DNA from: Vermamoeba vermiformis
Taxonomy: Eukaryota
Reading direction: 5' to 3'
Assembly (NCBI GenBank): GCA_045837725.1
Contig: JBEWZL010000302.1
Coordinates: 310,001-374,000 of the forward strand
Length of the DNA: 64,000 nt
The position numbers and the translations under genes were made by a program. The notes beneath the pieces were generated by a model, which did no database searches, was not told the DNA's origin, and was given only the letters and a program-made list of their open reading frames with translations. Shown piece after piece: positions 1-64,000 of this stretch; the first letter of the stretch is position 1; the number at the start of each line of letters is the position of its first letter.

Positions 1-6
1 TTTCAG

Positions 7-2215
7 GTGCTGGAGATCAATTTTGACCACAACGACGACCCCGTCACCACTTTGACACATTTCGTGCGCCTGATCAACACGCTCAAGATCTGTCACCCAC
101 GTGTCGTTAACCAATTATGGCAACAGCTGTACCAAGTCTTTGCGGAGAAAGAAGAGAACAGCCAGGGCTCATTTGCCACGTCACAACAGCTCAAAGCCCT
201 CGCCGTGCAGGGACTCGCCTCGCTGCTGCTGCGCGTACGTGCTGCTAAAAATAGCGCGGTGTTCAGTGAACTAACTCCCACTGCAGATCAGCTACAATTG
301 GATCCTGCCCGCACCTGAAGAGGAGGTGGATCCGAGTCTAAATTTAGGACTTGCCAAATTAAGAGAAATCTATCCGCTCGGTCGACTGACAGTGCCACAA
401 CTGCGCCAGTCCAAGCTGTACCAGTGGCACTCAGTGGACATCTCGCTGCTGATTGAAGATCTGCTCATGCTCTGCAAACATCACGTGGACAGCTATCTCG
501 CGCACACCACGCCACACCTCACGCTGCACCGCGCAGTCATCAAGGCCGTGCTGCTGCTCTCCGATCTCTTCACGCGCCAGCAGTACCTCTGGATGCAGCA
601 GATGTTCGAGCGCATCTACTACGCGGGACTGCCGCTGGATCCGACTGCGCGCACCAAAGACGACACCGATCACGTGCTCGCTGATGACTTCCTCGTCGAT
701 CAGTACGTGCTCATTGGACTCTGCAAGGTACCGCGACACTGCTGCTATTTTTAGACTCTAATCTCACGCAATCTTCACAGGCTGCTGCTGTCTTGGAATT
801 GCCTAATTCGGCAACTCAGATCACCAGTCCAAATAAGGACAACAAAGAGCCACCTGGACCTGTCCTGACGCCCAATCTCGTGCGCAGAATGTCTATCACC
901 TTTTTAGGCAATAACACCAACGCACCCAACTTGAATCTAAATAAGGAAGGTTTGGTGTCTGGAGTAGTTCCCTGGGGTCTAAAATTAGCTGCGCTGCACG
1001 GTCTGAACTTTGCATTCCAAGGCTATTCCTATTTAGTAAGTGCACTCGCCCAAATCGAGTAAATATTTAATGCTCAATTCCAATTATAGAAAGTGACCAG
1101 TGTGCCACCAAGTGTCATGGCCCTGATTGACAGTCTCGCACAAGAGACGATCGATCACTACGTGGACGACAACAATCGTGTGCCGTCACTGCTTAAAATG
1201 GAGCAGCATCATCTGACGCTGTTCATGAACCGCCTCAATCTGTCCGTCATCTCCGCCAACAAATCACGTGATTTGCGCGACAGCTCTTCGTCGAGTGGCA
1301 GTGCCGCCAATTCTCCCGCGTCCGTGCACAGCAACCGAAAACTCGATCTAGAGTACGTATTTGCAGCTATTTTTAGCACCACTAACCTGTGCGATCAGTG
1401 CCGATGAAGAGATGATGAATATGGAAGTTGTCAAAACAATGTTTGCAAAGATTCGCACCAACAAAAATGTCACCAAAAATGCACTGTCCAATGCCGCAGT
1501 AGAGGAACTTGCCAAGTAAGGCAATCATGTCTATAAGTAGCACGGTGTCTAATTGCTGTCTAGGATTCAATTGCCAAATCTGTTATTGCAGAAATTCAGC
1601 AGTGATCAGATCATGTCGCTGGTGCTCGCAGAATTCTCCAAGCCGATCGACACCAATCTCCGGCTGGTGGCACTCGTGCTGTTCAAAGTCTTCAAAGCAC
1701 TGCGCAAGAGAAAAGAGCAGGCCGTGGTCGTGCGCTGGGTCGTCATGTGCATGGGAAATTTCACGCAACTCTCGACCTTCTCGAACAAGTCCGCACAGGC
1801 CCTGTGGTCCCTGCTCGTGGTGATGCTGGCGGCGTCACGTGATCGCTTGTGGTCAGCCCTGGTGTGGGGACTGCTCGCGGACGATGATTGGCTCAACACA
1901 GATCTCGCACTCTTGCCCGTCGCCCTCGCTGACTTTGTGGCGCGTCAAGAGCTCGAAGCCAGCACGCGTCAACTGTTCCTCGATGCCCTCAAAGATCTGC
2001 GCGACCCGATTGTGCGCAACATCGAGGAGCAGTTAGCGGCACTGCCTGCACTTCCTCTGCGACGCAGACACTCGCGACAGAGCAGTGCGAACAGTGGTCT
2101 GACACCCAAACGACGACGCGACAGCAACGGCTCAACGTCCTCAACTCCGACCAAGTCACGCAAGAAGAAAGACAAAGAGAAGAAAACAGATCCCGAGCAG
2201 AAGAGCGACAAGTGA
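7..2215 (+). CDS. HTT: Huntingtin homolog, C-terminal HEAT region (5' partial, multi-exon)
   Basis: Spliced peptides VIKAVLLLSDLFT..QYVLIGLCK, LAALHGLNF and LPNLLLQKFSSDQIMSLVLAEF..VLFKVFKAL..VVRWVVMCMGNFTQ..ALWSL follow, in order, the C-terminal blocks of animal huntingtin (SLLVVSDLFT, QYLVPATCK, GALHGVLY, DIMNKVIGEF, VRDWVMLSLSNFTQ). GT-AG introns at ~235-286, 728-780, 1036-1089, 1353-1398 and 1516-1563. Confidence 0.85.
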
Positions 2216-2739
2216 ACACAGCGATTGTTTTTAAATAAAAGGCAATTTTCGTTTATTATAATTACCCTAGTACTGCTACTAGTAGAGACATACCTCGTAC
2301 GGGCACTCTGGGCTGTTCTTTGACACTTTGACATCGTGTCAGCTGTTGACAAGACATCTCTCAGCGGTTGACAGTTACAACTGCTTAAGGCGAAGTTAAT
2401 TGAAGTACGAGAGAGATGCATCTCTTTAGTTTAGTGTGTGTATATGTATCTATAGCTATCGTTATTCTTTCTGCTTATGTCGTTGATAGATAAACAACTG
2501 TCTAGTTTTATAGGGTTTTTTTATATATAAGAGTAGTATATTTGTTTTAATAAAAACAAACCTAGCTAGGTCAATAGATTGATACACAACTCGTCGCAAG
2601 GGGGGTTATAATAACACTAACAGAGGTCCACTCTACGGCTCAGATCTGCTCTTGGCGCAAGTCAAAAATCAAGAGCCCAATGTGAGGCTCAAGTGGCACT
2701 AATTACATCAATATATATGGAGGGTGGTGAGTCACGTGA

Positions 2740-3801
2740 TTACTGTGACTGCGGCTGCGTGCTGCTGCTCGTGCTCGGGGCAGCACTGCTGTTCTCAGCA
2801 GGGTAGTTCGCAGGGGGCTGCAACAGACCAGTCAGTCACACCGCACTTCGCACTGCATCTACGTACCATGTAGCCAGGAGTATAGGGCGGATAGGGCGCT
2901 GGATAGCCATAAGGAGCTGGATAGGCCCCGTAGTAGAGTGTCGGATCGTACGCGTAGTCGTAGCGCGGTACCATCATGCCAGGATGAGGGGCAGCGTGTC
3001 CAGGCACGGGCACGACACCCATGGGGGGCACAGCGACAGGACCCATGGGCCCCATCATCATCATCTGGTTCTGATAGTGACGACCAGAGCCACCTTGTCC
3101 TTGCTGCACTTGATTGATCGCTAAAGAGACGTGAATAGGCTTGCCCTTCAAGTCATAGTCGTTCATCTCGTTAATAGCTGCTTGAGCGTCGTTCTCGTTC
3201 TCAAAGCACACAAAGCCAAAGCCCTTCGACTTGCCATCTGGATGTTCCATGACTCGCACGGAGGTGATGGCACCGAACTTCTTGAACAATTGGTAGAGCT
3301 GCTGTGAGTCAATACTTGGGTCTAAATTTTTGACGTAGAGATTAGCTTTGTTGTTTCGCTTAGCGCGGGGCTGATTGTTGTTGCTCTGTCGATCCCGTGT
3401 GTAAGACACGCGAATAACTCGACCATAAATCTTGCTAAAATTCAGTTTGTCCATGGCTAATTGCGCCTGAATGAAAGATTATATTAATACTTCGCGTCAA
3501 TAAAATAACAAACGAAAGTTTTTTTTCTGAATCGGGATCGGTTAAGGATTTCAACTTTGATTGTCTTTACCTGATCATCACTTTCAAAATTAATATATGC
3601 ATAACCCATCGATTGACTTGTAACTTTATCCCGCACAAGTTTCACCGAAGCGACGTGGGCAACGGCACTGAAAATCTGCATTAACACTGTCTCGTCAACG
3701 CGTGGGTCCAATTCAGCAATGTGCAGACTAGCAGGGACACGTGCAGGTGCAACGCCCGTGCTCGGTGCGGCAGTCGGTGTTGTTTGTGATGGCTGCGACA
3801 T
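2740..3801 (-). CDS. Two-RRM RNA-binding protein, PABP RRM1/2-like, with Pro/Tyr/Met-rich tail
   Basis: RNP motifs SLHIAEL/SMGYAYINF and NLYVKNL/SKGFGFVCF. Exons 3801-3571, 3466-2867 and 2817-2740. Confidence 0.85.
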
Positions 3802-4049
3802 GTTTTCGGTAGATCGAGAAGTTCTTGTATTTGTTTTTTTGTTTGTATTTATTGACCACCGAAGTTAATTTTGCTTTGGTAGTGATCGCTATGAGACGTT
3901 GAGCATAATGATCGCAAAATGCGCAGCGAAACAAAAAAAACGGATGCGTCGTCGGAGGCGATATGTCCAGAACGATAAAAGTCTCGCGTATGATTTGGCG
4001 ATGACACTTCGAGCAGTTTTGGAGGGAAAGCAAAGACGCCTTCGTAGCT

Positions 4050-4529
4050 TCACTTCTTTGCCAATTCTGCCTTCATCTTACGCGTTGCTTTGTCTTCTTC
4101 AATCAGCAGTTGAACGTGCTCGCGTCTCACTTTATCCTCTTGTTTCTTGCGCAGCTCCTCTTGTTCGGTACGAATGCGCTTCTCCTCTGCCGCAATAATA
4201 ACTTCATCTAACAATGTATCTGCTAGTTTTAACTTTGCCAATGTACTTGCATCGTTGTTAATCACATAAAACTCTTCAAACTGCATGACTTTAACAGCAA
4301 ATCCGAGTTCTAGCAAAAAGGCTCGTCCTCCTTTTGCTTTCAATATATCGTTCTGTAATGTCTTTGAACGCGCAGGTATTTTTCTGAATTTTTCTTCCTC
4401 TGGATGTTGTACAATGTTGGATATAATTTTCTTCAAAGTGTTCAAGCACTGACTGCGCACATTAGGGTGCTCGGAAGTTAGCTCCGCACTAATTATCTTG
4501 CGTAATGCACTTTCAGCAGTGTTGTTCAT
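4050..4529 (-). CDS. Small PUB-domain protein (p97/Cdc48 cofactor-like) with C-terminal coiled coil
   Basis: TLKKIISNIVQHPEEEKFRKI..GGRAFLLELGF is the PUB signature; single exon from the ATG at 4529. Confidence 0.85.
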   Translation of the reverse strand: MNNTAESALRKIISAELTSEHPNVRSQCLNTLKKIISNIVQHPEEEKFRKIPARSKTLQNDILKAKGGRAFLLELGFAVKVMQFEEFYVINNDASTLAKLKLADTLLDEVIIAAEEKRIRTEQEELRKKQEDKVRREHVQLLIEEDKATRKMKAELAKK

Positions 4530-4673
4530 TCTATTGCAGTTGTTTATTTGCGAGGCAAGTTGAAAAAAAACAAAATTGATATTACCGAAGATTTTTTGGG
4601 TACAGATAAACTTGATAAAATTTGTACTGCACACGATAACTGTCTGAGGGGCAAGCGAGAGTAGGTACAGGCC

Positions 4674-5346
4674 TCACTTGTTGAGATTGAAGAAGTGTCG
4701 TATCTGTTGTGCAATGCGCTCTTGTGCCGCCTTGTCTTTGAAGTAACGACGTGACACGGGCATGTCAATGCCGTCTCTGAACGCCACGACCACACTGCAC
4801 GAGTGAGGTGAGCGAGGTGTTGGTGAATGAATACGACGTACCGATGGAACTTGTTGTTCTTGACGCTCTCCACCTCCACGCGATACACATCGTTCAACTG
4901 ATGCACGTAGCTCTGTGGCTGATGCACGCGTGACACTTGGCGCGACAGTTGCATCGTGTTGCGTCGCTTGTCAAACACGCAACTCTCCACCTCTCTGTCA
5001 ATCCAATACACTACCGCGCACACTGTTCGCGATGTCAGTCACGTGCTCTGCGATGTATCTGCAGTTACGTACGGTATAATACAACCACAGTAGCTATCAC
5101 TCCATTGCGTTGCCACAGTTCTGCATCTGGTGCAAATGGAACTCCATGATAATAATAATATATTCCCATCGCAGTGCCGACTAATATTAGACCTGCTACG
5201 ACGATATAATCTTTGACGGGATCGGAGGACAAATCCAATTTGAGTATTTCACTTGTCGTTACAATTTGGTTCTCTTTACCGTGTGCAATATTATCATTAT
5301 TGGCGGCATTATTGCTGTTATTCTTATTTTTATTTTGTCGTTGCAT
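4674..5346 (-). CDS. EROS/CYBC1-like two-TM membrane protein
   Basis: Exons 5346-5073, 5022-4842 and 4794-4674 give two hydrophobic helices followed by EVESCVFDKRRNTMQL..QLNDVYRVEVESVK..RVVVAFRDGIDMPVS..ERIAQQIRHFFNL, parallel to animal CYBC1 (EEAIFDKSTGKVVL..LHDVRDVSVEEEK..MVVLRLATGFSHPLT..EAIAKLITSFLEL). Confidence 0.6.
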
Positions 5347-5604
5347 CTAGACGTCTGACCTGAGTTGAAACAAATTGGTGAGTTTACCTTGCAAGAATAT
5401 TGTGGGTAAAGTTACCCATTGGCATTACGTAATACTACCTTGTCTCGCTTTGAATGCTCGCGTGTAAACAATTTCGCAAGCCCCGAGATTTTTTTCTCCT
5501 CGCGTTAAATTTCCGCAACCAACAAAATGGTCAGTGTAAAACAGTTGATACGCACTTCGACCACTCGTCAGTTCATGTGTAAATATTAAAATTTTTGTAA
5601 AATA

Positions 5605-8600
5605 ATGCCAATTGACGATCAAGTGCGCGAGGCTTGCTCTGATCTTTTGCTCAAATGCAAAAAGGTGCTGGAAGCCATTGAACGTCGAGCAACAGAAGAG
5701 GAATTATTAGAAGCAGCAAAAAACAGTGCAGCATCCACATTTAAATTAGGAAACTTGGTGCAAGAGCACGTTGATTCAAGAAAGGGGCACGCATCTCGGC
5801 TGCAAGAAGGGTTTTTAGTGTCGTATACACAAAAGCTGCGCGAAGTGGTCGTTAAATATTTGAGCCATTCAAGGCGTGTATTTGCCAATCCCTTCGACTT
5901 CTTGACCAAACAAGAGCTTACAAACAGCCTGAAGGAGGTAGTCTCCATCACAAAACAGGTCATTGAAGCAGCTAAAACTCTCGCGGATGCTGAGAATGAA
6001 GAGGATACGCTTGAAGATGGCTCTGATATCACTATTGTCGTTGAAGATTCCGAAGACAGTCTCGCCCAAGCGAAACAGATAGATGACGACCCTGCGAATT
6101 ACTCAGATAGTCTTGTACAAATGACTCCACGATCAGCTGGTGTGGCGGAAATAGCCTCTCGCATGCTCAATGTGCTCAACAGCTTTGTGCAGGCTATTGA
6201 TGATCAGGTAAAACTGAATTTTAAATTTTAAATTGAACGACAGTTTATAATTTTATAATTCAATATGTTATCGTAATTGCATATATACGCCGAAACACAC
6301 CCCTGCTAAACTCTTTTCAGAACATACAAAGTCTGACCGAATCTGGCCGAACATTGATTGGCAATTTGAATGAGCTGACCACTTCACTAACTGAGCTTGG
6401 ACGACCCCCTGAGGTAAACGCCGTTATATATACAACCAATCCTATTTATTTTCGGTGGTACACGAGATTTCCTCCGCGTGTCGAACACACTGCTAAAAAT
6501 AGTCCGAAATAATGAACAAATCAAATCAGCGATGCTTAACGTACTCATTGCATCACATCACAGGGTGTCACTCAGATGCGCGAGTACTGCGCCAAGTTGA
6601 TCAGCACAGCGAAGATTGCCTTCACCAAGCCCAAGGACTCCGTGTTCCGCGGTCAGTTCGAGAATGCCAAGACAGAGCTGCTCAAGTCCATTCGCACCAA
6701 TGTGTTCGAGGCCAGTGCGCGCAACAAGACCCTCAACCGATCACTCGTGCGACAGAGCTATGAAAATCTGCGCAAGAATCTCGGCAATGTATCGCTCGAG
6801 CAGCTGCGCGAGAGTGTGGACACGAGTGGCAGCAACACACCGACCAGCACTGACGTCAGTCCGCGCGCTGACCTGCCCTCTTCACCAGCCACACTGCCTG
6901 CTCGCTCTCCGCTGTTGCGACGAGTGGGTCAGTCGCAGCCCAATCCAGTGGGCCCGAGCAGCGGTGCGAAGGAGCAGTACGAGCAGACCAAAGCGAATGT
7001 CGAGCAGCAGCGACAGCAGTTGATGCAACAGATCACCTCGCGCGGGGCAGGGGACGACATCATCAAGCCGTCGAATCTCTCGCTCAAAGACAAGTTTGAG
7101 AATCTGCAGCGCCAAGATGATCCGAGTCTCAAAGCCAGTCCCGGTGCACTGCGCTCATTGGTCAATTCTGCGGGGCCCAAGCTCATCTCCTCGCCCAAGA
7201 GCAACGACCCCAAGGCCGTGTTTGCCAATCACATTATTGACGGACTGCTCGACAAGTTCCCTAGCTTCAAACAAGAGTGGAGTGAGCGCAATGACGCAGA
7301 CAAGCAGTCAGTGGTGCTCATGATCATTCGCGAGCTCGCGGAGTATCAGATCCGCCTGTTGCAAGAGAAAGAGATCACTGGTCGCAAAGCCAGTGCTGGC
7401 AAGCCTGAACTGCCCACGAGTTTGAAGGCGGTGAAGAGTGACAGTCCCAAGGAAAAAGAGAAAGACAAGGACAAGAAGAAGAGTGCTGCTGCCTCCTCGG
7501 GCGGCACACTGAAAGAGAAGAAAGCGAAGAAACATCGCAGCATTCGCGAGAAGCGCAAGACCAATCAGGGCCCAGAGTCGTTCTTGGAGATATTGGACGA
7601 GGACTCTGCCACCAAGAGCAGCGAAGACAAGGTGACCAAAGAGCTCGAGAGCATCATGAGTGCCAACACCGCCGATTGGTCACAGTTGACGGTCAAGTTG
7701 AAGAGCAAAGTGCGCGGCTCAATGCGACGTCCAGGACGCAAGCAAGATGTGCGTCCCATGGCTCCGAGCGAGATGACACAGACCAGCAGCGGACTGTCGA
7801 GCAGCGTCGTAGATCTGATTGGTGCATTGTACGAGGCTGCGGGGGCCTCCGACGAACAATTTGACGCCAAGATGGATCTGCTCAGCAATCACGTGACTAA
7901 AGTGGGTGACATGATGAAGAAGCTGATTGAAGGGCTGCAGGGCTCGCTGACCAGTGTGAAAGAGGAGTCCGCGCTGCAGAGTGCGCTGAACAAGACCATG
8001 GATGAGATGGAGGCTTTCCCAGCACGCGGCACCATCGATCAAGTGGACAGCGAGCTGATTGGTCGCGGTCAATACAGCTCCATGATTCAACAGCTGCTCA
8101 AGGAGTACGTGTACGATGCTGGAGTGAGCATTCAGAACATGACACAGCAGATCCTGTCCGACATTGAGCTGCTGAATCAATATCGACAAGGCAATGCCAG
8201 CTCACCCATCACTCTCGACGACACCACGGAGGCTGTCGTGTTGCACGTGGTGGCACTCAGCATCACCTTCAAACAGAGACTCGCCCAGGCCCTCAATGAC
8301 CTCGAGACCACGCGCTACTTGGCACTCGAGCGCACAGTGGGCTCCTCAGAGCGCGAAGGACTCGGTCCCCGCACACTGAGCAAGCGCGAGAGTCCACGTG
8401 TGCGTCTGGCTGGCGGTGATCACTCGGTGTGGACTGACGAGCCCGAGAGCGCGAGTGTCAATGATGGCTCGCTGTCACCGAACAGTTTGACAGGTCCCTA
8501 TCGCGCTGGCACCATCAATCAGCTGATTCGTCGTCTGACCCCTGAGGACAAGTCCGCGGAGAATGTGAGTGCCTTGCTGCAGTTCAATCAGTTCCAACAG

Positions 8601-9936
8601 TTGCCCGAAGAAGAGAGTGAGCGCGTAGGATTCTTCAAGACATTCCTGCTCACCTACCGCTCGTTCATGAGTGCGGCCTCGCTGCTCGACAAGCTGTTGG
8701 AGCGCTATCACGTGCCGCGCGGCAAATTGAGTCCCGACGAGGGCTTGGTGGTGAAGCAGCGCGTGTGCGATGTGATCAAGTTCTGGATCAACGAGCACAG
8801 CTACGATCTGGACACGATGCTGTTCACCAAGCTCAAGTACTTCTTTGACGGCGCGGTGAAGAAGGACAAGCTCGATCACATTGCTGCGAATATATTGGAG
8901 GACCTGGGTCGCATGGTGAGTACACACTACTCGTGCATAACATCGCACGATACCGCTACATAGTACCACACTATAGACACTAACGCTGCACAGGAGCGAC
9001 TCTGGGCCAATCCTGCCGTGATCGCCAAATCTCCGCCCCGCGAGATCAATGTGAGTGCTCGAACTAACACCGCTATGCACGCAGCGCACTAACGATATCG
9101 CTAGGCCATTGCCAATGTGACGCCCTTCACGCTGCTGGAAGGATTCGACGAGAATGTGATCGCCAAGCAGCTGACGCAGATCGAGTTCGACTACTATCGT
9201 CGCATCAGACCCGTGGAGTTGCAGTCGCAGGCCTGGAACAAGAAGTCGCTCATGCCCCTCGCGCGCAATGTGCTCTCGCTCATTCAGCGCGCCAATCGCG
9301 TCTCGTTCTGGGTGACGACGCTGATTCTGTTCCACCAAAAGATCAAAGACCGCGTGCGTGCCGTGACGAAGATCATCGGCGTGGCCAAGTACCTGGCCGA
9401 GCACCACAACTACAACACCCTCATGGGCTTCGTGGCTGCACTCAACACGAGCTCCATCTCGCGACTCAAGCACACCTTTGCTGCAGTGCCGAAGCGATCG
9501 CTCGATGTGTTCAAGAGTCTGCAGCTGTTGATGGATCCGCAGGGCTCCTTCAAGTCACTGCGCGAGGCACTCAAGACTGGTGGCAAAACGTCATTGCCTT
9601 ATTTGTAAGTGACACCTTGACAGCTGCACCAGTACCACTACGACTAATCACCGCACACCTAGGGGCACGTACCTCTCCGATCTGACCTTCACCGAGGACG
9701 GCAATCCTGACTACGTAACACGTGGGGACACGCAGATGATCAACTTTGAGAAGTGGCGTCTCGTCTACAACAGCATTCAGCAGATCCGCTACTTCCAACA
9801 AGCGAGCTACAACTTCCCGCGCATAGAGCCCCTATACTCACTGCTCTATGAACTGCCCTCGCTCGGTGAACACGAACTCTATCAGATGTCCCTCGAACGA
9901 GAACCTCGTGGTGCCGAGAGGAATCAGATCTTGTAA
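5605..9936 (+). CDS. Ras guanine nucleotide exchange factor (REM + CDC25) with N-terminal helical bundles
   Basis: REM motifs AGTINQLIRRL, FFKTFLLTYRSF and RVCDVIKFWI; CDC25 motifs IAKQLTQIEF, HNYNTLMGFVAAL, LPYLG and INFEKWR. About six exons. Confidence 0.92.
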
Positions 9937-10077
9937 ACATGGCAGTAAAATGTATCATATAACACTCTTATTATATTATTATTATTGTTATGTAGTAGTT
10001 CTGCGCAGAGAATTCTCAGCACGTGCTGGTTCCGCAGTAAATATCGTTCGCTCCAGCACAGAGGCAGCAGCAACACT

Positions 10078-10750
10078 ATGAATGCGACAGTATGCAGCAC
10101 ACTGCTCAATTGCTGGTCCTGTTTGCAGCAGAGTTGTGTCTGGTGCATGACGACTAATGCCTGCACTGCTCTCGCTGACTGCGGATTTGCTCCTGTAAAG
10201 CAAGACTGCTGCCTGACCTACGAAAAGAAATGTGACACGTGCTTGAAGGACAGTCACTGCGGCTTTTGTCACGACACTACTGGCGTGCAGTGTCAATCTG
10301 GCTCACTCGCAGGACCGAGCAATGGTACATGCACCAACTGGTTTAAATCAAGCTGCCAAGGTATGCGCATATATATTCCTTAATATTGGTGCTTTGATTG
10401 CGCATTTGCAATGCTGTGATGATTTATTAAATATTTTTTTCGTATTTTCAGGGATTGACAGTCCCGAGAGCTTTCAAACATCGTTCCTCATCGGGTTGGC
10501 AATAGCAATAGGATGTTCATTTGTTATATTGGCGATTATATTGCTCTCTATATTTATCAAGCGTCGCATTGAGCAAGGCAAGGCGCGCAAAGCACTCAAG
10601 CAGTACTTGCGGTACGGTGCTACAGACACGGGCTATGAAGAGGGCAATAGCAAGCGCTACTTGTCTTATAATGGCCCGATCAATCCCGCACTCAGAGCTA
10701 GCAGCAGTTCGCCTGGTGGATCTGGATCCTACTCTACCAATGTACCGTGA
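10078..10750 (+). CDS. Cysteine-rich PSI-repeat (PTTG1IP/attractin-like) single-pass membrane protein; start uncertain
   Basis: Two CxxC..CxWC/CGFC modules; intron ~10362-10451; TM segment LIGLAIAIGCSFVILAIILLSIFI followed by KRR. Confidence 0.7.
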
Positions 10751-10909
10751 CGCAGTTGTCTGTGTTACTCTTGCCTGTATATAAATGAAGAACTGAGACT
10801 ACAAACCTCGCTCCTATATCAGCAGAATTGTCCTGTTGAATTCTCGTTGCAGATTCGCAGAGAAAGTCAATGTGACGGACAATAGCAGCAGTGTTGATAG
10901 CTGCGCGCA

Positions 10910-13597
10910 ATGGAGACCACAGCAATGTCCGAACACGATGACGGCTCAGCGCACAACGAGCATATGGATGTGAGTGATAGTGACGACTCACTGTCCTCCA
11001 GCGAGGAGTTTGAAGACGAGCAGCGGATCAACGAGTACCGCGAGCGACTGAACAGCAATGCCTATGACTTTCAGAGTCACTTTCAGCTGCTCAGATTGTT
11101 GCGCAAGGCTGGAGAACTCGATGAGCTGCGACAAAGACGAGTCAAGTTCGCGGATCTGTTTCCATTGCCTGAGAGTATGTCCAATAATTTACAAAATTCA
11201 GATCGTTAATGGATAACTAACAGGCATATGGATCGAGTGGTTGAATGACGAAGAAAAATTGTCCAGCAGCATTGAGCAGATGTGCAGTGTCGTAGCGGTG
11301 TATCAACGCGCGATCAAAGATTACCTCTGTAAGTGCATATAGTGATGCTATTAGAGTATAGTACTGTGTTCATATGACCCCCAACACTCACCACACGTCA
11401 ACAGCTGTCGAACTGTGGTGTCGCTATGCACTCTGGGTGGAACACGTGACTGAATTCGTTGCCAAAAATAGCATCACTGACGAGGAGATACTGGCGCAGA
11501 TACCCCACGTGACTGAAGTCTACGAACAGGCTGTCACCGCGTGCGCGCAACACATCGCGCAAGGACGTCGCGTGTGGCTGCAGTGGATCGACTATCACGT
11601 GCGCCACTCTGCCGCGGAGAGCACGGAGCTCATCAAGCACTTGTACCGCCGCGCCCTCAGCTTGCCTTATAAAGACATGGAGAAGACTCACGCGCAGTTC
11701 CAAGAATGGTGCAGTCACGTGACTGGCGTGTCACCCACAGAGTTCGATGCGCAATACAAAAAAGCACTGAGCGAGTGGCAGGCACGTGCTGAGTGGGAGC
11801 TAAAAATAGACGATCAACAAGACCCGCTCAGTCCCGACTACACGCAACAAGACACGTGGCGGAATTACTTGCAGTGGGAAAAGGACGCGAAATCTCCCCC
11901 GCCGCGCGTGAAGTGCCTGTACGAGCGCATGGTGCGCGTGTACTGTCTGAATCACGTGCTCTGGGGCGAGTACGTCACGTGGGTGCGCAGTGTGCTGGCG
12001 AGCAACAAGAGTCTCGTGTTGGAGGTGCACAAGCGCGCAGTGCGCAACTGTCCCTGGTCGAGTGCGCTCTGGTGCTCCCATTTGCAGAGTCTGCAAAGAT
12101 CACGTGCCGCACACGAGGAGGTCGCGGAGGTGTTTGAAGCAGCACTCGTTGCCGGTCTGCAGCAAGCACGTGACTACGAGCAAGTGTACCTCACCTACGC
12201 GGACTATCTCGTGCGGCAGATTGACTGGACATCAGCGGAGATCACAGCGGAGATATTGCAGCCAGTGCGCGACGTGTTGCAGCGAGCGAGTGACTATTTT
12301 GAGACGTATTTCCCAGAACAGATCTCGCTGATTCAGATCTACTGGGCACAGTTCGAAGGATTCAAAGCACGTGATTTGCAGCGAGCACGTGATTTGTGGG
12401 AAGGCATGTTACGCCGAGACAGCAAAAATCTCCTTTTATGGCAACAAATGATCTCCAGTGAGCTGAGTCACTACCACGCGAGTCAGTCACGTGATCAGTT
12501 CCACAAGGTGCACTCGCAGTTCAAGCGCGTGACAGCACTGATCGGGACAGCATTTGCATCCGCAGAGCTCGTGATCAGCGAGACACTCAACCCCACCCTC
12601 GCGCACGTGATTCTGCAGCAGTGGACGCACGTGACGCATCTGCACGGCACGAGCGAGGACTGCGACGAGTGTCAGGAGCGCATCGATGCGGTGATTGGCG
12701 CGGTCAGTCAGCAAGAGACACAGCAGCGCCTCGCACTCGAACAACAGCAGCGCACACTGCGCGATGTGCGCGCGGAAGTGGCTGCTGAACTGCAACAGCG
12801 CCAGCTCGAGAAGCAGCAGAAGAAGCGCAAGAAGCGCGATGAGGATGGGGCCGCACAGTCACGCCCACTCAAGCGACAGCGCGTCAGTGTCACCACGCCG
12901 CAGAGTGGTCCGCACGCAGGAGTGACAGTGGCACCGAGCACGATACGCGTGTCAGGTCTGCACGAGTCCATCACCCTCGATCAAGTGCGCGACACATTTG
13001 CAGTGTACGGTGAAGTGGTGTCGGTAGAGCACCAGGGCGACAAGCACACCACAGCCCTGGTGCAGTACCGCGACAAGAGTGCGCTGGATGCAGTCATGAA
13101 GCGTGTGGAGCCCATTGTGATTGGCGAGCACACTGTCATGGTGCAGCCTGCGATTGTGACGGGCACTGCTCCTGCCCCCACACTCATCCGACGTGAGAGC
13201 CGCAATGAACAAATGACAGTCTTCTTGACCTCCATCTCATTCAAGACCTCGCAGGAGACACTGGAAACGCACATCAAGCAATCAGCGGCCAGCAAGGGAC
13301 TGCTCGCTGTACGCCTCATCTTTGACCGGGACACAGGTAGGCCGTTAATGCTTGGAAATGTTCCATTGTTCTAATGTCGATGTAACAGGCAAGTCACGTG
13401 GGTTTGCATATTTAGATTACGACACAAAGGACAACTTAGAAAAAGCTATCACCATTTTGAATACACTGACAATTGATGGATGGAGGGTAAAGGCTGCCAA
13501 ATCAAATCCTTCTAAGTCCGCTGTAGATACTCAGCCTGTTAAAGTATCCATGGCAAAACCTGGACTTGTACCAAGGGCACTCCGCGCCAAAAAATAA
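10910..13597 (+). CDS. SART3: SART3/Prp24 U4/U6 recycling factor (HAT repeats + 2 RRMs)
   Basis: Acidic N-terminus, FADLFPLPE.IWIEWL, HAT repeats (CLYERMV, KRAVRNCPWSSALW), and two C-terminal RRMs (GKSRGFAYLDY). Confidence 0.88.
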
Positions 13598-13619
13598 ATG
13601 TAAAGATGGATTGACCATA

Positions 13620-16090
13620 ATGCTTTGTGTCTTCACTGTGAAGTAGTTCAGTTGCTGGCCGGAAAGGACCCTAGCGTAATAACAGGGTAAGACAAATCAA
13701 TAGGACAAGATATCATCTGGTCTCAATACAACTTGACAGAGGTTCCAGTGTAGAAGACATTGCAGGGTGAGATGTCCAGCCTGGCTAAGTTACCCGCCCG
13801 GACAAGTAAAAACCCTGCCCAGACAAGTTGCAACTCAAGTAAAAACTTCTGGATAAATTTGGAGGGTTTACAAAGAACTCCTTTTTGTAGTGGGTGACCA
13901 TAATGCGCTGAGTAACCATTATTCATGCAATTATGAACCTACTAGCTGAAAAAACGTTTTAAATGTTGTAATATGTTCATAAAGTTGCCATTTCACAATT
14001 TGCATCACTACAATATCTTTGATGATCTAACAATTCTTGTTCAATAGTGCTAGCTTGCAATTGCAATATGGTGTATGCTGGAAGACTGTTGGTTTCGCGA
14101 CTGGACACTTTCCTCCTGGACTGCCAAATCTAAAGTGGTATTGCAGCATAAGAACAATGTTATGGCTGTTCTTTACAGAACATTGCCATTTTTAGCCTCC
14201 AGCGCTTAGCCCAAAGCCTCCTGATCAGAAAGAGTACTTGGGTCCGCTGGTGGTAGTAATGACAAGTTTGGTATAAGTTGGCAGGTGGATTGAACCTGGA
14301 CTACCCAGCTGAATGTTCTGGATAGTGGCGCTGAGCTGGACTGACCAATTTGACTGGCGGACGTCTCGTCCGCCAAAAATTTTTTGTCCGTCCGTGGACA
14401 TTGCGTCCCTCCGGGGTAGCTGCATCCGCTGATGTTAGTAATTGACCAACTTATATCAAACTCTGCCATTAGCATCAGTGGATCCAAGAAGCACTACTAC
14501 TGGCGTCAGGAGGCCTAGGGCTAAACGCCAGAGGCTAAAAATGGCAATGTTCTGCGAAGAACTTAAGTACTAGAACTTTGTTCTATTGGCTGCAATACCA
14601 TTGAAACTTTGGAAACACCTAGATCTATCACTATCTAACAAGAAAATATAAGTAATCTTCAAAAATATTGTAGTGGCAGCAATTTGTAAAATTTCAGCAC
14701 TAAGTATGAACCCACCCACCAGCACATGTTTGGTATAACACAACTATAGTATTTTATGCAACCCTGAACTTTGGCTACAATGCATTGTCACCTGCCTGTG
14801 AAAAAAATTTTGCATCATCCATACTTTTTTATGTTGTAACTTTGTCCAGTATGGTGGCAAACCTTGTTATAATGAAGGGATATGCTTAATCATATACTTG
14901 GCATATAGAAATCTTGTTAAAATCTTCATACTATATGATGTATGGTTGGCGGACGTCCAATTTTTGCCGGACAGGATGTCCGCCACTCAATGATCTGGCC
15001 TTTCTTTAAGCAACTGGCTTGAGGACCTTGAAGTCTTCCTAACCGCCAGGGGACAGAGAATGCCATTCATTAATTCATAAGTTTATTAAAATAGAGGTTG
15101 GCCTGATTACACTGCAAAGATAGGGACATTCTATGTAGAACTAATTTAGTTTTGTGAGATCGTTGATTCAGAGTTGTCCTTCCCAGTTGATAGCTTGTCC
15201 ACATGAGGACATCTTAGGAAGTCACCACCACTTTGGAGCTTTCCTCAACAATTCCTATAGCTTGACCAGCAAGGAAAACTCAAACTCATGTAAATTTGGA
15301 TCCGCTACAGTGTTATCAGTTTTCGAGAACTAGGATGGTGGACGCTCCATCCCCAAATCCAGTTCCTGTCCTGCTAATGGGCCAAGATGACTTCTGAGTT
15401 CATAGAAAGAGTCAACTTGTTACAAGATGCATCTCGTATCCCAATGATGAATATTTCTGCAGAACTACATACCTACTGAGAATAGCCCATTTGAAACATA
15501 ATTCATATGTTTCTTCGCATTCATAGCAACTGTAGCATTTGGATTGACTCATTTAGTCATCAATGAGACCTCCTCTACTACGACAGAATCACCTGCTACC
15601 AATGCAAGCAGCGTATGGCAAAAGTACAATTGCTGGACGCCTCCTTCAGGCGTTGGCATCAATGACTGTTATACACAGAAGCCTTAGTGTGGCCCTTTAC
15701 CACTACCGCTACCACGCATTTAACTTGGACATAAGTTGACTGGTCAACTCTACCACACCAGATCAAATAGGCATTAAAATGGTAGCTATGCACCTAGTCC
15801 AATTTCTTCAGCTTTGTCCAGTGGCAGTGGTAAAGCCTGTCTCTGGAGCTAACAGAATTAAGATTGAGTGGATGTCTACGGTGTCTGTCCCGCCAAGTCC
15901 AATTGGGCAGGTAAAACCTCTTTGCAGAACCAAAAATTGTGTGTTGCAAGCCGTCTTCCAAAGCATTGCCCACTTGGCATATTTAGGAACTCCGGTGATT
16001 TCAGGTTAGACCATGCCATTCTAAACCTCGGTGCAGAATTCCTGAAACTTGAAGGAAATTTCATTGGCTGAAAAAACCTTACAAACACGT
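13620..16090. mobile_element. Non-coding, CpG-poor island; probable decayed transposon or foldback remnant
   Basis: By far the largest gene-free gap in the window. No credible ORF, few CpG and many TpG/CpA, no CACGTG seen, and internal inverted repeats. Boundaries are approximate. Confidence 0.55.
13990..14692. repeat. ~700 bp degenerate palindrome (foldback) centred at 14365
   Basis: 14168-14224 matches the reverse complement of 14506-14562 at 50/57 nt. Further matching blocks lie inside (GTTTGGTATAAGTTGG vs GTTTGATATAAGTTGG) and outside (CACTACAATAT). A perfect hairpin TGGCGGACG-TCT-CGTCCGCCA at 14355-14375 sits on the symmetry axis. Confidence 0.9.
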
Positions 16091-16130
16091 CGGGTCATAA
16101 TCATCTAGTGATAACACGCACGAACACGCG

Positions 16131-18875
16131 ATGGATAAGGAAAAGCGAGCGGCTCGATTCGGAACACAGAAACCAGCTGGTAAATTTATTTGTCGCCAGA
16201 TCATGCCTTTCATGCGCAACATTTTTTAATCAGCGTTATTTTGCCTTGAATTAAATTCTAATATTATACAAATAATTTATACTAATTTTTAAAATTATTA
16301 GAAAAAGAATCAAGCCAGCATCCACTCCAAGCGCTGATCGTACGCATAGCAGATCAAAGCAAAGGCTTGGACAGCAATGCCAAAGCACTCGGCGAGGTAC
16401 TAGCGCGCGAACAACAGTCGCGACGCGAAGCAGATCCCGAAGATCAACAAGTGTGGCAGTGGCTCGCCGCAGCACTGGTGCCACAGCCGAATAAATCCGC
16501 GGTGTACGCTGCAGTGCTGAGTGCCACCACGGGACTGCTCCGAGATCACGCGCCACAGCTCACTGCACAGCTCGAACTCGCCCTCAGAGCTGGCAAGTGG
16601 CGTGAAGTGCGCGCGTGGCTATTTTTAGCCGCACACTTGGCCTGCGCACGTGTCGTGAGTGCCTCGGAAGTGCTCCGCGCACTGTGGAGTCTCACCGAGC
16701 ACGGACTCGATCTCGCACCGGAGATATCCGATCACGTGACGTACACGGCCCTGGCTACTCTCACAGTGGTATGCAGTCTATAAATAGAATCACGCGACTG
16801 ATCAGCACTAATGTCCTAATTTAGCTCGGTCCTGCACTGATCGGAATCGAAGATGCCAAATTTGGTGCGTTGTGCGAGCGACTGCTGTCACACATCAAAT
16901 CACGTGACCGCACTCATCTGCTGCACGTGACAGCACTGACCAGCGAGAACATTGATGACGTCGATTACCTGTTTTGGATGGCACACGTGATCGATCAGTG
17001 GCGCGAAAAGAATTGCCCGCCAGTCCCTCACGTGTTTCACGTGCCGTACAGCAGTGCCATCTTCGACGAGCACGTGACTGAACACTGGAGCACCGCACTG
17101 CCCTGGTCGATAAACATTGCGCAAGATTGGCTGGTGGCATCCTCCGAACACAACTTCCATCCGCTGACCAAATTTAGAATATTCCCGAGCGAGACCACAG
17201 CCCTGGCCGAGGACGCACTGACCAATGAGATGCATCGGCTAAAAATAGAACTGCTGATGCGCGACATGGTGCACTATTGGTCCGACGATCACGTGGTGTT
17301 TGTCAAGCACGTGTTCAATCTCCCTGTCGCTGAACACCGCAATTTTGAGCACGTGCTCATCGAGGTCAGCACTTCCATATTAGGCAAAGTGAGTGGTACT
17401 AATTCTAATTATAGCTGCTGTTCGAACAAATCTTCAAACTGCCGCACTGCGAGCACCATCGGCTGTTCTACTATCAGCTAATTATAGATCTCTGCAAAAA
17501 TAGACGCGACTCCTTCCCGCTCGTGGTACGCGCAAATAGTTGCAATCTTTTCACGGCTAACCTATTCTTAGCTCGCCGAAGCAGTGCATCGCTTAGCCAA
17601 TGAAATTTCCCGCTGCGATCTCGAAGTGATCTCGCTGTTCACTGAATGGTTCGCCTTTCACTTGGGGAATTTCAAGTTCATCTGGGAGTGGTCGATCTGG
17701 CGCACGTGGTTGGAACAGTACACGGACTCGTCCGATCTCAGTCACGTGACACTCAGTCGCGTGCTGTTCATGAACGACGCGCTGCTCAAGTGCGTGCGAC
17801 TCTCCGTGCACTCGCACATCCGTGGCACTGTGCCGCGCGAATTCGAATTCTTGCTGCCCTCTCCCGTGCCAGCAGCCACTGACGAGTCACGTGTCTCGGA
17901 GGCACTTCCGATCAGCACACTGTTGACGAAGATGCGGAACAAAGAGCCAGCGGAACAACTCCAAGCGTGGCTGAGCAGTGTTGAAGGTCACTCACCGCGC
18001 GATCACGTGGCCTGGACTGTCACGTGCTTGCTCGACATCGGCGCTCGCTCCGTGAGTGCACTGCTCGTCGTGCTGGCACGGTACGCACCGCTGCTGCAAT
18101 CAATGCTGGCACGTGACAGTGATCTGCACCACGTGATCGGTGAGACAGCACTCGCGTACTGGAGTCAACGGCCCTCTGCGCTGGCACTGAACTACTTCTC
18201 GCGACCACTGGATGCGGAAGAGTTGCCTAATTTGGACAAGTCGCTCGGACACGATGGCGCAACCAGTCTAAATTTGACGATAACTTTGCTGAAATTTATC
18301 TCGTACAAGCTGCTGAGTGGCGAGCACGTGATCACGTGTCTGTTCCAGCGCCAAGAGAGTCGCGAGGACCGATTTGGCACGGGCTCGGAGATGATCCGCT
18401 GCTATTTTTGGGAGATGATCCACGCGGTGATCGACAAGGCCATCAACACACGTGACTTGCTTCATGAACGAGTGCGCGAGCTCGAGAAGAGTGCCACCGA
18501 TCAAAGCGCGGAATTACTCACCGTGGCACGTGACAGCATGGCAGTGGCGCAGCGTGACTGCGAACAGCAATTGTTGGTGGCACTGGTCAAGACTGCGCAG
18601 CACGTGATGCATTATTCCGCAATCTCGGAGCCATCTCCGCAACAACAGCACTGGAGTCACGTGGTGCAGGGACAATTCCTCGCCCTGGGTCGCAAGGTGA
18701 GTTCTGAATACTGTCGCACGTGATATTCCTAACCGAGCATGTCTATTTTTAGTATCGCAGCCTGGTCCGCGGAGTGCTCCCCGAACTGGAACAGAAATTG
18801 CAAGAATTTAATTCTCCGCTCATGTCGCGCTTTGCAGCGATCAAATACTACGCGGAGTTGTACTATGCGTCGTAG
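16131..18875 (+). CDS. NCBP1: Nuclear cap-binding protein subunit 1 (CBP80)
   Basis: LQALIVRIADQSKGLDSNAKALGEVL, PNKSAVYAAV and FTEWFAFHLGNFKFIWEWSIW..LLKCVRLS match CBP80 MIF4G blocks (WFSHHLSNFQFRWSWEDW). Confidence 0.88.
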
Positions 18876-19048
18876 CGGTGATTGCCATTTTTGGAAATGA
18901 GGTTGTGGCTGTCAGACTTGTATCAGACGTCAGTCACGTGCGTCATGGAATGTATACTAAATTAGGCGTTGCTTCTTAATTCTTTACAAATAATTACATG
19001 GGTAGCGGTGCTATTTTAAGATACAAGGGTGCGAGGAGCGAAAAGAAT

Positions 19049-20900
19049 TCACTTCCGATCCTCCGATGTGACGGACGAGGGCTCGAGACTGCCGTTGAGT
19101 CCGAACTCTGCCTTATATAGCCGCAGATAGCTGTCAAATATCTCCGTGCATAGCTGTGCCACTTCCTTATTTGGATGTTGTTGGTATTCTTTCACAGTTT
19201 TGCCAATTTTGGATTTCTGTGAATGGTAATTAATGCGCGAGAACAATTTCCAAATATAGACAGTGGTGCCAGCATACCTGCAGCAGTTCCAGCGTAACAT
19301 TGCAACTCTTCAGTTTGTGCAACAGTCGCACGGCCGCGCTCTCGTTCTGATCTTTGAGCGAGTGGCGCAGTGACACTTTGTACGCATTCAACTTGTCAAG
19401 TGTCAACTCGCCGCTCTTGCCCTCGCCGCTGATTGACAGCTTGCGGCGCTTTTTGGACTCGTGGCTGTCGTCCTCGTCGCTGTCTCGCTTCCGCTTCTTG
19501 CTGGGCGGTGTGTGGTCGGTGTCATTTGCAGATATTGCGGGGGTGTCATTTGCAGGTGTGTCTTCCATGCGATACACGGGCTTTTTCTTGTCTTCGCGGC
19601 GCACAGGTGAAGTGCTCCGATCATTGCTGCTATTTTTGTCGCTGGCACCTTTGTCAGCTTTGTGATTGTCTTTGTCATTGCCGTTATTTTTTGTGCTGGC
19701 ACTCTGTTTCTCTGGTTTGCGACTATTTTTAGCCTTCGCCTCTGCGGGCTGTTTCTCTTCCTTTACAGTTTCAGTTTTGACACTTTTGACAGGCGTGTCA
19801 TTCCCACGACTCGGTCGGCCACGTGGTTTTCTCGCTAATTCTGCAGCACGTGATTGCTGTCGCGCCTGTTCACGTTTCACCAAGCGCAGATCACGTGCTT
19901 TATCTTCAATTTTTCCGTTCTGTTTGCTGGCACTCTTCGTCTCATCACGTGATTTTGCTTTGCGCCCGCGCTTCTTGGGCTTAATCTCCTCGCGCGGAGA
20001 TTCACTGCTGTCCTCTTGCGAACTCTCTTCGTCCGAGCTGTCACTGCTGTCACTGCTGTCACTGCTGTCGAGTCCTTGCTTCTGTTTCTTCTCGTGGCGA
20101 ATGGCCTCGTCAATCGCGTAGGACAGCTTCTTGCTCGTGCTCTTCGTGTCGGCTTTGCTGCCGATAAAGTGCTGCAAATCTTTGGCCAGCATCCAGCCAC
20201 TGCAGAACGGTGTTAGACATTGCAGTTGTGCATCGAATGCGCTATTTATAGCCGCAGTGTTTGTTATTATGGGCATGATCGTGCATGTGTAGCTAAGTAT
20301 AATTCGATAACCGTGCAGTATACTAATCATTTGTGCACTACAATCACTGCCGCGCTCTCGTTCAGCCGTTACAAGCATTGCCAGTATTTACAGTAATTAC
20401 TATAATCATATAACACTAACACTGCTGTTGTGAATTAAAGAGTACCACGCACCATAATGTGATATGCGTAGTGTATATATATGCACAATGAGTGTTATTA
20501 AAGTGCTAGTAATCATCACTTACTATGTGACAGGTTTGCCAAAAAATCGCACGAGCAGATCTGAACTCCGGTGTTCTGATTTGAGGACTTTAGGAGGCGC
20601 TTTTGACCTCGCTAACACCTGCACAATTATAATGATATTAATATCGCTCTTCGTAGTCATGTCATTGCGCGCTGGTAGATGACAAAACCGAAAAGGGAAA
20701 AAATTTAAAAAACCATAAATTATGAGAATAGCTTCCAATAAATGTCCGAGTCACATAATAATTCATAGTTATAATTCCGAATAATAATGCTGCGCAAAAC
20801 TCGGTTTTGAAACACAAAAGTGAATGCAGCTTACCTTTGCGGGCCAATAAGGATAGCCTTTGATCTTGGCCCAGACCAAATCTCCGTCTTTGAAGCTCAT
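19049..20900 (-). CDS. PWWP + TFIIS-N-like domain chromatin reader (LEDGF/HDGFL2-like architecture)
   Basis: Exon 1 encodes MSFKDGDLVWAKIKGYPYWPAK, followed by LLVRFFG; an AT-hook-like KPRGRP; C-terminal LHKLKSCNVTLELLQKSKIGKTVKEY..EVAQLCTEI (TFIIS N-terminal fold signature). Confidence 0.85.
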
Positions 20901-21070
20901 TGCAGTGGACGTATGAGCGAGCTATTCGCGCAGTCCTATTTGTCTGCTGAGTGTTGTTGACACAATGAGCGGATCAATTCAACAAAGTGATTTTCAACCC
21001 AGCACTGTCAACCACCATCGCCCTGCTGCACTGTACGCGTGTGTTGCAGACACAATAGACACACCAGATC

Positions 21071-22830
21071 ATGATTAGTAGATCACTTTGTCGCTGCATT
21101 CAGCGGCAGTTAACACGAGTGACAGCCACATCTGCTAAACTCACGCCACTCACTTCCAAAAAATTCAGTAAATTGCGCGCCACTCAATTCTTTCAAAATA
21201 ATATATATGGAAACCACATTGAGGCCTGGTCGAATTTTAGAAGATTTTGCAGCACGATCCAACCCACGGATCAAGTACCAGTTATGACGCCAGAAGAGAT
21301 GCTGAATAAAATCAAGCAGATTATGGGCAGCGATCAATGTCCAGGCTGCGGTACACCCCTGCAAGTCACGGACTCCGAGCTGGTGGGGTACATCCCGTCC
21401 TCGGTGCTCAGTCGCGTGCTGTCCACTGCGCCACACACGAGCCCCACCAGTGCGCCACACACGAGCCCCACCAATGCGATGCTGCCGAGTGATGCGCGCC
21501 ACCACTCGCTGCTGTGTCAGCGCTGCTTCAAGCTCGTGCACTACAACACACCGCTGCAGAGTCGTGCGGATGTGGTGCTGGAGAGCGAGGAGAAGTTGGT
21601 GGCACGTGTCACTCGTCCTGCCCCCGATCGATCGGCACCACTCGTGGCTCTATTGGTGGATTTGGGTGACGTGGAGGGCTCGCTGCTGTCACGTGGCAGA
21701 CTCAAGTCGCTGTTGCCGAGCAGCACGCCGCTGGTGCTGATTGCCACCAAGATCGATCTCTTGCCACCAGGGCTCAGCGAGACACGTGTCACGGACTGGC
21801 TCCGAGCACGTGCTGTCAAGTGCGGACTCGAACCACGTGCGGTGTTGTTGACGAGTGCAGTGACAGGTCACAATGTGACACGTCAGACGTCAACCACGCA
21901 CCAGGGCCGACAAACAGTCACGTGACAGCAGTGGCCCGCACGAGCAGCTCTTGTTCGAACAGCTCGCCAGACTGGCACAGGGCCGCAACATCGTCTTCAT
22001 GGGCGTGCAGAATGTCGGCAAGTCCTCGCTCGTCAATCGTCTCTTGCGGCACGTGGACAAGCGACAGCACATGACTGGCACACTGCCACTCAGACCTCCG
22101 CTCACCACCTCGTACTTCCCAGGCACTACTCTCGCACCGATTGCGCGTCCACTGCTCGCGGTGGGTGACACGAATGACACGTGTCAACAGATGCTCTACG
22201 ACACACCAGGTAACACGCTAGTGCCCATATTAGGCAAGTGCTGACACAGTGCCAGGTCTGGTAGCCAATCAGCCGCACTTGTTGACCGCGCTCATGGCCA
22301 GCAATGTGCACAAACACCTGCAAAGTCACGTGCTCAGTCACGTGGTGCTCGACAAGCGCATCAATCCAGCAGTCTATCGCTTGACGCCAGGCCGCACGCT
22401 GTATCTGGGCGGCGTTGCACGGCTCGACTACGTGTCTGGCCCGCCGCTCGTCTACTTCACGCTGTTTGCCTCGCAGGCGCTGTACGTGCACGAGACGAGC
22501 ACTCTGCGCGCGGAGGAGACGTGGCACTCGGGCCAGGACAAGTTCCTCGTGCCCGTGTTGTACGACCCTGCGCGCGGTGACAAAGTGCCACTGCCCCTCC
22601 AGTCACGTGAGCTCACACTGCGCTCTGCACTCAACTGGGAAGAGGCGTTTGTGGATGTGGTGTGGCCGGGGCTGGGCTGGATCGCGATCACTGCAGTCGG
22701 CGAGTTGAAAGTGCGCGTGCATTGGGCCTTGGATCCGCAGGGCATTGTCGCGCGCGAGCCCATCATGCCCTTCGAGAGCAAGCGCGGACTCAAACCAAAT
22801 CCACGCTTCCAGAACAAACCCGTGTATTAA
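21071..22830 (+). CDS. NOA1: Mitochondrial circularly permuted GTPase, YqeH/NOA1/Mtg3 family
   Basis: Arg/Ser/Thr-rich presequence; CPGCG..CQRCF zinc motif; G4 TKIDLL precedes G1 GVQNVGKSS, G2 PGTT and G3 DTPG; C-terminal LYLGGVARLD and DVVWPGLGWI. Confidence 0.88.
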
Positions 22831-23007
22831 GTGCAGCTGTAGTGTCAAGCTAGTGCGGTACTTGACCAGTGTAGGGGCACTACTAGCGTCCTGGTGCTGA
22901 TAGTGTACTGGCGCTGTGGTGGTGCGTGTCGGAGCAGTTCAGTGAATAAACAAACTGTCACAGAGTAGCAGTAATTAAACCACAATAGAGACACAACTGG
23001 TGGCAAT

Positions 23008-24212
23008 ATGTTGACCAATAAGGCACCAAAACTAGTCGCTGCAGTCACCAAGTTGTGCAAATCCAACAGATTGGTCGTGTTGCATAACCCGATCACGCAC
23101 ATGACACAAATAAGATGCAAAACTGTGGGTATGAATATTATCTCTTATAAAGACGCATTCGTAGAGCCAGCGTACTTCGAGTAAGTAAAATACAGCAATG
23201 AAAATAATTAAATAATAATTTTTTAAAAAATTAATCAGAAGCAGGACGTTCACACTTATTATAATATCTTCTCTATAATTTTATTTTGGCCTTTTTTTTA
23301 ACGTGAATTTGCAGTCCAATTGAAGAGAAAATCGAGGGCTGGATCCGACACGAGACAGGTTCAACAGCGATTAAATTAATGCACAAAGAGGGCTATATTC
23401 CTGGTCTACTAGTCAGACCTGAGATCAAGCCATTTACTAGAGATCAAATACGCAGCTATCTGCTCAAAAAGCTGCAACATATGAAGATCGAGGCCATCAA
23501 GGAGCGACAAGAACTCGCGAAGCTGCCGACAGAGACTAAGAAGCGCAAAGAGGTGCCTAAAGTAGAGCCTATTATTACCCCTGGCCTGAGCGATATTGTG
23601 CGTCGAATGCGCGAACAAGAAGCTGAATCCGATACACGACGCTTGAAGTACCTGCAACACATTGGCTACAGCGATGCCAAGCCCCCCTCGGTGGACGATG
23701 AAATTGCGAGTATTATGCGCGAGTTGCGCTTGACTGAAGAGCCGCAGCTTGAATTGCCTGCCCCCACGCCCTACCGAACAGATGTGCTCATCAAAGTGCG
23801 ACCGTGGCGCATTCGTGGTCTGATGAACCAACAGCAGTTCTTAGGCCGTCGTTACATCCTCACTCTCGACAATGGCGAGCAGTATACGGTGATTGGACAG
23901 CACTTGGAAGTGGATCCGCAAGGCATGCACCCGACAGCAGTGCAGCTCATCGTGTGGGACCCGCGCCGCGAACCAGCGCGCCGTTACAATCAACTGCCCG
24001 CGAAGGGTCGCTCGTACCTGACCCTCGAGGAGCAGGAGGAGGAGAACAAACGTGCTGCTGCGCGCAAACAACAAGACGACTCGGACAAGATTGAGAGCGA
24101 CAAGAAGGCTGCTGAAGCTGCTAAGGACGATAAGAAAGCACCTGCTGGTAAGGATGATAAGAAAGCTGCCCCTGCTGCTGCTGCTGCTAAGGATGACAAG
24201 AAGAAAAAATAG
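23008..24212 (+). CDS. Putative mitochondrial ribosomal protein bL25-like with large internal insertion
   Basis: Exons 23008-23128, 23165-23180 (16 nt) and 23315-24212 splice in frame. Presequence ends QIRC; IEGWIRHETGSTAIKLMHKEGYIPGLLV and FLGRRYILTLDNGEQYTVIGQHLEVDPQGMHPTAVQLIVW resemble the two halves of the L25 domain. Confidence 0.6.
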
Positions 24213-24814
24213 ATCTGCATCTGATGTAGCGAACAACACTTTTTTTGAACTAATTGCGAAGTAAAATATCCATCAAATACGTACTTATGGTATTGTACAA
24301 TATCCGCACCTTCGTTGTGTATCACGCGGATATACCGACACTATGATATGCGATTCGATTACTATATTTGGATCCGGCCTAGAAAGCAAGCGAGAACTGG
24401 ATTTTTGGTTATTTTTAGGTCAGTTCAAACTTTTGCTATCGTGCATGCATAACCACGCATTATTTGGCCAGTCAATGATTCACATGCACGCGCTTTAACC
24501 GTTGACTTGTCATCCACTATCAGCCCGAAAAGAAATTGATTCTCGGTAAGTATGTCACTCTCGGGTGACTCTGTAGTGTCTGTAATATGTACTATAATTA
24601 TATACTGCAATATAACATCGCGCTGTTCGTAATCACAAAATACAGCGCGGAACAGTTTGCCAATAAATTCAATCCGAAAATTAAGTCGAAAATAAATTTA
24701 AGCTGCTAAGTACATTAGCATTGCAATATATAATATGATTATACAACTTGTGATATTGGCAATACTAAGCGTTACTCATTTTCAGTGCTGCTGACCAACG
24801 ACCACCAGTAAAAG

Positions 24815-27800
24815 ATGGAAAAAGAGTTCAAGTAAGACCATAGCGAAGTTGAATATGACTGCTATAATACGCAGCTATCGCGCACGCGGAAATAAAGGTA
24901 CACTCTTAAAAGTTGAACTAACGGAATATTTTCAGATCAAGCGAGAAGGCTAGTCTCGATAAGAACAACACCAACGACGACAAATCAGCGCGATCAACAG
25001 TCGCATTAGACCGCTGGAACAAATTGTTGGGCTCGGTGGGCAAGATCAAGTAGGTGTTCTGGCTGCTTTGAGCGCGAACAGTGCATTTCATACTAAACAA
25101 CCTCATTATCGGCCCTATTATTATAATTATAATTACTATCATGATTGATACATTATCGGCCTATCTCCTCGCACCTCATCACTCACTTGTCAATCATCGT
25201 CGAATGAAATTTCTGATCACGTGCTTCTACCAGGGCATGGAACAGCAAGACCGGGGAGAGTGCCAGTGCCCTGATCACACTGCCCCCGCGCAAGAACTCC
25301 AAGCTGCGCAGTGATGGTACCGCGAGCACATCCAGCAGTGCCGCATCGTCCCCCGTGCCCAGTCGCCACTCCGCCTCGCCCAGCAAGAAGTTGAGTCCGC
25401 AGCTCACCGCGCTCAAATCTCCGCTCGCCAATCTGCGCAAGACGCGCTCGTCCTCGATCAGTGCCATGGTACCACGCCGCGGGTCCTCGCCGTCCAATCT
25501 GCTCGGTGCCACGCAGCTGTCGAGCAGTGCTGCAGTGCCCTCGCCACAGCCCTCAGGGGACTCCTTCGCGCAAATCACGCGCACTCTGCGCCGTGTGAAG
25601 AGCGAGCGCTACGACAACTCGTGGGACTGTCCGATCTTCTGGCACAACAACACACAGCCGCGCAGCACCGCGAGCACGCCACTGTTGGGCAGTGCTGTGG
25701 AACTCGATGCGATACGCCGCACCGTGACGAGTCCTGCGGGCCTGAAGGTGAATGAGAGCAGCGCGCCTGAGCTGGAGTTGAAGAACAGCAGCGAATTGCT
25801 CGGACAACTCAAAGCGATCAGTGCACAGCGCAGCAAGAGTCGCCGCAAGATACACCGCTTGAAGGACAAGGAGAAAGACAAAGACAAAGACAAGCACAAA
25901 GAGCGCAAGCCACGTGATTCCATGCTGATCAGTCCCAGCAGCTCTGACAGCATGGACTTGAGCACACCACGTGACTTGAGTGACTTGAGCACACCGCGCG
26001 AGAGGAGTGGCACGATTGACGCGCACATGTTCAAGCTGCTGCAAGAGATGCAAGCTGATCCGAACAAAGCACCGCCCAAGAAGTTGTCGCGACAGGACAA
26101 AGAGTCCTCGGCCTTCAACTTGCACCTCGCGACCACTGTGGCGCAGAAGAGTGCTTCGGTAGATCTCGTGGTGCCCATCGGCAAGCACCCGTATTTAGAC
26201 ATATCGCGCATTGAGTGGGGACAGCGCGACGAAGACGAGACTGTGCGTCGCTTTGGACTGCTGACCACGAGTCGCAGCTTGGCCTCGCTGACACCGCGTG
26301 CTGTGGGTGAGAACAAGATCATTCTCGCTGGACCCCTCACGCAACTCGTCAATGTCGCGGTCAATCCGCACGCTGCGTGTAAGTAATTGACAGTTTGACA
26401 CGTGTCACTCGCTAACTTGCAAGCACAGATGACAGTTTCTTGCGCATCATGGTGCTGACTCACCGACACGTGCTGAGTTCACACGAGTTCTTGGACAAGT
26501 TGATTCGTCGCTATCACATCAAGCCCCTCAAAGGGCAAGAGGACAGCATTGAATTCATGCACCACAAAGAGTTGCTGCAAGAGGGGTAAGTCACGCACTC
26601 TGATGACACGTGTCACTTGCTGACCTGTGCGCAGTGTGATCACGATACTGCAGTCGTGGATGGACTTGCACTTTGACGACTTTGTGGGCAATGAGAAGGT
26701 GCTCGAGAGCTTTCAACAGTTCGTGCATCAGCTCGAGAAAGGGTCCGACAAAGACCGCGACTTTGTGCAGCTGTTGAACCGCTCTATGGCCCGTCAGTAT
26801 CGCTTGTTGGAGGACGCTGATCGCACCCTCGCCAAATACGCGCCCTTGCTGCAACAGTTCATTGAAACAGAGATGGCACTCGCGCAGGGGGCCTCGATGA
26901 CAGGTCCGCTCAAATTGACGCGCATGGCCCCCGTGCCTGCCAATGCCGTGGCCGTGTCGTCCATGTCACTGCTCGACTTCCACCCCCTCGAACTCGCCAA
27001 ACAACTGGCACTGCGCGAGTGGAGTTACTTCAAGCGCGCGGAGATTGACGAGTACATTCATCTGCGCTGGACCAAGTCGAACAAGCACAAGAGCGCACCG
27101 AACATCTTGCAGCTGATTCGTCGCTTCAACGAGCTGAGCTATTGGGTGGCCAGTGAGATTGTGTCCACCGTCAACAAGAAGAAGCGCGTGGTGGTGCTGA
27201 CTCGCTTCTTGCAGATAGCTAAGGTACCGAGTGATATCACTAGTAGCGTCACTTGTGCGCACTGATTAACACTGTTGCTTGCAGTACTGTCGCGATATGA
27301 ACAACTTCCAAGTGGTGATGGCCATCTATTGTGGCTTGAATATGCAGGTACGCACACTGAGCTGCATAGAGCAAGATATATATACCTCTATATACCTCTA
27401 TATAGCGCAGCAGTACTGACCGCAGCACAGGCCATTCAACGACTGCGCAAGACGTGGAAGGGAGTGGGCAAAGAGCACATTGCGCTGCTGAAAGAGCTCG
27501 ATCAGCTGTTCGAGGCCGCAGAGAACTACAAGCAGTACCGTACGCGCGTGCGTGCTGCAATCGATGACAATCAGCCCGTGCTGCCGTTTCAGGGCGTGTA
27601 CTTGAAGAGCTTGGTGTTCATCGAAGAGAACGGCGACAAGACTGAGCGCGGACTGCTCAATGTCGAGAAGTTAGAAATGCTCTACAAAGTGCTCTACGAG
27701 ATACGCATGTGTCAGCGCTATCCATTCCCCTTCGCTGAAGTACCGCAGATCCAGGACTACTTGACCAATCTCGAGGCTATGAGTGACGACGATCTCTACA

Positions 27801-27883
27801 AGAACTCGAAGCAGTGCGAAGAGAATACGAGCGAGACACCTAATCAACTGCGCAAGTCAGTCAAGCTGAAGAAGAAGATCTAA
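24815..27883 (+). CDS. Second RasGEF (REM + CDC25) with Ser-rich N-terminus
   Basis: ILAGPLTQLV, ILQSWMDLHFDDF, PLELAKQLALREW, FNELSYWVASEIV, PVLPFQGVYLKSLVFIEENG and LNVEKL. Confidence 0.92.
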
Positions 27884-27996
27884 ATTGAACTTCGTCTGTT
27901 ATTTGTTATTTTCCTTGTAATATACCTGTTGTAGTAATATGCTGTTGTCATATTAAAAGCGCATAACTTTATTATTGTACAAACAAGACTATGAAT

Positions 27997-28793
27997 TCAG
28001 TTCTGGTTGACTGGACCGATCAAATTCCTTCGGATCTTGTCTAAGTTAACTCGGTAGTACTTCGATGGCGCAGCTTCAATGGGTGTTAGTGCTCCTTCGA
28101 TCATTTCGCGCTGCGTTTCATCGCTCAACAAGTACTCCGAGACCACATCTGCCATGTCATAACCGAGAATGCGCAGTAGAATCGCAATCAGTATGCCCGT
28201 GCGATCACGTCCACCTAATCATTGCAAAGTATTAGAATATATGACTTAAGGAGCAGTGACGTACTGGCACAATGAACGAATACGGGAAAATCGTTGACTG
28301 GATCCAACGATTCAAATATCTTCAGTAGTCTGATAATCCACTCTTTGACATCGCGTCTATCGGTTTCGTATTTATCAATGCTGTTAGGCAGTGCTTCGTG
28401 AATGAATTTGATCTTGTGCGTAGGATTTTCTTCAGCCAGATCTGTGTTGTCTCCTGCCATTCTGCACCCGAGTGAATAAATATCGACTTTATTTGAGTCT
28501 ATATCATTACCTTAAATTCAATATAGTCTTTGGCATGCCAATTGACGCTAAGCTGCAGTATTCTAAGTCATTTCGCAACAATCAGCACCAGTTCAATTTT
28601 AATAATAACGGTCAATACGCACCTATTTTACCTCCGCGCAACAATCGACCAGCAGGCAGTGCACCGCTAGTGGGTACGCGTGCTGTTATTTGTTGCAACG
28701 CCACGCTGCTAAGTGTTAACGTCTGGATGCAGCGATATTCGTGTCTTACCCAACATCGCGCCAATTCAAGCACTGAAAAGTACGGTAACTCAT
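27997..28793 (-). CDS. Cys-based phosphatase, Y_phosphatase3 (PtpB/IphP-like) family
   Basis: N-terminal NWRDVG and LLRGG; catalytic loop VFVHCASGRDRTG assembled across an intron; V.SEYLLS. Confidence 0.85.
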
Positions 28794-28930
28794 AGTGAGG
28801 TGTGGTGCTCAATGCGGTGTGAGTGAGGACATTCGTGATTTTTTCACTCGATGTTAGCCAGTTAGAATAAACAAAGAAATCACGCTCAGAACACGTGCCT
28901 GGTCCACGTGTCGAGAAATATCACAGTGTG

Positions 28931-29963
28931 ATGCAACAACTCACCTCCGTGCTCCGTCATATGAACAAGTGGTGCTATTGATTATACCACTGTTGTTAAA
29001 TATTACTTTCAGCTCAAATAGTCTCCATTGGAAGCAAATGTTTTTGTCTGCTCTTGCTTGGACCTGTGCAGTGATTTCAGTGGTAATTGCAATTCAAATT
29101 ATTAGTCGTGTTAATATATATTTTTTATTATTGCATTCAATCAACATTGCTGTTAGTACCACACCTAGTTAATCCAAATTATTTGCGTATTATTCGCCTA
29201 ATACCGGACCCCTAACAGCCCTCTGCATTGCAGGCACTTATTTGGCACACACACAAGGGCTCTCATACCAAGAGCAGCATTAAACGAGCCAGCAAGAAGA
29301 CTTTGGTGCTCGATCTCGATGAGACACTGGTGCACTCACGCATTCACGAGCCAGAGCACTATAACTATGCCATATCACTCTCATTCGACGATACGCCCTT
29401 CACATTCTACGTCAGTGAACGACCACACGTGCATCAGTTCATCAAAGAGGTACATCTAGCTCTTTTAATGCACGCGTATTCACTGCTGTACTATTCACAG
29501 GTCGCACAGCTCTATAACGTGGTTATATTCACCGCTAGCATGCAGGAATATGCAGGTAATACAGTTGTGATTGACACCGCAGAGCTAACAGCGACACCAG
29601 ATCCGGTCATCAATCAACTCGATCCGCACGCTCAGTACTTTACACGTCGCTTGTATCGCGAGGTATGTGCTGCCACCGATCACTCGGCACCGCGTACTAA
29701 CAGCTGACTAGTCCTGCACATTCCACGGCGATCATTTCTTGAAAGACTTGCAGGCGCTGGGCTTTGACATGTCGCACACGCTGATCGTGGACAATTCGCC
29801 GATCTCTTATTCACTGAATCGCGAGAATGCCGTGCCGATCGATTCGTACACTGGCCTCGAGACACGTGACGAGGCTCTGATTGCACTGCTGCCCATTCTC
29901 CGTGCCCTGGTAGATGTGCACGATGTGCGCGCAGTGCTCGGTCTGCAACAGATGCGCCTATAA
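28931..29963 (+). CDS. HAD-family NIF/SCP phosphatase with N-terminal TM, CTDNEP1 (Dullard/Nem1)-like
   Basis: LVLDLDETLVHS, RPHVHQF, FTASMQEYA, IVDNSP and DEALIALLPILRAL..DVRAVL; hydrophobic segment near the N-terminus. Confidence 0.85.
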
Positions 29964-30040
29964 ATAGCTCGGTCCCTGTCAGCACTGCCCTGGTCGAGAT
30001 GCCGTTTATTTGCAGTTATGTACAAGGAGGTCACGTGCCC

Positions 30041-31338
30041 TCAGCCCTTCACTTCACCAAAGTAGCTGTCCTGCTCGAGCACTTTGACCACCGAGTCCGA
30101 GTAGATGGTGAGCTGGAACTCGCCCTCCACGCCCTGGTCGAAGGTGCACGGCACAATCGTGTAGTGTCCTGGCTGCAACTCGCCCTGACCCACGACATCG
30201 AGATCACAGCCCTCGACGAACTCAGTGGACCAGACCACGTCCTGCAATCACATCATGTGCGGTCAGTTCACTGCACATCAACAGCGGTGTCCTAGTCACT
30301 GCGCACTCTGAGAGTGACACTGTGGTGACACCCACACTGCAAATATGTCAACACCTACCTTGGAGTACAATCGCTCGGGGGCGGGGCCAGGCTCAGCATT
30401 CAACACGTACACACCCACCGCGCTGCCCGTGCCACTCATTGGCTGCGTCACTGCCACCACCAGCACGATGCGCGAGGTCGTGCCGCGCGGTGATTCGCTG
30501 GGCTTGTCGTTGTGGCCCGTGACTTGAATGCGCACCTTGGGATTGCCCTTGAAGCTCTTGTGATGTTTGCAGCCTCCTGCACTCGAGCCGTGCCAGCGAC
30601 CAGTGACCGAGTACTGGTACCAGTCACGTGACTCATCGATCGCTGTCAACGTGCCATCACTGGTGTGCAGCGTGAAGGTGCCGAGTTTGCGCGCATCCAG
30701 CGTGCAGGGAATGACGATGTAATCGCCGACATAGAGCTGCACGGTTGTAGTCACTGTATTAATGTCAGCACGGGTAGGTCATATTAAACATTATGCTCGA
30801 TAATTTCAAGCTACAATTCAAACAGAATCTTTTTTTTCGATATCAAATTGATATTCAAGTTGTGATTCTATTTCGATAATTAATTATTAATTCAAACATT
30901 ATGCTTACCAATCTTTTGCGTAAAGAAACCGCTTTTATGAACGAGATTTCCTTTGTTGCTAAGCAATTTTCTTTTCAGATCTGTCAAAATTCGATTAAAT
31001 CATTAATTCATACAATTGACGCTAACTAAGAAAGGCAAAATAATCCTCCTTTGATAGATTATTAAACGATTTTTGGATATTTTTTGAAAATCTTCAACGG
31101 TTGAACTGTACCTTCAGCCTTGCATATATAGAATCCAATGTGATTGAGAGACTCGCTCTCATCTTGTTCTAATTTCACGGTGATGTTCTCGGACGATTTC
31201 AACCGCAAGACATACTGCGGATTCGATCTCCACGTGCCACAATTAAAACTTCCACCTGCCGTTTGGGCATTCCACTCACCCTATGGATTGTTATGTTAAC
31301 TAATTTGGTGTTATTTTTCAAGGTACCTTGATCTCCAT
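30041..31338 (-). CDS. Protein of two tandem calpain domain III (CBSW) modules without a protease core
   Basis: MEIKGEWNAQTAGGS..WRSNPQY..GDYIVIPCT, then GRWHGSSAGGC..FKGNP..GHYTIVPCTFDQGVEGEFQLTIYS. Confidence 0.85.
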
Positions 31339-31843
31339 CTTTGAAGAAATGTTGTAACTCGCGAAAAGTTTCGACAAACAAAAAAATCACAGGACAAATC
31401 TTGATCAACTCAGTTAGCGCGGTATTACATTAGATAATCTTTCAATGGTGGTGCGAACGAATCATGAAATTAACTCCGGTAAGTTTCAAATCCCTGGATC
31501 TACAGATGGATCAGATCGGATTGATGACAGGCTCAGTCCATTGTATTGATTATATCATGCTTACCACTTACTTACTATCCTATAAATAGGTCTCCCAATC
31601 GACGGTTGACACGAATCCACTCTCGATCGTGTGTTGTGCTCGCGACAACTGTGTGGCGTGATATGAGAAACGCGTGACTTGCTAAATCAAGTGTTCAGCT
31701 CAACACGCGCTGACGACACGAGCACGTGATACACACTCGGACAATTAAACAGATCAAAATACCCCGGGCATTCCTAAAACACCCAAAAAGAGACAAAAAT
31801 GGTTTGGCAGTCATTCTCAATTTTGTGTAATTCGATTAGCAAC

Positions 31844-34800
31844 ATGAAGCGCAGCTGTGACTACCTAGACTTGCCACTGCAATATAGTCCGAATAAGAAA
31901 CGAAAGATTGATGCGTCTATTCTCACTGTTAAAGCGATCGGAGGTACGCTTAATTCGGATTTCGCAATTTTTGATAAAATGTTCTAATAATAATTATGCA
32001 TAGAATATTCATGCCCTACTACATCCGAAAGCTTGTTATTAGAGAAATGTTTGGAAGCATTATTCATGTAAGTCAAGAAATTAATTGCAAGCATTAATTA
32101 GACCGCGTCAATAACTGACTATTGCAGCCGTTTGAAGCAAGAACGATGTTCAATAACACACGCCTCTATTGAGGGGTAAGTGCTACTAAATGTCCGAGGT
32201 TTGATTATCGGATGCTAATCAATCCAATTGTATACTTTTCAGCGTGCACCCCTTTGATCGATTGACAATCAACGAGAAGATAATATCACTCACGGGCATT
32301 ATCAAATCAGTACGGACAATTATTATGTCTGGATGCGTCAAATACAGCGGACTAATATCTTCTTCAACAGCTCGTCACATCTGAAGTTCAACCTCCGCGA
32401 AATGTCATGGACGATGCAGCAGTATTCTCAGTGTACAAAGAGCTCGAACGTCTCATCACTGAAGAAGTGCAAGTAGCACTCTCTGCGTCATCGCGTGGGT
32501 GAGTCCAGTTTTATGAAATTTCACAATTATTCCCGCAACTTATCTGACCTCAAATCTCCGCTGCAGACTGGAGAGCAGTGGGAGCACCGCTAAGACATAC
32601 ATACCCTCCCCAGCTCTGATCAGACGCATGGTGCTGAATGCCGTGCAGAGTGTGCGCCTGCTGGACAACAACTTGAATCCGAACAACGTGAGCGAGACGA
32701 GCAGTGACTTGGCGCAGTGGGAGTGTTTGATCTCGACCCTCGCCTCGCACCACTTCAACTACTTTGACAGCAAGAAGCGCGTGTTTGACATGCCCAGCGG
32801 TCAACTCTCGCACGATGCAGCACTCGCGCACCAACAAATCAGTCGAGATACACACGAGATTGAAGACGTGCTGCACACCTCACTCGACAACCGAGTGCGA
32901 CGCCACGACATTCATCACTACGCGCAATATCAACGACCTCCAGTGCCCGTCTTAGAACTCCAACCTCACCGTTCAGTGAACGAGTCCGCCAGTCACGTGA
33001 TGACACGTCACAGTTCACAAATCGAGTCCCTGCCCAGCGAACTCCACGAACTCATTCTCAGCTACTTGACACCCATTGAACTGTACCACACGCGCGCAGT
33101 CAACAAGAGATTTCAAGCCATGTGTCTCGCCCCCGCACTGTGGTCCAGTCTGGATCTGTCCTTCATTCGCAACAAACGTCTGCTCACCGATGAACTGCTC
33201 ACGGTACTGCTCACACGCCACCGATCAGTGCGCAGACTGGTGTTGCGCGGTGTGAATGACGTGTTGACAGGCCACTGCTTCTTGACACTGGCAGCCTATC
33301 ACATCACCCTGCCCAATCTGCGCGAGATTGTCTGTCACCACTGCACCGCACTGCAGGGTGGAATATTGTTGCGCGGACTGGCCAAGACCTGTCCGAGTTT
33401 GTGCAGCCTCGACTTGGACGGCAGCTGTTCACTGAACGACGAACATCTCCGCTTACTTTCCAACAGTTTGCCGCAGTTGACGAAGCTGTCGCTGCGCACT
33501 CAATCCGACAATCTGATCGCGGTGCTGGCCATCATGCAGCGCCAGTTCACTTCACGAGTGCCGCGCAACATCACATTGACAGGTGTCACGCAGATGATTG
33601 CACTCGGTGTGCTGCAACTGCGTCACTTGAGACTCAAACTCACGGAGATTAGCGGTACGTAGCTGTGGCTATATTTAGCGCATTACTAACACGGTGACAG
33701 GCGATCTGTTTGGCAATCTCGTCCGTTCCATGCCACATTTGGAAAGTCTGGCGGTGTCGCAAGACATTGCCTTCAAAGTCAACGGCACCTATCTCAAGAC
33801 ACTCGAACACAGCACGCAACACACGGCCTGGTCAGACCTCAAGCGCTTGACACTCGAGGGCGATGTGTTCACCGATCAGTTCCTCGCTTCACTGTTGCCA
33901 CTCGCTCCACAACTGCAACGACTGAACCTGATCGATTGCAACATCACTGATCGCGCGCTGGAGGTGATTGTACAGCAATTGCCTAAAATAGCAAGTCTGT
34001 GCATTGAAGGCGTGCATCCGACGTTCATCACGGAGCAGGGTCTGACACATCTGCTGTCAAACTGTCACTCGCTGCACTCGGTGCAAATCAGTGCCGCACT
34101 CAACACGAGTCACTTCATCACGGCCAGCGAGCGACACAACCGCTGGCGTCAGCTGATTGCTGCAGATAGGGCCGCGAGTGACACGATGACAGGTGTCACC
34201 AAACTGCACAAGATAATCTCCGAATTCTCCGAAGATCACTTGCCGCTCGACGGCGGGTCTAAAATTAGAATCAACTCAGACTTGCTCATGTCCCCCAAGC
34301 CCAATCTGCACCACGTGCTGCTGAATCACGTGACCATCACAGACCAGGCACTCGCAGCGCTGCTCCGTCACGCACCCAATCTGCGCAGTCTGTCCCTCGT
34401 ATCTACCGTCATCACTGGCACTGCATCTCCGCTCGAGATACCGCGCACGGGTTTGCAATCACTGACCCTGGTAGACATTGCCCTGAGTGATCACGTGCTC
34501 CACGCGCTGCTGAACAGTGTGCCCCTGGTGCAGAGTCTGTGTCTGTATTTTGTCGCGTGTCCTGTCACTGTGCCACTCCACGGCACTGCCACGTCAGCTG
34601 AGCCCTGGTTGAACTTGCGGCGTGTCATCTTGGGTCGGTGGCAGTCGCTCAATGACACCTTGCTGGCTGCGCTGCTGGCACGTGTCTCTCGGCTCGAGTG
34701 TCTGGAACTGATCGATCTGTTAGTGCCGCTTTCACTGAACACACTCGCGCAGGTGCTCAGCGCGCATCGGGACTCGTTCCGCGCCCTGGTGCTGAATCAC

Positions 34801-34869
34801 TGCACGGAACTCGATCAGAGCGTGGTGCGCAGCAGATTCGATCCTAATCTCGCCATCACTTTCATGTAA
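31844..34869 (+). CDS. F-box/LRR protein with uncharacterised N-terminal region
   Basis: F-box IESLPSELHELILSYL..VNKRF..LWSSLDLS followed by cysteine-containing-type LRRs; four short 5' exons splice in frame. Confidence 0.88.
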
Positions 34870-35053
34870 AGTGTAATATAAAGTCTCTTCATTATTTAAA
34901 CTGGCCTGGTGTTTGCGTGAATTTGTTGCAAATCAAAACGTCAAAGTTAAGTAACGCGAGTAAGTTTTTTTTATGCCTGCGACTCGCACGACCATAATCT
35001 AACATTGGTGGCACGAATACAGTGGTCGTAGTGCATGTATTGTAGTTAGCATC

Positions 35054-38000
35054 ATGGCAGCCAAATCGAAAGGCTACGAGACGCCTTCAGAAGAAGAAAG
35101 TTACAGCGAATCCGAGTCTCATTCGAGCAGCGAATCAGAATTGAGTAGCGGATCTGATTCTGACTCGAACAACAGCGACGTACCACTCACACGCAAATAC
35201 AGTGGTATGTGGACAAGATGCGCTAATTAATTGCGCGATTAATTTAAATATAAAATGTTCCTATTGATCGACGAGTGTGATATATAATTTATGAATAATA
35301 ATGGCGCGTATTAAAATATTGTTCGGCTTAATTACAAATTAATTAACCATCACGAAATTTACACCCAACAATAATAAAATCATAAAATCACATATTTGAA
35401 TGCTTGCTTAACAATCATAAATATGAATTAATTGTACAATGCAGTGGGATATTTAGCACAAGACAGCGACGACGAATCTGGAAATACCAAACAATCTTCT
35501 GCCTCGCCCTATGACAAAACAGAGACTAAGAAAAGTGAACCCAAAGCTACGGCAACAGAATACCCCTCGAATACGGCTGTTAAGACCATTGCTCCTGCTG
35601 CACGCAAACTCAACCGTACATCCCGAAACCACAAAATCGTAGTCGAGGAGACCACAGCAGACAATACAGATGCTAATACAGAGGCGCAAGTCACACCCAA
35701 GTCTCGTTCACTGCATTTAAAATCGCGCGACAAGCCGATCTTGGTGGAGCCGATCAAGCCCCAATTCAGCAGCACTCCGCAGCCTGAAGAGTTCTCGCCG
35801 ATCAAAGGTACGTAGCGGCACTGTGCACCGCAATGCAGCGCTGACCCCCTCGCAGCAGCACGCGAAGGCCGTGACTGGAACACGGAGTTCCAAAAGCTCG
35901 TGTCAGAACTGCGTCGCAACAATGCGCTGCACAATCCTGACGACCGCTCTGCCATGCAAGTGTATCATCAGCTCACTGAACTCGGCAACGACTTCCTCTA
36001 CGCTGCCAAGGTACGTGTTCTGCTGCGTGCGTGAAGGATGTGTATTGACAGGTGTCACTCGCAGACCTACGGCAAGATCATCATCTCCGAGTACTGTCTG
36101 AACAACAAGTACAAGACCATCAAGCCTGCCACCAACAAGCTGGGAGGGGTAAGTTGTCAATAATCATCATAGGTACTCGTGTGTCTCATCGCATGTAGAT
36201 TGCTGGCGGTGAGAAGTTCATTTGCAACGGCATTGTCTTCAAGGTACGTACTCTGTTCACTGAACTAAGCACTCGTTCACTGAATCCACCCCATTGATCA
36301 CGTGCCCTAACACCGTACACAGTTCGCCGTGGACAAGATAGGTCTGTACGGAGGCGATCAGAATGCCATGAAAGCAGCCGGGCACGATCTGCGCAACACG
36401 ATTCAACTGCTCGAGTGTCAGATACCAGATCTGTGCTTCCCACTAATGTGCACGATTGACTGGTGCGGCTACAGACTGATTGCCATGTGTCTGCTGCCCA
36501 TCGACAAGACGACCATCATCTACGGCAGCTGTGACGCGGGCGAGACAGTGCACGACAAGGACCTCTACTTCTCCTCGCTCATGAAAGAGGCCGCCAAGAA
36601 GTTGAACTTGGCCGAGCACATTGCAGGCGTGGAAGAGCACAGTTCACGCGCGATATGGGCCTGCGCTGATGCCGAGGGACACCGCGGCCAAGACACGCGC
36701 TACTACGTGATTGATCTCGCGCGCTTGTGTCCGCCTGAAGCCACTGCGCGCAAGACCTATTTGTACAAGCAACTGCGTCCTGAATACGTGCAGAAGTACA
36801 AGTAAGTGGGCCCTGGTGGAGTGTGCAGCACAGCGGACTGATGTTCTATTTTTAGAGTGCCACTCAATCCCGATGTGTTCTCGCGGTTCATCGATCACGA
36901 TCCGCACCGCAAACAAGCTGAGGCTGACGTGCGATTGGTGCGTCATATATATAAATATACTAGGCTAGTAGTCGCAGCCACTTAACCAATTCTATTTGCA
37001 GGCCACTTCAGAGCTGCGCACCACAGTGATCCCCAAGTTCGCGATGGAGCTCGCACAGCGCTACTCGGACACGAATCCTGAAGTGACGACGCTGCTGACC
37101 AGCGAGCGACTGGTGATGGAACTGCACGGCGAGGGCATCAATCTGCGCCTGCTCGGACTCGTGCGCCAGGCCCTCGAGACACAATCGACCTGTCAACACG
37201 TGCGGCGCTTGCTGCTGCTGGAGATGATCTGTCGCGTGATGAAGGAGCAGATCAACTCGAAGATGCGCGACAAGATGACGAGCATCACCACGGCCTCGTC
37301 GCTGCCCTTCGACAAGGTGGCCATGGAGTACTACAACTTCTTCTTGGGCAATCAGGAGTTCTGGACGGCAGTGCTCGACGATGAAGTCAAGTCCCTCAAG
37401 CGCGCCATCATGAACAAGTTTGAGGCTGGACTGACCGCGCAAGAACTCGACTCCAACTACCGCCTCACCCCCGAGCCCATGGAGCTGTTCACACGACTGC
37501 AAGAGCTGAGTGGCATCAAGCTGTACAAGTCCGCCAAAGAGGACGCCAAGTTCAACTTCACCGAGGGCGCGAGTCAGCTGTCAGTGACGGACATTGAAGA
37601 GCGTGCCATCAAAGTGAAGCACATGAACATCATCGGCTACAGTCACGGCATCTCCCTGCTGCTCCAAGCACGGGACTGCAAGCACCGCGAACAGAAGCTG
37701 CGCATTCTCAGCAAGGCCAATGTGCAGTTCGAGAAGTCGCAGCTCTACTCGCTGTTCAGACCCAAAAAAGGCAATCGCGAGGCCAAGGAGCTGATGACAC
37801 TGTGGGGCGATGTGCTGTACGAGACTGGCATGCTCGTCGACGAGGCCAGCAAGTCGCGTCGCTGCTTCGAACTGGCGGCAGAGAAGTACTTCAAGGCCAA
37901 GAATGTGGAGCGACTGCTGATGCTCGGCAATGAGGGCAGCAAGAAGCTGCTCGATGCGGAGTGCAAGCAGCGCAAGAATGCATTCAAAGAGGTGTTTGAG

Positions 38001-39602
38001 ACCGTGACATTCCTCAAATATCTGCTCGGACCTGATCTCTCGCTGTTCATGCTGCACAATGCCACTCCCAATCCCTCGCTCAGCAACAGTGCCGACAAGA
38101 ATGCTGTCGTGAGCACTGGTACCTCTTCGCCCACTCCCTCGCTCAACTCCTCCTTCGCGGAGAATGAAGTGCCCCTCGGACTCAGACGTGCGGACAGTGC
38201 TGTCAAACTGCGCACCAGTCTCGCGCTCTCCATGCGTGCACGTGCATCTTCGCGTGGCACATTGACAGCCTCGCCCGTGCGTGCACATCCCATGCTCGGG
38301 GCCTCACAGCGCGTAGGACTCGTCAACTCCCCTGCTGCCACGACCGCCAGACCTCGCTGGTCCTATGTGCAGGAGTGGGGCACCGTGCTGTTCACAGCGG
38401 CGCATCGACTCAGCGCGGAGCTCGGCAACAGCAGCGAGGCCCAAGCACTGTTTGCAGTGTCGGGACGGTACTTCAAAGAGGCACTCAAGTGTGCCCCTGA
38501 AGACGCACCTCTTGCACCCCTCGTGCCGTGGATCTTCGATGTGAAGCGCGACGATGAAGTGGCCATGCTCGTGCAGATCATTCAGCACAGCGCTGATTTG
38601 ACCAAGTTTGACTCGTCGTGGTGTCCACAACTCACTGCAGACTCGTTGCGATGTCTGCTGTCACACGCCAAGGTCAAAGAGCTCGTGTTGACGGGCTTTG
38701 AAGTGTTGCCCGAAGTGTTCAGTGAACTCGGCTCCCTCGCTGCACACCTCACTGACCTCGAAGTGCTGGTGGTCAAGCAGTCCAGCACCGTCACCTTCGA
38801 GGCCCTGAAGCAGATCATCGAGCACGGCAGAGTGCGTGCACTGACCATCTATCGCTGTCCACTCATCAGCGCGCAGCACATTGGCGTGTTCAAGCAGCGC
38901 GGTGTGCAGCACATTGAGTTCGAAGAGGCTCCCTCCACACTCGTGCGACTGCCTTCAGGTACCAAGCGCAACATCACCATGGCCTTCCGCGAGAATTCAA
39001 GCGGTTCATCGACCAATCTGAGTCCCGTGGCAGATCTGACCAGCGAGGACCAAGAGAACATCTCCAGTGTCGTTGTGTCACTCAGCAGCAAGGTCGGTGG
39101 GTTTTATTCCACCGCTAACTGCAACTGCGTGCAACTCGTGGTCAATAGGTAAGTTAATGCTACCTGTAACGGACTCCATTTGACACGTGTCATTTGCAGC
39201 ATGGCGTTCCAGTGGCAGGACGAGGCAGGCAAGAACATCTCGTTGTCACCGCGCGATTACTATGCACAATACACCGCGTGGTCCAATGCACTCATCGCAC
39301 AGCTCAAACAGTCCCCGAGCAATGGTAAGTGTACCCTGCTGTTACTGTAGACATGCGGATCACTGACACGTCACATCACAGCCACGGGATTCAGAACGGT
39401 GATGCAGCAGATCTATCGTCGTCTGTTCAGATTGTGCGGTCACTTGTGTTTCGCGCACTTGTCCGAGCTCGATTACAACGACTTCTTGTCCTCATTCGCC
39501 AAGCTGATCACGTGCGGTGAACACTACAAGCTCGTCTCGCAGGTGGACTTCTCGCGCTTGGAGGGCATTGTGAGTTACGTCAAGAAGCACGCGCAACAAT
39601 AG
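35054..39602 (+). CDS. CLU-domain protein with helical/TPR-like region, short LRR and C-terminal MOB1-like domain
   Basis: DFLYAAKTYGKIIISE, GGEKFICNGIVFKFA, AMKAAGHDL, IDWCGYRLIAMCLLPI, EGHRGQDTRYYVIDLARLCPP, LRPEYV and LHGEGINLRLLG (CLU). C-terminal FQWQD..IYRRLFRLCGHLCFAH..LSSFAKL (MOB). Confidence 0.82.
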
Positions 39603-39843
39603 GCTTCATTTTTGTGTCATATATCGTTTATCTCTTATTTATTGTGCCATAGTAGACCGAGTCTCTGTAAAATAAAATTTGCTTATTCCAATTGAATCAA
39701 TGCATAGCAGCTCGTTCATCAGCAAACCCGCAAAAAAAGCAATGCGTCAAAAAATATATCCGTGGGCACAGGCAAGATTAATATAGTTTTGTTTCCTGAT
39801 CAGCTCGAACACTTCTTACTGATGGTCTGTACAATTAATCGTC

Positions 39844-42800
39844 TTATGAATCACTGCTGTCAGCAGTATCGTCCAAATCCAGATCTAAGTTGGCGTATCT
39901 TCTGCTTGTAATCTTTTCTTCCAAGTGCGTCAAGTCTTTGCGTGTGATGATACCAACCACTTTGTTCTTGCGGCTCACTACCACAATGTGACGCAATCCC
40001 ATCGTGCGGAATAATCGATAGACACGCGACAACGAAGCATTTCTCAGAATGGTGAAGGGGTATTTGTTGTAGTCTGTGTGCATGTTAGACACAAAACGTG
40101 CCACATTAGGATCTATGTGTACTTACAGGGCTTGAGGCTCATATATAGATCCATATCGTCCTCAGCAACGGTCACCGATTGGATCTTAGGGAAGCGAGGG
40201 TAATCGGCACTGAAGTCCACATAGGAGACTGGATGTGGGCCAATGGGTTGATAGCGCACTTGATCGCCCTGCAGTCTGTTTAGTACTGACACTTCATTCA
40301 TCATCAATATCATACCTCAGTGGCCATTCGACAAAAGTCTCTGCTCTTGAGCAAAGTGACCAATTGACTGCGCAAGATGAGGCCACAAAAAGTGCCGTCG
40401 TGATTTACAATTGGATAGCCGTTGTGCGTGGTAGTTTTGAGTACTTTGTACACGTGTGCAACTTTTTCAATCTTCTTGAAAGTGTAGACAGGCTGCGTCA
40501 TAATGTCTTGCGCGAAGAACTTGCGCATAAAGTAGGGTGCGTCCCAGTGCAAGAACGGAATGAACTTGGTCTCGTTGTACGTGTCGAAGATGCCCGATGT
40601 GAACCAGTCTCCGACCCACTTGGCAATCAAAAGCATGACCATAATAGGCAAGCCGTACTTGAGGTGTCATTAGCAAAGCTATAGCATTGCGCAACACTTA
40701 CAGTAATGTCATTCGTGGCCTCAATTAACATGACCGTCAGTGACATGGTCATGCGCGTCACACCGCCCATCATCGTCGCGGCTCCAATGAGGGCAAATGA
40801 ACCTGTCGCAAGTATTAGGGACGTGATATTAATGACTGACTTCGTACCTGGAAATATACCCCACGATGGTGCAAGATAGCCCACAACTTCACCCACAATG
40901 CGACCATAAGCTGCACCGATCAACAGACTCGGCACAAATATTCCGCTCGGGACTGAAGTGCCGTACGTCCAACACGCGAGCAGGAAATAGACAAAGCAGA
41001 ACACGGCGAGTGTGGTCAGACTGAAGGACTCGTCGCCTGTGGAGTGGAACAACTGTCTGAGCGCGAGTTGCGGTGTGGTGTAGAACAGCGTGGCCATGTC
41101 ATTGTAATAGCCCTGGTAGAGTGTCAGGCCCAATATATTTGACACGTGTCACAGTACATACGTTAGGGCAGTAGAACTGAAAGCGTGTCAATTCAATGCC
41201 AGGTGTGGTCAATGAATTGTCGTCCATGCGTCTAAGGGCATCATTAGCACTAAATATAGCTAAATTATTAGAATAACGACGTACTTGCAGTCGTGAATGA
41301 AGTACGACAGTAAATACGACAGCAGACTCGTGACAATAGCAATGCCCACAGCCTCAAGTACGCGCACGGAGGGTCGTTTGGTGCGTTTGAGGCGGAACAA
41401 GGTCAGTTTGAGATTGAGCCAGTTGAACAATGCACCAACAAATCCTCCGAATATGCCGATCAGAATAAATATCGGGAACTGTTCGATGGTGTAGCCGTGA
41501 TCGCGCGAGTGAAAAAAACTTCCAAAACTGATCAGGCCTGGCTGGGCAAATGCACCCCAGTTGTGGTAATCAGTGCCCGAGAGCATCAAATTGACGGTGA
41601 ATGTCGCTACAAATGAGCCGAAGAATGACCGCCACGTGAGCACTTGATTCCAGAACGACGCTCCTTCTTCGAGTGTGAACAACACACCGCCAATCGGCGC
41701 ACCAAAGCCTGAGGCCATGCCTGCTGCTGCACCTTCAGAAATGAAATCTCGCTTCTCACGATCATTGCGGAATGACTAAATTAGGAAATCATGAGTTGAA
41801 AGAAGGACTAATGAGGGGTTGTCACTGACCTCCATGGACTGCGTGTCTATAATAGGAAATGTCGTGGACTTGCCTTGACTGATGCCCGCAGCAATGATTG
41901 AGCCGTTGTGGATCATTGTGCCTAAATATAGACATTAGAACAACTGCAATGATTGACAGCACGTAACGCACTCTCTTGCCCGACAGGCAGGCCACCACTG
42001 ACTGCAAAGATCACTCCGAGTGCTTTCACGAACAAGGTCTTGATGCGCAACACGTGCGGAATTTTAATGCCGTTCAGATAACACTTGATTTCAGGTATGC
42101 CTGACCCTGCTGCGATTGGCTGGCAAAACAACACTGGTGAGCACGCGTATTACCATTTAAGGAAAATACATTACTGACCTCCATATAAGCCACTAATATC
42201 GCAGAGAATAACACGAGCACGCCGTTGATGCTCATGTACACAACGAACGGCATCCAGAAACAGTAAGTGCACGACTCCATAACTGCATTCAATCAGAGTA
42301 TTATAAGCTGCTAGTAGTGATAATATGCTACATACCCCAAGTAACGAATTCGAATTTGTAAAAGGTGAGAGTGCGCACTGCAATGCCGATCCCAAAAGCA
42401 ATGAGACCAGTCAGAATGCCGATCAATAGCGTCAATATCCAGCGGAAAAATTCTGCGCTGCGGAGGTACTAATGAGATGTCAATATGCGCTCTTAGAACA
42501 TTGCAGTGACGAGATCTATTGGCACTTACACTTTTTGAGGAGGTGCGCGAGTACTCTTCATCAGCTACATTACTATCGCAGACATCGTAATCTGTACTCT
42601 ACAATAATTGATTAATAAACAATAATTAATCGTTGAATTGAATGAAGTGATCTGATTTTTATTTTATTTCGTATTTATCTTTAAAATTTGTTATTGAAGC
42701 AATATGATCTACTTGAAACATATATATTACCTCGTATTTATGCGCTGCAGGAGTTGTTCTATAAATTAGTTTTCTGTAGGGGACTTCATCTTCTTGGATC

Positions 42801-42859
42801 AGCCCGTCATAGCTGGCATTACGGTTCTCATCCAACAACAAATCTACACTCTCTTCCAT
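39844..42859 (-). CDS. CLC chloride channel/Cl-H+ exchanger, CLC-6/7-like, with two CBS domains
   Basis: [53 protein letters not shown] and [13 protein letters not shown] motifs HNGYPIV and FRTMGLRH; N-terminal ExxxLL sorting motif (ESVDLL). Confidence 0.93.
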
Positions 42860-43416
42860 ATCGAAATTATTAGATTAGTTGCATGGTGGTGTGATCGGCC
42901 AGCTAAACAAAATAATTTTCGCACGAGATCTCGTTTGGTAACTCGCAATGACAACAATTCGAGGGTATCGAGGATATAAGAATACCCTTAGTCAATTTAT
43001 TAATTAATTATGAACTGACGATGCGCTTCAAGGTGGTGGATCTGAAAATTAACACGAATATTCGAAATAATAATTTAATAAATTTTCTAGTCTCAATAAG
43101 AGTAAAATGCACTTACCATCAAATGACCGATAATCGGCTGCTATATGAATATCACCAATAAATTTATTGTTCGTCTTGGAAGCCATGTCAGATCTGACGA
43201 GTGACAGTAGTGCTACTTGTATATTGGTGTATATTGAATGATATTATATAGATATGCTGTTCACTCTATCATGGAGTCAATAGCTGCGTTGTTGATCAAG
43301 ACTAAAAGTCTGAAGAATTAAATGTCTTCAAATGCAAAGCCAGAAGTATTTGTCGCGAAGCGTTTATTAAATACAATGTTACAATATATCAAGCACTCTT
43401 ATTCACGAGCGACTGA

Positions 43417-45754
43417 TTAATTGCGCCGCACAGCTACAGGACTGTTGTTGCTGCTGTTGATCGTGTTTTCAGGCTTCAAATGACTCGGAGCATTGCTGTA
43501 CAGTGTTTGCCACAAAAAGCTATTAATATTAATATATGAGTACTAGTATTCAATAGTTTGCTTCATTTACTTACGCCTGAGATAATAAAACTTCAATTTT
43601 AGTCGCATCCCAATCGGCTGTCGGTGGATGCTGCAAGAACGTGATTGTTTCCTAAAGAGGGTTAATTAGCAACGCAAATATGATATTAAACGGTTACTTA
43701 CGGCAAAATCGAATTGTTTAATCTCATTGCTGAAATGGATCAGCATGGCCGCGCACAAGTACGTGTGTAGCGGTGCGAATTGACCCTCGCACAAATAAGT
43801 GTCCCACAATCGAATACTAACACATAATATTATTGATTGGTGTTGTTAATATGAAGCGAAATGAACTTACGTCAAGCGCAGAGGTAATTCACGCATCAAG
43901 AGACAATTGACCCAGCGGAATGCAAATTGAAAGAAGTGCACGCCAATCTCATTCATATGATCGTATAATGGTCCTAAATATAAGGAGGATATGAGATTTA
44001 ATTGTCTTAAATAGCAGTGTCTAACGTACGGTCAATGCGCTGAATTAAATCTTGCAATTTCATAAGTACTCGCTGAATGCCCGGTTGATCGATTGTATAA
44101 TGGTCCTAATATAGATTAGTATTAATACACTATATACATATAATTTACGCGTACTTGAATGCAATCGATGAATTTAGACAAACACCAATAACTATCTGCT
44201 TCAATGTTGGCCAATATTTGTGGATCTACTGCATTAATGTCTGCTGTCTCAACATCACCATCTATATATAATTAGTATACGCCTATAATATATACGCGAT
44301 GTATTCGTACCAACAAACTGCGAGAGGAACACGGTGATGAAAGGTGTCACGAGGTCGTTGATGCCCTGCACATAACCACTCGCAGGGTGTCTGATGGCCC
44401 AAATATACAGCACGCGGTCTAACATCTTTTGAATGTGGGGATTTTGAAAGATGGGAACATTGGGATTCGTGCGTGGTACATCGGTGCGGATCTAATGGAC
44501 AACATTGAGTCAGTCCAATCTTATTTAACACTCCCTATTGATAGGTCTGCATCACTCACTTGTTTGTGCACTGCTCGTTCGTAATCTGAGCGCAGGTCCT
44601 CAGAGACATTGTACATATTCACTATCAAATCGCTGTCGAACAAATTAACAACAAGATCTTCCACATCCATATATATGTATATATATATATATATCCACAT
44701 CCATATGTATATATATTTCTCTATATATCCATGTAGTGTCACACTTACGCGTATTCTTGTCGTTTCTTCGCCAAGGCACTGTCGCGTCGCTCGCTGTTGG
44801 TGGGCAAGTAGTCGAGCAACAATCGCCAGGCCATGGGGCGGTGTTGATGTGGAATGCCGTTCCAGCACACCTTCTTCAAGGCCTCTGTATTGTCTGTAAA
44901 TATGATGTAATAATTGAGGTCTAGAAGTACGCACCAAGATCAATGATTGGCTGCGACAACATGTTTTGAAATTTCCTCAGTCTGGGAGTGCTGATTGGTG
45001 AATTCGAATTGAGATTATTTACATTGTTCAGACTTCGTGTGAGAGGAGTGACTTGTTGCGGTGTAACGGGCAGTGAATTATTGTTTGAATTGGGGGTTGG
45101 ATCGCTATCAGGTCCTGAGATCTTCAACTCATCGAAGCTGCCGCTCAATGAATTTGATTTCTACGAATATTTAGCGAATATTACAGGGCAGCAATTAGAA
45201 TTTAATTCAAATTCATAGCAACACGGAATAATAATTAATTAATTTGACGATACGGTACCTTGGTAGGAGTACGCTCTTCTGGAGCTTCAGTTGGGCCATT
45301 GCCCACACTCTTTGATAGTGAATTACCACTCTTAATTGAGTCGGAGCTAATTGATAATGCATGTCAGAAAAAATTTCAAATAATTAGGTTGAATTATTTT
45401 AAATAAGCAATATTTTAGAAATATATTTGATAAGCACTGATATGGGTACCTAATGCTTTGTGTGCCTAAATTAGTAGCTGGGGCTATTGGAGGATAGGCT
45501 GCTCCTCGGATTTGCTTAATTGCATTGCCAGGAACTTTTTTGCCACTTCCACTCGAATTATATTGCTTCCAATTATATTCGAACGAGTTAGACATTGATT
45601 GAATGGATCCACTGCTAGTCGGTTTGGATTTGGCATCAGATTTGTTCGTTATTTCGTCTTGCTCAGCACCATTATCGCCTTCTTTTTTACCAAAGAGCGA
45701 TGTTACCATGCCAAATAAGCCACTGCTTTTTGTACTAGTATTACTATCAGCCAT
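43417..45754 (-). CDS. TBC-domain Rab GAP, TBC1D22/Gyp1 subfamily
   Basis: WNGIP..RPMAWRLLLDYLP, IRTDVPRT, WAIRHPASGYVQGINDLVTPF, IEADSYWCLSK, DQPGIQR, QFAFRWVNCLLMRE and IRLWDTY. Confidence 0.92.
44659..44735. repeat. Intronic TA-rich microsatellite with repeated ATCCACATCCATAT units
   Basis: (TA)n runs and a duplicated CCACATCCATAT inside an enlarged intron of the TBC gene. Confidence 0.8.
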
Positions 45755-46134
45755 CTACGAGAAGAGTCGTGTCAAGATTTTAATTAAATATAAAGGTGCT
45801 AAAAATCAAATAATATACTCTTATGACAGCTGAACAAGTACTGTTGGCTTCATCACTGTTTCAATCGTAAAATATTTTGCCTAGTCAAAGACAATGAAAA
45901 TTGGTTGAAAAATCGTTGTGAACGTAATTTAAAATCTTGAACTGATTCTACAGCGAGTAACACTTAATACGTCATCAATAAATGCGTATTTGAATATATT
46001 GCACGCAGACTTGACGAATAATTAGTTGATCAACGCCACGTCTTCAAACCTTCCAATGAATTTCTCAGTTTACAGCCTTTAAAAAATTCAATTTATTCTT
46101 CCAATCATTATTATAACAAGTGAAGGAAAGCACA

Positions 46135-48356
46135 ATGATGCACTCGTTACCAAAAATTCAGGTAAGTATTATTATTTCAGAAGATCGACAATCTAATCAT
46201 TTACTAGCCTCGAAAAGGCAAATTGAAGCAATTTGCAGCGAGCCCGTTGTACTATTACGACACTACCAATGAGTGTTGGTCCGAGTACCAAGGAGAATTT
46301 CCTTCACGCAACCTTGATCGCTTGACAATCGCGACGTTCAATGTCTTGTTTGATATTTATCAACCTGAACTACTATTCACCGATGAGCGACGATCAAAGT
46401 TGATGGAAGAGTTGCAGGCCTTAGATGCAGATATTATTGGCTTGCAAGAGGTCACACAATCACTCATTCGAGACTTGATGGCCGTACCGTGGATCAGAGC
46501 GCACTATTTCCTGACTGAGATTGTCAAAGATGATGATCAGCCCTCGCCTACAGTGTATCCATATGGACAACTTATCCTGGCCAAATATCCATTCAAACCA
46601 ATCTTTCACGAGTAAGTCGACAACTTCTTCATTAATTACAACGCGCCTAACCACTCGTGCACAGGTTCTCTGAGTACTCTAAAGTGATAGCAGGCGAGTT
46701 CGAGTTTAACAACCAGAAGTTTGTACTGCCTGTCGTGCACCTGTCCAGTGACAAAAACAAGCCCCTCTTGTTCGCAGCTCAAAGACGCGCCGAACAAATC
46801 AACATTGTGTTAGATTACTTGAAGAAGCGCGGTGATGAAAGTGTGTTGATCATGGGAGACTTTAACTTCAAAGACGAAGCTGAAGTGTTGAATGTACCGC
46901 ACAACTTTATCGATATTTGGCGACAACTCAATCCCACGGACCCGGGATACACTTACGACCCAGTAGCCAATACTATGGCTGCAGTCACTACGACTTATGG
47001 CAAGAAGAACAGATTTGATCGTCTCTATTTGACGGCCATGTCCGAATGGCGACCAATCAGCTGCGAGCTCTTTGCGCACCAGCCGTTCCCTGCTAAGAAT
47101 GGCAAAAACACACTCTATGTGTCGGATCACTATGGAATCAAGACTGTATTGGCGCGTACGACGTCAAGCGAGGAGAAGTTAGTGGCTCCGCGTCCTCAGT
47201 TGACGCACAAGGGTCGTACTTTGTATTTGGACCAAGCCTTGGAGTCGTTTGTGATCGATCGCAGCATTGTGGCTCCTGAAGTGATGTTGCGAAAGATGGA
47301 AAAGGCTTCTGGCAAGCTGAAAACAATGCTGAAGAAGATATTTGAAAAGGTACCGAGTGCTAGTTTCACTTCAGACACTCATTGCTTTCACAGACCAAGT
47401 TCAAAATGCGACACGTTGGATCAGTGCAACTTGGAATTGTTCTCGACAATACGGTGATCGATATTATGATCATTGGATTCATTCCTAAGGCTGAAATGTT
47501 TGAGAAGCTACTGAAGGCGTATACAATTCAAAAAGAGCCTAATCAGGTACGAACACGGAACTATTCTAGTTCAATATCTTATCTCTTTTAGGACCTCAAT
47601 GCACTAGAGTCACTATCGATGGACCGAGCAGGATGTCCCGTCAATATTGTTTACTGTCACATTCCTGTCGATTACACTTTCGACAAAGATTTCAAAGCTG
47701 GCAATGTTCCGCGCGAGATTATCGCAGCCATGGACAAGCAAAGTCAATACAATTTCAGAAGTAAGTACTAGACTAGACTGACAATAGTATTGGTATTAAT
47801 CAGCGCAGAACTCCTGGATTGTGACGCTATTACAACTCACGTGCAAAACCTGAAAGCGTTCAATGGCGCAGCTAGTTTTGTCAAGTACTGGGCGAAGAGT
47901 AAGTCAATTACGTCAAGATAATGTGTCACTAACTGAATACAGAGCACGACCTTTACGGTGCAAATAAACTCATGGGAATGATGATCAACACTATGATTGC
48001 CAAGCTATGTATTGAGCACGAGACAGCTACTGGCGATTGGATTTTGGTGCTGTTCTTCGAGACATTTGCAAATTGGGACTGGTTCGATCAAAAACCTGCA
48101 ATCTCGATGACATCTGGTACTAACTGGGAGCCAACCGAGGTATAGGGATAGTCGTTATTATTCTTGCATACTAATTTTGGACTAGGATTACATTGTGGCA
48201 CCAGTATTGACACCTGCGAGTCCACATCTGAACTTGACGCAACAGATCTCCAAGAGTACAATGGAGCTCCTCGTATCTAAATTACGAAAAGTGAATGCTA
48301 TCATACAAGAAGCGATTGGTGGTCAAATAGCAATTGTTTGGCAGGATTTGTTGTAA
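46135..48356 (+). CDS. EEP (TDP2-like) phosphodiesterase fused to a degenerate poly(A) polymerase-like domain
   Basis: EEP motifs TFNVL, LQEV, VHLSS, MGDFN, FDRL and SDHYG are intact. Then GSVQLG..VIDI, FVKYWAKKHDLYG, FFETFANWDW and PVLTPASPHLN (PAP head and central domain). Confidence 0.82.
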
Positions 48357-48484
48357 AGGCACTATTTTGTTGTAAACAGATCGAAATCTGGAACCATTTT
48401 TTATTTCCTATGTAAATACCACCAGTTGTAAATATTTATTTATATTCCGTGTATGCAGTAGCTATTCGATCTATTAATGATAAT

Positions 48485-50879
48485 ATGGAGGGGCATCCTA
48501 AAGATCTAACGAAAGAAGAGGTACCGACAAATTTAAATGTCAATAGGCAACAGGTATTTTTGTCTAATTATTTTGTTATTCTATTTATCATCCCGGACGA
48601 TTACAATTGCTTAATACTGTATTCAAATTTTTTAAAATTAATTGTAATATTATGGATCAGTCCAAGAAGCCAACCAACTTTATTCCTGACTTTATGGATG
48701 AAGACACTCTGTTCAATCATATGGAAGATAGAATTGGAGATCAATCCTCAGAAGAGCCCTCAGAGATAACCACGGATGTCACAAAGCTGCCATTTGTACA
48801 AAATCTAATTCGCGAAAGTAAGTCATACTGATACAGAAGATTAATATCAACCTTCTTTATAGATGAAATTCTCAAAGAGAGGCTACGTTATTTTACAACG
48901 TCCTTGTACAAGGAACTCAAAGACGACGCGCTTTGTACAATAGCGTGGCATCAAATACAACAGTAAGTCATTATCGTATAATAATAATGAAAATCACCAC
49001 TAACAATGATATAGCGAGTATCGACAGGAGTTGGAAGACATTCTGGCGAAAGCTTACCTCAAAGACAACTATTATGATAGCAGTTCCTCGAGTAGCGTAA
49101 GCCTGTAACCACCGATAGTAAAATATTTAAATATCGCAATATGCAGGATGATAGTGGCGATGAAGAGGAGAATAGAAACAAAGAAGAGATAAATTTAGAT
49201 GAATTAAGCGAGCCGAGTATCAACACCGATAATGCACGAGCCGCAAGAGAATTGAAGAATGCAATGGTCGAGGAAAAAGCACCAAGTGATAAAACAGCAC
49301 CTGAGAGCACAATAGTATCTACCGATAATAGCAGTGGTATCGTCACTGTAATGGATCCACTCCCGCTTGAACCATCGTCTTCGAGCGAGGAGAGTAGCGA
49401 GTCGGAGTTGGACGAGATGGAAGAAGAGGAACAAGCCGCCGCTGCCATTCGAAGAGGCCATTAAAGTTGAGGGCTTAGGTGTGGCCAAGTATTACAAGGG
49501 GTTTTGCATTGACACGTGTCAACACAAACTCGATTTTCAAAATCTGAACTTCAAGCCTTGGGAAGTACCTTAGTATCCTTTTTAAACAAATACAACAAGC
49601 ACTCTTCGGAATTAAATTATTATCCTTAATTAGCTTAGCTACGAAAGGCTACTGTTGGATCCACTGCCATTGCCTCCAAACAAGTAATGCCTTTCACTCT
49701 CACTATCCGTTTTTAACAAATTTTTAGGCCAATTCGCGAAGTAATATCAAAGTGTTTTAACTGTGGTGCTCCAGGGCATGCATTTACCGATTGTCCTCAC
49801 GTAAGTGAAGTCCATAAATTCCCGCCAAGTACTTATCTGCGACAGCCACGAGACCAAAAAGCTATCAACGCGAACAGACGAAAGTTTTTAGAAACATCTA
49901 CCAATAGAACCGACGAAGATGATGGTCACAGATACTGGGAGAGCGATAGTTTAACTCAGAAGACACGGTATGGCGTGTTTACTCCTGGCGTACTTAGTGC
50001 TACTCTGCGGGAAGCACTCGGCATGAAAGTAGACGAACCTAAGGACACAACCGACGAAGAAGGACAAATTGAAGGTGCTGATGAACCTCCCTACTACGCG
50101 CGAATGCGCATTTTTGGTTACCCTCCAGGCTACATCAAGTGCAAGTACATATGTAACCATTTAAGTTATGCTAACATTACTACAGTCGACACAATACCAA
50201 CTCCTTCCGGCTTAATTGTACACACGGATAGCAAAGAGAATGATGGCCAAGACGACATTCAGTTCAATCAAAATGCACTTTCAGTCATCGAACAAGCTGC
50301 TCCTCACTCACAACAACCACCTGCCCCACTTGTCACCTATCCTGGCCTTCATTTTGAACCTCAATACTTTGCGCAACTTGGTATGTCTTAAAAGGCAGTG
50401 AGCAACTATGACTGACCTTCGAATAGATCCTGCAAACAAAACTATCAATCGCAGACACAGCGCAGTCAACTTGCCTCCAACACAGCCGCCAGTGTCGTTC
50501 ATGTCACCGGCAGCTCGACCAGCAGCATCGTGGACAAAGTACAATAACAACACGAATAACGCACAGTACAACTTCAATCACAATCACAAGACATTGTATG
50601 ACAACCACCAAGAAGAGGACATGGTGATTGAGAGCAGTCCAAGGCCCACAAGACAAACTGACAGCTCGCGGGTAATGTCATGGATGCGCCTTAAATAGAT
50701 GTACTAGAGCTAATTGCCATTCATAGAAACGCAAAAGATCTTCATCGCGATCTCGATCACGGAGCCGGGAAAGAAAACGAAGACGAACACGATCAAGAAG
50801 CAGATCGCGTTCACGCGAACGAGAACCTAGACGCCGGGAAAGCTACGGGCATAACAGCAGGTCCTATGATAGAAGGTGA
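48485..50879 (+). CDS. ZCCHC8: ZCCHC8 (NEXT complex) zinc knuckle + PSP protein with RS-rich tail; apparent frameshift near 49460
   Basis: KYYKGFCID, WEVPYY, CFNCGAPGHAFTDCP.PRD..INANRRKF, FTPGVLSATLREALG and PPYYARMRIFGYPPGY. Confidence 0.85.
49573..49638 (+). other. U12-type (minor spliceosome) GT-AG intron
   Basis: 5' site GTATCCTTTT, branch site ATCCTTAAT about 10 nt before the AG, and no polypyrimidine tract; removal restores the frame WEVPY-YER. Confidence 0.88.
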
Positions 50880-51223
50880 TAGGGAGCGAACTTTTGAGCA
50901 CGGTAATTTGCCTTTCGCACGATATTTTCCCGGCTGCTGTAAATAATCGGAACGACTAAAAATAGCGCTCCTTGCGATATTAAAAACGGTTAACTCCGGA
51001 ACGAATTAAACATGACGGACCAGTATGATAATTTCTATTTATTCGACTTTTCAAGATTTTACGCAGCACTTGGATCCCAAATATTTACGCATTTGTGCAC
51101 CGTTTAACATTCGATGAAATACCAGATTTTTTGGATTGTGAATTCCATTTAATTTCAACAAATATCGGCACTCGTATAACACACGAGGTCTATAAAACGT
51201 ATTGCTAAGTTGACGCCATCGAC

Positions 51224-54200
51224 ATGTCCATTAAAGAAGGCAAACTTGAAAAGTTAGGCGCTAAGTTTCCGAGCTGGAAGAAGAGATTCTTCGTGCTCAA
51301 GGATACTACGTTCGCCTACTACAAAGACAAGTCAGCCTTCAAGAAAGTAAGAAAGCCAAAGATTCGTGAACAAAATTCACGAAGATTTTCTGACTGAATT
51401 TTGAATTTTTAGGGCAAAGATCCGATTAAATTAATTCAATTAACTCCCGACGTAACGTGCAATGTCGTGGATAAAAAGGATAGTAAGGTAAGAAGACTTC
51501 GGATGAGCAGAATTGCGAATTTTTGTTAATTTTTGCAATTCCAAAACAGAGAAACCACAGCTTTAGAGTGGTTACCGCCAAGCGAGTATTTTTCATCGTT
51601 GCCGATGACGATAAAGAAGCAGCCGCATGGGTGGATGCGATTAACGGACAACTTACGAAACTGGCTAGTCAGGTAAACTTTGCTTGATTTCAATCAACGG
51701 AATATTAAATGCGTTTATTAGTCGCCCAGACAAGATAGCGTCAAAGCAATTCCAACTTCCGAAAGTATCTCGCCCCGCCCTGACGCTCAACCCCAGCCTG
51801 TGGGCACTGACGCGGCATCAAATACCAACGTGAATGCTACTTCTGCCACTACCCCTCGCCCAGTCACTCCTCGCGCAACGCACAACGCGGTCAGCCTTAA
51901 GTTGACAGGTGTCAAATTGAGTGCGAAAGATAGCAGCGGCAAGAGCGGTAAGTTTATCTCAATTCAATGAAGCTAAACTAACCCTCGAAAGATCCGTTTT
52001 TGGTGTTCTACCGAGAGACAGATCTGGTTCATCCTCTCTGGCGAACTGAAGCTGTCAACCAAACTCTCAATCCTGAGTGGAAGCCCTTCACGCTGAGATT
52101 CGATGACTTTGGAGGACCCTCCACAACCGTAGTTGTTGATTGCTTTGACTGGTGAGTGGTAGCTCCTTAAGCTAAGTTTGAGTCTAAATTAACACGGGAC
52201 CGGTAGGGACGCCGATGGCAAGAATGATTTGATTGGTCAATTTAGAGCCAAGCTCGAGGAGTTCACTGAAGGAAAGTCCTTCGAGTTAGTTAGCGGTAGC
52301 AACAAGCTGGGCGGAAAGTAAGTTAATGCAGCCACGAAAAACATGTTATTGACCCCAGCAAAAGGATTGTTGTCTCTAGTGCCCAGCTCCTGGACTTGCA
52401 ACCGGCAGTTGTGGAGTTCGGTTACCAATTGAAGTTTGCTGGCCTCAAGCTCGAAAAGAAGAACTTTGGCATTGGTGCCAAGAGCGATCCTTTCTTCCGT
52501 GTGCGTAGTTATTCTGCGCAAGGAGGCTATGCTCCAACTATCTACAAGAGTGAAGTCCTTTACGACACTCTTAACCCTAACTGGGCACCGTTTGTAGTGT
52601 ACCGAAGTCAATTCTACAAACAAAACAACCCAGATCCGCAATTGTTGATCGAAGTGTACGACTACGACAAGAAGGACGGTGACGTGCATGTCATCGGCAC
52701 CGTGTTGATTCATTGGCACGAGTTCAAATGGCTCGGCTCGCGTTGGACTTTGCAAGACAAAGACAAGAAAGAGTATGACGGTTATAAATAAGGGTAACTC
52801 ATTACTAACTATTGCACACAGCGGTGGTGTCATTGTGCTAGAAGAAGCACAACCTATCTATCAAGATGCTCCTGATCGCCTTGCTGCCTATCCTGCCTAC
52901 TCCTTCAAGATCAAAGCCCGCAGCTTGGCCAGCATGGACGGCCCTGGCAAGAAGTCTGATCCCTACTTTGTGTTGTCAACTCAAATCAATGGCAAAGAGC
53001 TCATCGTCTATCGTTCTGAAATTATCAGCAATGACCTCGATCCAAACTTCAAGCAATTCGAAGTGCAATTCCCGCCTGGCGTGGACAGATTCCACCCTCT
53101 GCACTTCGATGTTTGGGTATGTTCGACGATAATTCTAGCGCCTACGGTCTAACATTCAACTTAGGACCATGATCGCGATGGTAGCGACGATAAGATCGGC
53201 TTGGTGGTGACTGATCTCAATGAACTTCAGCTCCACAGAAACGTGTGCTTCCCTATCGAACATAACGGCAAGCAGTAAGTAATCAGCACGCACTCTCTGA
53301 CACACTACTAACCTACCATTAGTCGTGGTGAACTTATTGTTGAGGAGATCTTGCCTCAGTATAATGCCGCACCCAAGTTGACTGGCGTTGCCTTCCGTGT
53401 CACTGCTAGCGGCAAAGAGCTGGCTCGTGTTGATCTGCTCAGCAAGTCCGATCCATATTTCGTCATTTCCAAGAATGATCAAGTCATCTACAAGTCCGAG
53501 CACTTGAACAACACTCACAGCCCGTGCTGGAAGCCTTTCATCCTCGATGTTGCGGACGTCGGTGGCAACTACGACGACAAGTTCAAAGTTGCTGTCTGGG
53601 ACCACGACGATGTATGTACAGTGTGCCTAATGTCATCCGAGTCATCACTAACTTGTTTGTTGCAGTCCAACAAAGACGATTTGATCGGTGAAGTCGAGAC
53701 ATCGCTGCGTGAGTGGTCGTTTGAGCACCCTCAATTAGGATTGAGAAAGGGTGACAACAAGGCACGTGGTGTGTTCTCTATTGATGGTATCACGCCAGTC
53801 AATCGACCAGTCTCTCCTCCTCACTCCACTCTGTTCGGTGAGTTGCACTGGAGAGTTGGCACACCATTGAGCTTAATTGTCAACACCAATGACAAATACG
53901 GCTACAAAGTGCCTTATGGTGGTTCAGCTGTCACGCTTAAACTCACCAAAGAAGTCTTAGTTGGTAAGTGACTTGCCCAGTTGACAATTAAAGCTAACAT
54001 CAACCTCTCAGATGATGACTCAAGCTCTGAATCCTCATCGTCATCTTCATCGTCCTCGTCGTCTTCGTCTTCATCTGAGAAGCATAAACACGCCAAAGAA
54101 GAGACCTCAGACGCAGCGACTTTCCAGGTTGAAGACAAGCAAGATGGTACCTACTTCGTGCACGTCACTCCTCTTAAACCCGGAGACTACAAACTCCACA

Positions 54201-55126
54201 TCCACGTCAATGATTTTAGCATCCACGGTGGTCCGTTCAATGTTGCCATTGCACCTGAAATCAAACCGGAGCCAGTTCCTGAACCAGTACCAGAGCCCGT
54301 TGTGGTTCCCGAACCCATTCCCGAACCTATTCCTGAACCCATCGTTGTGCCAGAGCCTGTTCCCGAACCTGTGCCCGAACCTGTACCAGAGCCCGTTGTA
54401 GTTCCCGAGCCCATTCCTGAACCTATTCCTGAACCTGTGAAAGAAGAGCCAATCGTTGCCAAAGAAGAGCCTCCTCAAGCTCCAGTCGCTGCTGAGCCGC
54501 AAGCAGACCTAGACCCGTTCCCGCGCTTGATTCGATTCAGTGGCAAAGGACCAAACATCACTGCCTCACTCGTGGAATGCAAGAACACCTCCCTCAACTC
54601 GAACGAAGTCTTCTTGTTGGATACTGGCGACAAGTTGATCCAGTGGAGTGGCGCTACTTCTGGCATCATGCTGCGAAACAAGTGCAGCTCTATTGTACGT
54701 GTTATTGACGACGAACGAGCGTCAAGTGTGAAGATTGAAGTGCACGCTGAAGGTGATGCCGACTTGAACGAGTTCTGGCACGTGTTGGGCGGTGTTGTGA
54801 CACCTACCAAAGAGCCCAATGCTACACCCGGCAGTGCTCCTGTGCTGTTCCGAGTGAGCGATGCTAATGGCAAAGTTGAATTTGTTCAAGTGGCTCAAGG
54901 CAATGGCATCAAGCGCAATCAATTGAGCTCTGATGACACGTTCATCTTCGACGTTGGCTTTGAAATCTTCGTCTGGGAGGGCAAGAAGAGCAACAAGACT
55001 GAAAAGGCCTATGCCCAGACAGCTGCACGACAGTACCGAGATCAATACAACAGGCCCGCCTACATCAAGATCACGCGCTGCATGGAAGGCGGTGAAAATG
55101 AAATCTTTGGGGCATTTTTGGTTTAA
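51224..55126 (+). CDS. Multidomain PH + 4 copine-type C2 + filamin/Ig + PEPV linker + 2 gelsolin repeats
   Basis: KEGKLEKLG..SWKKRFFVL..AWVDAI (PH); four KSDP(F/Y)..LNPxW/DPNF/SPCW..DxD units (C2); VEDKQDGTYFVHVTPLKPGDYKLHI..SIHGGPF (filamin); SLNSNEVFLLD and LSSDDTFIFD..IFVWEGKKS..EGGE (gelsolin). Confidence 0.88.
54265..54440 (+). repeat. Coding tandem repeat encoding (PEP[V/I])n
   Basis: 12-nt CCnGArCCn(G/A)Tn units with a higher-order period of PEPVPEPVPEPVVVPEPIPEPI. Confidence 0.9.
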
Positions 55127-55209
55127 AGATCATTGTTTTCAAAATAAAGCTTGTTAGTATTTATCAGACCGTATTGTGGCCGTTCACTGATTTAAATGTC
55201 TACTATTTA

Positions 55210-55790
55210 CTACCTTGTAAGCACTTTGTGTGCTACGTACAATAACCACAATCCCGACACTACTGTTAGTGTAGGCAATCCACGAGTACTCGGCTGAGAC
55301 GAGGAGATTAGAGATTGAAAGTTGCTGAATTGCGTTGCTTACCTTGTTGTGATATCCGTCCATTAATACTCTGTACACCATGCCGGGCCAAGCTATGCTC
55401 AAGTATCCCGTACTGAACTGTTACAAAACATTAATAAGATCAAATATAGGCCACACTTCACCGCTTACAGAAACGCCTAGTAAACTCAACAATTTGAACA
55501 TGCCTTGTCGATCGTTCCATCGAGGAATATGACTCCAAATAAATGAAATGCCGATGTTATCTCGAGAACCGTATTCACCAATAATGGTGATCATCGTGAA
55601 AGCAGATCCTTCAATTAATTCAGTAAATTTGAGAAATTAATCAAGCTATTATTTTGGTAAAAAATACATTGTATTACAACTTCCTACCTGACACATATTT
55701 TAGTACTTCATAACCACGTTTAATTTGGGGTCTCCAAGCGCGGTAAAGTTCCAGCACCCAGTCCCACTTCTCTTTTTCAATTTCTGTCAT
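55210..55790 (-). CDS. Small hypothetical membrane-associated protein (4 exons)
   Basis: The ATG at 55790 and three GT-AG introns give an uninterrupted frame ending LPTLTVVSGLWLLYVAHKVLTR; family not recognised. Confidence 0.6.
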
Positions 55791-55945
55791 AAAAACAATA
55801 AAATAACCTATAATACAAATGCGCTGCTCCGCGGTGGTTCTGCAGCGAGGGGTGAAATTCAATTTGGAAAAAAATCTATTTGATTTTTACAAACCGTGCT
55901 ACTTCACGGACGAGCAGAAATAGGATTATTTTTACAATTGTCCAA

Positions 55946-57661
55946 ATGTTTAAGGCCATAACTGCTGGAGACTTAAAGGCCGTTCGAGATCTAATAAATG
56001 CAGATCCGAAGGAGGCAACAGCCAAGTTAATTTCCCACAAAGAGGATCTTGTACGTATTTTTTCATTATTCAAGCGATTTTAATCTTCTTTAAACCAATC
56101 GAGAATCATGAATAATCAGAAACCAATTTTGTTAATTAAATAAATTAGATCTCAGACGAAGAGTTCACCACGCCATTACATCTCGCAGTGTTGCATAAGA
56201 AATATGATATTGCAAAATTTCTACTCGATAGTGGCGCAGATCCAAACCGCCTCGACTTTGACGAAGAACACGGTAGCAGAACTCCTTTGGGACTTGCTGG
56301 TTTGTATTTCAATTTGTTATTTATATTATAATAGGCCCTTACTCTTCCCACAGCTGCAAATGGAGATTTAAATACGGCAAAGTTACTTGTTGCACGCGGC
56401 AGTCAAGTCAATCAACGCGACGAGTTGTTTCACGTGGGCGGCAGATCTCCGTTGCACCACGCTACATTGAGTGGCAATACTGCGTTAGTACGCTTCTTGT
56501 TAGACGAAGGAGCAGATCTTGGCGTGGAAGACAACCACCTCAAAACAGCCTATCACTATGCCGCGGGTCACGGTTTTATTCCTATTTTGGAAATGCTACT
56601 CGAGGCCAAGGACGGCAAAGAAATCATCAATCGACGCTACGAAGGGTCACCGCTGCACGAGGCCACGCAGAGCAATCACGTGACAGCTGTCAAACTGTTG
56701 TTGCGAGCAGGAGCACACATTGACCCGCCTGCAGATGTCATTCAGACTACACCACTGCATCTAGCTGCTCGATTAGGCAATCACGATATAGTGCAGCTAT
56801 TAATAGACCACGGTGCTGATGTGAGCAAGCGCTATGAGTTTCCTTACGAGAGTCCGCTGCAGATAGCCACGGTCGATGGTCACGAGGCAGTGGTGTTGAC
56901 ACTGCTCAACTACATGATTGAAGTGAGTATTGCAATGTCTACGTAGACCATATTAACACGTATTATAGACCGACAAAGTGCTCGAGACAGTAGAACGGTC
57001 CATTAAAGTGGCTGCAGGCAACAATCGTCACGTGATCATTTACCACTTGTTGCGACATTACAGAAAGCTGCTCAATGTCTCTGCCTCCGAATCCAATCCT
57101 AAAGCCCTCCTCCCTGAGCGCTATTTGCACGTCACACACTCAGCACTGTACAAAGCAACAACGAACGGTCACCTCGAAGTGGTCCGAGTACTCGCGTCAG
57201 GTTTCGATGTTGACGTCAATTACGTTGCTAAAGACCAATTCCAACACGTGAAGCGTAAAAAATCAGTGCTATATGTAGCTGTTACATCGGGCTACAAAGA
57301 CATTGCCAAACTGTTGCTGTTGAATGGTGCTGATCCAAACGCCGGCACAAAAGATTTGTTGACTCCTTTACACGTTGCTGCACACGAAGGAGATCTGAAG
57401 ATGGTCAAACGCCTCATTAAATATGGCGCCAATGTCAATAGCAGAGATCTTGAGGCTAACGAAACGCCGCTCTTTGATGCTGCACGCGCCGGTCACGCGG
57501 ATGTCGTCAAATTGCTTGTTGAACGTGGCGCTGATATCTACTTACTCAACAATAAGCGACAGGCAGCTTGGCAAGTAGTACAAAGTAACAACAAACCACT
57601 CGCAGATCTGATGGTAAAGACTTACTTAGCTGCCAAAAATACGCGTCGCTCAAAACTGTAA
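55946..57661 (+). CDS. Ankyrin repeat protein
   Basis: Many TPLHLA/SPLHHA/TPLHVAA..LL..GAD units. Confidence 0.92.
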
Positions 57662-57722
57662 AATAAAGCACTTGAACACCCTTGAATGCGATTTAATTTA
57701 ATTTAATTTCAATACACCACAA

Positions 57723-60341
57723 ATGGCTGACAACAATAAACCCGAACAATTGAGTTCACCTCGTGGTGAGGAGAGAAAGCACAAGGACAAGAAGAAAGAC
57801 AAGCCTAAGCACTCTACTTCGACATCCAACGTTACTGAGAAAACCGAATCTCCTCGAGGTGCTGAGCAAAAGGAGACTAAAGAGCCCATTACTCCTGCTA
57901 AAGAAAGCAATGCCAACCGCCGTCCAGCCGAGGATGTAACAGAGTTCTTGAACGATCCCAAATTACAAACTGGAATTAAGCACAAACTCGTCAGAAAAGG
58001 TAATGATAATTTTAAAAAAATTATTTTGGTGGTAAAACAACAATAGATACAATTAATCAATACAAAGATTTTGTCCGTTAAAACTGCCGTCTCATTCAGA
58101 TAATTTTCTGACTTGTTTAATAACAGATTGCCCCGTCGAATTTGTCACCGTATACTCTGATAGAGCTGAGGGTAAGCTTCAATTAATTATTTGCTGGAGG
58201 AACGTTTCAGTTACAATCCCGAATTAAAGATACGCAAATATCTATTTTTGTATCAATCGCGGATTATTCTAATTACTCAAAGTAACTTCTTTGTTCATAT
58301 ACTAACGACATCAAATGAATATTACTTGACTAATCTGATTGACAGTTACTCGACGAATCCACTGCGACATTGAGACCGTTGGTGTTCAAGAAGTTATTTT
58401 GACCGACCTCCTTTCTAATGGTAAGCGTGCTTACGAGCAAGTATTATGCAAGGCCTGTGCTAACTAGACGCAGTGGTGGAGAACAGTGTGCGCGTGAGTG
58501 GTGGCGAAGGTGATGCAGTCATCTTGGAGGTGTCATTCGACCGTCGCTTCGAGACACACGAGTCTGCAGAGTCAGCAGCAACGAAACGAAGAAAAGAACT
58601 CGAACAACTCAAACAACACATTGAGACTCTTCAATCTGAACTGCAACGTGTTCAAGTGAGTGCTCGTTGCAACTCGTTCGTGATGATAATGGTGTGGTGA
58701 TACTAACAGTGTTTGTTCTCTTTGTGCAGAAAGAAGAGAGTTGGCTGGAACAGTTCACCACCGAGCGCATTGTGTCCTCTGAAACAGCTCCTTCAGGTGC
58801 CGTGAAGAAAGAGGTGATTGCCCTGGAAGACATGGTGAAAATGATGTCGTTCTACAACCAAGAACTGACTCGTGTTGGCCAAGAACGACTCAAACTGATG
58901 AACACAATTGAGGACGAAGAGACAAAGATGAAACAACTGAGTGATGAGATTGCAAATGGAGCAACGAACTACGGAGAAGAGAAGCGCGAAGTGATTGTTG
59001 TTCTTTACGTGCGCAGTCCAGGACCCATCTCACTTCAGATCTCTTACGTTCTCACTGGTGCCAAGTAAGTTCATGATTGAATATCACTCAGTATCATCAC
59101 ATTCGATATCTAACTCAATCGTTATCGTTTCACATCAGATGGCTGAGCAGCTACGACTTCAGATTGAGCTCGACCACAAATGACAAGAAAGAGACGAGCT
59201 GTCAATTGGTGTACTACGGCTCAGTGGAGAACGACTCAGGTGAAGACTGGAAAGATGTTCAGCTGTCACTGAGCACTGCCACACCGAGCTCAGCCGCGAA
59301 ACCACCTGCACTCAAGACGCTGTACGCTAGCGCTGAAGAGCCGTACAAACTAAAGAAAAAGGGCGGCTTTGGTATTGTTGGTTTTTTCGGTGGTGCCAAG
59401 TCATCAAAAGAGTCGCACTCCAGGCGCATGGAGACGTCCAATGCTCTCTATGTTGACTATGATGCTGATGAAGCTGAAAGAGGCAACGTCTCTGCTGCCA
59501 CCACGGATGTTGGTACGGTCACTATTAGCCACAGCGATCTCCAAGCTAAACTAACTTCTCGCCAATTCAGAACAAGGCGCCACGAGTCAAACATACAACA
59601 TTCAGCGTCCTGTATCGATTGCAGCGGACAAGAAGCCTCGCAAAGTGACCATTGCAGTGATGGACTTGTCAGTTCAACTGCACTACACAGCCATTCCATC
59701 ACTTGCAGAGAAAGCGTACTTGAGAGCCAAAGCCAACAACAGCTCAAAGTACCAACTTCTTCCAGGCTCAATGAATGTGTTCAACGACAATGTGTTTGTT
59801 GCCAACTCACAACTCGGAGTAAGTCACACCACACAATCATTGTTTGATAGTGCAAGCTAACACATGTGCTTCAGTCAACGAGCCCTGGTGAGGACTTTGA
59901 TGTCTTCTTGGGTGCTGATCCCAACATCAAGGTGGAGTTCAAGCCCGTGCGCAAGACAGCTGCCACTTCAGGTGTGCTGACCAAGACCCGCACGCAAGTA
60001 AACACTCAGACTGCAGTCATCAAGAACTTGAAGGCTGAGATCATCTCAATGACTGTCTTCGCTCAACTCCCGCAATCAGAGGACGACAAGATTAAGGTGA
60101 AACTCATTGACCCTGAGATCGTTAAGGTAAACAATAGTCATTCTTTTGCGACGAGTTGCTAATTCATAAAAAGGATGACGAGGCTATCGTATTGAACGAC
60201 TGGAACAACATTCGCTGGAAGTTCAGCTTGGACCCCAACGAGGAGAAGAAGATCACTCTTCAATACAACGTTGAGTATCCTGCTGACCGCGAATTGGACT
60301 ACTACAGCAATCCCACTCAATCCGATGGCTCGCTTGAATAA
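57723..60341 (+). CDS. DUF4140 + DUF4139 (MuiA/TIGR02231-like) protein
   Basis: VTVYSDRAEVTR, NSVRVSG, coiled coil, W.SSYDFRL, VENDSGEDWKDVQLSLSTATP, AIPSLAEKAYL, LLPGSMNVF, PGEDFDVFLGAD and QLPQSEDDKIKV. Confidence 0.85.
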
Positions 60342-60459
60342 GCCTCTCCCTTATTTATTTTATTTATTCGCTTTCTAACCAATAATAAATACTAAGAAGA
60401 CAAGAGCGCGCTTTTGGTCTACTGATCTTTATACAAAAACAAAATTTGACAAAATGAAA

Positions 60460-63360
60460 TTAATGAGGGTTGATATTTGCGTTGTAATTCAGCTCGCGGT
60501 TCTGTACAGTCTTCCAAACGAAGAATCCAACGGCAAAGCCAGCGATAGCAACACCGATGGCCACAACTACGGACATCATTGCGTAGTACGCAGGTCCATA
60601 ACGTTGATTGAATCGTACACTGTTTGACGGGGTGGTTGGTGTATCTGTAGTTGATGGGGCAAGGGTCGGTGTATCAGCAGTTGGCGGGACTGTCATGTAC
60701 ACTGCCATGCACTCGTGATTGACGCAATTGTAACTCGATACGTTGCCAGTCGGTACGAGACAGTGCTCGGACTCCAAGTTGTACGCGCACACTCCATAGC
60801 AGTTGTGGGTCAACAGCGCTTGGAAGTCATCACAAGTGGCTTATAATTGAAATTAATAAGAGTATTATCTTTCTTCGTAAAACTAAACTTACAGTTTGCA
60901 CACGTGTAGTCAAACATGAATCTAATGCCCCAATTCTCGACACACGGGCTCGCAAGCCAGTTCTGAACTAGGGTCTTGCAGTTGTCATTGCACTGATCAA
61001 CGCCATTCACTCTGCACTGCGGAAGGATAGTATTGAGGGCGTAGGCCATGTGGGCAGTGAAATTGGCTGAAAGAATATTAGTCCCGAGATCATTATATTC
61101 ATTAATCAACGTACTGTAACAAGAAGCAAGCGGCAGAGGTGAGTTAGTAGCCACGTCCCACAGACCGACAGTACCACAGAACGCTGTCTCGCGGTTATCG
61201 CGATATCTGTCCGCTGCAAAACTGCCACAAGCATTGCTGACCATTCGCGGATAGTGCATCAAAAAGCTGAAGCAGACTAGTGCAAAGGTGTCAGTCGTGT
61301 CACAATTTCATTGCACGCGTGTCATACCTTCACTTTCCACCACGTCACCAGTGCTCGAGGAGGTGTCGTATTCACAGGCCGTGAAGATTTTATCGTTCGG
61401 CTTGATCTTGTCAAAAGGCGTGTTCGGTGTGAATGTGTAATTGCTGATCATAAAGTCCAAGTCCTCCCCGACGAATTCCGATGTGGTGGCATTTGAACGC
61501 TCTGTCCAAATACGACGGCCAAGCGAGTGCATGAACAAAAAGCTGCTGAAGACATTGATGCCCGTGGCGTCGGGAATGATCTGTTGCGTGCAGACAGCAG
61601 GACACACGCCACTCTGAAGGAACAACGTGAGCTAAAGTGCACTAACGAACTATTATTGTAACAGTGACGTACTGTCGTTGTATTTGATTGGCCAGCTGGC
61701 AAGATCAATCTGCGCGACTCAATGCGACCAGTCATCAACACACCGGCTGAGGTTTGAATGCTGAAAGTGACACGTGTCAGTATCTCTAGTGCACTCAAGT
61801 ATTGGGCTTACGTTTCATTGGCAGTGACGGTGAGTGTAAGACCACTGTTGTCCACCAGCCCGTTGAGCTGCGAAGGGTTGTTGTAAAATATCTTGAGCAC
61901 GTAGGACTTGGTCGGATTGACTGGCATGCCAATAAAGTGTGGCAAGCAAAACTCGGTCTCAGTCTGGCGAGTGTTAGGCGATGTCTCGTTCAGTGAAATG
62001 CGTTCAGTGAAATACTTACAGGACCCCACGCATATGTAATGCGATCGCACATTGTTTGACCAGGGACAGGACAGGCACCGTCCACCGAGGCAGGGCTAGT
62101 GCACTCTTGCAATATAATGTGCTGCACCATGTCGATCTTGTCTCTGATTGGCGCAAACTTCACAATGTACGTGTTGGTCTCGTTGACACCTGGGGGCCAA
62201 TTTCCGTCCACAGTTAAATTAACAGACCTAGAAATAAGGAGTTGAGACATTTCATTAATATAATCATCCTCGATATATTAATTCTAATAATTTAACTAAC
62301 AATATTCCAATCACAAATTTGATGCACTAAGAACTATGCCATCATTCGTCACACGAAAAATAAATCAAACTTTTTACGCCTTTAAGGGCGTCAGTCATAT
62401 TTTAATAAAAAGAGTATTATTTAATTGAAATGCTATATTAATCACGAATCTAAAATTTGCTAATTTCCTTGCAGGAAGTTGCCGATTTTTTGTTTTCTGG
62501 GTAAGCTGTGAAACATCGGAATAATCTCTTATAATCGCTTATATATAATTACTGCTTTATAATGCTTGCAATACTTACTGACACGCGTAACCTGCCGTGG
62601 TGTTCGGAATAACTAAGTTTGACACCTTTAGATCAACGGTAAAACTATCTGCGTAGGTGTTTACTGGTGTGCAAAAGCCCCTATAAAATATTGAGTATAT
62701 TTGTATTACATAGGTGCATATTAATTAGCTCTTACGGGTTGTTCGGGTTGTCAGGCAAGCCCGGATGTGTAATCCCTGTTGTTCTTTCAGGTGTTTGGCC
62801 TGGTGTCCATACGCATTGTGGATCACCCAGCTCTTGACCATTTGTCATACCATCGCCATCCGAGTCTTTAATAAATATTAACGCGTGTCAGATTGTCAAA
62901 TCCGAAAATGTAAATTTCAGATTTCAACTCATAAGTACCTAGCTCGCACAAAGCTTTGGTCCAAATATGTCCAGCTGCCGCAAAATCTAGACCGAATTGG
63001 TTTCGCGCTCCTCCGCCCTCTATACAAAGATCAGCCGTTTCGAAAAAGTCGTTCGCATTATCGGATCATCAAAGTCTTATTGTTTATGTATAGATATATT
63101 TTCAAGTATTTACCTGGCATTATGTGACCGACTCCGGGCCAACTAGGAACATTGTTACCTTTTAATTACAATAAAATTAATAATTTATCGATTTAGATAG
63201 TAATGCATTTGATATACATTAAAGGACTTATAAATCTTGGCTAATAATATTTTTACAAAATAAATTAATTTGTTGCCCTACCGTTTGGGATCTGGCTTTG
63301 ATACTGAGGAAGCGCCAACACAGTGGCTAAACAAAAGTGAAATAATACTATCCTAAACAT
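60460..63360 (-). CDS. Type I membrane temptin-domain + copper type II monooxygenase (DBH/MOXD1)-like protein, probably inactive
   Basis: Signal peptide; IPNG..WPGVGH..GGGARNQFGLDF..WTKALC..DSDGDGMTNGQELGDPQCVW..THPG (temptin); monooxygenase-fold motifs YAWGP, YNNP..VDNSG, AGVLMTG and CEYDT; Cys-rich region, Thr/Pro stalk and C-terminal TM. Confidence 0.85.
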
Positions 63361-63821
63361 AAATAATATGGCCATATTAATATACAAAGCTTTGTGTTAT
63401 ATGATACATAGAGGAGCGGAACTGCAACAAAAATTATTTGCAACAAATCACTCGCTTGTGAATCAATTCCCACACCGCTATCCACACCACAACAATAATG
63501 ACTTGATCGAGTGTAAGATGCTTTCGATCAAGACATTATTTTTCCGGTTTAAACTGGGTAAAACTTTTGCCGGATGTCAAGTACTTAGCCAGATCGTCCG
63601 TTTAGACTCAAGTAGATATCTTTGCATAGTCACACTTTGCAGAGTGCAATATGTTCTTCCCACCCGATGTGCCGAATCGCCAATCTTCTTGGAGAAGATT
63701 TCGTTGCTATTTTTAGGTAGTGTTTTCTTTTCAATCGGTCGCGACCGCGGCTTTCCACCGACGGTTGAGTATTTATTAGAACCAATACAAGACAGACTCG
63801 AAATGAGGAGATTGAGGCTGT

Positions 63822-64000
63822 TTAAGGAAGTTGAGAGAAGTACTGCAGTATAACCTCAAAGTTAGGAGAACCAAGACCAGTAACAGCGTCCCAGCCCTTA
63901 GTAGCAGCTGTAATAACAAGTAGTTAGGATCATTTAGTTCAACAACCGACTCCCAAATGCGGAATAAAGTTGAACTTACGGAAACCAGGGCAGCAGCCAT
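63822..64000 (-). CDS. C-terminal end of an S53 sedolisin/tripeptidyl-peptidase I-like protease (5' partial)
   Basis: Splicing a GTAAGT..CTAAC..ACAG intron gives GCCPGFPATKGWDAVTGLGSPNFEVIL, the S53 C-terminal Ca-binding motif GWDxVTGLGxPNF. Confidence 0.85.

Follow-up and report, generated by a model that had tools for sequence, protein, structure and literature searches.

The stretch of DNA analysed here (the window) comprises 64,000 nucleotides of a Vermamoeba vermiformis contig, in which four transcribed genes, covered by RNA contigs from three studies, carry between 4 and 26 copies each of the palindromic hexamer CACGTG (Table 1). For three of them, the names given in an earlier note on this DNA are supported by their domain content. 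These include the NCBP1/CBP80-like gene (hereafter NCBP1), with matches to the Pfam domains MIF4G_like and MIF4G_like_2, whose positions 17571-18694 are covered by RNA contigs from the three studies and whose start is conserved in the metagenomic orthologue L001, described below. The SART3-like gene combines HAT repeats with an RRM, and its introns at 11329-11404 and 13333-13384 are confirmed by RNA contigs. The NOA1/YqeH-like GTPase gene encodes a YqeH-like C-terminal domain and shows a frame switch near 21879-21922 in the window, where other runs lack one base at 21910 and three bases at 21934. The fourth gene, on the minus strand, has three confirmed introns (19217-19277, 20200-20523 and 20617-20832) and no Pfam match, and is left unnamed. 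No HLH or bZIP domain was found among the 33 window ORFs scanned, no SART3 relative was found among viral contigs, and tRNA and Rfam scans of the window returned nothing.

Table 1. CACGTG arrays, the genes that carry them and exact 12-mer palindromes (window coordinates)
Feature	Position	Strand	Details
NCBP1/CBP80-like gene	16131..18875	+	ATG 16131, stop TAG 18873-18875, short GT..AG introns
Densest array	16640..18940		26 sites: 24 exonic (NCBP1), 1 within the final predicted intron (18717) and 1 some 60 nt downstream of the stop codon (18935)
SART3-like gene	10910..13480	+	ATG 10910; HAT repeats and RRM; 3' end approximate
SART3-like array	11443..13400		16 sites, 15 of them within 11443-12633
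NOA1/YqeH-like GTPase gene	21071..22827	+	ATG 21071; first site at about +530
NOA1-like array	21603..22609		11 sites
Small cluster	19820..19951		4 CACGTG, all frame 1; in the unnamed minus-strand gene, ~19150-20900, ATG 20900
Exact 12-mer palindrome TGACACGTGTCA	26396..26407		Predicted short intron, RasGEF gene
Exact 12-mer TGACACGTGTCA	26604..26615		Second predicted intron, same RasGEF gene
Exact 12-mer TGACACGTGTCA	39181..39192		Predicted intron, LRR/CLU gene
Exact 12-mer TGACACGTGTCA	41140..41151		CLC-channel gene region, minus strand; possibly intronic
Exact 12-mer TGACACGTGTCA	49510..49521		
Exact 12-mer TGACACGTGTCA	61768..61779		

The window contains 110 copies of CACGTG, as opposed to 22.19 ± 4.51 in 100 dinucleotide-preserving shuffles (maximum 33), and the counts of 26, 16 and 11 given earlier for the three largest arrays were reproduced exactly. 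Local Markov simulations of the NCBP1 array yield 1.6 ± 1.3 sites at order 1 and 3.2 ± 1.8 at order 2, far below the 26 observed, while across the dense regions the observed/expected ratio (o/e) of the hexamer is 10.9 and 6.5, respectively. CACGTG also ranks first among hexamers by z-score against a third-order model. Simulations of order 3 and order 4 come closer to the observed number in this array (15.2 and 23.3 sites), but these expectations are circular, since the training sequence was this very 2.3 kb, in which CACGTG already contains 25 of the 27 ACGT tetramers; at order 4, the o/e over the whole window is only 1.32. The reversed control GTGCAC, present 35 times in the window and 3 times in NCBP1, is not enriched. 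The remaining alternating purine/pyrimidine hexamers, whose equal enrichment the earlier note had named as one outcome that would speak against its claim, are not enriched either, with a pooled o/e of 0.74 locally and 0.86 window-wide. Z-DNA, or a bias towards purine/pyrimidine alternation, is ruled out as an explanation by these pooled values. CpG is not depleted, its o/e ranging from 0.96 to 1.15 across the dense genes and from 0.90 to 1.00 across the sparse ones. The spacing of the sites has no convincing periodicity, the best power being 9.3 at 64.5 bp among some 500 periods tried.

Sites are found in both exons and introns. One of them (25218) lies within the RNA-confirmed intron 25050-25233 and four more (18717, 26399, 26607 and 39184) in predicted short GT..AG introns, which argues against a function in the mature mRNA. 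The promoters and intergenic spacers of the three dense genes are devoid of CACGTG, with none in the spacer at 13.5-16.1 kb; further along the window, the region at 42-53 kb has 2. The genes themselves are equally empty over their initial ~0.5 kb: the three 500-bp segments at their 5' ends contain no site, versus about 14 expected at the density of the gene bodies. Enrichment is restricted to transcription units, and it is heterogeneous from gene to gene, with neighbouring genes having anything between 0 and 9.25 sites per kb (chi-square of 64 with 8 df, p = 7e-11) and adjacent genes of equal GC content and codon usage differing up to ninefold in site density. Among the approximately ten genes of this one 64-kb window, the housekeeping genes are dense and the signalling genes sparse. 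A foreign origin of the dense genes is unlikely, given that they use the codons for His, Val and Arg much as the sparse set does. Among the 40 listed of the 668 differences in contigs from public runs, G>C at 8249 destroys a site in a sparse gene and T>A at 17035 alters a flank.

With coding frames taken from the ORFs and from those RNA joints that were listed, the 73 sites in scored ORFs can be assigned to frame 0 (36 sites, read as His-Val), frame 1 (31 sites, [SPTA]-Arg-[VADEG]) and frame 2 (6 sites, x-Thr-Cys/Trp). The frame independence and intronic occurrence noticed earlier are both borne out. In the dense genes, CAC accounts for 82 of the 95 His codons and GTG for 113 of the 164 Val codons. 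These genes contain 51 coding sites, as compared with 17.8 ± 2.6 when synonymous codons are shuffled with the protein held fixed and 5.8 ± 2.3 when the order of the codons is shuffled. The protein sequence is affected as well: His-Val occurs 24 times versus 7.1 expected, every one of the 24 being spelled CACGTG, and Val-His occurs 10 times versus 7.1 expected. His-Val reaches 16 per 1000 residues here, compared with 1.46 in distant NCBP1 homologues (about tenfold), and alignment columns at motif positions match these homologues less often than the other columns (0.17 versus 0.32). The enrichment operates on the nucleotide sequence and skews the choice of codons as well as the amino acids, in agreement with the earlier suggestion that the motif overrides the protein.

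Conservation at the DNA level could be followed in one metagenomic NCBP1 orthologue, L001, a single 2.1-kb contig for this one gene, whose exons are 82% identical to those of NCBP1. Fourteen of the 16 overlapping sites are intact and in place, versus 488 of 1453 other hexamers (34%; binomial p = 1.3e-5), and NNCGNN control hexamers are kept in 36 of 131 cases. Silent third positions are identical in 28 of 29 cases inside motifs and in 260 of 413 elsewhere (Fisher p = 6.6e-5), and this conservation spans the whole hexamer, including positions 2, 3, 5 and 6, beyond the central CpG. It extends to the flanks, as position -2 is unchanged and position +2 is still a pyrimidine at all 14 conserved sites. 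Regarding the two lost sites, one reads CGCGTG in L001 and the other is multiply substituted, so that neither is a product of C-to-T decay. Because the motif is conserved between related species even at silent positions, selection appears to act on the DNA motif as such, which would have reshaped the encoded proteins. Two relatives of the SART3-like protein, P0162 and P0163, retain motif-compatible peptides at 14 and 13 of 15 sites, respectively, but their motif residues are not conserved significantly above background (36/38 versus 515/604, p = 0.15; 34/38 versus 514/604, p = 0.64). These two and a further relative, P0011, show about 85-89% identity. An excision footprint, in which 6-bp CAC-GTG insertions would have added two codons, was rejected, as the window and L001 differ at two sites by substitutions without gaps.

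The flanks of the hexamer are symmetric and do not depend on the reading frame, giving the extended form RNCACGTGNY. Position -2 is a purine in 78% of frame-0 and 87% of frame-1 sites, and position +2 a pyrimidine in 89% and 86%, respectively. At position -1, T is found in 53% and 37% of the sites in frames 0 and 1 (background 17% and 15%) and C is avoided, while position +1 favours A in a frame-independent manner. The resulting consensus is R-(T>G>A, rarely C)-CACGTG-(A>C>T, rarely G)-Y, and the extended forms reported earlier are present in numbers, TCACGTGA in 17 copies and ACACGTGT in 10. The flank pair T..A is observed 17 times, with 17.1 expected from the marginals, that is, the half-sites are independent of each other. 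Judged from sequence, the palindromic core, the symmetric flanks and the independent half-sites would indicate recognition of the double strand in a dimer-like manner.

Several known systems share part of these features, although each of them departs from the arrays in some respect. The cyanobacterial highly iterated palindrome HIP1 (GCGATCGC), as described in the abstracts of two papers (PMC5861425, PMC4390886), is likewise a short palindrome that is hyper-abundant within genes in any frame, is retained beyond chance and has an unexplained function. While CACGTG shares with HIP1 an abundance far above composition, it differs in being a hexamer in a eukaryote, in being limited to transcription units with spared 5' ends instead of spreading evenly over coding and non-coding DNA, as the unenriched spacers of the window illustrate, and in its gene specificity, since density varies among neighbouring genes from 0 to 9 sites per kb whereas HIP1 is genome-wide.

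The class-B E-box, G-box or CDEI element, bound by dimers of the bHLH-ZIP or bZIP families such as USF, TFE/MITF, Cbf1 and Max, has the identical palindromic core. Cbf1, USF and TFE prefer RTCACGTG, which the flanks found here resemble (T favoured and C disfavoured at -1, purine at -2), the half-sites in the arrays being symmetric and independent. Known elements of this kind occur singly or in small numbers in promoters, enhancers or centromeres, whereas here up to 26 sites per array lie in exons and introns, none in promoters, and at the expense of the protein sequence. In fission yeast, clusters of the DSR hexamer U(U/C)AAAC in meiotic mRNAs are read by Mmi1, and the arrays are similar to these in that multiple copies of one hexamer lie within the transcribed or coding part of selected genes, in any frame; the DSR, however, is a strand-specific, non-palindromic motif read in single-stranded RNA, in contrast to the symmetric and also intronic CACGTG sites. 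Gene-body CpG methylation of invertebrates and plants covers constitutive gene bodies and spares the 5' end, a distribution like the one observed here, although here it concerns one hexamer rather than every CpG and the dense genes retain a CpG o/e of about 1. Finally, PATCs, the periodic An/Tn clusters of C. elegans germline genes, are also a non-coding DNA signal lodged within transcription units, again in only some of the genes, but they are intronic, AT-rich and periodic, whereas CACGTG is mostly exonic and without significant periodicity.

The reading that we tentatively favour, as a possibility rather than a settled matter, is that the arrays consist of sites maintained by selection, at which a dimeric protein acting in gene bodies recognises double-stranded DNA. 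The sites would be read by a symmetric dimer, most likely a class-B bHLH-ZIP or a G-box bZIP protein, and 4 to 26 of them are packed into the transcribed part of certain genes from about 0.5 kb past the start codon. In the window, the genes so marked would be the SART3-like gene, NCBP1, the NOA1-like gene and part of a fourth, that is, RNA-processing or mitochondrial housekeeping genes, and the protein may mark or regulate this set from within the gene body, for instance through gene-body chromatin or control of elongation. The dimeric nature of the reader, its family and the consequence of its binding are what we infer from the shape and distribution of the sites. Since an amino-acid cost is paid for coding sites despite 2.6 kb of adjoining non-coding DNA, the function seems to need transcription through the site, which could equally mean a co-transcriptional DNA modification or a pre-mRNA element. 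As a separate observation, transcription factors usually have their sites in promoters and intergenic DNA, and in the dense genes both are empty, which speaks against reading by such a protein. As to the mechanisms put forward in the earlier note, a gene-body DNA-binding protein fits the symmetric flanks and independent half-sites, whereas a genome-wide, HIP1-like methyltransferase/repair ratchet finds no support in that form, given the empty spacers, the spared 5' ends, the uneven density between neighbours and the CpG o/e of about 1. A Vsr-like ratchet based on T:G repair was rejected on similar grounds, as there is no enrichment outside genes and all silent positions of the hexamer are conserved, which is not expected from deamination and repair of the CpG alone. 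The scarcity of CATGTG/CACATG in the window (17 versus 61 at order 1 or 32 at order 2) partly favours such a ratchet, though these expectations are inflated by the dinucleotides of CACGTG itself.

A putative motif-specific modification of gene-body DNA, which we regard as rather unlikely, would involve an enzyme that modifies only CACGTG, for instance a methyltransferase of the restriction-modification or DNMT type, possibly together with an oxidase of the TET/JBP type; genes in need of the mark would have evolved dense arrays, and their 5' ends would be free of sites so that initiation escapes silencing. The confinement of the palindrome to transcription units, the motif-free 5' zone of the three dense genes and the contrast between dense housekeeping and sparse signalling genes, which is reminiscent of gene-body methylation, are consistent with this, as is a CpG o/e close to 1, which fits an absence of general CpG methylation. 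Also in its favour, a preprint lists CACGTG as ranking first among the in vitro substrates of mammalian TET catalytic domains (10.1101/2021.12.29.474486). On the other hand, neither of the two losses in L001 arose by C-to-T decay, and flank preferences that hold at ±1 and ±2 whatever the frame are more readily expected of a DNA-binding protein than of a type II enzyme. An element acting in RNA is somewhat less probable still; CACGUG copies in the pre-mRNA or mRNA would be bound by an RNA-binding protein, or would pair among themselves, and so govern how certain transcripts are processed, degraded or localised. It would account for enrichment only in transcribed regions, without promoters and spacers, and for arrays in selected genes in any reading frame, two of which encode RNA-processing factors themselves; but recognition of single-stranded RNA leaves a palindrome with symmetric flanks unexplained, the flanks behave as independent half-sites and not as extended self-complementary units, sites and exact 12-mers occur in introns, and the predicted folding of the array (17700-18690) is unremarkable (z = -1.07; 4 of 20 shuffles fold equally well).

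A signal for recombination or repair, similar to Chi or a hotspot, is very improbable; in a polyploid amoeba, CACGTG would then promote gene conversion or repair within essential genes, or would itself have been spread by biased gene conversion. Over-represented oligomers with roles in genome maintenance exist in bacteria (Chi, uptake sequences and HIP1) and the motif is concentrated in housekeeping genes, but eukaryotic hotspot motifs usually erode whereas 14 of 16 sites are conserved here, and neither the 5' exclusion nor the missing intergenic enrichment is predicted. Least credible is a functionless by-product of composition, codon usage or context-dependent mutation bias, including alternation of purines and pyrimidines or a surplus of CAC, GTG and CG. 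CAC and GTG are indeed the preferred His and Val codons, and the high-order Markov expectations, together with the low window-wide o/e at order 4, would agree with such an origin. Against this stand the circularity of those models, the 51 sites that neither codon-aware shuffle approaches, the absence of enrichment both in GTGCAC, which has the same codons reversed, and in the other alternating hexamers, the up to ninefold difference between adjacent genes of equal composition, and the conservation of sites far above background, silent positions included. Neutral composition bias is rejected on these grounds.

A broader proposal, to be taken as speculative and to which we give limited credence, is that of an amoebozoan hexamer-specific gene-body mark, in which one enzyme or reader would recognise, within transcribed chromatin, CACGTG and no other sequence, by methylation, oxidation or binding. 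Genes relying on this mark would have been pushed to acquire about one site per 90 to 160 bp once past their initial ~0.5 kb, and their proteins would have gained His-Val and Ala/Ser-Arg-Asp wherever such changes were tolerated. The mark would represent a gene-selective and selected eukaryotic counterpart of HIP1. A literature search, with supplements outside its scope, turned up no report that CACGTG is enriched in gene bodies or in Amoebozoa. If true, the finding would mean that a DNA-level signal in coding sequence, conserved between species, can be strong enough to trump both synonymous and amino-acid choice; the exonic 'second code' of eukaryotes is usually subtle, whereas here it is blatant and gene-specific. 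The gene specificity of the arrays would make them experimentally tractable by recoding, ChIP and methylation calling at one hexamer, which is cut by PmlI, and the long-standing puzzle of HIP1 would gain a eukaryotic comparison. For the lineage itself, estimates of protein divergence and dN/dS would be confounded by selection on the motif.

The window contains 110 copies of CACGTG, whereas 100 shuffles that preserve dinucleotides average 22.19 ± 4.51 and never exceed 33. By z-score the motif ranks first among all hexamers under a third-order model (observed/expected 2.35; 4.86 under a first-order model). The gene-body counts of the earlier note proved exact (26 in 16640-18940, 16 in 11443-13400 and 11 in 21603-22609). 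Simulated Markov chains for 16640-18940 give 1.6 ± 1.3 copies at order 1 and 3.2 ± 1.8 at order 2, and reach 15.2 and 23.3 at orders 3 and 4, which are trained on the motif itself, since 25 of the 27 ACGT in NCBP1 fall within CACGTG. The enrichment also withstands the explanation by purine-pyrimidine alternation that the same note had raised against itself: the remaining alternating hexamers, pooled, stand at 0.74 of expectation locally and 0.86 window-wide, and GTGCAC, the same two codons in reversed order, occurs 35 times in the window and three times in NCBP1. ACGT is scarce in coding DNA outside CACGTG (2/27 in NCBP1, 1/3 in the CLU ORF), and CATGTG/CACATG are also low (17 against 32-61 expected).

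The DNA is gene-dense and eukaryotic, with short GT..AG introns, and contigs from three RNA-type studies span the genes while skipping these introns, which marks the genes as genuine, expressed and spliced. Density differs between neighbouring genes (chi-square 64, df 8, p = 7e-11), with a low of 0 and a high of 9.25 sites per kb, and dense and sparse genes show no difference in GC content, CpG observed/expected (about 1 throughout) or codon usage. The untranscribed spacer at 13.5-16.1 kb and the promoters of the dense genes hold no site, 42-53 kb holds two, and intronic sites comprise one RNA-confirmed and four predicted cases. Counted from the ATG, the first two sites of each of the three dense genes fall at about 516-533 bp and about 595-619 bp, and the initial 500 bp of all three are empty, although body density predicts about 14 sites there in all. 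These near-equal distances in unrelated genes hint at positioning with respect to the gene start or the nucleosome array; the NCBP1 site at +516 is absent from L001, a metagenome contig with the orthologue of a related species.

Features of the window and their CACGTG content (coordinates relative to the window)
Feature	Coordinates	Pfam content	Sites per kb	ATG to first site
SART3-like gene	10910-13480 (+)	HAT, RRM	6.23	10910-11443
NCBP1/CBP80 gene	16131-18875 (+)	MIF4G_like, MIF4G_like_2	9.25	16131-16647
NOA1-like gene	21071-22827 (+)	NOA1/YqeH-like protein	6.25	21071-21603
RasGEF genes, several		RasGEF	1.3-1.8	
LRR/CLU gene		F-box/LRR, CLU	1.3-1.8	
One sparse gene			0	
Other Pfam matches		huntingtin fragment, calpain domain, gelsolin/filamin, ankyrin, NIF phosphatase, CLC channel, C2 domains		
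Inverted-repeat arms	14006-14026/14655-14675; 14124-14147/14589-14612; 14168-14224/14506-14562; 14265-14281/14446-14462			
TGACACGTGTCA copies	26396-26407, 26604-26615, 39181-39192, 41140-41151, 49510-49521, 61768-61779			

Named homologues of the LRR/CLU gene come only from Planoprotostelium fungivorum and Tieghemostelium lacteum, which makes an amoebozoan of a poorly sampled lineage the most likely source of the DNA; outside its close relatives, the nearest relative of NCBP1 is only 27-36% identical. The F-box/LRR and CLU/eIF3_p135 ORFs of 32517-39600 are possibly one large gene; their best homologues (about 1900-2400 aa) join LRR, CLU and eIF3_p135, some with a UBC domain. Near-identical transcripts of 6001-26000 occur in runs under several organism labels and in water metagenomes, which points to a protist that is probably common in fresh water or associated with laboratories. 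The reading frame of the NOA1-like gene shifts at 21879-21934, which suggests an assembly indel or strain polymorphism, because three other runs lack one base at 21910 and three bases at 21934. The AT-rich, untranscribed spacer that separates NCBP1 from the SART3-like gene contains a nested inverted repeat of foldback- or MITE-like look (14006-14675), probably a repeat family, since many contigs of one water-metagenome run pile up over it at a depth of 35-43.

Within scored ORFs, 73 sites are distributed over frame 0 (His-Val, 36), frame 1 ([SPTA]-Arg-[VADEG], 31) and frame 2, which requires Cys or Trp (6). The dense genes (2194 codons) carry 51 sites, against 17.8 ± 2.6 when synonymous codons are shuffled with the protein fixed and 5.8 ± 2.3 when codon order is shuffled; the sparse genes are mildly enriched (19 against 8.4 ± 2.0 and 6.1 ± 2.3, respectively). 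The enrichment signal acts at the nucleotide level. In the dense genes 24 His-Val pairs stand against 7.1 expected, 10 Val-His pairs against 7.1 and 37 [SPTA]R[VADEG] tripeptides against 14.6; all 24 His-Val pairs are spelled CACGTG (CAC makes up 82/95 His codons, GTG 113/164 Val codons), and His accounts for 4.3% of residues, against 2.6% in sparse genes. The claim that the motif overrides protein sequence is supported by comparison with 149 distant NCBP1 homologues, which have 1.46 His-Val per 1000 residues against 16 here and match motif columns less often than other columns (0.17 against 0.32). The motif thus occupies tolerant positions, on which it has imposed lineage-specific residues.

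DNA-level conservation was assessed on one orthologue of 2.1 kb, L001, which aligns to 16122-18086 with an exon identity of 82%. In the aligned stretch 14 of 16 window sites are intact in place, whereas the rate is 34% for hexamers outside the motif (488 of 1453; binomial p = 1.3e-5) and 36 of 131 for NNCGNN controls; L001 has no further sites, and the two window-only sites differ by substitutions, without indels. At codons whose amino acid is shared, the two sequences agree at the silent third base in 28/29 cases within motifs and 260/413 elsewhere (Fisher p = 6.6e-5). Since the silent positions scored were hexamer positions 3 and 6 (frame 0) and 2 and 5 (frame 1), constraint extends over the whole hexamer, beyond CpG. 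A protein 89% identical to the NCBP1 exon keeps 13/13 motif peptides, and two SART3 relatives (85-86% identical) keep 14/15 and 13/15 compatible peptides, no significant excess over background at the protein level in these two.

Flank preferences are symmetric and do not depend on frame (values for frames 0/1): purines occupy -2 in 78%/87% of sites, +2 is a pyrimidine in 89%/86%, and -1 is T in 53%/37%, against 17%/15% at the same background codon positions; C is disfavoured at -1, and +1 is the mirror image. Half-sites combine independently (TCACGTGA, 17 observed against 17.1 expected from the marginals), and in L001 position -2 is identical and +2 still a pyrimidine at 14/14 sites. A similar preference, for RTCACGTG, characterises Cbf1/USF/TFE-type bHLH-ZIP factors. 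The 12-mer palindrome TGACACGTGTCA is present in six exact copies, against about 0.03 expected from independent flanks, and seems to form a class of higher specificity than RTCACGTGAY in exons; three of them fall within short introns (predicted, about 50-65 nt) of sparse genes, immediately 5' of CTAAC/CTGAC branch-like boxes.

Judged from sequence, this anatomy would be the expected product of a symmetric dimer on double-stranded DNA, whereas recognition of single-stranded RNA or extended self-pairing of RNA would not leave such a pattern. Our tentative reading, drawn from one 64-kb window with partly ORF-based gene models, is that the sites may be selected double-strand recognition sites of a dimeric protein that would work within gene bodies. 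Its main weakness is that the sites shun promoters and spacers and occupy coding DNA at a cost, which points to a role for transcription across the site. For that reason two rivals stay alive: a CACGTG-specific DNA modification mark, which we consider unlikely, and a pre-mRNA element, more doubtful still, given the symmetric flanks, the independent half-sites and array-region folding no better than shuffles (z = -1.07). According to a preprint (10.1101/2021.12.29.474486), mammalian TET catalytic domains prefer CACGTG above other substrates in vitro, which serves as a lead only.

Four findings rule out neutral composition or mutation bias, namely the results of the codon-aware shuffles and of the control hexamers, the unequal density among genes and the conservation of silent sites. 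A genome-wide ratchet in the manner of the cyanobacterial highly iterated palindrome HIP1 fits neither the restriction to transcription units nor the conservation of all six positions. The nearest known systems (HIP1, E-box/G-box/CDEI sites, Mmi1 DSR clusters, gene-body methylation and PATCs) each share some features with the arrays but fail at least one defining feature, and a literature search on CACGTG enrichment in gene bodies or Amoebozoa brought up no account of arrays of this kind. With RNA processing and a mitochondrial ribosome GTPase represented, the dense genes, very few in number, look like a set for growth or housekeeping. We regard the arrays as a new, gene-body-specific and protein-overriding form of iterated palindrome or homotypic site cluster.
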